A stretch of DNA of 64,000 bases, from positions 1 through 64,000 of the forward strand of contig MCFH01000073.1 of NCBI GenBank assembly GCA_002104945.1, given 5' to 3'. Of the stretch, positions 1 to 64,000 are shown in pieces. Under the pieces are notes generated by a model. The model saw only the letters and a list, made by a program, of their open reading frames with translations, did not search any database and was not told where the DNA came from. The DNA is from Piromyces finnis finn (Eukaryota; Fungi; Neocallimastigomycota). The first letter of the stretch is position 1. Every line of letters begins with the position of its first letter. The position numbers were made by a program, and so were the translations under genes.

Positions 1-865
1 CTAATAAATACCAGTATGGAATTGTTGCTATACCGTTTCATTAGGAAATGAATAAACAGTTCAAAATAAATCACAGAGTCAAAATGATCATAAAGTCAAT
101 ATCAAATGGCTATTAGAAAGTTAAAAATAACTCAATTTTCATTAATACATTCATTTATTTTCATTGAATTTTCAAGTTACTTTGAGCTGGAGTTCTCATT
201 GTTTATTATATTTCTCCAGATAAAAAAGACGATTAGTATATGGCAACTCATTATGTTGAAGTTAATAAATATGGTGAAGAAGATCAGTCTAATATGTATG
301 CAAAGTATCATTAAAATCTATTGACTCTCTCAAGGGTAAATCGATATGTAATAAGGTAATATCTTTCCTTTCTGAATATGGTATTCCATATATAAAATTT
401 AAAATATATTAAAACATTTTAATTTAATTTGTGTAACAAAATATAAACATATTATATAATATTTATATATTTATCTAAAACTTTAAGATATTTATTTCTT
501 TAGTTTTATTATGTTATTGAACTTTTTTCATATATGTTTAACTGAGTTGTTTCTATACTATTTATACTCTTAAATTATTATTTATCTTATTATTATATAT
601 GTCTTATGATTTTATCGTATAATATACAAATTATTATAAATATTATAGAAATATATTAATAAGAATTGATTAATAAGTTATAGATCTTATATAAATATTA
701 TTTAAACTTATTATCTATTCTAATAATTACTATATAATAAAAAAAACTTTTTATAGCCATATCCCAATTCAATTTTTTTCCTTCTTTGTACGAAAATATT
801 TAGTATCTTTGTCATATCAATATGACATCGATATTATAATAAAAGGTTTACTACATAAAAATAAT

Positions 866-1282
866 TGATATAAAATAATATGTGACTTGAACATATTATT
901 ACATTAGTAATTTTTCCTAATATTAAATTTATATATTTATTATAATATTAATTATTTCTACAATGTACAAGAATGTAATGTAAATGCATGACAAATGTAA
1001 TATCATGTAATGTAAAAGAATAATGTAAATGAATGATCCATATAGTTTCAGCCTTATAATTGGACAATTAGTTATAAAGTAAGCCTCATTAGTATAAATA
1101 GACTAGAATAAATATTGTTTAAAAAGGGGCTTCTTGTTTTAGTTAGAGTTTTTAATATTTGTCAACGACAAAACGTTTTAGTATTTAGACAGAATAGAAG
1201 TATTGGAACGTAAGAAATAAAATTATTAATAAAATATATTTATTAAAGTTAAATTCTTTCTACATAAAATTAACCCGTATCA
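866..1282 (+). mobile_element. Solo LTR, family R1 (about 417 bp)
   Basis: TGATA...TATCA inverted termini; 4-bp TSD TAAT (862-865 / 1283-1286); near-identical copy at 15828-16243. Confidence 0.8.
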
Positions 1283-1319
1283 TAATCCGTATCATTTCAT
1301 TTTCTCGTGCATATCATAT

Positions 1320-1830
1320 TAATACTGGTTAATTTTATGTAGAAAGAATTTAACTTTAATAATATATGTTTTATTAATAATTTTATTTATTACGTTCTAA
1401 TATTTCTATTCTATCTAAATACTAAAATGTTAATTCTGTTGTTCTTAACTATTAAACCTTTTCTAAACACAAGAAGCCTCCTTAATAATAATTATTCCCT
1501 AGTCCATTTATTCTAATAAGGCTTACTTAATAACTAATTGACCAATTATAAGGCGAGAATTATATGGATTATACATTTACATTATTCTTTTACATTACAT
1601 ATTCTTATATATTCATACATTTACATTACATTCTTATACATTATAGAAATAATTAATATTATAAAACTATATAAATTTATTATTAGGAAAAATTTACTAA
1701 TATGTTCAAGTTATAGTCACATATTGTGAATACATTATAGAAATAATTAATATTATAAAACTATATAAATTTATTATTAGGAAAAATTTACTAATAATAT
1801 GTTCAAGTCATAGTCACATATTGTGAATAG
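1320..1830 (-). mobile_element. Decayed R1 LTR copy in inverted orientation, with about 100 bp duplicated at its end
   Basis: Reverse complement of 866-1282 (e.g. gaccaattataaggc vs gccttataattggac); 1731-1830 repeats roughly 1633-1730. End boundary approximate. Confidence 0.7.
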
Positions 1831-2860
1831 TAATTATTAAATAATTAATGATAATGCTTATAATGCTAAATAGAGTGTTAATCTTCTTCATATTCCTATA
1901 CTGTCCAATGTTATTGTAATATATGTTCCTTTATATGTATCATAAAGATTAAAGTGTCAAATGTGCTTGTTTGATATAAATATCACAAGGTTTAGTTGGA
2001 TTTTAACAATTTTTGTAGGCAACATATAAAGATGTTACCTCTTCTATATACTAAATACAATAATTGTATTTATTTTTGTTTTTATATATGAATATTATGA
2101 AACCTATAATTGTGAAATAACAATAACAAAAATAACAACAACAACAAAAAGAATATTAATGGCTAATAAAAAATTTAAGCTAATTTATATTAATAAATGA
2201 ATCATCATATTAGTATTCTAATGTAGCAAGAAATGAATTATGTTGTAGTGGAACTAAAAAAGAAATGATAATATATTTGCTTGGATTATTTTATATCATA
2301 TAAAAATGTTATGTATTTATTTAGGTTTTTGAATGGATTAAAAGAAAATTTCAATTGTGATAAATTCATTATTAATAAAAGAGGATGTTTAATTAGATAA
2401 AGAAAAATATATTTAAATCAATTAATGGAGGACATAAATAAAAGTTCTGAAATTTATAACCTCGGATAAAGTATTTTAATCAACTTTAAAAAATATTTAA
2501 TTTCTATATAATTATTATTATTAATCTTTTTTTTTTTTTTTTTTTTTTTTTAATATCTTTAATTGATTAAAAACTTTAATTATATGAATAATTTATAATA
2601 AATTCTTTGGCTATGAATAGTTTTAATATTTTATAATTTAGAGAGTTTATAAATATTGGTGTTTCATTTTTTAAATTTTCTTAAAATATATTAAAAAAAA
2701 AAAAAAAAAGAAAGAAAAAAAAAATAGTACCTTTGATATAAAATATTAATAATAAAAAATAAAAATAAAAATATTTATATATAAATATGTTATTTTCATT
2801 GCTAATTCAGTTTTTTTTTTTTTTTTTATATAAAAAAAATATATTAGGAAAATTTAAAAA

Positions 2861-3622
2861 ATGAATTTTAAATTAATTTTAGCATTAGTTAGTATGAACA
2901 TACTTTTATGTTCATCTGCTCCTCGTGGTAATATTAAAAAACAACATAATAGTAAAAATGAAAAGTATGAAATATCAAAAGAAGAAACAATATACGAAAC
3001 AGTATTTGAAACCCTCACTGTTTCAGTTCCAGCTTCAGCAATTTTTATTGAAAATCAAACACCAGCTATTTATGAAGGAGATGAATTAGTTTATTTACCA
3101 GATGATGCTTTTGAAGGTGTAGAATATATACTTGAAAAAAAATTGGGCGAATATTTAGAAAAAGAAATATTAGAGCCTGAAACTATCACGCCAACACCTG
3201 AAATACTTAATAATGAAAATAATGAATCTAAAGAAACAGCTACCCATGATTATGCTAAATTTAATACTTTAAATATAGAAATTGAAACCGAAGCTGTGGA
3301 GCAAGAAGAAGATAATACTGAAAACGAAGAAACTTCAAATATAGGTGAAGAAGTAACAAGTACAGGAGGGGAGGAAGAAACAGGAGAAAATGATGAAGAC
3401 ACTGAAGAAAGTGATGAAGTGATAGAAGAAAGTGATGAAGTGACAGAAGAAAATGAAGAAACTGATGAAGAAACCGAAGAGAGCGATGAAACTGAAAACT
3501 TGGAACTTGAAAATGATGATGAAGAAAATTATGCTGAAGAAGTTAATGATGATAATGATGATAATGAAGAAGAAAAAGAAGATAGTGAAACCACTGAAGA
3601 AGAAGATACTGAAGAAAAATAA
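2861..3622 (+). CDS. Secreted, strongly acidic (Glu/Asp-rich) low-complexity protein, 253 aa
   Basis: ATG-initiated uninterrupted ORF; hydrophobic N-terminus MNFKLILALVSMNILLCSS resembles a signal peptide; E/D/T-rich C-terminal half. Confidence 0.65.
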   Translation: MNFKLILALVSMNILLCSSAPRGNIKKQHNSKNEKYEISKEETIYETVFETLTVSVPASAIFIENQTPAIYEGDELVYLPDDAFEGVEYILEKKLGEYLEKEILEPETITPTPEILNNENNESKETATHDYAKFNTLNIEIETEAVEQEEDNTENEETSNIGEEVTSTGGEEETGENDEDTEESDEVIEESDEVTEENEETDEETEESDETENLELENDDEENYAEEVNDDNDDNEEEKEDSETTEEEDTEEK

Positions 3623-5509
3623 ACTAAAATATTTTTTTGATTATTAATAAAAAAAAATATCTTATATTCAATTTTAATTGTAATATCAAAATTTGATATG
3701 TATTAATTAGATCATAATTAATATAGCAATGTAATGAATGTATATATATATTAAGAATTAAATAAAAATAAAAAAATAAAAGGAATACATCATATTAAAG
3801 TATAACGTGTATAAAAAAATCAATCATAACAAAGACAAAACTGGAGTCAAGTCTGAAACTATTTTAATACTTAAATACATACGGCTAATACAAGCAATTC
3901 CTAAATTTAAGTAGGATTATTGAAGCTAATAAACAATAAATACTACATACAATCCATATTTAGAAAAATATTGCTAATACTGTTCATTATTAGCTTTTGA
4001 TGATGCGAAGTGTCTTATTAAACTCGTCAAGAAAGGATAAATGCTGGAGCGGGTGCCTGACACAAGGTTTTTTTTTGATAAAGTTCTTTACTTCAAATTT
4101 AATATTAGTTTGTAAAAGTTACTTTCCCAATAATATTTTGAGTTTACCTTTATATGAGTTTTATTTGTTAATTTACGTGTCTTTGTCCAAAATAGGGTGA
4201 CATTGTTAGAATATTATTAACTATATGGACAATAATACAAGTGTTATTTTTTTCTTTTTTTTTTTTTTTCATTTATTGAAACAATGTATTGGAGCAATGA
4301 ATTGACTACAATGCTAATTTTACTATTCATTTTCGAAATGTTTCAATTCTAAGGATTCATCAAATAGTATTCTAAGGTAAGTATATTGAACTATTCATTC
4401 AAATGTCTTTTTTTTTTTTTTTTTTTTTTAGACTAGGAAGAGAATACGCATGTATTTATTTATGATTTAACGTGATATTAGGTTATAGTACATATTGATA
4501 CTTGATAGTTATGATACTAATATAAGAAATAATAAATAATAAAATATTTATAAAGATATAAATATAAAATAAAATATAATTATTATTTATTAAAGTTAAA
4601 TAAAAGTCTAATGAACTCTGCATGTTGTACTGTGTGGGATTGATCCCTATCTAATATATTAAATGAAAAAAGAAAACATCAGTTATGATAGTATCCACTA
4701 AAATACCTCATGAGTTAATAATGTTTTCATTTGAAGATATACTAACATTCTCTTTGTACAGAACATTAGGAATGTTCCTTTGCTATATGTCTGCATTCTT
4801 GATTACATTAGTTGTCTTACCCTATCAAAGTGTAGCTTTATAGAACTACCTTATCAATTAGTAGTGCGTCATAATCCAAGATTCCATCAAGAAAGAACTA
4901 GAGGAATTAAATATTAATTATAAAATTAACATCTATAAATAAATATAAATATTTTAATAATTTTTGTAAAATATACTTTTTATATTATATTTTTTAAATC
5001 CTTTTAAAATACCTAAAAAAAAAAAATAAAAATAAAAATATAAATTAAACACTAAATATATTGTAAAAGAATAAGCTTTAGTTTTTTTTTTTTTATTATT
5101 ATTTTTTATTATAATAATTTTTATTATAGTTAATTTATACAAATTATAATTATTTAAATATTTTGTATATGTGCTTATTTTATTTGTTTATTTTTAATTA
5201 ATAGATTATGTTTTTTTTTTAATTTTTTTTTTTTTTGCGTAAATTTTGATTATTTTTCTTTTATAATGTCATTTCTTTTTGATTATTAATAAAGTTTTAT
5301 GTATAATGAAAAAGATATGATTGTATTTCGTTTTTATTTTATTTGTTTTTTTTTAACTTTTCTTTTTTTTTTTTCTCTTGTTATAAATAGAATAAAATAT
5401 ATATTTTAATTTTTCTTCTCAATTTCGATTTTTTTTTCTTTTTATTCTAAAATTTTTCCAATATATATTTTTTTCTATTTCTTTTTAATTTCATGTTGTT
5501 TTTATTAAT

Positions 5510-7470
<1,961 letters not shown>

Positions 7471-10206
7471 TATGATTGTTAATAATTAATTATAAATTAA
7501 TAAAAGTTTATAATAACAAAAAGAAAAGTTTTCACAATTATTTTGTTTAAAGAAAAAAAAAAAAAAAAAAAAAAAAAGACAGAAATGATTATATATATTT
7601 TATATATAATATATTATAATATATATAATATATATGATGAATTATTTTTTTATATAAAGTTTTTTTTAATTAAATATATTTTAATATAATTCATTATTTA
7701 ACTTTTCAGTTTGATTCTACATACACACCATCTTTTTTTTTTTTTAATTCCGTTTTTTATTTTATGTCATACTATTTATAATATATTTATTATATATTAA
7801 TAATATATTATTTAATAATTTTTTTTAGTATTATAAAGTGTATAATCCCTAAATAAATAAAATAAATTAACTTTTTAATATAAAGAATATAAAATATATT
7901 TTACCATATTTATATTTATATTTAATAATTAATATTAAATTAAATCACATCACATGATTCATCCACGACACAGAAATTATAAAATGTAATAATATATAAT
8001 GTACAATGTAATGAAATATAGTAATAAATAATAATATATCTGTTTAATACATAATAATGTAAAATGTAATGGAATGTAAATGTGATTGCTATTTTTTTAA
8101 AAAAAAAAGATCATCTTTTTAAAAACCATCAAAAAGATGAATGTCAAATTTAACATAAAATTTATTATTCAACTTTTATATTCATAATAAAGTTATATAT
8201 ATATATATATAAAAAGATATTTAATGAAGATGATTTATTTTATTAGAATAAAGAGATCATCTTTATTCTAATAAAAAAAAAAATTGAATGAGAGTTAACA
8301 CAACTTTTTTTTTTATAATCCTTAAAAAAATATTTATTTTCATTTGTTACTTTCTTTATATAAAATTATTTTTTAACATTTATTATGATCATTAAAAAAG
8401 AGTGGACTATTTCTTAGTATGTAACATTATTGTTATAATAATAATAGTAATAGTAGTGGTTAATATTTCTACTGCTGTTGCTATTATTAATATTATTATT
8501 ATTTGAATACTTCTTTTGCCTTCTCTTTTATTTTATCTTATTTTATTATTAAATTGATGAATATCTTTTATTTTTATATAAAATTTCTTATACATATAAA
8601 AAAAAAAAAGAAAAAATAAACTTCTATTTATACATAAGTAAATAAATAAAAAATGAAAGAGATAATGAATTCTAGGGATAATAAATAATAAAAAAAAGTT
8701 ATCTTTTATTATAAATTTATCTTTTTTTATTATCCCAATAATAATAGGAAATGATAATTCTTTTGTTATATTTTATTAGTATAGAATATCAATTACATTA
8801 TAAATTATATTACATTATTAATTAATTACATTTTAACTACATTATTTCATTTTTTATTAAAAATATGAGATGAAACAAAACCCAATAAGATTTAATCTAA
8901 AAAAAAGATAATCTATAAAATTATTTTTGATGAGATGAACTTTTACTTTTTTTTTTAATTATTAAAGCTTTTTTTTTAATAATAAAACATAAAAATAAAC
9001 AATTTATTATGAAAAGAAGGAATGAAAAGGATCTTACTATGTACCTTTAATAATTAAAGAATTGTTTTTTTTTTACTTTATAACTATAAATTAGTATAAA
9101 ATACATGACTATTTATGTGGCTATTTTATAAAATAGTTTTAATGTAATAAAATTCTTTACCATAAAAATCAAATGTAATATTACGCTTATGGCGTATAAT
9201 ATTAACGTAATTATATTCAATAAAAAAAATTTATTTAAAAAGTGGATGATTTATATTAAAAAGATAGTTGAAATTTGATAAGGAATTTTTGATAAGTAAA
9301 TTGATATTTGATATTAAAGTTTGAAATTTGACATGTTATAATATATTACAATATATTATAATATATTGTAAATGAATTAATTTATCCTATCAAAATATTA
9401 AAATTATAAAAATTTCAATGTAGTACAATACAACAATTATGTACAAAAATGTACAATCTTATTATTAAATATGAATTACAGTTTTTATGGAAGAACAAAT
9501 TAAAGGTAGAAAAGGGTAACTGTAACAATTTCCTCAAAAAAACAAAATATTATGATATATAAAAAAACTATTATAATAAAAGATACAGAATCTGTGTTAA
9601 TAAATAAAAATTATATAGATATATATAAAAATAACTGAACCACCACTAAAATATATTTAAAAAAAATTCATTATTATAAGTAAAAAAAAAAAGTTTAATA
9701 TTTTATGTAATAGTTGTTTATTTTATTTATTAACCATAACAAAAAGAAGAGTATTGTTATTATCAACTATATTAATTAATCTAATAAAGTATTTAAAAAA
9801 AAAAAAGCTTTAAAAATATTATAATTAATAAATAATCAAAAATAAAATAAAAATTATCTATTTTGATGTGTTAATTATAGGGTAAAACTAAGAAAGAATA
9901 TAATTATTAGAATTTACCTTTGAATGAATTTTTTTTTTTTTTTTAACAAAAAAGAAACATTAAATTTTTACAATAAAACATTTAATATAAAAAAAATAAA
10001 ATATAAATAATAAAAATATTCTTTTATTAAATCCTCTTTTTTAAAAAAATTATCAATCATGCTGGTTTTTAATTTTGAAAAAGATGTACATACTTACATT
10101 TTTACCTATATTTTTATATAATTGTATTTTACCTAATTATATTTAATTATATCTCAATGAAAAATTAAAAAAATAGACAAAATTAATCTATCTTTAAAAT
10201 ATACTT

Positions 10207-10489
10207 TTAATTCAATTTGAATAATTTTCTAATTGAATACAGTTTATATATAATTTTTTTTATTAATCCATTATAAATTGGAATTTCATTAACATTATAA
10301 GTGTATTCACCAACAGTTTTAGTATTTTCGCTGATTGAGCTAGGATCAAAATACTTATTTACATTAATTTTAATATTTGTAGAAGTTCCGGGATATTTTG
10401 CAATTTTCCCGTCATCATCGGTTGATGATAATACATCCAAGGCAATTTCTTCATTGGAATGATTAACAAAACATTCACAAAATGTTTGG
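10207..10489 (-). other. Possible isolated exon or coding relic of an unknown protein
   Basis: About 90 open codons (FCECFVNHSNEEIALDVLSSTDDDGK...) after a possible TTTTAG acceptor; no recognisable domain and no partner exons found. Confidence 0.25.
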
Positions 10490-10766
10490 CTAAAAATATT
10501 AAAATTATAATAATTTCATATTATATGAATAAATATTATATATTATATATATATATAAATAATATATATTTTTTTAATAAATTTTTAATTTAAAAGTAAT
10601 AAATCATTTTTAATAAATAAAATGAATTTTTATTTTTTTATTTCTTATATATATAAATAAGAAAAATAAAAAAAAAAATTAATTTATTCATATTTTATTT
10701 AATGTGTATTATAAACAAATAACAATGGCTGAATATATAAATAAGACTAAGATATTTTAAGAAGAA

Positions 10767-12200
10767 TTGAATAATGAATGCAATTCTGATAAATTACTAA
10801 AAATAGCTAGAAAGGGAATATTTTTGGATGAACCACTTTTTAATAATGATAAATTAAAAAACTATAAAAATGTAATTGAAATTAGCATATTAAGTGGACA
10901 GTTTTATATGATTAATACAGAGGAACAATATGAATATTTATGTAAAGAGGTTTCAGAAATAAATCCTAAAGGAATGATACAAAAATATAATAAATATTTA
11001 TTGCCAGAATATTTTGATAATAGTTTTCTTCAACAAGTTGTTAATTTAATAGTAATTAATAAAATTTTTATAGATAAATATAAAAGTGATTTTCATAATA
11101 TAAAGAAAACATTTTTGAATAGAGTATCACCACATTTAATTATGTTAAATTTATATAAGTATATATCGGCAAATGTATTAAATTTATTTTTTAATAGCAA
11201 ATGGTTTAAAACAGCTTTATATAATTTTGAAATACAAGAGTACTTTTATTTCATTAATAAAAATTTAAATAATTATAATAATGAATTAATTTTAAAAGAA
11301 GATAAATTATATTATATAATTAATTATTCATGTATGGATATAAATATTTTGAATTACTGTTGTGAAATGATTAATAAATTAAATATAGAAATAGAAATAG
11401 ATTATTACAATTGTAGAGTACCATTAGTTTATTCTTTTAAAGTATTGAAGAAATATACAAACATGTTATATAAACCAAATATATTTTATGTTAGTTGTAA
11501 TGATAGTTATGTTAAAGTCTTTATTAATACTATATTTACCGATAGAGTATTAAAAAGTGTAAATAGATTAAAATGGTATATTGTTTGCTCAGAAAATCAA
11601 TTAAAAAAGTATAATATTGATGTATTAAAAGGCTATAATTTTAAAATACATGAAAAAAAAGGTATAATAAATAATATGGATCACGAAAAACCTATAAAAT
11701 TCAATAATTATTTAAGTACTTATGATAAAATTAATCCTGTTAAAAACATTGTTAAACATTTTGAACCTTACTTTACAGGAAATTTATATAATTTTGCGAT
11801 TTTTGATTTTTTTGAATATTATGAAAATGATATAGTTAGGTGATATAAATAATCTAAACTTTATAAAAAGGTATTTAAGTGATTATAGTACAATTGATGA
11901 AATATTAAAAAATCATGAATATATATTTACTTTAGATTTAAGTACAGATAATATTACTGAATATTTAGTAATTAAAATTACATACACAATATCATTAATT
12001 CATATTCTTATTGAAATATCATTTATTGAACATGAATTTGTTGAGTTATTACAAAATCAAAATCAAAAACCATGTGGTATTAAAGTAACAATGTATAACT
12101 ATGACGATTATGATGGAGGATATACTCCTGTGGAATCTTTATATAATATTTTGAAAAATACTCCACATCCAATTTTTAATAATTATATATATTAAAATGA
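10767..12200 (+). pseudogene. Intronless unknown protein; 358-codon ORF (no ATG at the called start) continuing in frameshifted pieces
   Basis: Long ORF 10767-11843. Coding-like frames continue past the stop (DINNLNFIKRYLSDYSTIDEILK...; ...YDDYDGGYTPVESLYNILKNTPHPIF). No family recognised. Confidence 0.5.
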
Positions 12201-12469
12201 TATTAAAATAATTATAAAAATTTTTATTTATTAGGTTGTAATATCTAATATTTAAAATAATTTAATATAAGTATCATTGTTAAAAATCTCTAGTTTTTCT
12301 AATATTACATTGTGATTAATTACAGTTTATTTGTTAATTTATGACTAATTTTAAATTTTTATATATTTTTAAAAGAAGAAATTTTATAAAATGTTTTTTT
12401 TTTTTTTCATTAATAATATCAAATTATCAAATTATTAATTATAAAGTAATATTTCAAAAGTATTATTAG

Positions 12470-15213
12470 ATGAACCAGTTGTTAGTAACGCTAGTAATTT
12501 TAATATTTTTTGCAAATAATATTTTTGCAAAGACAGATAAAAAAGAGTTTTGTTTGAACAACTATAATGGTATCACAAAAATAGTCGATCCCTTTTATAT
12601 TAACTCTAAAAACAAAACGATTTATTTTGATACTATTGAAAAGTATTCGAAATACATTGGACCTACATGGTTTGGCGTAGCCTATTGTGGTTATAATACT
12701 ATTGTTAATAATGTAGGACATTATTTTAAATATATTGGAGATGATGTTAATCAATCAATAGATACTATATCAACGGAAATAAGCGATAGATCAGATGAAG
12801 CGAAAACTGAAGGAGTATTTGAAGAAGATGATATGTACAACAATGATGAAAATGAAGTTTTTATTGTTAATAAAGTAAGTTCAAAGAAGCAATTTAAAGT
12901 TAAAAGGTATATGAATTTTGTTAAGTGAAATAATAATGATAATAATAATAATGATAATGGTAATAATGATAATGGTAATAATGATAATGGTAATGACAAT
13001 AAAAATTTTTTGAATCTACATACCAAAGAAGAATTTACAAATTATTATAGTAATCTTTATGATAAGTTGATAGATCCTGAAAAGCCATTAAAATGTGTTC
13101 CATTGAATAGTGTTAACCCAGCTTACAGTCCCTATCATCCTCTAATGATTAAAACAACCAATAGAGAAAGAGCAAACATTATAAATAATATGGGTACTGT
13201 GTATGGAGGTAATAGTAATAAAATAATGGAATTTTTTAAAGATAGTAAAGATATACAACCATGTGGAACTGTTATGAAGATGAGGGATTCATCTATTTCG
13301 TGTAGTGTTCGAGTTTCAAATACAATTGATGAAAGTGTAACTATTACAGACAGCAATGGAAAAACTTATCATCAAGCATATGGAGTTGTTTATAGTGATA
13401 TTAATTTATTTTCTGATGATATTAATACAGTTTTAGAATTGTCAGTATCTTCGACAGAGAGTAAGTCACTTTCATATTCCGAATCCGATACGGTTTCTAA
13501 ATCAGCTGAAAGAGTGCTTTCATATACAAAATCTAAAGGAAATTCAGTTACAGATTCAAGGGAACATACACACTGACACTCGCGAGAGTTCTTATGCTTA
13601 TACAGAAAGTGAAGAACATTCTCATGCAAGAAATGATGGTCATGAAATTGTTGATGAGACCAATTAGAGTAAAAGTGAGGAAGTATCACATATCGAAGAA
13701 TATAATCGAATGGATAAGAAAGATTATGAAAATGCCAAATCAAAACTAAAAAGAAATGATGTATTATCATTATGCAAACGTATGAATGCTTGTATTCCTT
13801 GTGATGTTGTTGATACCGTTACAAATGTAGTTGGTACTGCTGCTAATATAGGCTTGCAAATACAATCTAATAATTTACAAAAAGAGTCTAATGATATAGC
13901 CAGAAATTCTACAGAAGCTGCTTAAATAGCTAATGATATCGCTAGAAACTCCACAGAAGCTGCTTTTATTGCTAATAATATAGCAAGTGATGCCAACGAG
14001 ATTGCAAAAGACGCTAATGCTGCTTCATGGAAGGCAAATAATTTAACGTTACAGTCGATAGAATCTCAAGGAAAGACAGAGAATTGCAAAGAGAACCTAA
14101 TGAACTTAATACACAACAATAACTTGCTATTGCATTTGCAGGTATAAGAACTACAAGTGATAGTTATAGTACGGTTAAAAGTGAAGGTGAAAGTCATAGT
14201 CAGTCTGAAAATTGGTCTGATACCTATACTGATTCTACAGGTATTAACAACACCTGGACTACATCTGACGGATATTCCGATTCCCATACTCAAGGTCATT
14301 CGGAAACTACTACTGAAGAAAGTACTCGATCTGATTCTTTCACATTTATTAACACATACATTTACTAAAGATAAAGGTTGGAGTTTTGAGTCTTCTAATA
14401 CTAATTCAGCATCTAATAGTTATTCTTACGGTAAATCAAATACAATATCCCATACAAATGATATTTCCACAGATCAGTCTATTGAAGTATCGGCTGAGAG
14501 ATTATATCAGAAATCAGTTTCAAGATCTAACACAAAAGAACATAACAAAACTCTCGAATTCCATATTCCAGATAATGATTGTTACAATCTAACGCCTGTT
14601 CCTTTATTTAGATCAGAAGTAAATATTTGGGGTTACTAATAGTAACGGTGTACCATATTGTATTTATTACAGCGATACATTGCGTATAGAAGAGTGTAAA
14701 AATTCTAAAGATTATAAAAATTTCAATTGGAAAAAATATAATAACGGCTATTTTACTGAAACTTCCACTAAGACTAAATTACGAACTTCTACTAAATATC
14801 TTACCAAGAGCACAGTAGTATCAACCATATTAACTTCAACGATAACTTCAATTATATTACCTACTTTTTCACCAACTACGTCTACTACAACTAATATAAG
14901 TAGTATTACTACTAAGGATATAAATCCTACACAATCCATTGATTTACAATTTATTCCATTAACCTTTAAAGGTATACAAAATGGAAATTCAAGTATTTTC
15001 TTAAGTGTTCCAAAATTAGGAACAGATGAAGCTTTTGATATGAAAATATTTGACAGTTATTACTATACATGGTTTGTTACTTCAACTCCAATTACACTGG
15101 ATAATTTTAAAGGTGAGTGCTTAAAAATACAAAATGAAAAATGTCAAAAGTTTTATGAGGATCCATTTCAAATTTATTATTTTATATTATATTTGCTAAT
15201 ATATTTTTTTTAA
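12470..15213 (+). pseudogene. Disrupted large secreted Ser/Thr-rich protein, tentatively aerolysin/ETX-MTX2-like
   Basis: Signal-peptide-like start; in-frame TGA at 12926 followed by an in-frame Asn-rich linker into ORF 13010. Further stops and frameshifts; alternating S/T strand-like tracts, ANDIARNSTEAA repeats and a Thr-rich linker. The family call is inference. Confidence 0.6.
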
Positions 15214-15827
15214 AAAAAAAACTTTTAATTTTATTTATTATAGATATAAAATATTTATTTACATATGTATAATTTCTTTTAAAATTAATCTTTTTGATAT
15301 TATTTTAGTATACATATTTTTAATTAAATAACAAATAAATAAAAAAATTTTTTTAAAAAAAAAAGAAAAGGAAAAAGAAGATTAAAATATTTTTAAAAAA
15401 TAAAAATACGATCTAAAAAAACCTTTTATATAATAGTATTTTATTATTATATTGTTTTATTAGATAATTAAAATATAATTAGCTATTCATAATTTTTAAT
15501 AATTTTAATAATTTTGTTATATTATAATTACATAATGAACAAGTATAATATATAATATATATTTATTTGATAGAAAAAAAATTATATAATATTATATGAT
15601 TATAATTATTATTAATAAGATTAAAACATATTAATATTATAAAGTTTTTAAATAATTGATCTAAATACTAATTTTTAGTATATTTAATCTTTTTATATAT
15701 TTTAATTATTTAGTAAAAAAGTACCATAGCTATAAAATAGTAAATTTTTATTCTATTTAAAATTCATAGAAAATCAATAATAATAAAGATAATGAAATCA
15801 AAAAAATATTATTGATCTTAAAAGAAA

Positions 15828-16243
15828 TGATATAAAAATAATATGTGACTTGAACATATTATTACATTAGTAATTTTTCCTAATATTAAATTTATATAGT
15901 TTTATTATAATATTAATTGTTTCTACAATGCACAAGAATGTAATGTAAATGTATGACAAATGTAATATCATGTAATGTAAAAGAATAAATGAATGATCCA
16001 TATAGTTCCAGCCTTATAATTGGACAATTAGTTATAAAATAAGCCTCATTAGTATAAATAGACTAGAATAAATATTGTTTAAAAAGGGGCTTCTTGTTTT
16101 AGTTAGAATTTTAATATTTGACAACGACAGAACGTTTTAGTATTTAGACAGAATAGAAATATTGGAACGTAATAAATAAAGTTATTAATAAAACATATAT
16201 TATTTAAAGTTTTATTCCTTCTACATAAAATTAACCTGTATCA
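15828..16243 (+). mobile_element. Solo LTR, family R1
   Basis: TGATA...TATCA termini; exact 4-bp TSD GAAA (15824-15827 / 16244-16247); homologous to 866-1282. Confidence 0.85.
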
Positions 16244-16660
16244 GAAATAGAATCACTAGTTTCGTTATTATTTATTACATGTGAAGATTTATATTGTTCC
16301 GATTCTAATGTAGAAATAATATGCTTTAATTCGTTTAAATCTTGATCAGAATAATTTCCGGAAGTGAATGATGAAATTTTCATAAGCTGTATATTGATCC
16401 ATACTTATTTCTTTATAGATCTTAAGTAAAGATTCATTGCATTTTTTAGATTTATATTGTTCATTTAAAATTTCAATATTATCATTTTTTGTTATTACAT
16501 TTATAAAAAAAATATATGGAATATATTTTTTTTTTACTTTCATATTTATTCTACATTTATATTTGAGTTAATGTAAGAATTATAAGAAAAATACATAATA
16601 TTATAATGAGAATTAATTATATTTATTATATTATACATTACAATAGGATTGTTTTCGGAT

Positions 16661-17258
16661 TGTAAAGATATCAAAGCCTTAACTTGATATCTTTAATGTA
16701 ACTTAAGCCACAAATATTATTGTTTAAGTTACACAAATTATATTACAGAAAAGAAAATGTGACATAATTTATTTATTAATAATTAAAGTTTAAAACAAAA
16801 TAAATTATTATTTTATTTTTAATGTTTAACAAGTAAATTAATATTCTCAATGTAAATCCCTAGTTTTAGTATTATTTTGTAATAGAAATAGATAAATAAT
16901 ATATAAATAATAAATGATTAATATATCAATAATACATGGGCACATATTCAAATTGAATAGTACTTAATTTGAATTGCCAATTGTATTTCACTAAAATATG
17001 TATAGCTTAAAATATTTTATTAATAATTAAGATTTTAGTGTAGGTTTTAAATAATAATATATTGTTAATAAATAGTTATAATATAATATAAATGTATTTA
17101 GGAAAAATATAAATAGAAAATATTTTTCATCATTATATCGATGTAATTGTTATTATTAAAAATTCTTACAATTTTTTTATATTTCTATTTTAAATTTTTG
17201 TGTGTATTATTATAATAGAATAGATATCCTAATCTATTCTTTCTGTGTCGCCATTACA
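16661..17258 (+). mobile_element. Solo LTR, family R2 (about 600 bp)
   Basis: TGTAAAG...CATTACA termini; degenerate 5-bp TSD CGGAT/CAGAT; homologous to the gypsy 3' LTR at 33444-34011. Confidence 0.85.
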
Positions 17259-17489
17259 CAGATATATCACTAATTCTTTTAATATCATTAATATTATATG
17301 GAATGCCATATTCACCAAGAAAAAATATAATCTTTTTATATATTGTGGTTTATCTTTAAGTGAATCAATGGATCTTAATGATACCTTTGCATACATGTTT
17401 GATTGAAGATCTTCACCATATTTATTAACTTCAACATAGTGTGTTGCCATACAATAGCTTTCCTTTTTGTCTGAAGAAATATATTGAAT

Positions 17490-18085
17490 TGTAATGGTGA
17501 CACAGAAAGAATAGATTAGGATATCTATTCTATTACAATAACACTAAATTTAAAATAAAATAAAAAATTGTTTTATTAAAAATATCTTTTATAATAGAAA
17601 TTTTATTAACAATTACATTAATAAAATGATGAAAAATATCTTCTATTTATATTTTTCCTAAATACATTTATATTATTATAACTATTTATTTAAAATATAT
17701 TATTATTTAAAACCTACACTATAATCTTAATTATTAATAAAATATTTAAACTATAACTATTTTAGTAAAATTAAATAGGCAATTCAAATCAAGTACTATT
17801 TAATTTAAATATGTGCCCATGTATTATTTATATATTAATCATTTATTATTTATATAATATTCATCTTTTTCTATCAAAAACAATACTAAAACTAAGAAAT
17901 TAAATTGAGAAATTTAATTTATTTGTAAAATATTAAAAATAAATTAATAATTTATTTTGTTTTAAACTTTAATTACTAAAAATAAATTATGCTACATTTT
18001 CTTTTTCTGTAATGATTTGTGTAATTTCAATAATAATATTTATGGCTTAAAATACATTAAAGATATTATAATGTGGCACTATATA
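17490..18085 (-). mobile_element. Solo LTR, family R2, inverted and partly decayed
   Basis: Starts tgtaatggtgacacagaaagaatagattagg, the reverse complement of the R2 3' end; colinear with R2 along its length; far end eroded and approximate. Confidence 0.8.
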
Positions 18086-18779
18086 TAAAAATATTTTATT
18101 CAATTTTTATAATAAAATTAATTTTTAATATTTATAAAATATCATTATATTGATTATAATATTATAAATTATTAATTATAATATTAAAAGAAATAGAAAA
18201 AATATTGACTTTTCAATAATTTTAAATACACTGTTTTTAATGATTTTCTCATTTAATTTTACTTTTATCAATACATCCTCTAGTATTATTTTGTTCTTTT
18301 GATACATAAGCTAAGCTAATTAAAGGCTTTTAATTTGTATAAATTATTTTTTAAAATAGGTACTTTATATGGTTTATATAACTTACTGTGTATATTATAG
18401 TAACTTCAAAATCCTGCAATGATGAATCCTATTAGTAATATGAATGACATACTATATTAAATTATGCGCCACATAAATGATACGCCACACATACATTTCT
18501 AGAATATCTTTCTGAAGATGTAGATTGAAATATTATTTCATTAATAGTACTTTTATATTTATAAGCACCTAGAAGAGAATCAACGAACTTAGGAAGTGCA
18601 ATATTAATATTATTTCCTGGATCACTTAATAATCACGTGGTATAAAAATAGTTGTGGCTTCAATGATATTATAATCCTTTTGTAGTATATATCTCAATTT
18701 ATGCACTTACAAATCAAAATTGAGTGTACTAAGGATTAAAAGCTTCTCCGATTTAACCGAAATTCTTGGATTGGAATTT

Positions 18780-18930
18780 TGTAAAGATATCAAATGCCAC
18801 AATATATCTTTTATGTAACTTGACAAATATTATTAAGTTATCAAATTATATTGCAGAAAAAGAAAATGAGGTATAATTTATAAAAGTTTAAAACAAAATA
18901 AATTACTAATTTATTTTTAATATGATAATT
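18780..18930 (+). mobile_element. Truncated 5' fragment of an R2-like LTR
   Basis: tgtaaagatatcaaatgccac...gaaaaagaaaatgag...aaagtttaaaacaaaataaatt matches the first ~150 bp of R2. Confidence 0.6.
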
Positions 18931-19937
18931 AAACTTCAATAATTGAGAAATTTGAAATTATTACATTCTTCATTTTCATGTGTTAAAGTGATAACTTATA
19001 CCATCACTTACTATTCTCAATTTCTTCTGAAATTTAATAGTAATTTCATCACCAATTTTCTCATTATTTATATCAATTAATTATATTCATGACTTTAGAT
19101 AATTTAAATAATTCATCTACAAAATTCAAGGAATATTTGATTATTTTTAATATCCTTTTTTGTAATAAAATCTTTAATATTAAAAATGGTATAATTACCA
19201 TTTTCTTCATGGCTTCTTTTTTTTCTTCTTTAATTTGATCCAAGGAATCAACAATTGGATCATTATTGTTCAAAAATTTATAATTAATAACTATATTTAT
19301 TATTACAAAATTCAAGGAATTTTTTTGATTGTTTTTAATATCCTTTTTTGTAATAAAATCTTTAATATTAAATAAGCATTTTTTCGATGATTTTCGAATT
19401 AAATGCTTATCTTTAATTTTTTTTAATTAAATGAAAATATTCTTTATTTTTTATTCTTTGAATTCCTTTCCTTAATTTCAAATGTTTTAAGGAATAAGAA
19501 TCCTCTGTATCGCTTTTAGCGAAATTTTGAAATTTTTGGATAAAATAAAAATTATTGTTTTTTCATACTTAAATTTGTTTTGAAAAGATGAAAAGAATTT
19601 TGTTAATGACATTTCTTTTTATAAAACAAGTATGCAACTTTAATAATATATTTAATTTCTGAATATTAAAGTTTAAATATTCAAATTGATTTCTAGTAAG
19701 CATTAAAGTGAAATAAGCTTTATTTTTCTTTAAATACTATAAATATTATTATGCTTGTTTTATTATGTTTATCAAAAAAAAAAAAAAAAAAAAATTAAAT
19801 GATCATTATTGTTAAATATAAAAAAATATATTTCCAAATAGCAAAAAAAAAGTTATGAGTATGTACATTTATATACAAATTCTTTATTTAAAATAAAAGT
19901 AAATTGCCTTTTTAACTTAAAATCACTTTAATATCTA

Positions 19938-20420
19938 TTTTTTTTTAATTTCCGAGTTCCCATCAATCAGAGTAAGCCCCAATGACGATTCTTTGATGTT
20001 AGCTCTTTTCTTTCCTATTGCTAGGTGGTTGTGATCCTCCAGGTCTGTTATACTGAATCACCAGCCTTGACGCTCACTTAATTCATGTACATTAGTTGCA
20101 TAGTTGCATATTGTACAATATTTCCAACCATATTGCTAAGCCACATATAGTCAAGTTGATCACGTGTCAACCGCCCCCTAATGTTTACACTTAAATTGAT
20201 TAAGGAATGTTGCATGTGTATTTGGCATAGCCTAAGTCACCGCTTATAATGTTGTAATTTGAAATGTACCATGTATACTTTGACTCTCTCAAGCCGACTA
20301 GACGAGTGTTAATATCATAGTAGTAAATTAAAAAGTGCATTAATACTTACCTGAATATCATAACCCAACCCATGGTAGGGATATACGACTTTGATGTTTC
20401 ATCAGTAACATACACTTAAG
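19938..20420 (-). mobile_element. Probable 3' relic of a LINE related to the element at 39740-42378
   Basis: GC-richer island. Its minus strand near 20030-20080 matches the LINE ORF 3' end at about 39 of 53 nt by eye (gagcgtcaa.gctg..ga..cagta..acag.cc.ggagg); short A tail at about 19938-19947. Confidence 0.45.
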
Positions 20421-22646
20421 GAAATTTTCACCTATCTGATCTAAAAAATATTTTACTTTTAACTATTTTTGGAATCGGTCTCTAATAATATCAACACCAT
20501 TCAAGAGTATTTAAATAAGAATGGAAAACCAAGTGGTGGTCAGCCAGACCTAACCCCTTCAGTTGCCCCATCTACATCTACAAAATATGATTTGGATTTT
20601 GATGTAATAATGAGATCAAAATATTCCACTCCAATAAATCAAGTTCCAGATCCAGGTCTTTTTTCTGGTGATCCTCATGAAACAGAACTATTCTGTCAAA
20701 TTTGCGAAGATACTTTTAGCACTTATCCTAATAAACATATGATGGAAGAAGCTAAAATTAATTTTGTTAAAACAAGATTAAGAGGAATTGCTAGAACTTG
20801 GTATTTAAAAAGATACAGTGGAAATACTCATCCTTCTACAATGTTTGAATTATTAGTAGAATTAAAAAATGCTTTTCCAAATGTTTCAAGCAACAAATTA
20901 GCCAAGATTAAACTAAGAAAATTGAAACAAACATACGGAAAAATTAATGAATACATGGAAGAATTTAGATCATATATTCAATATTTTAACTCGATTCAAA
21001 AAGCTATTACTCTTATGTTTTATACTGGTCTTCATCCTAAGCATCAAGAAGATATTGAAAAATTATACGACTTTCCTACTACTCTCGAAGCTATTTTTAC
21101 AAGATGTATTTTATTTGAACAAATTAGTATTTCAAATTAAAAATTAAATCAAATTAATAATAAAGGTCATGGAAGAGAGAATTCCTTTTATAATAATAAT
21201 AACAACAATAATTACAACAATAATAATAGAAACAATTATCAAAAATATCACAATAATAATAATAACAATAATAATTTAAAATCTAATTAACCAGCTAATA
21301 ACAATAATAGTGGTAATAATAATAATTATTCTACTACAAGAACCCAAAAAACTTCATACAAAAATTTTTAAACAATGAACACCATAAGACGTCAATGGAT
21401 GTTCATAATACACCAAAAATTATTTATTATAATTTCCTATCTCTAGAAAACAAAGAAAATCTTAATTTAAATTCATTTTTAACCTTTAATTCATATATTC
21501 CAAAGGAATTCTTAAATAATAACTCTAATTTTATTACTAATTCACAAATAATTTGTAATTCAATGCTTGATTCTGGTTCTTCATGTAACTTTATTTCTAA
21601 CATATTTGTAGAAAAATATGGTTTAATTAAAAGAAAATTAAAAACAAATTAATTATAAAAGATATCAATGATTATGTTTATTTAAAATTTCAATTAAAGA
21701 TTTTTATCAAAAATAAATTTCATTTTATATCTTAAAGAAAAATTCTTAATTTCAGAACATATTCCTATGGATTTATTATTTGGAAATAAATTCATGAAAA
21801 AATTTAAGATTCATTTTAATCATAAAAATAGTCATTTATTGTAATAATTTTAAACTGTAAAGATATCAAACGCCTCAACTTGATATCTTTAATGTAACTT
21901 AAGCCACAAGTATTATTGTTTAAGTTATACGAATTATATTCAGAAAAAGAAAATGAGACATAATTTATTTATTAATAATTAAAGTTTAAAACAAAATAAA
22001 TTATTAATTTATTTTTAATGTTTAACAAGTAAATTAATATTCTCAATTTAAATCCCTAGTTTTAGTATTGTTTTTTTATAGAAATAGATAAATAATAAAT
22101 GATTAATATATCAATAATACATGGGCACATATTCAAATTGAATAGTACTTAATTTGAATTGCCAATTGTATTTTACTAAAAATAGTTATAGTTTAAATAT
22201 TTATTAATAATTAAGATTTTAGTGTAGATTTTAAATAATAATATATAAGAAATAAATAGTTATAATATAATATAAATGTATTTAAGAAAAATATAAATAG
22301 AAGATATTTTTCATCATTTTGATCGAACTTTCAAATCGAAATCGACCTTACGAATGAACAAAATAAGAAATCACAAGATCAAATTTAATTCGTTAAATAG
22401 GTTCAGTTAATACATTTTAAATAATTTTAATAACCTTATTAGTAATAGTAATTACTAAACATTAGATAGTTAAATTTAATATTATTATATAAATACATGT
22501 AAAAATTAGTTATTTTAAAAACTAGTTTTTTCTAGTTTTTTAATCGTTAATCACTATTATATAGTAAAAATTCTCATATAACTAAATTTTGAGGATTAAA
22601 AGAATTAATAATTAATAAAACAAGTTTTTTAAATAAACATCAAAAC

Positions 22647-23373
22647 TGTAAAAATTTTAAAATTTAAAACAGATTATAAAATTTTTTACAATAAAACAAA
22701 AAACACTAAATAAAATAAAAAATTAAAAACAAAACAAAATTTATTTATATCCTCTTTTATTTATTCTTATTTAGTTATTAACTAAACTATAGTCAATAAC
22801 AATTACATCGTTTAACTATGAAATTTTACATGTATTTATATTTTTTACAAATTATATTTTAATATACTATTCTATTTAATTATACATATATTCAATATAA
22901 AATAAACAAAACTAATTTAATACTAATTTAATTAAATAATAAAATAATAAAACTAAACTAAAACTAATTAAATACACTTTTGATTCAATTTGAGTAAACT
23001 ACAAATTGAATACAGTCCATGTATTACCTATATATTAATTAAATATTAATAATACTATTTATTATATATTTACTATTAAAAAATACTAATTTAAAACTAC
23101 GCTAAAGTTATTAAACTATTTTTAATTAAATAAGAACTTTTTAAGATTTAATTTGAATATTTAAAATATTTAAATTTAATTATCCATTAATTTAAATATT
23201 TATCCAAATTTCATTTCCAATTTTGATATTTTAAAATTAATATTTATTTAATTATTCCTTAAAATTTATATAATAAATTTTATAAATAATTTTTCATTAA
23301 AATATCAAAATTATTATTTAATAATTATTAATTAATTATTAAATAATTTAAAGATATATATTATATCTTTACA
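22647..23373 (-). mobile_element. Solo LTR, family R3 (about 727 bp), inserted in the left terminal repeat of the RT-RNase H element
   Basis: TG..CA termini; exact 5-bp TSD AAAAC (22642-22646 / 23374-23378); reverse complement of 30792-31532; the right repeat is uninterrupted at this position. Confidence 0.9.
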
Positions 23374-24168
23374 AAAACTATAAAAACATTATAAATAAGC
23401 GTGTTAAAAATAATTTCAAGTGTAAATTATCAAATAGTAACAATTATATAAAGATAACTAGAGAACTTAAGTAAACTAACGATAATAAGACCCTAAAAGA
23501 GGATTTATTACTCAATATATACGTAGATTTGGAAATAATTTAAGAAAATTTATCTTAGATCCGAATCCACAAACCAATTTAAAATACGATTTAGGTTGTA
23601 TTTTATATAGTTACAGTTGACAAGAATAAATCCAAGTATCAAGATTAATCTCTTGAAACCGGGACCAACTTAAAAAACTAGAAAAAACTACGAGTTATCT
23701 AGTTTTCGTTAATAATAAAACAATATCTACGGACGAAAGGCAAAAGGTAAGTCCTAGGCACAAATCATTAAAAAAAAAAAAAAAAAAGGCAACAAGTAAG
23801 TCCTTCACAGCCCAAATTTTATAATCGGCACCAAAAGCCAACTAACAACATTTTGTTAAAACACACAAGTAAATCTATAAATCAACCATTGTCCGAAAGT
23901 GAAGAATCCTCTGATTCGATATTTCACATACCAAAAAGAAAATCTATCAATATTTCGGGACAGTTATATTTAAATTATAATCAGCAAAGTATGCAGATGG
24001 GCAAAAATAATAAGGGAAAAGAGGCTGCTCAAAATTGAACAAAAATTACTCCAACAGAAACAAAAAAATCAAAGCTTTGTTATTTCTACTGACCATAAAG
24101 AAGGCCTTGAAGAATTTATTATAAAGGAAATAAAGAACCTACCACAAGAGTTACAAGAATTTAAAGAA

Positions 24169-26532
24169 GTGTTCGAATCTCCACCAAAAGGAAAAATATT
24201 TAATAGAAAGGAACAAAATTTAAATGCATACTTACCTTATGATAAAGAAAAAGTGAAACATCTACCAATGATGCCTCATATTCAATTAGATCAGAAACAA
24301 GAAGAAGCTTTGGAAAAGGAATTTCAAGAACTAGAAAATAACGGTAAAATAGAAAAAGTTAGAGCAAGCTCAGCCTGCAATGTATTTAACGTCCCAAAGA
24401 AGGATGGTACATTCAGAACAGTTTTCAATTATGTAATGGTAAACAACTGTTTACACCATAATAATTATCCGATTCCTAAAATTATGGAATTAGTCCACCG
24501 TGCTGCTCAGTTTAAATATCATATTTTATTAGATCTTAGAAATGCATATAATCAAATATATCTAGAGCCTAAATACCGCTTCCTTACTAGCTTTCGCTTT
24601 AGGAATCAAACTTATCAATGGAAGGTCCTTCCATTCGGTCTTTCAACCGCTCCCTCTATATTCCAGTCTATTCTAAATCTATTACTTAAGGACTATCTTA
24701 ACAAAGGCATCGACGTGTACCTAGACGATATCCATATTTATGCTCACAGCAAGGAAGAGTGTATAAAATTATGCGCCTATACCCTTGGGAAGTTCAAAAA
24801 TAATAATTTCTACTGTAAACTGGAAAAATGTTTATTTTTCCCAGAAACATTTGAATATTTAGGTTACAAAATTAGTTACGAAAAAATCCGCCCAATATCT
24901 AATAAACAGCTAAACATTAAGAAATGTTATACTCAAAAGGAATATCAACAGTTATATGGCTTCCTTAACTATTTTAAGGATTATATTAAAGACTTTACTA
25001 ATAAAACCAAAAATATCACCTTAGGTTTATCTAACAAAACTACTGCTTGGACTAACGAAATGGATAAAGAGCTAAATTATTATAAAAATCTCTTACCTAA
25101 CCTTCCAGAATTAGCGCCATTCAAACCTAATCACGATATTCTAATCCTAACCGACGCATCAGAAATCGGAATTGGAGCCGCAATTTTTCAAGCGGAGGCC
25201 ACCCATGTACATGTTCAAAACTACGTTTCAAATAACGTATACAAGAGTAATATTAATCGAGAAATTATCGAAAATCTTTTTGGTCATAAAAAAGGGACGT
25301 ATTCCGGACGTTATGGACGTAAAACTAATAACTCCGATAAAGCAAAAAATCGTGAAGACATAGAACCACCAATCAAATTAAATGAAGCTATGAATACTAT
25401 GGAAATTAAAAGAAATAACTTAGAAAAACTCAAAAAGTATTTAAAACCAATAGGATTCTACTCCAGGAAGCTCAACGCTACAGAAAGGAAATACTCTACT
25501 TTCGATAGAGAATTACTAGCCTTATCAGAAACTTTACTGCATTACAAGCTACTTTTACAACAAGGCCAAAAAATCTACTGTGCAACCGATCATAAGAACT
25601 TAGTAATTTACATTAACTCGGGATCAAAAGTTGAAACCAATCGAAAACTACGTTTATTTGAAAATATTTGCAACTTTAGCGTCATTCCTTGTTACATAGA
25701 AGGCAAAGATAATAAAATTGCCGATCTCTTATCTAGATTTATCAATATGGAAAACAGCTATGAAAACAACGACACAAATAACAATCCACAACAAGTTAAC
25801 AATATAGAGGAAGTTAACTCATTAGATTTCATCCTGAATGCTATAGAGCTCAAAGATAAAAAAAAAACAGAAGAAAATATTGATGAAAAGGAGAATATAG
25901 ATTTTAACGTATTTAAGGCCACCACTGAATCCTTACTTCAAGCAAATAAACAAATTGAACTAAAAGAATACCTATTTAAATGGTACCAAAATCAAGATAC
26001 CTTATTTAAGAACTTAAAGGAACAGGTTGTAAACTTATTAAAAGAAAATACTTACCTTGAAGAACAATATCGAAAACAAGTCAATTTAAGATGCGCCGAC
26101 TTAAAAGAAGTCTTAGGCCGCAAGGAACGATTTAATCAAGAAATAATCAATTTAAAAAAAGAAATACAACTTATACAAACTGGAAATAGCCAGATAGAAA
26201 CAAAAAGGAAATTAGAAAAATTGAATCAGAAAATAAATGATCTCAGATATGATTTAAACCCTAAGGCCGAACGAATCGAGCTTACTAAAAAAGTAAATAA
26301 AACGGAAAAACAGTTAGGAGAACTACAGAATGATATAGAAAATTTTAGAAACAAATTAGAACAAGTAAATAAAAGAATTGACGCATTAGTAATAGAAAAT
26401 GAATTGAAGGAAATATTCCCTGCCGCGGAAACTTTAATTACTAATGACCTGAAGAAAAGAAGGTTATCGAACTTTCAAATCGAAATCGACCTTACGAATG
26501 AACAAAATAAGAAATCACAAGATCAAATTTAA
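24169..26532 (+). CDS. Ty3/gypsy-type reverse transcriptase plus RNase H plus C-terminal coiled coil (frame open from about 23973; first ATG at 24268)
   Basis: RT motifs VPKKDG, LDLRNAYNQ, LPFGLSTAPSIFQ, YLDDI, YLGY; RNase H motifs TDAS, FYSRKL, DRELLA, TDHKNL, ADLLSR; then a K/E/Q/L heptad-rich tail of about 260 aa. No protease, HHCC or DDE motifs seen. Confidence 0.92.
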   Translation: MFESPPKGKIFNRKEQNLNAYLPYDKEKVKHLPMMPHIQLDQKQEEALEKEFQELENNGKIEKVRASSACNVFNVPKKDGTFRTVFNYVMVNNCLHHNNYPIPKIMELVHRAAQFKYHILLDLRNAYNQIYLEPKYRFLTSFRFRNQTYQWKVLPFGLSTAPSIFQSILNLLLKDYLNKGIDVYLDDIHIYAHSKEECIKLCAYTLGKFKNNNFYCKLEKCLFFPETFEYLGYKISYEKIRPISNKQLNIKKCYTQKEYQQLYGFLNYFKDYIKDFTNKTKNITLGLSNKTTAWTNEMDKELNYYKNLLPNLPELAPFKPNHDILILTDASEIGIGAAIFQAEATHVHVQNYVSNNVYKSNINREIIENLFGHKKGTYSGRYGRKTNNSDKAKNREDIEPPIKLNEAMNTMEIKRNNLEKLKKYLKPIGFYSRKLNATERKYSTFDRELLALSETLLHYKLLLQQGQKIYCATDHKNLVIYINSGSKVETNRKLRLFENICNFSVIPCYIEGKDNKIADLLSRFINMENSYENNDTNNNPQQVNNIEEVNSLDFILNAIELKDKKKTEENIDEKENIDFNVFKATTESLLQANKQIELKEYLFKWYQNQDTLFKNLKEQVVNLLKENTYLEEQYRKQVNLRCADLKEVLGRKERFNQEIINLKKEIQLIQTGNSQIETKRKLEKLNQKINDLRYDLNPKAERIELTKKVNKTEKQLGELQNDIENFRNKLEQVNKRIDALVIENELKEIFPAAETLITNDLKKRRLSNFQIEIDLTNEQNKKSQDQI

Positions 26533-28199
26533 TTCGTTAAATAGGTTCAGTTAATACATTTTAAATAATTTTAATAACCTTATTAGTAATAGTAATTACT
26601 AAACATTAGATAGTTAAATTTAATATTATTATATAAATACATGTAAAAATTAGTTATTTTAAAAACTAGTTTTTTCTAGTTTTTTAATCGTTAATCACTA
26701 TTATATAGTAAAAATTCTCATATAACTAAATTTTGAGGATTAAAAGAATTAATAATTAATAAAACAAGTTTTTTAAATAAACATCAAAACTATAAAAACA
26801 TTATAAATAAGCGTGTTAAAAATAATTTCAAGTGTAAATTATCAAATAGTAACAATTATATAAAGATATTTTTCATCATTTTATCGATGTAATTGTTATT
26901 AATAAAATTTCTATTATAAAAGATATTTTTAATAAAACAATTTTTATTTTTATTTTAAATTTAGTGTTATTGTAATAGAATAGATATCCTAATCTATTCT
27001 TTCTGTGTCAGCATTACATAAACACTTCAATAATAAGAATTTAAAAAATTTTTCAAAAAATTTAAAAATTTCTCATTCTAAAAAAGATTTTAATAATTCA
27101 TTTTCTGACAATACTAATAATAATTCTACTAATTTCTCTCATAAATCTAATTCTCAAGATAAAGATAATAATTCTACGTCTTTTAATAAGAGTGATATCA
27201 ATTATTTTATCCATTCATTTTTATCTGAAAATGTTGAAAATTTCTATGATGATGAAAAATGACCTAACCCTTATTATGGATGAAATCCCTAATAAATATA
27301 AAGACCTTGCTGTTGTTTTCAGCAAATCAAAAGCTGATATGTTACCACCACATCATTTAACTGATTGTAAAATAGTCCTAGAAAATGATGCCACTTTACA
27401 TTATGGACCTATCTATCCTTTGTCAAGACAAGAGGAAGAAGCCTTACAAGAGTTTTAATGAAAGTCTTAAAAAAGGTTTTATTAGGCCCTCTGAATCTCC
27501 TGCAGATTATCTTGTTGTTTTCCAGAAGAAAAAAGATGGCTCACTAAGGGTTTATATTAATTACAAAAAGTTAAACGCTGTAACAGTAAGGAATTCGTAC
27601 CCTTTACCTTTAATATCAGATAACATTGAAAGGGTTAAGGGTTCAAAAATTTTCACTAAATTGGATTTGAGATCAGCTTATAATTTGATAAGAATAAAAG
27701 AAGGTGATGAATATAAGACCGCTTTTAGAACAAGGTTTGGACATTACGAATATTTAGTAATACCATATGGATTAAAAAATGCTCCAGCAACATTTCAGTC
27801 ATTCATAAATTTATCCAAATATTATGCGAATATTTGGATAAATTTGTTATTTTATATGGATGATATTTTAATTTTCTCGGAAAATCTTAAAGACCATATC
27901 AATCATGTAAGATCTGTTTTAGAAAAATTAATACAAAATAACTTATGCAAATTTTGAAAAATGTGAATTTCATAAAAATAAAGTTGAATTCTTAGATTTC
28001 ACTATCTCAGATAATGGTATCTCTACTGATCCAAAGAAGATAGAAACTATTAAAGAATGGCCTAGACCAAAAGGTGTTAAAGATTTCAACACTTTCTTGG
28101 TCTTTGTAATTATTATAGAAGGTTTGTTAATAATTTTGCAAAAATTGCCAAACCTTCACATAATTTAACTAGGAAAAATGTTAAATTTTATTGGGATAA

Positions 28200-29340
28200 G
28201 ACAGAAATACTGATCCAATTAGTTTCCTTCTTAATATCATCGATATTATAATATTTATATTCTTCACTTTGACTTTGTACAACTTTTTCAACAAAGAGAA
28301 CATTATCAAGTTTTTTGACGATTTAGATAATTTCTGTAAAGATATCAAACGCCTCAGCTTGATATCTTTAATGTAACTTAAGCCACAAGTATTATTTTTT
28401 AAGTTACACAATTTATATTACAGAAAAAGAAAATGAGACATAATTTATTTATTAATAATTAAAGTTTGAAACAAAATAAATTATTAATTTTTAATGTTTT
28501 ACAAATAAATTAAATTTCTCAATTTAATTTCTTAGTTTTAGTATTGTTTTTGATAGAAAAAGATGAATAGTATATAAATAATAAATGATTAATATATAAA
28601 TAATACATGGGCACATATTCAAATTAAATAGTATTTGATTTGGATTGCCTATTTAATTTTACTAAAATAATTATAGTTTAAATATTTTATTAATAATTAA
28701 GATTTTAGTGTAGGTTTTAAATAATAATATATTTTAAATAGTTATAATATAATATAAATGTATTTAGGAAAAATATAAATAGAAGATATTTTTCATCATT
28801 TATCAATGTAATTGTTATTAATAAAATTTCTATTATAATAAAAGATATTTTTTATAAAACAATTTTTATTTTAATTATAGTGTTATTGTAATAGAATAGA
28901 TATCCTAATCTATTCTTTCAGTGTTCAACATTACAATTTCTGAAGAGAGGTAAACTCTAATTGCGAAATAATTAGTAATGGGGCAAAGATGACTAACTAA
29001 ATTTGATGTTATTGGAATTTCTTCCATTATTTCAGTTGAATTGGTGATGGAGCGCTTGAAATTTTCGTTCAAAACTTTTCTATTTTCGTTAATAAATCTA
29101 AATTTTCTTTTTTTTATTTTTGTCGTTGTTGCGTTTTATTAAATTTAAAAAATCCAATTCTTCTAATTTTTTATCAGGTTTACCGTTACCTAATACAAAT
29201 GTATGTTTATTTTCGTCAATAATGTTATAGATATCATTCATTCTATCATTTACAAGTTCATCTATTTTTTTATATATTTTTATTCTCAAAATTATATTTT
29301 TTATCAATCGCTTTTCTTTGAATAGAGACAATATAATATG
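28200..29340 (-). pseudogene. Degraded unknown intronless coding sequence interrupted by the R2 LTR
   Basis: Coding-like frames on both sides of the LTR (KHTFVLGNGKPDKKLEELDF...; LDNVLFVEKVVQSQSEEYKYYNIDDIKK). No family recognised. Confidence 0.35.
28335..28935 (+). mobile_element. Solo LTR, family R2
   Basis: TGTAAAG...CATTACA; exact 5-bp TSD ATTTC (28330-28334 / 28936-28940). Confidence 0.92.
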
Positions 29341-30791
29341 AGTTTTGACTAATTGTTATATTAATAAAATAACTAAAAATTATAGTTAATATTAAATAAT
29401 ACATTAAATAATACATTTTTTCATTATTTTTTTCAATAATAATAATAGTTAATAATAATAATTTGTTGTCTCAAAAAAAATGTTATTTATATAATTTATT
29501 ATTATAAATAATATTAAGTAATTGTATAGTATGTAATAATTTAATTAATAAATTAAAAGATATTATAGATTTTATATTATTTTATATTATATATTATATA
29601 TATATATATATTAAAGGCTAATAAATGAAAAAATAAGTTTTTATATATATATACAAAATTCACAAGTATGAAATAAATTATATTTAAGCATTTAAATTTA
29701 AATTCTATAATAAATATTAAGGTAGTACAAATAAAAATTATTAAGGAATAAGATTAAAGAAAATAATAATAATATTTATTTTATTTCATTTCATTATAAT
29801 TAATATTAGTTTAACTGAAATTTGTTTACTTTTGTTTTATTTTGCTTTTTGTTTTTTCATCTTAGTTTATTCAAACAATATCAATATAAAAATAACAACT
29901 AATTGCTTACACTTAATTTTTTTGTTTTTTAAGAAAAAAGATGGTTCCTTAAGACTTTGTATTAATTATAGAAGGTTGAATGACATTACTATTAGTAATT
30001 CATATCTTTTACCTTTAATTAGTGGCCCTCTGGAAAGAGTTAAAAATGCTAAGATTTTTACTAAGATAGACCTTAAATCCGCTTAAAATCTTGACCGTAT
30101 TAAAGAAGGCGATGAATACAAAACTGCTTTCCGTACTAGATATGGCCATTTTGAATATTTGGCCATGCCTTTTGAATTAAAAAATGCACCTTCAACTTTT
30201 CAATACTTCATTAGCGATGATTATTTAGATGTTTTTGTTATCTCATATATTGATGATATTCTTATTTATTCTAATAATATCGAAGAACATCATGAACATG
30301 TTAAAAAGGTACTTAAGAAACTACTTGAAAATAATATTTATAGTAAATTAGAAAAATGTGAGTTTGACGTTGAGAAAACTACTTTCCTTGGATATGTCAT
30401 TTCAAAAGATGGTTTGCAAATGGACGAGAATAAACTTAAAGCAATTCTCGATTGGCCAGTGCCAAATAATGTTAAGGAGGTTCAGTCTTTTATTGATCTT
30501 TGTAACTACTACAGAATCTTTATTAAAGACTTTGCTAAAATTGAAAACCCTCTTCACAAACTCACTAGAAAAAATGTTGCTTTTAATTGGGTAAAGGAAG
30601 ATCAGGATGCTTTTATTTTATTAAAAAATCAGTTCACGTCTGCTCCTATTCTGAAACATACGGATAGTAATAAACAATTTATTGAAGAAGCTGATGCTAG
30701 TAATTATGCTGTTGGTGCTATTCTTTTTCAAGAGTTCGACGGCAAATTGCATATCTTTCTAAGAGTTTGACGAGTTGTCAAAGAAACTATC

Positions 30792-31532
30792 TGTAAAGAT
30801 ATAAAATATATCTTTAAATTATTTAATAATTAATTAATAATTATTAAATAATAATTTTGATACTTTAATAAAAATTTATTTATAAAATTTATTATAAAAA
30901 TTTTATGGAATAATTAAATAAAGATTAATTTTAAAATATCAAAATTGGAAATGAAATTTGGATAAATATTTAAATTAATGAGTAATTAAATTTAAATATT
31001 TTAAATATTCAAATTAAATCTTAAAAAGTTTTTATTTAATTAAAATTAGTTTAATAACTTTAACGTAGTTTTAAATTAGCATTTTTTAATAGTAAATATA
31101 TAATAAATATTATTATTAATATTTAATTAATATATAGGTAATACATGGACTGTATTCAATTTGTAGTTTACTCAAATTGAATCAAAAGTGTATTTAATTA
31201 GTTTTAGTTCAGGTTTATTATTTTATTATTTAATTAAGTTGGTATTAAATTAGGTTTGTTTATTTTATATTGAGTATTTGTATAATTAAATAGAATAGTA
31301 TATTAAAATATAATCTATAAAAAATATAAATACATGTAAAATTTCGTAATTTAAAACGATGTAATTGTTATTGACTATAATTTAGTTAATAACTAAATAA
31401 AATTAATAAAAGAGAGGTTTTAAAATATATTTTGTTATTTTTTGTTTTTTTATATTTTTTGTTTTATTTTTTGTGTTTTGTTTTATTGAAAAAGTTTTAT
31501 AATCTGTTTTAATTCTGGATAAAACTTTTACA
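30792..31532 (+). mobile_element. Solo LTR, family R3, inserted in the RNase H region of gypsy copy 2
   Basis: TGTAAAG...TTTTACA; exact 5-bp TSD CTATC (30787-30791 / 31533-31537); removing it restores QRNYPIYDKELL. Confidence 0.93.
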
Positions 31533-33443
31533 CTATCCTATATATGACAAGGAGCTTTTAGTCATCATAGTTGCTATCGAAGAATGGTGTTATTATTTAG
31601 AGGTTGCACGCCATCAATTCATAATTTATACTGATCATAAGAACTTAACATTTCCTAAAAAACCTGAAATGTTATCTCAGAGATAAATTAGATGGAATTT
31701 GTTCTTATCTAGATTTGATTTTAAGCTCATTTATAGAGCTGGAAAGAAATCTGGTAAGCCTGATATACTATCTCGTAGAAGTGATCACTTGGTGAACGAA
31801 ATTAATTCTGATGTTTCTTGTCTTACTATTTCGCTTCATCATAGCGATAACAAACCGTTAATCGATTCTATTTTATTAGAACTTAAAAATGACGATTTGT
31901 ATAATTCCATTGTCCAATTTAAAATGAATGATTCTACAAGTAATGGTCCTATTAAAAATATTGATAAAGTTATTATCGATGATGAAGGATTTTTATTATT
32001 TAATAATCTTATTTATGTTCCAAAGTCTCTTAGGACTAGAGTTTTGGAACTTCATCATTATTCCGTTGCTGCTGGCCATTTCGGCATTAAGATAACTGTC
32101 GAACTTATTTCAAGAAACTTTTAGTGGCAAAGATTTCATTCAGATGTTAAACCCTTTATTAAATCTTGCGTGGCTTGTTGCAAATCCAAAGTCCCCAGAC
32201 ATAAGTCTTATGGATTGTTATCCCCTTTGAACACTCCTAGTAGGCCTTGGTCTGATATCTCTATCTACTTTATTGTTGATCTTCCTATGTCCAGAGGTAT
32301 AACTACACTTATGGTTGTTGTCGATAGATTTACTAAATTTGCACACGTTATTCCTTTACGTTGTCTTCCTACTGCTTCGATTGCTGCTTATGCATTTATT
32401 GCTAATGTCTTCCATTTGCATGGTCTTCCTGATTCCATCATTTCTGATAGAGGCTCGCAATTTACTTCTGATTTTTGGTCAAGACTTTGTGACCTTCTCA
32501 ATATTAATCATTCATTATCAACTGCTAACCATCCGCAGACAGATGGCCAAACGGAGAGGGTGAACGGCATATTAGAACAATATTTCCGTTGTTTTATTAA
32601 TAAAAAGTAGAATAACTGGGTTGATCTTATCCCATTTGCTGAATTTGCATATAATAATACTTTACAGCAATCTATAAATCAATCCCCATTCTTTACTAAT
32701 TATGGTTTTCATCCAAAGTTCAGCTTAGAAATCCCAGTTAATGATAGACCTAGTAGAGCTGAACAAAGAGTAGTTGATATGAATGAAAACTTTAAATTAT
32801 TAAAAGAAAACCTAGAAAAAGCAAAAGAAACATATAAGAAATATGCCGATATGAAAAGAATGAGTCCCCCGGAATTCGAAGTGGGAAAGAAGATATGGTT
32901 ATTGAAAGATTCGCCTGGAACTAACTTGAAGAAGAAACTAGCACTTCAAATGCTTGGTCCATTTGAAATAATTGAAAAAGTTAGTTCTCTCGCTTTTAAA
33001 TTGAAACTTCCAAAGACCATGAGATGTCATCCAGTCTTTCATGTCTCATTGTTAGAACCATACTTTAAAAATGAATTTAATGATAGGTCTAACCGTAGGA
33101 AGAGAAATATTCATCTTAACACAGATTTGATTAAAAAAATTCCAGAAAAAATTGAGAAGATTAATCTGTTAATAGTGAAACATTTTATAAGTTATCGTGG
33201 AAGGAATTTGACAAATCCACCTGGACTTCTGAAGATCAGATTCCAGACAAACAATTAATACAAGAGTTCGAAAGAAACTCTAAAAAGTCAAAACATAAGT
33301 CGAATGATTCCTCCATGAAAATTAGAAAGAATAAAGTTGGTAATCTAATTAAGCATAAATACCAACCATTTGTAATTGAAATTCCTTAGAGAAAGGATTT
33401 TTTATAAATTAATCTCTCAGGAGCCCGACTTAGAGAGAGAGAT

Positions 33444-34011
33444 TGTAAAGATATCAAACGCCACAGATTGATGTCTTTAATGTAGCTTAAGTCATAAATA
33501 TTATTGTTTATGTTACACGAATTATATTACAGAAAAAGAAAATGGTATATAATTTATTTATTAATAATTAAAGTTTAAAACAAAATAAATCATTATTTTA
33601 TTTTAATGTTCTGCATATAAATTAAATTTCTCATATTAAACCCCTAGTTTTAGTATTGTTTTGTAATAGAAATAGATATATAGTATATAATTATTAAATG
33701 TTTAATATATCAATAATACATGGGCACATATTCAAATTAAATAGTACTTAATTTGAATTGCCAATAGTTTAAATATTTATTAATAATTAAGGTTTTTGAT
33801 ATAAGAAATAAATAGTTATAATATAATATAAATGTATTTAGGAAAAATATAAATAGAAAATATTTTACATCATTTTATCGATGTAATTGTTATTAAAAAA
33901 TTCTATTATAATATAAGACATTTTTTTAAAAAACAATTTTATTTATTTTATATTTAGTGTTATTGTAATAGAATAGATATCCTAATTTATTCTTTCCGTT
34001 TTTGCATTACA
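33444..34011 (+). mobile_element. 3' LTR (family R2) of gypsy copy 2
   Basis: Directly follows the PPT; TGTAAAG...CATTACA; identifies R2 as the LTR of this chromovirus family. Confidence 0.9.
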
Positions 34012-35846
34012 TTAATATATTTGATTTGTTGAAATGATTTTTTAAAGAATTGCGTTACAAATAATCCAATGAAAATAAATATAATATTTTTATTGTTCAT
34101 TATATACTATTATTGTTAATTAAAATAATAATAAATCATAGATATTTTTATATTTTTTATCTTTATAAATAATATTTATATATAATATCTAAATAATAAT
34201 ATTTCTATTTGTATTAAAATATAATATTTATAAATTTATTATAAGATTTCCGTTAATATTTTTGTTTAACTTCATATTTTATAATTAAGTTTTTTCTTTT
34301 ATAAAACTATTTAAATATTCCTGAAATTTAATATTTTAAAGTAATAAAAAATAGTTCATTTTAATAATAATAAATGTAATATATTTTTTTAATAAATTTA
34401 ATATATTATAATATATTTATATTAATTTAAATATATATATCTATACATATATCTTTATTCCATAATAAAATATAATAATAAATTAATAATTAAAAAATAT
34501 CCACAATTATAAAATGATATATATATATATATATGTATATATTATAATTTATATATAATAGATATTATTCAATTAATCCGTAATTTATTACTTGAAAAAG
34601 AGTTATCTGATAAACATACAATAACATACAATAATAATTAATAATGCTTTTCATTTTTTGAAGGAATAGGCATTATTCATTGTAATAATCTTACTAAATA
34701 TCAATATACTATTAAATATAACAATAATAATATAAATTACAATCTGAGTAATTTTTTACTTATCAATATTTTGGAAGGAATATAGTATTTTAATATAATT
34801 TTGATTTAAAAGATACAACAAAAACAAAATTTCATATCTATAAATTTACCTTCGTATACACTTATAAATATTTATAATAAATTAATAAAGTTAAATTTAC
34901 TAAGTACTTGTCAATATGTAACTGCTTTTATCAAAAGAATAAATTATTATTACTTTAATAAAAGTTATATTGAAACATATAATTATAATCAGGAGTTAAT
35001 TACAGAATATTAAAATAAAAATGTTGAAGATTCAGATAATTTTATAGTTATTAAATGTTATCATGATAGTATAAAAATCACTAAAAATAAAATTACGTTT
35101 TATGAAAGAGATACCTATGATAATATTATTTGTAAATTATTATCATGTTTAAATTATTCAAGTGACCAAATACTACTTAGATTTACACCATGTATTATTT
35201 CCTTTACCTATCCAATAGCTATAAATTTCCAATTATTTGATTTGATGTTGTATGAAGGTGCTTTATATCCTTATATATATACCAATGAAAATGAAAATAT
35301 AATAAAAAATCAAGAAAAATTAGTATATATTATTTGTAAAGTTTATATTTATTTATATACTTTGTATCAATTTTATATATTTATTTTATTATTTAAATAA
35401 TTATTTGGTTTTATTATTATTTTATTATATTTCACAAAGAATTAACAAATTTATATTAAAAAGGATAACTTTAACATAATACAATATTAATTCATTATGA
35501 TAAATACACAATATTCTTATAATGTATAATTAATTTCATTATATATATTATGTAGATGAATAAATAGATAGATAGATAACTTTAATATCATTAAGTTTAT
35601 ATAAGTTATTTATAAATTAGTTATGACTAATTATATTTATATATATTAGTTTCTAAGCCATATTTTAGTATAAAAGCATTAAAAAATTTTAAAGATCTTT
35701 CCTTAGAAAAATGATCTATATATAATTATATTTAAAATATAAATATAAGTTTTTAAAAAGTATAAAGGATTATAAATTATTTATTGTAATTATTTTTATC
35801 TTTACAATTATTTATATAAATTGTAAATTTATAAACCATTCATAAT

Positions 35847-36023
35847 TTATTAATAAAATAAATACTAAATTATAAAATGATAATATGTTTATTATAATAA
35901 AGTTAGAAATTATTTAAAAAAAAAAAAAAAGCAGTTATTAATAAAATAAATACTAAATTATAAAATGATAATATGTTTATTATAATAAAGTTAGAAATTA
36001 TTTAAAAAAAAAAAAAAAAGCAG
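35847..36023 (+). repeat. Tandem duplication of an ~88-bp A-rich unit ending in poly(A)-GCAG
   Basis: 35847-35934 is repeated at 35935-36023; ends in a plausible 3' splice acceptor in front of the coding-like segment. Confidence 0.8.
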
Positions 36024-36799
36024 AAGAAATTGATTGTGAGAAGTTTGTTAAAATAATTGTGGATAAAATTAAATCTCGTATAATAAAAGAAAATATTCAT
36101 GAACAGAACTTTGAATTTGAAGGATTTGATAAATATTATCTACTTGAAAATGGTTTCGTTAATTTAGATGATGAGGATGTTAACAAAATATTAAATAATG
36201 TTGTATTATCGGGAACTAAAGTTATTGTTAAAGCTACATTGAAAGCTATAGGTAATGAACATTTTATAGAAATTATAGGGTTAGAATTAAACGATCTTTT
36301 TGATAATGAATACATTGATAAGGAAAGGTCTATGTAATTGGTATATGCTAATTCAATGACTATTGATTTTGAATTACGTAAAAAGAATATTTTAAAGCAG
36401 TTAACAAAAATTGTAAATGCATACATTTATCTATACAGTATGCAACATACAGAATTACTAATTAATTTCATGTGTTGTGATAATACAATTACACACATGT
36501 CTCGTTTTGGAATGGAAAATGGTAATTACTCTTTTATTTCTCGATTATCTTTTGAAGATCCGTTTAGGGTAATTCAAGATGTCTTTTATAGTGTCAGAGA
36601 TGATTTAACATCTATATCTCCAAAATTAATTATAGGAATATACAATGATGAAGAAGATGAAAAGAATGAAAATTCTGTAAATACTAAAAATAATGAAAAT
36701 AATGAAAATAATGAAAATAATGAAAATAATGAAAATAATGAAAATAATGAAAATAATGAAAATAATGAAAATAATGAAAATAATGAAAATATTAAATAA
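36024..36799 (+). pseudogene. Unknown protein with one in-frame stop (TAA at 36335-36337) and an (ENN)n tail
   Basis: ORFs 36059-36337 and 36338-36799 are contiguous in the same frame. Confidence 0.5.
36689..36790 (+). repeat. 9-bp minisatellite (AATAATGAA)n, about 11 copies
   Basis: Directly visible. Confidence 0.95.
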
Positions 36800-36981
36800 G
36801 AAACGATTTTATTTACTAAATTATATAAAATTATTTTTTAAAATCTTTATAATTTTTAACCCCTTTAAAAGTAAAAATTATAATATTATTAAATAATTAT
36901 AAAAGTATTTTTAAAAAAATAAAATATAAATATATAATTAAATATTTTTTTAATTTATTTATTTGAATTATAATAAATAAA

Positions 36982-37618
36982 TTATAATAAATCACTAATA
37001 TTGTTATTTAAGTCTTTTAATAAACTTTTAAATCCTGTTTCTACATAATGATAATAATAATATAGTTTAGATTTGATGATATCTTTATTTTTAATAGCTT
37101 TTTCACATATATTCTTATATAAGTCTAAAGACATGATTTTATCACCTAATAGAGTTGAATTTTTATTAGATGAAAATGAATTAGTATTTATAATAATATA
37201 ATCAATTTTTTCACCAATTTTGTAATCTAAATTATACATTTTATGATTATTACCAAATAATAAGACATAATAAGAGCGACTAACATATTTTGGTCCAATA
37301 GGCAATTTTATAATCAACTTTTCTAATAGTACGTCACCAGAAAGTAATTTATTTTCCATTTCTAATACCTTATGATGTATCTATTTTTCTGGATAATCAA
37401 AAAGAATCATGCATAAAAATATTTTAATAATATTTTATAATAATCTTTAATGAAAAGACAAGTATTTTTTTAATAATATCTATTTCTTTAATATGCAATT
37501 CTGATATATTTATTAAAATACCACAATACTCTTTTTTGGATATAATCAACATTCTTTTAAATGTGCTTTCATAACTTAAATTCATTCTTTCTGGTAATTT
37601 TTGAAAGTAATGATTTTT
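36982..37618 (-). pseudogene. C-terminal relic of a family B DNA polymerase, virus-like
   Basis: LPERMNLSYESTFKRMLIISKKEYCG (KKRY-motif region), LHIKEIDIIKK[frameshift]TC (KG.E..RRD-like), IGEKIDYIII and YYY near the end; frameshifts and stops; no introns; no terminal Cys-rich zinc module. Confidence 0.7.
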
Positions 37619-37657
37619 TATTTAATTTTAATAAAGAAGAAACAAAGAATATAAAAG

Positions 37658-38709
37658 ATGAAGGTTATTAATTTTGGTGGTGTTAACGAAACTGTATATG
37701 AAATTTCCAATTTCCCACAAGAAAAACTTGATGAAATATTCAAGGATGATGTTTTTACTGTTATTGGTTATGGTACACAAGGTCGTAACCAATCTCGTAA
37801 TTTAAGAGATATGGGTTTCAACGTTATCATTGGTCTTCGTAAGGGTCCATCTTGGAAACCTGCTAAAGAAGACGGTTGGATTGAAGGTGAATCACTTTTC
37901 GAAATAATTGAAGCTTGCCAAAAAGGTATCATTATCATGAATCTTCTTTCCGATGCCGGTAAAAAGAATTGCTGGAACACCATTAAGCATTAAGGATTTA
38001 GTTCACGGAAAGACTCTTTACTTCTCTCACGGTTTCTCTATTGTCTTTAAGGAAAAGACTGGTGTTGTTCCACCAGAAGACTGTGACGTTATCATGGTTG
38101 CACCAAAGGGTTCTGGTACTACTGTTCGTACTCTTTTTTTAGAAGGTCGTGGTATCAACTCTTCCGTTGCTGTTTTCCAAAACTACAGTGGTAAGGCTGA
38201 AGAAAGAGCCCATGCTGCTGGTATTGCTATTGGTTCAGGTTGTCTTTATCCAACTACTTTTGAAAGAAAAACTTACACTTATCTTACTGGTGAACGTGGT
38301 ACACTTATGAGTTGTATCCAAGGTTGTTTCAAAGCTCAATTTGAAGTTTTAATTGTTAATGGTCACACTCCATCTGAAGCTTTCAATAAAACTGTTAAAG
38401 AAGCCACCCAATCTCTCTATCTACTTGTTGGTAAGAATGGTATGGATTGGATGTATGATAACTGTTCTACCATAGCTTGTCGTGGAGCTCTTGACTGGAT
38501 GGAGATTCTATGCTGCTACTAAACCAGTCTTTGAAGACTTTTATGAAAGTGTTAGAAATGGTACAGAAGCTGAAAATACTTTAATTGCCAATTCTAAATC
38601 AGACTAACGTGAAAATCTTGCTAATGAATTAAAGAAACTTCGTGAATCACAAATGTGGCAAACAACTATTACTGTTCGTTCTTTTCGTCCAGAAAACCAA
38701 AAAGGTTGA
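37658..38709 (+). pseudogene. ILV5: Ketol-acid reductoisomerase pseudogene, intronless, no N-terminal targeting sequence
   Basis: INFGG, IGYGTQG, MNLLSDA, YFSHGFS, VAPKGSG, GERGTLM, NGHTPSEAFN, GMDWMYDNCST, RPENQ; frameshifts near 37990 and 38500, internal stop near 38605. Confidence 0.9.
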
Positions 38710-39527
38710 AGAACATTATATTTTTAAATTTTTTAAAATTTTTATCATTGCATCTCTATATTTTTTTTTTGAACTCTACTCTTGAATCTTGAATAAAATG
38801 AATTATTTTTTTTGAAATTATTAATACAAAATGAAAAGTAGGAATAATGTAATAAATAATACCATTCTAATATATTATTTCAATGTTATTTTTTTTGTTA
38901 AATATATATTTATTAGTAAAATCATATTTTATCTTTTTTTTTACATCATTTTTTAAAATTATAAAAAGGCATAATTTAATTTATTTAATAATAAAATAAA
39001 ACATTTAATAAAAATAAAAAATAAAATATGCATTTAATATTTAAATTATCATTATTAACATTATATTTTATAAAATTTATAAAAAAAACCATATTAAAAA
39101 TGCACCTTAATTATTTTCTATTAGATTTTTTTAAATTTTTTTTATATTTAATAATGGTATAATGATGAATGAATGTTCAATATTATATATCATTGAGTTA
39201 AATAAACCAACATTATTTATCCATTCTTTAACATTAATGATGCTTTGACTGATATATTTTTGAATAACATAATATTTTTAATAAATAATAATTTCTAGAA
39301 TTTAGATTAAGAAATAAATTATGTTTTATAATTAACAAATAAATCTCTTTAAAACCAAAAAATAAACTCTTTTAATTATGCTTTTAAATTGTCTTTTTAT
39401 TATATTTTTATTCTCTATTTATTGTTTGTCTTTTTAAAAAAGAAATTTATCTTCCTTTTATACATTTTCATTTATTATATGCATTATTAAATATCACTAT
39501 TACTATTGTTATTATTTATTAAAATTA

Positions 39528-39564
<37 letters not shown>

Positions 39565-39739
39565 GGCATCAAATATTTTAAACTTTATTATTAATTTAAT
39601 TAAAATTATAATACATGTAATATAAAAATTAAAATAAAATAAAAATAAAAAAAAATATGTTTAAATAAACACAAATGAATAAAAATTGGGTATAATGTAT
39701 TCTAGTAATTTTAATTAAAGTAAGAAAGCCACTATCATA

Positions 39740-42378
39740 CTAAAGTATAATAATTGTATTTGACTTCCAATGGGACACCGAGCCAAAGATCAAAATTTTA
39801 TCATGGGACAAAATTATGATCTCCATTGGTTGCGCTGGCCCTCCTGGCCTGTCTTACTGTTTCTTCAGCATTGACGCTCTTGGATGTTGCTTCAAACCTT
39901 TTGAACATTGACCATTGCTGGCCAATAGCAAAAGGCATGATTTTGGTTAGAAGTTCCGCGGTTACCGTCAAGAATGGTGTTCCTTCGTTAGTACCAGATT
40001 GAATCTGACGCTTACAAAGTTCTTTCCATTCCCTTGAATTGTAATTGATATTGTTAAAACTTCTTCCCCCAAGAAGGAATTTAAATATTTTACTGCACAC
40101 ACTAGAATAATCATACACATTAATATTCACCGGATTATTAGAACTATTACTATCATTAACTAAATTACTATCTAAATTAGAATTATTATCTTCACTATTG
40201 CTATCATTACTAATATTATTATTTCTATTACTACTATTGTTATTATTACTATTGTTACTATTACTATTGTTATTATTACTATTGTTACTATTACTATTAA
40301 TATTATTACTATCTCTACTGATATTATCAATTTCATTATTATTGATAGGACTATTGGAATTACGTTGACTGAAAAAATTTAATAGCTGGACTATGGAATC
40401 ATAATGTTTAATACGGATATCTCTAAATGTTGGACAATCTAATAACCAATGTTTAATACTTTGATCTCCACACTTGCAACATGGACAGTAGTTAGGACAA
40501 ACTGGATCAACAAATTTGGCAGCTTTGGCAACTCTAGCATCCAACTTGTATCCGCTTCTTGCTTTCAATAGCCAGTAGAAGCCATAGGCAAACTCTGGGT
40601 ACTCATAACATAATTTAATAAAATCTTTAGTATCAATAAACTTATTATCATCATAATATTGCGCTTTGATTGAATTCCCTTTGAGATCTTTCCAATAAAA
40701 GTTTTTAACTGCTTTAACATCTCCATGTTTCTTTAGTTTTTTATCAAGTGTCCTACTTGATTTGCACCACGTGTATTTTCTAAATTTAGGAATGTAATTG
40801 ACAAGGTGTGAGATAATACAATTTGAGTTTTTCCATTTGTTAAAACATCTAACCTGAGCTAATGCACATTTGGCTGACAATGGAGGAATATTCAAATCTT
40901 TTGAGATAGAGTATAAAGATATAAACGATACAGCTTTATGAACTCCGGCAACCCATCGTATTCCTTTGTTAACATGCTTCTGTGCAATCCTAGACCTGGC
41001 TTTGTTGGATCCAAGTAATGGTGCAAAGTATGAAACTCTGCTAATCACTTGTGAGTTAAGTACTAGCTTTTTGAAGGGAATAGGAATATTAGGATTTCTT
41101 AAGAATTTACTGACTGAGAAAAGTCCTTTCAAAACCTTGTTATTAAGAGCTTTAATAACTGGTTTAAGGGACAGATTCTTATCAAATGGAACACCAAGAT
41201 AAGTATAACAATCAGTAGTTGGAATGGGTTGTCCTGCTAAGTAAAATGTTGGATCTCTCTTGTTCTGATTTTCTATTGATTCAGGACGAATCACCATCGT
41301 TGAACACTTCTGGATACCAAATTCCATTTCATTATACAAGGCCCATTCATTAACTCTTCTAAGCATCTTTTTTAAGCATCCTCTTGTTGGAGCACAAATA
41401 ACTATATCATCTGCAAAAAGTCCACCACAGCATCGAGTGTCACCTAAACTGACTCCGAGATCTTCACACTCTTTAAATATATCATTAATAAAGAGATTAA
41501 AGAGAATAGGAGAAAGAGGGCATCCTTGACGGACTCCTTTCTTCACATCAAAAGATTTCGAGAATTGTCCATCTAATTTGACATTAGCCTTAGATGTTAA
41601 ATATAAATTTTTGATGAATTGTAAACTCTTACCTCGGATTCCTAAACAATCTAATTTATTGAGAATATTACCGATTGGGACTGAATCGTATGCTTTCCTG
41701 AGATCTAAAAAGGCCAAATATGTCTCTTTATTATCTAATTGACGTCTACGGCATATTTCTTGGATTGAAATGAAAAGACTGATACTTTCTTCCTTTTTTC
41801 GAAAACCAAATTGTTCAGGTCTAATGAAATTATTCTTTAGACCATATTCTGAGATTCTAGTGGTGACAATTTTGGAAATCAACTTAATACCATTATTGAT
41901 AAGTGATATACCTCGATAGTTATCACAATCTGTCAAATCTCCCTTCTTAGGAATAGAAACAATACTGGATTCATTCCATGAGTTGGGGAAGTCTCCATCC
42001 CAAATACGGTTGAATAATTTAAGAATAAAATTTAAACCATAAGCATCATTATCTGAAGTGGTATTACCGGAAGAATTATTATCTGTAGCATTATTAGAAT
42101 CATTACTTGATGGAATTAATGCTTTGTAAAATTCAATTGGAATACCATCCGGACCTGATGCTTTATAATTCGGAGTAGAGAGGATAGCTGACTTGACTTC
42201 ATCAATACTAATATCTTGGTTGATATCCCATTCATCAAGCATAGGGAGTGAAAAACGTTTATTCGTTGGTTCTTCATACCAATGCTCCAAATCAAGACTT
42301 ACGCCACTTGGATCTGATGCAAGATTTTCGAAATGATCATGCCACACATCTAGTTGTTCTTCCGTAGCAACAACTAAT
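39740..42378 (-). mobile_element. 5'-truncated non-LTR retrotransposon (LINE) with an intact RT-zinc knuckle frame (ORF 39801-42347)
   Basis: KASGPDGIP, NYRGISL, QFGFR, FLDLRKAYDSV, GVRQGCPLSP, LFADD, YTYLGV and CPCC..H...C. The frame begins mid-linker (VVATEEQLDVW); no endonuclease domain present. Confidence 0.93.
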
Positions 42379-43043
42379 TAAAAATTAAAAAAATAAATTA
42401 AAATTATACTTTAGTATTATAAAATATTACTTATTTTATCTTCTTTTACTTCAACTAAAAAAAAAAGTATTATAAACTATCATTAAATATATATAATACT
42501 GAATAAAATATTTAAAAATTAAAATTTAAAGAATATTAAAATAAAATTAAAATATTAAAAGTATCAATTATTATAAACACTCATTTTATACAGAAGCATA
42601 AAACAGTTCTGTATTTCATTTTTAAATTTGTTATTATTTTTCTATTTACATATTTTAAATTTGTCATTTTTAGTAATACTTACTAAATTATTTAATTATT
42701 AGTTTTTAAGTATAATTTTATAAGAATTAATAAAGACCATATGGATAAATTCTAGAATTAAAATTAGATATACACTATTTTATTTGAGCTTATTTATTCA
42801 TTTTTATTTATTATTTTATTATTTTAATACAATTATACACTTTATTTAATAATTTTTTTATTTTTATTAATTAAGTAATTTCATTCATAATTTATTATTA
42901 TTTAATAAAGAGAATATTATTTAAAAAGGTTATATTTTTCATAGAATATATAGTAAAATGTTTTTTTTTAAAAAATAAAATTTAATTATAATATAACAAT
43001 TAAAACATCCAAATACAAAATTCATATTAACTTTTTTATTTGA

Positions 43044-46000
43044 TAGAAGTAATTATTTCTATAGTTGTAGATTTATTATTAAAATAAGATAGCTTTTTCA
43101 GATCAAATAACTTTAAATTGATTGATATTGCTGTAACTGTCTTTTCATTTATTAAAGGGATCCAAAAGTAACCAAACGAGAATTCATTCTTCAAAACAAT
43201 CCATATTTTATATAAATATCTTATTTACTATTTATGTAAACAATAAATAAAATACTTATAAATGTGTTTAATAATAAATCTACAGAATTTGGCAATGTAA
43301 AAGAAGAAAAATCATATCAATTTTTTATTTGTTAAAAGTAACTATTGCCATAGCTGTAGATTTATTATTAAAACAAGACAGCTTTTTCAGATTAAATAAC
43401 TTTAAATTGATTGATATTGCTGTAACTGTCTTTTCATTTATTAAAGGGATCCAAAAGTAACCAAACGAGAATTCATTCTTCAAAACAATCCATATTTTAT
43501 ATAAATATCTTATTTACTATTTATGTAAACAATAAATAAAATACTTATAAATGTGTTTAATAATAAATCTACAGAACATAGCATAGTAAAAAGAGAAGTA
43601 GAATATAAGAATAGATTTTTAGAAGTAACTATTGCCATAGCTGTAGATTTATTATTAAAACAAGACAGCTTTTTCAGGTCAAATAACTTTAAATTGATTG
43701 ATATTGCTGTAACTGTCTTTTCATTTATTAAAGGGATCCAAAAGTAACCAAACGAGAATTCATTCTTCAAAACAATCCATATTTTATATAAATATCTTAT
43801 TTACTATTTATGTAAACAATAAATAAAATACTTATAAATGTGTTTAATAATAAATCTACAGAACATAGCATAGTAAAAAGAGAAGTAGAATATAAGAATA
43901 GATTTTTAGAAGTAACTATTGCCATTGCTGTAGATTTATTATTAAAACAAGACAGCTTTTTCAGGTCAAATAACTTTAAATTGATTGATATTGCTGTAAC
44001 TGTCTTTTCATTTATTAAAGGGATCCAAAAGTAACCAAACGAGAATTCATTCTTCAAAACAATCCATATTTTATATAAATATCTTATTTACTATTTATGT
44101 AAACAATAAATAAAATACTTATAAATGTGTTTAATAATAAATCTACAGAACATAGCATAGTAAAAAGAGAAGTAGAATATAAGAATAGATTTTTAGAAGT
44201 AACTATTGCCATAGCTGTAGATTTATTATTAAAACAAGACAGCTTTTTCAGGTCAAATAACTTTAAATTGATTGATATTGCTGTAACTGTCTTTTCATTA
44301 ATTAAAGGGATCCAAAAGTAACCAAACGAGAATTCATTCTTCAAAACAATCCATATTTTATATAAATATCTTATTTACTATTTATGTAAACAATAAATAA
44401 AATACTTATAAATGTGTTTAATAATAAATCTACAGAACATAGCATAGTAAAAAGAGAAGTAGAATATAAGAATAGATTTTTAGAAGTAACTATTGCCATA
44501 GCTGTAGATTTATTATTAAAACAAGACAGCTTTTTCAGATCAAATAACTTTAAATTGATTGATATTGCTGTAACTGTCTTTTCATTTATTAAAGGGATCC
44601 AAAAGTAACCAAACGAGAATTCATTCTTCAAAACAATCCATATTTTATATAAATATCTTATTTACTATTTATGTAAACAATAAATAAAATACTTATAAAT
44701 GTGTTTAATAATAAATCTACAGAACATAGCATAGTAAAAAGAGAAGTAGAATATAAGAATAGATTTTTAGAAGTAACTATTGCCATTGCTGTAGATTTAT
44801 TATTAAAACAAGACAGCTTTTTCAGGTCAAATAACTTTAAATTGATTGATATTGCTGTAACTGTCTTTTCATTTATTAAAGGGATCCAAAAGTAACCAAA
44901 CGAGAATTCATTCTTCAAAACAATCCATATTTTATATAAATATCTTATTTACTATTTATGTAAACAATAAATAAAATACTTATAAATGTGTTTAATAATA
45001 AATCTACAGAACATAGCATAGTAAAAAGAGAAGTAGAATATAAGAATAGATTTTTAGAAGTAACTATTGCCATAGCTGTAGATTTATTATTAAAACAAGA
45101 CAGCTTTTTCAGGTCAAATAACTTTAAATTGATTGATATTGCTGTAACTGTCTTTTCATTTATTAAAGGGATCCAAAAGTAACCAAACGAGAATTCATTC
45201 TTCAAAACAATCCATATTTTATATAAATATCTTATTTACTATTTATGTAAACAATAAATAAAATACTTATAAATGTGTTTAATAATAAATCTACAGAACA
45301 TAGCATAGTAAAAAGAGAAGTAGAATATAAGAATAGATTTTTAGAAGTAACTATTGCCATAGCTGTAGATTTATTATTAAAACAAGACAGCTTTTTCAGA
45401 TCAAATAACTTTAAATTGATTGATATTGCTGTAACTGTCTTTTCATTTATTAAAGGGATCCAAAAGTAACCAAACGAGAATTCATTCTTCAAAACAATCC
45501 ATATTTTATATAAATATCTTATTTACTATTTATGTAAACAATAAATAAAATACTTATAAATGTGTTTAATAATAAATCTACAGAACATAGCATAGTAAAA
45601 AGAGAAGTAGAATATAAGAATAGATTTTTAGAAGTAACTATTGCCATAGCTGTAGATTTATTATTAAAACAAGACAGCTTTTTCAGATCAAATAACTTTA
45701 AATTGATTGATATTGCTGTAACTGTCTTTTCATTTATTAAAGGGATCCAAAAGTAACCAAACGAGAATTCATTCTTCAAAACAATCCATATTTTATATAA
45801 ATATCTTATTTACTATTTATGTAAACAATAAATAAAATACTTATAAATGTGTTTAATAATAAATCTACAGAACATAGCATAGTAAAAAGAGAAGTAGAAT
45901 ATAAGAATAGATTTTTAGAAGTAACTATTGCCATTGCTGTAGATTTATTATTAAAACAAGACAGCTTTTTCAGGTCAAATAACTTTAAATTGATTGATAT

Positions 46001-49000
46001 TGCTGTAACTGTCTTTTCATTTATTAAAGGGATCCAAAAGTAACCAAACGAGAATTCATTCTTCAAAACAATCCATATTTTATATAAATATCTTATTTAC
46101 TATTTATGTAAACAATAAATAAAATACTTATAAATGTGTTTAATAATAAATCTACAGAACATAGCATAGTAAAAAGAGAAGTAGAATATAAGAATAGATT
46201 TTTAGAAGTAACTATTGCCATAGCTGTAGATTTATTATTAAAACAAGACAGCTTTTTCAGATCAAATAACTTTAAATTGATTGATATTGCTGTAACTGTC
46301 TTTTCATTTATTAAAGGGATCCAAAAGTAACCAAACGAGAATTCATTCTTCAAAACAATCCATATTTTATATAAATATCTTATTTACTATTTATGTAAAC
46401 AATAAATAAAATACTTATAAATGTGTTTAATAATAAATCTACAGAAATAGCATAGTAAAAAGAGAAGTAAATATAAAATAGATTTTTAGAAGTAACTATT
46501 GCCATAGCTGTAGATTTATTATTAAAACAAGACAGCTTTTTCAGATCAAATAACTTTAAATTGATTGATATTGCTGTAACTGTCTTTTCATTTATTAAAG
46601 GGATCCAAAAGTAACCAAACGAGAATTCATTCTTCAAAACAATCCATATTTTATATAAATATCTTATTTACTATTTATGTAAACAATAAATAAAATACTT
46701 ATAAATGTGTTTAATAATAAATCTACAGAACATAGCATAGTAAAAAGAGAAGTAGAATATAAGAATAGATTTTTAGAAGTAACTATTGCCATAGCTGTAG
46801 ATTTATTATTAAAACAAGACAGCTTTTTCAGATCAAATAACTTTAAATTGATTGATATTGCTGTAACTGTCTTTTCATTTATTAAAGGGATCCAAAAGTA
46901 ACCAAACGAGAATTCATTCTTCAAAACAATCCATATTTTATATAAATATCTTATTTACTATTTATGTAAACAATAAATAAAATACTTATAAATGTGTTTA
47001 ATAATAAATCTACAGAACATAGCATAGTAAAAAGAGAAGTAGAATATAAGAATAGATTTTTAGAAGTAACTATTGCCATTGCTGTAGATTTATTATTAAA
47101 ACAAGACAGCTTTTTCAGGTCAAATAACTTTAAATTGATTGATATTGCTGTAACTGTCTTTTCATTTATTAAAGGGATCCAAAAGTAACCAAACGAGAAT
47201 TCATTCTTCAAAACAATCCATATTTTATATAAATATCTTATTTACTATTTATGTAAACAATAAATAAAATACTTATAAATGTGTTTAATAATAAATCTAC
47301 AGAACATAGCATAGTAAAAAGAGAAGTAGAATATAAGAATAGATTTTTAGAAGTAACTATTGCCATAGCTGTAGATTTATTATTAAAACAAGACAGCTTT
47401 TTCAGGTCAAATAACTTTAAATTGATTGATATTGCTGTAACTGTCTTTTCATTTATTAAAGGGATCCAAAAGTAACCAAACGAGAATTCATTCTTCAAAA
47501 CAATCCATATTTTATATAAATATCTTATTTACTATTTATGTAAACAATAAATAAAATACTTATAAATGTGTTTAATAATAAATCTACAGAACATAGCATA
47601 GTAAAAAGAGAAGTAGAATATAAGAATAGATTTTTAGAAGTAACTATTGCCATAGCTGTAGATTTATTATTAAAACAAGACAGCTTTTTCAGATCAAATA
47701 ACTTTAAATTGATTGATATTGCTGTAACTGTCTTTTCATTTATTAAAGGGATCCAAAAGTAACCAAACGAGAATTCATTCTTCAAAACAATCCATATTTT
47801 ATATAAATATCTTATTTACTATTTATGTAAACAATAAATAAAATACTTATAAATGTGTTTAATAATAAATCTACAGAACATAGCATAGTAAAAAGAGAAG
47901 TAGAATATAAGAATAGATTTTTAGAAGTAACTATTGCCATTGCTGTAGATTTATTATTAAAACAAGACAGCTTTTTCAGGTCAAATAACTTTAAATTGAT
48001 TGATATTGCTGTAACTGTCTTTTCATTTATTAAAGGGATCCAAAAGTAACCAAACGAGAATTCATTCTTCAAAACAATCCATATTTTATATAAATATCTT
48101 ATTTACTATTTATGTAAACAATAAATAAAATACTTATAAATGTGTTTAATAATAAATCTACAGAACATAGCATAGTAAAAAGAGAAGTAGAATATAAGAA
48201 TAGATTTTTAGAAGTAACTATTGCCATTGCTGTAGATTTATTATTAAAACAAGACAGCTTTTTCAGGTCAAATAACTTTAAATTGATTGATATTGCTGTA
48301 ACTGTCTTTTCATTTATTAAAGGGATCCAAAAGTAACCAAACGAGAATTCATTCTTCAAAACAATCCATATTTTATATAAATATCTTATTTACTATTTAT
48401 GTAAACAATAAATAAAATACTTATAAATGTGTTTAATAATAAATCTACAGAACATAGCATAGTAAAAAGAGAAGTAGAATATAAGAATAGATTTTTAGAA
48501 GTAACTATTGCCATAGCTGTAGATTTATTATTAAAACAAGACAGCTTTTTCAGATCAAATAACTTTAAATTGATTGATATTGCTGTAACTGTCTTTTCAT
48601 TTATTAAAGGGATCCAAAAGTAACCAAACGAGAATTCATTCTTCAAAACAATCCATATTTTATATAAATATCTTATTTACTATTTATGTAAACAATAAAT
48701 AAAATACTTATAAATGTGTTTAATAATAAATCTACAGAACATAGCATAGTAAAAAGAGAAGTAGAATATAAGAATAGATTTTTAGAAGTAACTATTGCCA
48801 TGCTGTAGATTTATTATTAAAACAAGACAGCTTTTTCAGGTCAAATAACTTTAAATTGATTGATATTGCTGTAACTGTCTTTTCATTTATTAAAGGGATC
48901 CAAAAGTAACCAAACGAGAATTCATTCTTCAAAACAATCCATATTTTATATAAATATCTTATTTACTATTTATGTAAACAATAAATAAAATACTTATAAA

Positions 49001-52000
49001 TGTGTTTAATAATAAATCTACAGAACATAGCATAGTAAAAAGAGAAGTAGAATATAAGAATAGATTTTTAGAAGTAACTATTGCCATTGCTGTAGATTTA
49101 TTATTAAAACAAGACAGCTTTTTCAGGTCAAATAACTTTAAATTGATTGATATTGCTGTAACTGTCTTTTCATTTATTAAAGGGATCCAAAAGTAACCAA
49201 ACGAGAATTCATTCTTCAAAACAATCCATATTTTATATAAATATCTTATTTACTATTTATGTAAACAATAAATAAAATACTTATAAATGTGTTTAATAAT
49301 AAATCTACAGAACATAGCATAGTAAAAAGAGAAGTAGAATATAAGAATAGATTTTTAGAAGTAACTATTGCCATTGCTGTAGATTTATTATTAAAACAAG
49401 ACAGCTTTTTCAGGTCAAATAACTTTAAATTGATTGATATTGCTGTAACTGTCTTTTCATTTATTAAAGGGATCCAAAAGTAACCAAACGAGAATTCATT
49501 CTTCAAAACAATCCATATTTTATATAAATATCTTATTTACTATTTATGTAAACAATAAATAAAATACTTATAAATGTGTTTAATAATAAATCTACAGAAC
49601 ATAGCATAGTAAAAAGAGAAGTAGAATATAAGAATAGATTTTTAGAAGTAACTATTGCCATAGCTGTAGATTTATTATTAAAACAAGACAGCTTTTTCAG
49701 ATCAAATAACTTTAAATTGATTGATATTGCTGTAACTGTCTTTTCATTTATTAAAGGGATCCAAAAGTAACCAAACGAGAATTCATTCTTCAAAACAATC
49801 CATATTTTATATAAATATCTTATTTACTATTTATGTAAACAATAAATAAAATACTTATAAATGTGTTTAATAATAAATCTACAGAATTGGCAATGTAAAA
49901 GAAGAAAAATATATCAATTTTTTATTTTTAGAAGTAACTATTGCCATAGCTGTAGATTTATTATTAAAACAAGACAGCTTTTTCAGATCAAATAACTTTA
50001 AATTGATTGATATTGCTGTAACTGTCTTTTCATTAATTAAAGGGATCCAAAAGTAACCAAACGAGAATTCATTCTTCAAAACAATCCATATTTTATATAA
50101 ATATCTTATTTACTATTTATGTAAACAATAAATAAAATACTTATAAATGTGTTTAATAATAAATCTACAGAACATAGCATAGTAAAAAGAGAAGTAGAAT
50201 ATAAGAATAGATTTTTAGAAGTAACTATTGCCATAGCTGTAGATTTATTATTAAAACAAGACAGCTTTTTCAGGTCAAATAACTTTAAATTGATTGATAT
50301 TGCTGTAACTGTCTTTTCATTTATTAAAGGGATCCAAAAGTAACCAAACGAGAATTCATTCTTCAAAACAATCCATATTTTATATAAATATCTTATTTAC
50401 TATTTATGTAAACAATAAATAAAATACTTATAAATGTGTTTAATAATAAATCTACAGAACATAGCATAGTAAAAAGAGAAGTAGAATATAAGAATAGATT
50501 TTTAGAAGTAACTATTGCCATAGCTGTAGATTTATTATTAAAACAAGACAGCTTTTTCAGATCAAATAACTTTAAATTGATTGATATTGCTGTAACTGTC
50601 TTTTCATTTATTAAAGGGATCCAAAAGTAACCAAACGAGAATTCATTCTTCAAAACAATCCATATTTTATATAAATATCTTATTTACTATTTATGTAAAC
50701 AATAAATAAAATACTTATAAATGTGTTTAATAATAAATCTACAGAACATAGCATAGTAAAAAGAGAAGTAGAATATAAGAATAGATTTTTAGAAGTAACT
50801 ATTGCCATAGCTGTAGATTTATTATTAAAACAAGACAGCTTTTTCAGATCAAATAACTTTAAATTGATTGATATTGCTGTAACTGTCTTTTCATTTATTA
50901 AAGGGATCCAAAAGTAACCAAACGAGAATTCATTCTTCAAAACAATCCATATTTTATATAAATATCTTATTTACTATTTATGTAAACAATAAATAAAATA
51001 CTTATAAATGTGTTTAATAATAAATCTACAGAACATAGCATAGTAAAAAGAGAAGTAGAATATAAGAATAGATTTTTAGAAGTAACTATTGCCATTGCTG
51101 TAGATTTATTATTAAAACAAGACAGCTTTTTCAGGTCAAATAACTTTAAATTGATTGATATTGCTGTAACTGTCTTTTCATTTATTAAAGGGATCCAAAA
51201 GTAACCAAACGAGAATTCATTCTTCAAAACAATCCATATTTTATATAAATATCTTATTTACTATTTATGTAAACAATAAATAAAATACTTATAAATGTGT
51301 TTAATAATAAATCTACAGAACATAGCATAGTAAAAAGAGAAGTAGAATATAAGAATAGATTTTTAGAAGTAACTATTGCCATTGCTGTAGATTTATTATT
51401 AAAACAAGACAGCTTTTTCAGGTCAAATAACTTTAAATTGATTGATATTGCTGTAACTGTCTTTTCATTTATTAAAGGGATCCAAAAGTAACCAAACGAG
51501 AATTCATTCTTCAAAACAATCCATATTTTATATAAATATCTTATTTACTATTTATGTAAACAATAAATAAAATACTTATAAATGTGTTTAATAATAAATC
51601 TACAGAACATAGCATAGTAAAAAGAGAAGTAGAATATAAGAATAGATTTTTAGAAGTAACTATTGCCATTGCTGTAGATTTATTATTAAAACAAGACAGC
51701 TTTTTCAGGTCAAATAACTTTAAATTGATTGATATTGCTGTAACTGTCTTTTCATTTATTAAAGGGATCCAAAAGTAACCAAACGAGAATTCATTCTTCA
51801 AAACAATCCATATTTTATATAAATATCTTATTTACTATTTATGTAAACAATAAATAAAATACTTATAAATGTGTTTAATAATAAATCTACAGAACATAGC
51901 ATAGTAAAAAGAGAAGTAGAATATAAGAATAGATTTTTAGAAGTAACTATTGCCATAGCTGTAGATTTATTATTAAAACAAGACAGCTTTTTCAGATCAA

Positions 52001-53590
52001 ATAACTTTAAATTGATTGATATTGCTGTAACTGTCTTTTCATTAATTAAAGGGATCCAAAAGTAACCAAACGAGAATTCATTCTTCAAAACAATCCATAT
52101 TTTATATAAATATCTTATTTACTATTTATGTAAACAATAAATAAAATACTTATAAATGTGTTTAATAATAAATCTACAGAACATAGCATAGTAAAAAGAG
52201 AAGTAGAATATAAGAATAGATTTTTAGAAGTAACTATTGCCATAGCTGTAGATTTATTATTAAAACAAGACAGCTTTTTCAGGTCAAATAACTTTAAATT
52301 GATTGATATTGCTGTAACTGTCTTTTCATTTATTAAAGGGATCCAAAAGTAACCAAACGAGAATTCATTCTTCAAAACAATCCATATTTTATATAAATAT
52401 CTTATTTACTATTTATGTAAACAATAAATAAAATACTTATAAATGTGTTTAATAATAAATCTACAGAACATAGCATAGTAAAAAGAGAAGTAGAATATAA
52501 GAATAGATTTTTAGAAGTAACTATTGCCATTGCTGTAGATTTATTATTAAAACAAGACAGCTTTTTCAGGTCAAATAACTTTAAATTGATTGATATTGCT
52601 GTAACTGTCTTTTCATTTATTAAAGGGATCCAAAAGTAACCAAACGAGAATTCATTCTTCAAAACAATCCATATTTTATATAAATATCTTATTTACTATT
52701 TATGTAAACAATAAATAAAATACTTATAAATGTGTTTAATAATAAATCTACAGAACATAGCATAGTAAAAAGAGAAGTAGAATATAAGAATAGATTTTTA
52801 GAAGTAACTATTGCCATTGCTGTAGATTTATTATTAAAACAAGACAGCTTTTTCAGGTCAAATAACTTTAAATTGATTGATATTGCTGTAACTGTCTTTT
52901 CATTTATTAAAGGGATCCAAAAGTAACCAAACGAGAATTCATTCTTCAAAACAATCCATATTTTATATAAATATCTTATTTACTATTTATGTAAACAATA
53001 AATAAAATACTTATAAATGTGTTTAATAATAAATCTACAGAACATAGCATAGTAAAAAGAGAAGTAGAATATAAGAATAGATTTTTAGAAGTAACTATTG
53101 CCATAGCTGTAGATTTATTATTAAAACAAGACAGCTTTTTCAGATCAAATAACTTTAAATTGATTGATATTGCTGTAACTGTCTTTTCATTTATTAAAGG
53201 GATCCAAAAGTAACCAAACGAGAATTCATTCTTCAAAACAATCCATATTTTATATAAATATCTTATTTACTATTTATGTAAACAATAAATAAAATACTTA
53301 TAAATGTGTTTAATAATAAATCTACAGAACATAGCATAGTAAAAAGAGAAGTAGAATATAAGAATAGATTTTTAGAAGTAACTATTGCCATAGCTGTAGA
53401 TTTATTATTAAAACAAGACAGCTTTTTCAGATCAAATAACTTTAAATTGATTGATATTGCTGTAACTGTCTTTTCATTAATTAAAGGGATCCAAAAGTAA
53501 CCAAACGAGAATTCATTCTTCAAAACAATCCATATTTTATATAAATATCTTATTTACTATTTATTTAAATAATAAATAAAATACTTATAA
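43044..53590. repeat. Tandem satellite array, 287-bp unit, about 36-37 copies
   Basis: ORF-track period of 287 bp; one GGATCC and one GAATTC per unit; near-identical units with a few dimorphic sites. Confidence 0.98.
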
Positions 53591-56149
53591 ATCTGGTTAA
53601 AACTCAATAAAATGATTTTTAATAAAATAAAAATTTTTTTGAAAAATTTAGAAAAAAGTAAGAGTTTAAATACTTTTTTTTTTTCTCGATTATATAAATA
53701 TATTATTTTAAATGATTATATTAATAAATGGTATTTTTGTGAAAATAAAATTAAAATACTATGAACCACAAACTTAAAATTATATTTTCTAAATTTTATT
53801 TCTTCAATGTTATGTTAATAAATAAAATGATAAAATGAAAATTTTTATGAACCACAAACTTTAAAAATTTTATAACATTAACCACATTATAACTAAACTT
53901 AAATTAATGTAATGTATATAAAGTATAATGTAAATTTAATAATAATGTAAATGTATGATCCATATAATTTTTACATTATAATTTATATCGTTTGTTTTTT
54001 TTAACTCTTCCATATGCCCTCATCTAACCCCTGAGTTATATATGGTATATGAATGTACATTATTGTACATTGTCATATCAGGCACAATCTTAGAAGGCTA
54101 ATATGGAAGTTTTTTTTTTAATTTTTTATTTTTAAATTAAAAGGGTTAGAAAATATATAAAAAATGCAAATGTTAAAGGGTTAAAAAAAAAAGAAGTTAG
54201 GTTATATTTATATTATGAAGAATTATAAAAAAAAACATAAAACATAGAATATAATAGCATTATTATAATTAAAAATAATTTTGATAATAAAAATAACTAA
54301 TATTTAATTCAAGTTAATAAAATTAAAAAGCTTTATTTATTATATGAATTCAATTATTTTATTTTATATTTTTTTGATTATCTATTCTGAAAAATGTTAA
54401 TGTAAAATATTTTTAAAAATAAAGTTCAAGTATAAAAGAAAGTTTTTTTTTTATCTTTTTCAAATTATTGTTGTTAAAGAAGATCTATTATAGTTTTTTT
54501 TTTTTTTTTTTTTTTTTTTTGAATTGATTTATTAAATCTTAAATTTTTAATCTTAAATATTTTAATATTAAACAATTTCTTTTATGAGTTTTTTCATTAA
54601 AATCCCAATTAATAAATGCAAAGATTATTAAATTATAAAAAAAACTTTAGAGTTAATATATTTTATATTTTATATCTTATTACTTTTGATATTTTTAATT
54701 TGAAAATAATACAAAACTATAATTAGTTTTTTTAAAGAAAATAACTATTACTTTCAAGTTTTTATTTTTTGTGCTTTTTTTTTTTTTTTTTAATAATTAT
54801 TTTAGTTATTTCTCAGTATAAATAATAATTTTAACTTTATTAATTCTTATTATTGATTTGAACTTTATTAGGAAAACAGTTATCAATACTAATAAAAATA
54901 TATTAAATTTTAATTTTTATAGTTACTTTATTTTTAATTAACTAATACATGTAAAAAATATGTATTATTTAATCAAGCAAATTGAACAAATATATATATC
55001 AGTTAATAATTAATCTAATTTATAATATTTTATTAACTGTTTTTTAAAAGATATAAAGAATTAGTATTTTTCTTTTCTCTGTTTTAATTTTTATGTACAA
55101 TATTTATTTTTAAAATAACTTTTTTAAGTCTTTATTTATTTAATAATAATAATAATAATATAAATGATATAATATATTTGATAACTATACAATTAAGAAT
55201 AATTAAGATTTCAACTATAATCTTTACAAAAAATCAAAATTGAATTCAATTCATTCTATTTTATATCCTTTGTTAAGATTATTAAATGAATAAGAATAGA
55301 GATAAATTATTACATGTAATATATTAATAATATAATATAATAAATTATAAAAGTGTTTGTTTGTTTGTCATGACATGAAATAAAATAAAAATATGATTAA
55401 TTATTTAAACATTTGATTATAATTAATAGTTGTAAAAACTATTCAATTAATAATTCATCATTGTTAATTGATAATAACATATTTGTTATAACTAAATAAT
55501 TATTATTTTAAAATTATTTTTTAACAATAAAACTTGCCGTTAACCTAATTTATAATAATTAAAATTATTTCATTTATGTCTAATAACTGTTACACCTAAA
55601 TGGTTTATTTCTGTTTTTTAGTAACAGTCATTTTCATTAATTAAATTAAGATAACTAAAATGCTTATTGATATATTTTTAATTTTTATAAAGTCATAAGA
55701 AATGTTTATGATCCATACTTGATATCATATTGATTTTGATTTACCTATTAAAAAACTTTAAATGATCATATCTTTTTTAAATGACCAGTTAGAAGGACCG
55801 CGATTGTACCAAAATGTGACTTTTCCACTAAGCTTTCTAATAAACTTGGTTTTATTTTTGTGAGATACACCCTATCTTGTGTTTGTTTATTTTTGTTAAG
55901 AGTTGTAGTGTATTGACATTAAATTTTTTAAGTCGTAACCCTTTCACTGAATCAAATATCAAAAGGTGATTTTTAAAGGTGTTTTAAAATAATTATTGAA
56001 ATTATTTAATTATAATTTTTATGTTTAATTCATTATAGGTATTATCTGAATTTGTTATAAATCTAGTTAATATCTTCATATTGTATTTATTTAGTTAGTA
56101 GTTTTTATTATATTTTTGTATGGGTAGTATATAATTTAAATTTCAATAA

Positions 56150-56242
56150 GCTCGTGTAGCCTAGAGGTTTAAGGCGTCGTGCTTATAAGGGTGATCCTCT
56201 TATGCAACGCGAAGATCGCGGGTTCGACCCCCGCCATGAGCA
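56150..56242 (+). tRNA. tRNA-Ile (anticodon UAU) with a 19-nt intron (about 56188-56206)
   Basis: Acceptor GCTCGTG/CATGAGC, D arm GCCT/AGGC, anticodon arm TCGTG-CTTATA^A-CGCGA, T arm GCGGG-TTCGACC-CCCGC; resembles fungal tRNA-Ile(UAU). Confidence 0.92.
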
Positions 56243-56372
56243 AGATATTAAATTTTAATTTTTTTTTAAAAAAGTATCTATCTTAAAAAAGTTGATATTC
56301 ATATATGTAAAATTGAATAATAATTATTAAAGTTCAAAAACAATTATATAACAACAACAACAACAACAACAA

Positions 56373-56408
<36 letters not shown>

Positions 56409-56569
56409 AAAAAATGAAAAATACTTTATATAGATATTATGAATTTAATAAGTTAATTTTATTTTGATTTTAGGTTATTCATTATTATATTATGAATAAA
56501 AGTACTTTTTGTATTTTTTCATAAATATAAAATTTTCTATTCAATATTATTTACATAGATATGTTTTGT

Positions 56570-57492
56570 TTAATTATAAAACATTTCAAAAGCTTGTTGA
56601 CATATTTTCATTTTTTCATCCATATTTTCTTTTGATGAAAGTTCTCTAATTTTTGGTGTTAATTGAATAATTTCATTCTTTAATTTTAATTGTAAGGAAT
56701 AGATTACCTATACCATCATCATATTTATGAGATATAAATATAAATATATTAGTTATTTACTTATTCTAATAAAATAAAATAAAATATTTATATTAAGAAA
56801 TATTTATATATTATACTTTTGGTATTAAATTTATTTGGGATATATCAGTAATAGATTTTTGTAATAAATTTATACTATTAATAGAGGTAAGACTATAGAA
56901 GTTTTTTTTATTATTTTTTATAGTAATATAATATATTAACATTAATATAAATTGCTAAAAGAAGTAATTTACTAATCAAAATACTATTTTATACTTACAT
57001 TTCATCTAAGTTATCTTTATATTCATTAAGATATGCATTTTCATCTAATTTATTATTTAATAGTTGATTCTTATACTTTAATATTCTACTTAAGATTTTT
57101 TCACTTTTAAGTGTAATTTTTGAATCTTGAACATCATTATTATTACTGTTATTATTATTATTATTATTATCAGCATTATTTATTGAATTTGTAACCAAGT
57201 CAAGATATTTTAATAATTCATTAGATATAATAACTTGATTCGTATTAACATTACTTTCAATCAAATCCTAAAAAAAAAAAAAAGAAAATTAATCTTATAT
57301 ATAAATGATTAGTAAAATATTATTACTTTGGAATGTACCCTTCTTATAAATGATCCTTTATACAATTTATCTATTTCAACAATAAAGGAATCAATTATTT
57401 GATATAATTGCTGAACTATTTGCTTTTCATAATTACAACATGCCAATAAAAATTGCTTTCTTGAGAATTGATTATTAAGAATGGATGAAAAC

Positions 57493-57526
<34 letters not shown>

Positions 57527-58134
57527 TTAATAAATAAATTATTAATAACTTTGAATGATTACAAAAAAAAAAAAAAAAAAAAACAAAAAAAAAACAAACA
57601 AACAAACAAACAAACAAAAAAACATTAATTAGATGATTATTCTAAATATATACTTTAGTCATAGTTCCAATCAGATATTTTTGTCTTTCAAATTTCATGG
57701 CATAATCGTTTTCAAGGACAGGTCCGCATATTGAAAGAAAGGACATTTCTTTCCATTTTGGGTATAATACTTCGTTAATTGATAATAATATTAAACTCTT
57801 TTTAGAATCAATTGTATTTTGAATTTCGTTTATTTCGTATCTATTAATATATTATTTGATATATTTAATATTGTTATTATTATTTTTTTTTAAGTAAACA
57901 CCTTTAATATTCTTTTTACACTTTTATTATATTCCTTTATACTTACTTTAATTGAACAGCTGACTGGGTTACTAAATGCGTTGAATTTTCATATTCTAAT
58001 AATAGTTTTTTCTTATTTTCTAATTGTTTATATTTCATTAGTGCATCAAAATATGATTTTTGAGATTCAATATAACTACATTTAGTATTTTTTAGTTTAT
58101 CATTTTTTTATTATTTAAGTAGGTTAGTATATTG

Positions 58135-58179
<45 letters not shown>

Positions 58180-58565
58180 AAAATATTTGATATATATATT
58201 TAAATAAGGATAAATATATATTGAAAAAAAAAAAAATACTTACACTGACGATAGCCTTTTCATTTCATATTTAATTTCTTCATTATCAATATCTAGTTGT
58301 TTATTCTTGTTTAAATTATTTTCATCATTATTTGTAAACTATAAATAAAATATTATACAAAAAAAATATAATAGTCAACATTTAATATTATATATATATA
58401 TATATTATTATTATATTATTTTAAATTTATATTACTGGTGATATAAACATATCGTTATAATCATTTAACATTTTATCATATATATTTTCTTGTGTAATAT
58501 ATTTAGTAAAATCAGATAGGCATTGATATATATAACTTTGATTTGTACTAAATCCTAAGATAACG

Positions 58566-58596
<31 letters not shown>

Positions 58597-59844
58597 ATAT
58601 ATGGATAAACTAAAACTTATAAATATAATAGAAGTAAAAAAATATCTATTTGAAATATACCTTCAATATTTGTAATTTCATTATTTAATATTAATTCTTT
58701 ACTTGAAGAAATTCCCTCTCGAATAATAGAATCCATCTTTTAAAACATATATACAGATATATATGTTTTTTTTTTTTTAAAAAAAGAAAAGAAAAAAAAT
58801 CAATATAAAATATATGACATTAATATATACATATAATAATACTATTTTCTGCTTACAAACGAAATTAATTTAGTAATTTTAAGATCATTATCACTTGTTT
58901 TATTCTCTAACATTGAATTGGATATTTTTATTTTTTGGATTTCTGTTTTTTGATTATTTAAAGTTTCACTAATGATTTTTTTTTTATATTTTAAAAAGTT
59001 ATTAACTTTATATATATATATATAATTAATACTATTTTTGTTAAATAAATTACTTCATATGGGTATATTGTCTTTCTAATAAATTAAAATCATCCTCTAA
59101 ATCTTCAAATTCATTCATCAATGATTCCAATTCCTTTGTTAAACTAATTATAAAAATTTAATTAATTAAACAATAAAGAGCAATGATATAAACACATAAC
59201 ATTTAATATATACTCTTCTATGGTTTCGTCATCTTCATCAGTACTAATTTCAGGCTTTATAATAAATATTATATATAGATATTATATATGGGAAAATTAT
59301 TATTGTTGTATTTTAATTTGAAGAAAATGCCGGATTTCTATATCATTTGAATTTATTCCAATTATTTTCATTTATTAAAAAAAAAAAAAAAAATTACTAT
59401 ATCAGCCAAATAAATAGAATTATTCTTATTTATTTCTTCATATCTAAATTTATATATAATATATAATACATATAATAATATTATTATATAATTTATGTAA
59501 ATTGCGAATTATATAAATTATATAAATTAGTTATAATATATTAATATTTACGCTTTGTATTCTAATTCAGTTAATACATCAAGTTTATTTGGGAAAATTT
59601 TCAAATCAATGTTTCTATCTCTTTTTGATAAACCAATTTCTAAGGTATTAACCAACCAATTCATAAAATCTTTAGTTGAATTAATACTAAATGCCCATTC
59701 CATTGTACTCAAAAGTGAGGTTTTTTCATCAGATCTCCACTCTGTTTTTTGTTGTTGTTGTTTTATTGAATAACCAATATCCTCTAATATATCAACCAAT
59801 TTCTCATATTGATATTTTTCAACTTTTAAATTATTTAGATTCAT
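56570..59844 (-). CDS. Multi-exon coiled-coil protein, probably augmin subunit HAUS3-like
   Basis: Exon 1 (LVDILEDIGY...MEWAF...FMNWLV...VLTELE) resembles the HAUS3 N-terminus; many short GT-AG exons; last exon ends ...QQAFEMFYN*. Internal exons not fully resolved. Confidence 0.5.
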
Positions 59845-60261
59845 TTTGAATTTTTTTCATTAATTTAATACTATTTTTTTTTTATTTTCAAAATTCATTA
59901 ATTGTTTTATGATAGTAATTTTGTTATTAAATTTAATATTTTATTTCGGTAATTTCTATTTTATCATTATACTAAAATAATTATATATTCATTATTGGTA
60001 TTGCATGTATTATGTATTTATAAAATAATAGGCAATACTTTTGGTTAAAATATTTTTTAAAATATTATAGTTAAAAAATGTCTATATTAAATTAATTATA
60101 AAATACGATTGGTAGAATATAAGAATTATAATTTATGATAATAATATTAAAAATCTCAAATTTTTTTAAGTGTTTTTTTTTTAATATTCTTATTCATTTT
60201 TTTAAAAAATAAAATTTATATATTACACATTTCAAATAATTTAAAAATTTAAATTTCAAAG

Positions 60262-62257
60262 ATGAATTTGAAAGAAGATAAAATAATTGTAATAGAAGTA
60301 GGATCATATATAACAAAATTCGGAAAGGCTGACCCTTTAAATAAACCACAACAAGTATACATCAAATTATATATTTAATTTTTATATTTTTATTAATTAT
60401 TAATTTGATTATCTTAAATATAATACTATAAAAAATATAATATTAATGTTCGGTCTAAATAATTCTTTATAATTAATAGCAAGTATATTCAAAAATAGGA
60501 AAGAATAGTGAATATAAAAAAGATGATAAAAAAGAACAAGAGGATAAAATGGAAATCTCAGAACAAAAGATAGCTAATTCAAATAATAATACAAAAGATG
60601 ATATATTAGAAAAAAATGATGAAAATAACAATAAAATGAATATTGATATTGAAAATAACAATGTTCCTGTAAACGAAAAGACTTTATCAAACAATGTAGA
60701 ACAAAATGAAATAAATAATAGCAATAAAAATGAAATAGAAATAAATTGGTTATTCAAAAATCAAAAAATTAATAATTGGGAAGATGCAGAAATGTTCTGG
60801 TATATAAAATAAAAAATCATTTACATATTAATATTTTTTTTATAATTGAAAACAGAAAACTAATATTAATAATTATAATAATAAAGGAAATATATTTTAG
60901 TAAAAAAATTACAAATTGATTTAAAGGATAATATATCACCTGTTTTAATTTCTATTCCAATTGAATGGCCAAAGCACTATCGTGAAAACATTGCAAAAAT
61001 AATGTTTGAAAAATGTAATTTACCAGCATTATATATATCTGAACAACCCTTAATGTCATTATATGCAGTTGGATATACTTCAGGAATAGTAATAGATTTT
61101 GGATATGAAAGGACAAGTAATTAAATATTGATAATATTTATATATATTAAAAAGAAAAATATACAGATTTATATAATGGGTTACATATATTAATAAGAAA
61201 GCATTTTATTAAAAAATTATTATATAAAAAAGGGGTTGTACCAATTTTAGATAATATTATAAATACAAGAGCTTCTCAATCATTACCTATTGGTAGTCAA
61301 GACATTGATAAATATCTATTAAAACTTGTTAAGGAAAATAAAGATATTTGTTCAAAATTAGATTCAATTGCAGAAAATGAAATGATAAAGGATAGAGATG
61401 AATTATATAACGAATTTTGTAAATCACTAAAAGAATCAGGATTATGTGAACTTGATATTGTTCCTGTTAAAAATGCTGAAGAAGTTGACTTCATATTTAA
61501 AAATGAAACAGTAAATATAAAATAAAAAAGACAATAATTATACCAGTATTGACTATGATGAATAATAAAATCTAATTAAAATTCTTAAATATCTATATAA
61601 TTTACAATTTTTAGTTTAAAATTGGAGATATAAGGTTTGAATGCTTTGAACCATTATTTAATCCATTACTTGTTGGAAAACGTATTCAAAATGTAGTTGA
61701 AGCATTTGAAACTGCTATTAGATTATGTGATTTAAAAGATAGAACCGTTCTTGCTAGTTCATTTGTATTAACTGGTGGATGTTCAGTTGTAAAAGGTATA
61801 ATAAATAAATGAATAAATAAATGAATAAATAAATAATTATTAATAAAATATTCCCTAATCATATCCATTATATTTTATAATAATACAATAAAAACAAAAA
61901 TTAATGATACAAAGGTTTACAAAAAAGATTAGAACATGAAATTGAATCAGTAATTTCATTATCTGAAACCTCAAATGAAATGCAAATAAAAGAAATAAAA
62001 TTTTTAAAAATCCCTGAATACTTTACAAAAATGAAAGATAGATATCAAGATTTAGGATTCATGGGTGCTAGTATCGTAGCAAAGGTAATAAATTAAAAAT
62101 ATATATATATATTAAATAAACTTTCATTTAATTTATATATACATATTAAATTTCTTAATATATAAATAAATAATAGCTCGTTTTCATGGATCAAAAGTTT
62201 TATATAAGTAGAGATAATTACAATGAAAGTGGACCAACAATTGTAAACCTTAAATAA
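60262..62257 (+). CDS. Multi-exon nuclear actin-related protein, Arp9-like
   Basis: IVIEVGSYITKFG, NWEDAEMFW, IMFEKCNLPALYI, GIVIDFGYE, VVLTGGCSVVKG, KIPEYF, FMGASIVAK, YNESGP. Actin fold is clear; the Arp9 subfamily is inferred from KIPEYF and divergence. Confidence 0.8.
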
Positions 62258-62643
62258 TTTTTAATTTTTTCATTTTTATAGTCTAATATTTTTTTTAATA
62301 AAATTGTATATTAACATTATCAATAAAATTTACCTAAATATTTATAAATATAATTTATTTATTATAATTTCTTTTAATAGTTTTTAATTTTTTACTTATC
62401 ACTAAAAAACAATAACAAAAGCAAAAAAAATATTATTGAAATAGAAATTGAAAAAAAGGGAAAAAATAATATATATTTATAGGCGTTTAAAAGTTTATTT
62501 ATTCTTTATATATCGTGTATAATACATTTTAATGAATTACTTTATATTAATTACATTAATTTGATTATATATTTTATTTATTATTATTACAATATAAAAT
62601 ATATATTGTTATTTCTTTTTTTCTTTTCTTTTCTTTTCTTTTC

Positions 62644-62679
<36 letters not shown>

Positions 62680-62852
62680 TTTTTTTTTTTTCATTTTTCT
62701 TTCTTTATATAGTTATTTACTTTTAAGATACTGTTACTATTACTATTATTATATTATTATTATTATTATTTATTATTAATTTTTTTCTTTTTATTTATTT
62801 ATTTTTTTTAAGTTTTTGTTAAATATGATGATTATAGATATATACTAATAGA

Positions 62853-63915
62853 TTAATTTAATTTAAACCCAATTTGAACATGCTGTGGTTTTAATACTTG
62901 TTTAACGACAGAATTATTATCTGTTGAATATGTACTAATCAATGATATGGTTTTTTCATCCCTTTCTTCTTGCTTAAGTTTTGATATATCAATCAATCCT
63001 TCAGTAGATTGAGTAATTTGTTGGTTATTATTTAATGATTTTTGTGATGTTACATTCAATGAACTCTTTAAATATTCTTCTATTGATAATATAGTTTCTC
63101 TTGAAAACTCAATATCTTCAAATAAATCATATACAAATCTTCTTGCTGTAATTCTGTAATGATATGTACTCATAATTATATAAGCACCAACCAATAATTT
63201 GACAGAATTAAAATATTCTGGTTTTTCCATCTTAATTCTAAATTTTAAAATAAAATATTTTGTTAATTCATATTATTTTTCTTTTAAAATATAAAAATTA
63301 ATATTTACTTTGCTAAAGCCTTTGATGATGCATTTGAAAGAATATGATTACTCAAATTTCCTATATTTTTAATAATCTTTAATTCTGTATCATCAAATAT
63401 TTTCTTTTGTATATTAATATCGTAAATAAAATCATTATTTATTATTGAGCCATAAAATTCCCATTTTGGAATCTATATTTTATTTTATTAATAAATATCA
63501 TTAAAAAATTTAATATTTTTAAATGCATTTATAAGATTTTTGAATTTATATATTATTTATATTATTTCAGTACCTTCAAAAATCTGGATGATTCACAAGG
63601 AATACAATAACTAACTACTTGATTATATGGTAAAAAAGGTGTTTCCCAACCACATTCCTTTAAAATTATGCATCCCTTTGATGTATTTGCAATTAATCCA
63701 AGAATAAAGAAACACGTTCTAAAATATTATCCATATTTTATTATAATTAATATAAATATACCACATTAATATTTAAAATATAAAATATTAAAAATATATT
63801 ATTACCCTTTAATAGATAAAATTGTTGAATTTTCAGCCAACTTAATAATATGCTTAATAATTCCTTCTTCAATTAAAAATGATATTCCATTCTTTGTTGA
63901 ACCAATATGACCCTA
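62853..63915 (-). CDS. AVO3: 3' exons of a RICTOR/Avo3-like TORC2 subunit (gene continues beyond the window)
   Basis: GHIGSTKNGISFL, TCFFILGLIA, GW, and YHYRITARRFVYDLF match RICTOR C-terminal conserved blocks. Confidence 0.75.
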
Positions 63916-64000
63916 TTATAGAATATATTAATGATATAATATTTATTTATATATATATATTTTTAATTAATTATTTATTTTATTATAATAATTTTCTATA

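Follow-up and report, generated by a model that had tools for sequence, protein, structure and literature searches.

An insert with direct terminal repeats

The window analysed here, 64,000 nt of contig MCFH01000073.1 of Piromyces finnis, contains at 22322-26868 a true insertion bounded by two identical 403-bp direct repeats. Comparison of the repeat copies piece by piece gave 0 mismatches over 325 + 83 nt, and the distance from unit to unit is 3412 bp. The left copy is split by a nested solo LTR, and the insertion as a whole interrupts a host gypsy LTR (copy A), of which a second copy (copy B) is uninterrupted.

22322-26868, + strand: element as it stands, 4547 bp with the nested solo LTR counted in
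22322-22646, + strand: left terminal repeat, first piece, 325 nt, equal to 26466-26790
23374-23456, + strand: left terminal repeat, second piece, 83 nt, equal to 26786-26868
26466-26868, + strand: right terminal repeat, 403 nt
22647-23373, + strand: nested solo LTR of another gypsy family with TG..CA ends, 727 bp, splitting the left repeat
21855-22320, + strand: host gypsy LTR copy A, left part, 85-99% identical to copy B at 28334-28801
26869-27008, + strand: host gypsy LTR copy A, right part
28334-28924, + strand: host gypsy LTR copy B, uninterrupted, with the empty site at 28784-28801

A sequence-only reading of this DNA had described a two-repeat insert composed of a 3412-bp unit and a 403-bp redundancy, and lacking TG..CA ends. 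The identity and spacing of the repeats confirmed the former, and the latter holds as well, since the repeat starts with ATCGAA and ends with AAGATA. Judging from its alignment with a longer relative, the right repeat is probably an LTR shortened on its 3' side. The nested solo LTR has a 5-bp target duplication of its own (AAAAC at 22642-22646 and 23374-23378) and matches 31532-30792 of the minus strand at 92% identity. An assembly artefact, in which the 403-bp duplication would not be present in the genome, has next to no probability, because only the left repeat holds the nested 727-bp LTR with its duplication, and because the insert is bounded by a duplicated host-LTR target whose empty site is known at 28784-28801 and in other copies. 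The locus is rich in ordinary gypsy elements with integrase-type 5-bp duplications. An Rfam search of 21800-27100 found no family.

Insertion junctions

22302-22320, no strand: target-site duplication, left copy (AGATATTTTTCATCATTTT), with one extra G (22321) before the element
26864-26882, no strand: target-site duplication, right copy, overlapping the element end by 5 nt at its start

The left part of host LTR copy A terminates in the left copy of this duplication. Fourteen nucleotides of the duplication are unambiguous, and it reaches up to 20 nt when the AAGATA common to the target and the 3' end of the element is included, as compared with 5 bp for the nested gypsy LTR at the same locus. 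The junction thus has a 6-bp microhomology (AAGATA) on the 3' side of the element and one extra base at the left.

The window copy is the only insertion with both ends and a clean empty site present. Of the related P. finnis copies described below, the long copy L047 is inserted in an R3-type LTR without a duplication and without its 5' part, and its right end extends at least 66 nt beyond that of the window copy, into leader-homologous sequence (a 28-nt homology). Copy L021 is devoid of the left repeat and of approximately 160 nt of the leader; no target duplication above shuffles was found for it in either way tested, and a 14-mer common to its right flank and the window leader was not significant. 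The right ends of three copies fall within approximately 70 nt of one another. Both L021 and L047 are old, and their ends may have been shaped by later deletions. A candidate 14/15-nt duplication at the P0002 copy (L010) was dropped, since L057 shows that the supposed 3' flank is the next element unit. With a duplication of 14-20 bp, microhomology, no TG..CA and variable ends, the insertion signature does not look integrase-made, and on this point the earlier interpretation is supported.

One open frame for reverse transcriptase, RNase H and a coiled-coil tail

23991-26532, + strand: polyprotein gene remnant, an open RT-RNase H-coiled-coil frame with one ~3.3-kb internal deletion compared to L021
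24391-24873, + strand: reverse transcriptase domain with YLDD present (PF00078, E 1e-27; model pLDDT ~90)
25048-25626, + strand: RNase H domain of Ty3 type (PF17919 + PF17917), with an insert of ~55 residues, modelled as disordered
25897-26526, + strand: C-terminal coiled-coil tail at the usual place of integrase, predicted helices with no globular fold

The single open frame is listed at 24169-26532 (787 aa) with the Pfam domains RVT_1, RT_RNaseH_2 and RT_RNaseH; it is open from 23974, and the first in-frame ATG does not occur before codon 34. In the structure model, long helices are predicted to span residues 577-786 (577-671, 675-695, 698-749 and 754-786), and Pfam gave only weak coiled-coil family matches for this tail. 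The domains and the modelled helices bear out the single uninterrupted RT, RNase H and coiled-coil ORF that had been reported, and the right repeat begins inside the frame, 21-22 codons ahead of the stop, where about 22 had been counted. Pfam found no gag, protease, integrase, tyrosine recombinase or GIY-YIG domain in the window copy. The tail has a pN/pS of 0.17 compared to L021, and RT-RNase H a pN of 0.069 against a pS of 0.77; judging from these ratios, both the tail and RT-RNase H are kept by purifying selection.

The best PDB sequence matches were those of Ty3 (polyprotein 7q5b, 198.6 bits; RT 4ol8, 197.1 bits), whereas the caulimovirus RT in the PDB (8r0s) reached 94.1 bits. Foldseek placed the Ty3 and caulimovirus RTs both on top (TM 0.78 on target for cauliflower mosaic virus RT), and fold comparison does not separate them. 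By sequence similarity, RT-RNase H is Ty3-like and not caulimovirus-like, so that of the suggested Ty3-related RT without integrase and with caulimovirus affinity, the first part stands and the affinity is not supported (198.6 vs 94.1 bits).

Longer relatives with protease and a putative Gag, and no integrase

By comparison with its relatives, the window copy is a young, internally deleted member of a gypsy-type family of Neocallimastigomycota. Longer relatives were found at two more P. finnis loci, in Neocallimastix lanati and in gut metagenomes, and carry approximately 3.3 kb extra upstream of RT-RNase H-coiled-coil. This additional part comprises ORF A, then a coiled-coil region that is a putative Gag, and finally an aspartic protease. 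The P. finnis copies L021 and L047 could be aligned with L048 of N. lanati over ORF A, putative Gag and protease as well as over RT and RNase H. The full family unit thus runs from a non-coding region with promoter and leader through ORF A, coiled-coil/putative Gag, aspartic protease, RT and RNase H to the coiled-coil tail, with the end of the coding region overlapping the start of the terminal repeat. In the window copy the ~3.3-kb deletion has removed most of ORF A, the coiled-coil/putative Gag region and the protease; splicing was rejected as its origin, the borders showing no GT..AG when inspected by eye. In L057 the order is head-to-tail (RT-RNase H-tail, 577 nt non-coding, ORF A and onwards), a partial tandem, and arrangements exceeding one unit are found in this copy and in the window copy, which supports the earlier interpretation in this respect. 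The three P. finnis copies differ from one another by approximately 23-25% in DNA, with synonymous sites saturated and the protein strongly constrained.

The protease of L057 matches Asp_protease_2 with 30.1 bits against a Pfam cut-off of 24.3, and the corresponding region of L021 carries a D-S-G motif; hhalign of the protease region with a Pfam-positive gypsy protease gave a weak match (probability 11%). Neither Pfam nor the PDB sequences gave a match to the putative Gag region, whose AlphaFold model is all-helical, with a pLDDT of 42 that is too poor for a fold search. Gag-like and protease profiles returned nothing meaningful against PDB sequences, and neither ORF A nor the first 970 residues of L021, L025 and L057 gave any Pfam match, be it to a movement protein, a zinc-knuckle capsid or another family. 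ORF A and the coiled-coil N-terminal region have no known match.

Integrase (rve, Integrase_H2C2) was found by Pfam in neither the window ORF, L021, L057 nor the C-terminal tail, and in at least five diverged lineages, 44-78% identical, RNase H is followed by the coiled coil and the stop. Judged from the recovered sequences, lack of integrase is a family trait. The P0001 lineage (L001-L009, L052, L061) adjoins on its 5' side an unrelated LTR ending in ...CTTTACA; the upstream part of the lineage may thus be concealed by a nested insertion, and its candidacy as a second form with RT-RNase H-tail only was set aside. When the Gag/protease half of L021 was used for a word-based search, only its own gene model was recovered, one metagenome scan gave ordinary gypsy RTs only (~30% identity), and an IMG/VR scan with the ORF gave no relative. 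All recovered contigs are embedded in fungal repeats.

These results extend the earlier description of an integrase-less element from one copy to the family, and restrict its companion, the lack of gag and protease, to the window copy, for the longer relatives have a putative Gag and, in L057, a protease above threshold. The sequence-only reading had also stated that gag, protease, integrase and TG..CA LTRs in other copies would mark the insert as an ordinary gypsy with an internal deletion; that picture is half right, because the relatives carry a putative gag and a protease but neither integrase nor TG..CA ends. A non-autonomous gypsy derivative that borrows its integrase from a different gypsy family, or an ordinary gypsy element missing integrase in this copy alone, would fit the dependence of a window copy without Gag and protease on other copies, and a locus full of gypsy elements that make 5-bp duplications. 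We nevertheless consider it very unlikely, as integrase is missing in every lineage recovered and the replacement tail is conserved, while TG..CA is absent, the duplication is 14-20 bp and the ends vary among copies.

Polypurine tract, candidate promoter and long-range pairing

26451-26463, + strand: polypurine tract GAAGAAAAGAAGG, 13 nt, 2 nt upstream of the right repeat
22486-22499, + strand: TATA-like box in the repeat, with a second copy at 26630-26643; the core TATAAATA lies 35 nt upstream of arm 1
22523-22543, + strand: arm 1 of a long-range pairing, with a second copy at 26667-26687; 21/21 complementary to 23670-23690
23670-23690, + strand: arm 2, pairing with arm 1, a candidate site for self-priming or else for the stem that closes a panhandle in the leader
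23457-23990, + strand: leader, with arm 2 and a second purine run at 23770-23789

Both a primer binding site and a polypurine tract had been reported missing. The former holds, in that no tRNA-type primer site was found after the repeat (the window has one doubtful tRNA), while the latter does not, given the 13-nt tract at 26451-26463. Purine runs of at least 11 nt occur only six times in the 3412-nt unit, and a repeat start 2 nt after one of them has a chance probability of approximately 0.7%. The L021 copy retains the tract. Its counterpart in L047 consists of A and G throughout but is interrupted ahead of the repeat. Since the tract doubles as coding sequence (KKRR), there is a second explanation for its conservation.

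Arm 2 lies approximately 390 nt downstream of arm 1 and 213 nt past the repeat end. The duplex of the two arms has an energy of -26.1 kcal/mol compared to -12.2 +/- 2.4 in shuffles, and the 15-nt core of arm 1 occurs three times in the window where 0.04 would be expected; the first 30 nt after the repeat, by comparison, paired with the repeat no better than shuffles. The leader is homologous to that of L021 from ~23617 on, and the same TATA-like box with 35-38 nt spacing is present in L021, L057 and L048. The positions of the box and of both arms are conserved; two base pairs differ in a compensatory way between L057 and L048, and in P. finnis the arms have another sequence. Self-primed elements of the Tf1 type have an RNA whose 5' region can pair with a site further downstream. 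With arm 2 located 213 nt beyond the repeat, self-priming in this family would need the right repeat to be truncated, as the one 28-nt homology in L047 suggests.

These signals bear on target-primed (nick-primed) reverse transcription, carried out either by the RT of the element itself or by a LINE enzyme, in which the RNA 3' end would anneal through microhomology to the nicked target and a template jump would produce the left 403 bp as a partial upstream copy. In Penelope-like elements, pseudo-LTRs are such upstream partial copies. Microhomology on the 3' side of the element with an extra base on the 5' side, the long duplication (14-20 bp), relatives without 5' parts, the partial tandem of L057, and three right ends within ~70 nt, like variable RNA 3' ends, are all compatible with this process. 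However, the left end lies 2 nt past the polypurine tract (~0.7% by chance), which argues for plus-strand DNA primed at the tract and not for a random stop, and it lies approximately 195 nt upstream of the likely RNA start. Moreover, there is no poly(A) and no endonuclease domain, and the RT is that of an LTR element accompanied by a protease and a putative Gag, thus implying particle-based replication. We therefore regard target priming as rather improbable.

Proposed replication and capture by host repair

The anatomy of the insert, the architecture of the family, its lack of integrase, selection on RT-RNase H and the tail, the junctions and the conserved pairing are the observations to be explained, and we think it probable that they reflect an integrase-less LTR-type (Ty3/gypsy-type) retroelement, here an internally deleted copy, that was captured by host repair. 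Transcription would start approximately 30 nt past the TATA-like box in the repeat, near arm 1, and the 5' arm of the RNA would pair with the arm ~390 nt downstream, in what may be Tf1-like self-priming or a leader panhandle. The polypurine tract would prime plus-strand DNA and so fix the left repeat end. Host repair would then join the DNA to a chromosomal break without integrase processing, with microhomology, while the loss of element ends and the target duplication would vary from case to case. In the window copy, the left end would be intact and the right repeat probably shortened by approximately 210 bp. Lacking Gag and protease, this copy could be made only with the proteins of a complete relative.

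The same junctions could stem from an endogenised episomal, pararetrovirus-like agent with extrachromosomal circular or concatemeric DNA, whose chromosomal copies would be accidental captures from a periodic template, the window copy then being 1.12 units long. A family without integrase speaks for this, as do the ~23-25% divergence and protein constraint, which fit independent captures from a replicating population. Element ends at differing positions of the unit with duplications from none to 14-20 bp, and the arrangements of more than one unit in the window and L057, also conform to it. Plant pararetroviruses have a compact unit and a structured leader with a long-range closing stem, and the family likewise shows a compact unit with a single non-coding region, its structured leader being closed by such a stem. 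On the other hand, the RT sequence is Ty3-like and not caulimovirus-like, Pfam found no movement-protein or other caulimovirid domain, IMG/VR holds no relative, and all recovered contigs lie within fungal repeats. In addition, linear LTR-flanked cDNA with nibbled ends fits the same junction data, and recombination also yields tandem LTR-element structures, as described in a published report (PMC11899658). We hence consider such an agent unlikely, though with more than a token chance. That a Metaviridae-derived lineage in anaerobic gut fungi has abandoned integration and persists as an extrachromosomal reverse-transcribing replicon, its chromosomal copies being accidental captures, is in our view similarly doubtful; if true, fungi would have their own counterpart of plant pararetroviruses, with an origin separate from that of Caulimoviridae.

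Comparison with known elements

The family shares with Ty3/gypsy elements (Metaviridae) the Ty3-type RT and RNase H, a retropepsin upstream of RT in full copies, direct terminal repeats that include a TATA-like box, and a polypurine tract bordering the right repeat on its inner side. In contrast to these elements, it has no integrase, chromodomain or zinc-finger integrase N-terminus but a conserved coiled-coil tail instead, its ends are not TG..CA, its duplication is 14-20 bp or absent, and its long N-terminal ORF A and coiled-coil region are without known match. Complementarity of the RNA 5' region to a downstream site is shared with self-priming elements of the Tf1/Tf2 type. Transcripts of Tf1-type elements begin with bases that can pair with a site immediately following the 5' LTR, whereas the complementary site of the window copy is not adjacent to the repeat end.

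Similarities to Caulimoviridae include the protease-RT-RNase H order without integrase, the compact layout with one non-coding region and a structured leader, and a similar RT fold; endogenous caulimovirid copies in plants also have variable ends and lengths of more than one unit. Yet in sequence the RT is half as similar to theirs as to that of Ty3, the host is fungal, and the family, known here from assembled contigs alone, has no movement protein, other caulimovirid domain or tRNA-type primer site. Penelope-like elements resemble the insert in an upstream partial copy made up of the ORF 3' end and 3' non-coding region, in variable duplications and in copies without 5' parts. They and non-LTR elements differ in RT class, for the family combines its RT with RNase H, protease and a putative Gag and has no GIY-YIG or other endonuclease domain; furthermore, the repeat start coincides here with a polypurine tract. 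Like LARD/TRIM-like derivatives, the window copy lost structural genes and protease, kept both repeats and was still copied, the repeats being identical, but unlike them it retains an intact RT-RNase H-tail frame. DIRS-like elements differ, as the insert has no recombinase domain, simple direct repeats and a target duplication. Fungal retroplasmids are mitochondrial plasmids with a primitive RT without RNase H, whereas the present RT-RNase H is of LTR-element type and the copy lies in a nuclear scaffold amid gypsy elements.

Integrase-independent capture at breaks occurs with yeast Ty1 cDNA at double-strand breaks and in the integration of hepadnaviral linear DNA. By analogy, the junction microhomology, extra bases, truncated ends and variable or absent duplication of the family resemble such events, which are a side route in those systems and would be the sole route to the chromosome here. 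To our knowledge, integrase is carried by all recognised LTR-type retroelements except plant pararetroviruses, and this family would therefore represent a second, independent integrase loss; our literature search found no description of such elements. Its Gag-like, protease, RT and RNase H parts appear to be kept under selection, with a tail replacing integrase and with repair-type junctions, and the family may thus offer a concrete system for how reverse-transcribing elements persist without integrase. It also bears on the recognition of endogenous copies of such agents in fungal genomes. In the present annotation of P. finnis and N. lanati, gene models that cover pieces of these elements are labelled hypothetical proteins.

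An integrase-less insert in a host LTR

The insert described in the sequence-only reading is real, as direct repeats, a duplicated target and an empty site are all present in the window (G+C approximately 20%). The elements of the insertion are as follows:

22322-22646 plus 23374-23456: left direct repeat, in two pieces
22647-23373: nested solo LTR of 727 bp with TG..CA ends and a 5-bp duplication (AAAAC), interrupting the left repeat
26466-26868: right direct repeat, 403 bp
28334-28924: uninterrupted copy of the host LTR, showing the empty site, as do further copies

The left repeat, compared piece by piece (325 and 83 nt) with the right repeat, showed 0 mismatches. The nested solo LTR is 92% identical to window 31532-30792 on the opposite strand. 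The host of the window copy is an LTR of another gypsy element. The target duplication comprises 14 nt unambiguously, or 20 nt when counting AAGATA, which is common to the target and the 3' end of the element, and the left junction carries one extra G. An assembly artefact, raised in the same reading as a possible origin of the duplicated 403 bp, is excluded by the duplicated target together with the nested LTR, which brings a duplication of its own.

The open frame encodes a Ty3-like reverse transcriptase

24169-26532 (open from 23974): open frame with RVT_1, RT_RNaseH_2 and RT_RNaseH

The frame has kept YLDD and the acidic residues of RNase H, and its first 33 codons contain no in-frame ATG. 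An AlphaFold model (35 sequences) was confident for RT-RNase H and showed only long helices beyond residue 577, a region for which Pfam gave only weak matches to coiled-coil families. In the PDB sequence search, Ty3 came out on top (198.6 and 197.1 bits) and the cauliflower mosaic virus RT (8r0s) scored 94.1 bits; in Foldseek, 8r0s and Ty3 shared the top rank without separation, and in a viral structure library caulimovirid polymerases were matched at approximately 20% identity. Public gene models over 24169-26532 and over two other P. finnis loci with family copies, L021 and L047, are fragments only, annotated as "hypothetical proteins" (P0131 of 169 aa, P0124, P0271 and P0273).

Longer relatives and the origin of the window copy

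The copy in L021 (scaffold MCFH01000048.1) is 77.6% identical to the window copy in the RT-RNase H-tail region, and here a 1530-residue ORF (L021 5224-9816) carries RT-RNase H at its C-terminus, with ORF A (148 residues, from 4756) upstream in the same frame and the tail in a separate ORF after RT-RNase H. The L021 reading frame is broken at two points, by an in-frame stop and by a frameshift. The part upstream of RT comprises a long stretch resembling a coiled coil, an all-helical region that is conserved and considered here a putative Gag (Gag-like), and a retropepsin signature (D-S-G, then downstream I-I-L-x-D-D-L). A third P. finnis copy, in L047, shares 75.6% identity with L021 across 5.7 kb, and the same parts recur in a copy from Neocallimastix lanati (L048; gene models P0275, P0277) and in the metagenome copies L022, L025 and L057, the protease piece of L057 exceeding the Pfam threshold (Asp_protease_2, 30.1 bits vs a cut-off of 24.3).

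The leader of the window copy is homologous to the L021 leader and the start of ORF A. By this homology the window copy is a deletion derivative, in which a single internal deletion of approximately 3.3 kb has taken out the protease and the Gag-like region along with most of ORF A. Since Gag and protease are absent from it, the window copy must have been produced with the help of a complete relative.

ORF A and the ORF that follows it (ORF B, 1530 residues in L021) are in one frame with a single stop between them at the homologous place in L021 (4756-9816) and in the N. lanati lineage (L025 802-4332, L048 9119-12649), and they are continuous in L047 (5610 onward). Such a stop could be leaky, like that between retroviral gag and pol, or it could reflect two independent defects.

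A coiled-coil tail in place of an integrase

The order RNase H, tail (coiled-coil or low-complexity), stop is common to the window copy, L021, L047, the P0001 lineage (860 aa, 58% identical), the P0028 copy and the P0002/L057 lineage (44%), and no integrase, tyrosine recombinase or endonuclease domain was found in any family ORF. When the window copy is compared with L021, synonymous sites prove saturated (pS 0.77) against a pN of 0.069 in RT-RNase H, and pN/pS in the coiled-coil tail is 0.17. As the tail takes the place of an integrase in every lineage and both RT-RNase H and the tail are under selection, the lineages of this family have long been replicating with an integrase-less gene set.

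Two other gypsy-type ORFs in the N. lanati locus L048 (4010-7792 and 15159-19225, minus strand), with 31-34% identity to the window RT, stop soon after RNase H, an integrase being absent within the ORF itself.

Candidate signals for priming and transcription

A 13-nt polypurine run stops 2 nt short of the right repeat; purine runs of at least 11 nt occur six times in the unit, giving a chance of approximately 0.7% for such placement. The run, which doubles as coding sequence, is retained in L021, and the homologous stretch in L047 is still purine-rich and interrupted ahead of the repeat start. Another purine run (window 23770-23789; 18 A followed by GG), located 80 nt downstream of arm 2 listed below, may serve as an additional site of plus-strand priming or represent mere low complexity.

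The repeat and leader of the window copy contain three further signals:

22486-22499 and 26630-26643: TATA-like box in the repeat, its core (TATAAATA) beginning 35 nt upstream of arm 1
22523-22543: arm 1, 21 nt, in the repeat
23670-23690: arm 2, in the leader, a perfect complement of arm 1

The duplex of the two arms was calculated at -26.1 kcal/mol, compared to -12.2 +/- 2.4 in shuffles, and the arms are 394 nt apart when the nested LTR is subtracted. Identical arms are retained in L021. L057 and L048 have the same order of box, arm 1 and arm 2 at the homologous place, with an arm sequence differing from that of P. finnis: the L057 arms (2277-2293 and 2679-2695) are 385 nt apart and 17/17 complementary, and the L048 arms (8675-8689 and 9085-9099) are 395 nt apart and 15/15 complementary. 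From L057 and L048 only, RNAalifold predicted the closing stem unprompted, with two compensatory pairs. This long-range stem encloses a leader of approximately 430 nt, and no Rfam family matches it.

In self-primed fungal gypsy elements of the Tf1 type, the 5' end of the transcript pairs with the primer site, and with the transcript ends as inferred here, the order of box, arm 1 and arm 2 in the family would correspond to their layout. Alternatively, the arm pairing may be read as the long leader hairpin of plant pararetroviruses. Should arm 2 serve as the primer site, a complete repeat would measure approximately 615 bp. ARAGORN reported one tRNA-like gene with undetermined anticodon (window 56150-56242), probably a spurious result of A+T-rich sequence.

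The left end set by the polypurine run, the identity of the repeats and the layout of promoter and pairing point to retrovirus-type reverse transcription, which a family enzyme would carry out.

Junctions of other copies and the route into the chromosome

The window copy is the single insertion for which both ends and a clean empty site are available. The long copy in L047 sits within an R3-type LTR, the type nested in the left repeat of the window copy, and since its flanks correspond to R3 positions 1-227 and 229-521, a target duplication is absent. This copy lacks everything upstream of mid ORF A, and its right end extends beyond the end point of the window repeat, where 28 nt are homologous to window 23494-23522 (score 39 vs 21.2 +/- 2.9 in shuffles, maximum 35). 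Judged from this continued homology, the 403-bp right repeat of the window copy is probably a truncated LTR. The L021 copy begins at the equivalent of window 23617, without a left repeat, and ends near the right end of the window copy; no significant target duplication was found for it. L057 shows a head-to-tail arrangement exceeding one unit.

The absence of an integrase, ends that are not TG..CA, a 14-20 bp duplication with microhomology, and the differing end positions in other copies suggest that chromosomal joining would proceed through host repair of a break and not through an integrase. At one and the same locus, the duplication of the window copy (14-20 bp) contrasts with that of the nested gypsy LTR (5 bp). 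The same data would fit a periodic extrachromosomal template from which pieces were captured, as in the sequence-only proposal of an endogenised pararetrovirus-like or circular element, and also nick-primed reverse transcription with a template jump. We rank both below host repair on three grounds: the RT resembles that of Ty3, the assembled contigs give no sign of an episome, and the polypurine tract marks the position of the left end. In the literature searched such elements were nowhere described, in anaerobic fungi or elsewhere, which falls short of proving novelty.

Elsewhere in L047 (2120-2337), another LTR of the host family contains 216 bp from the interior of the element (RNase H region), reversed in orientation. 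The fragment is 94% identical to window ~25440-25664, flanked by a 41-bp duplication and 5-nt microhomology, and could equally well stem from a repair-type capture or from a template switch at the DNA level or during replication.

Family copies also adjoin an unrelated gypsy LTR at its end (...CTTTACA) in L002 (1-265), L048 (up to 8454) and L052 (4720-5159), which suggests that this gypsy family inserted repeatedly, nested, into elements of the family described here. The unrelated LTR masks where the P0001 and N. lanati copies truly begin on their 5' side.

In the window itself, 43044-53600 is occupied by a 287-bp satellite (36.8 tandem copies, 98% identity), which accounts for the flat profile of base composition there.
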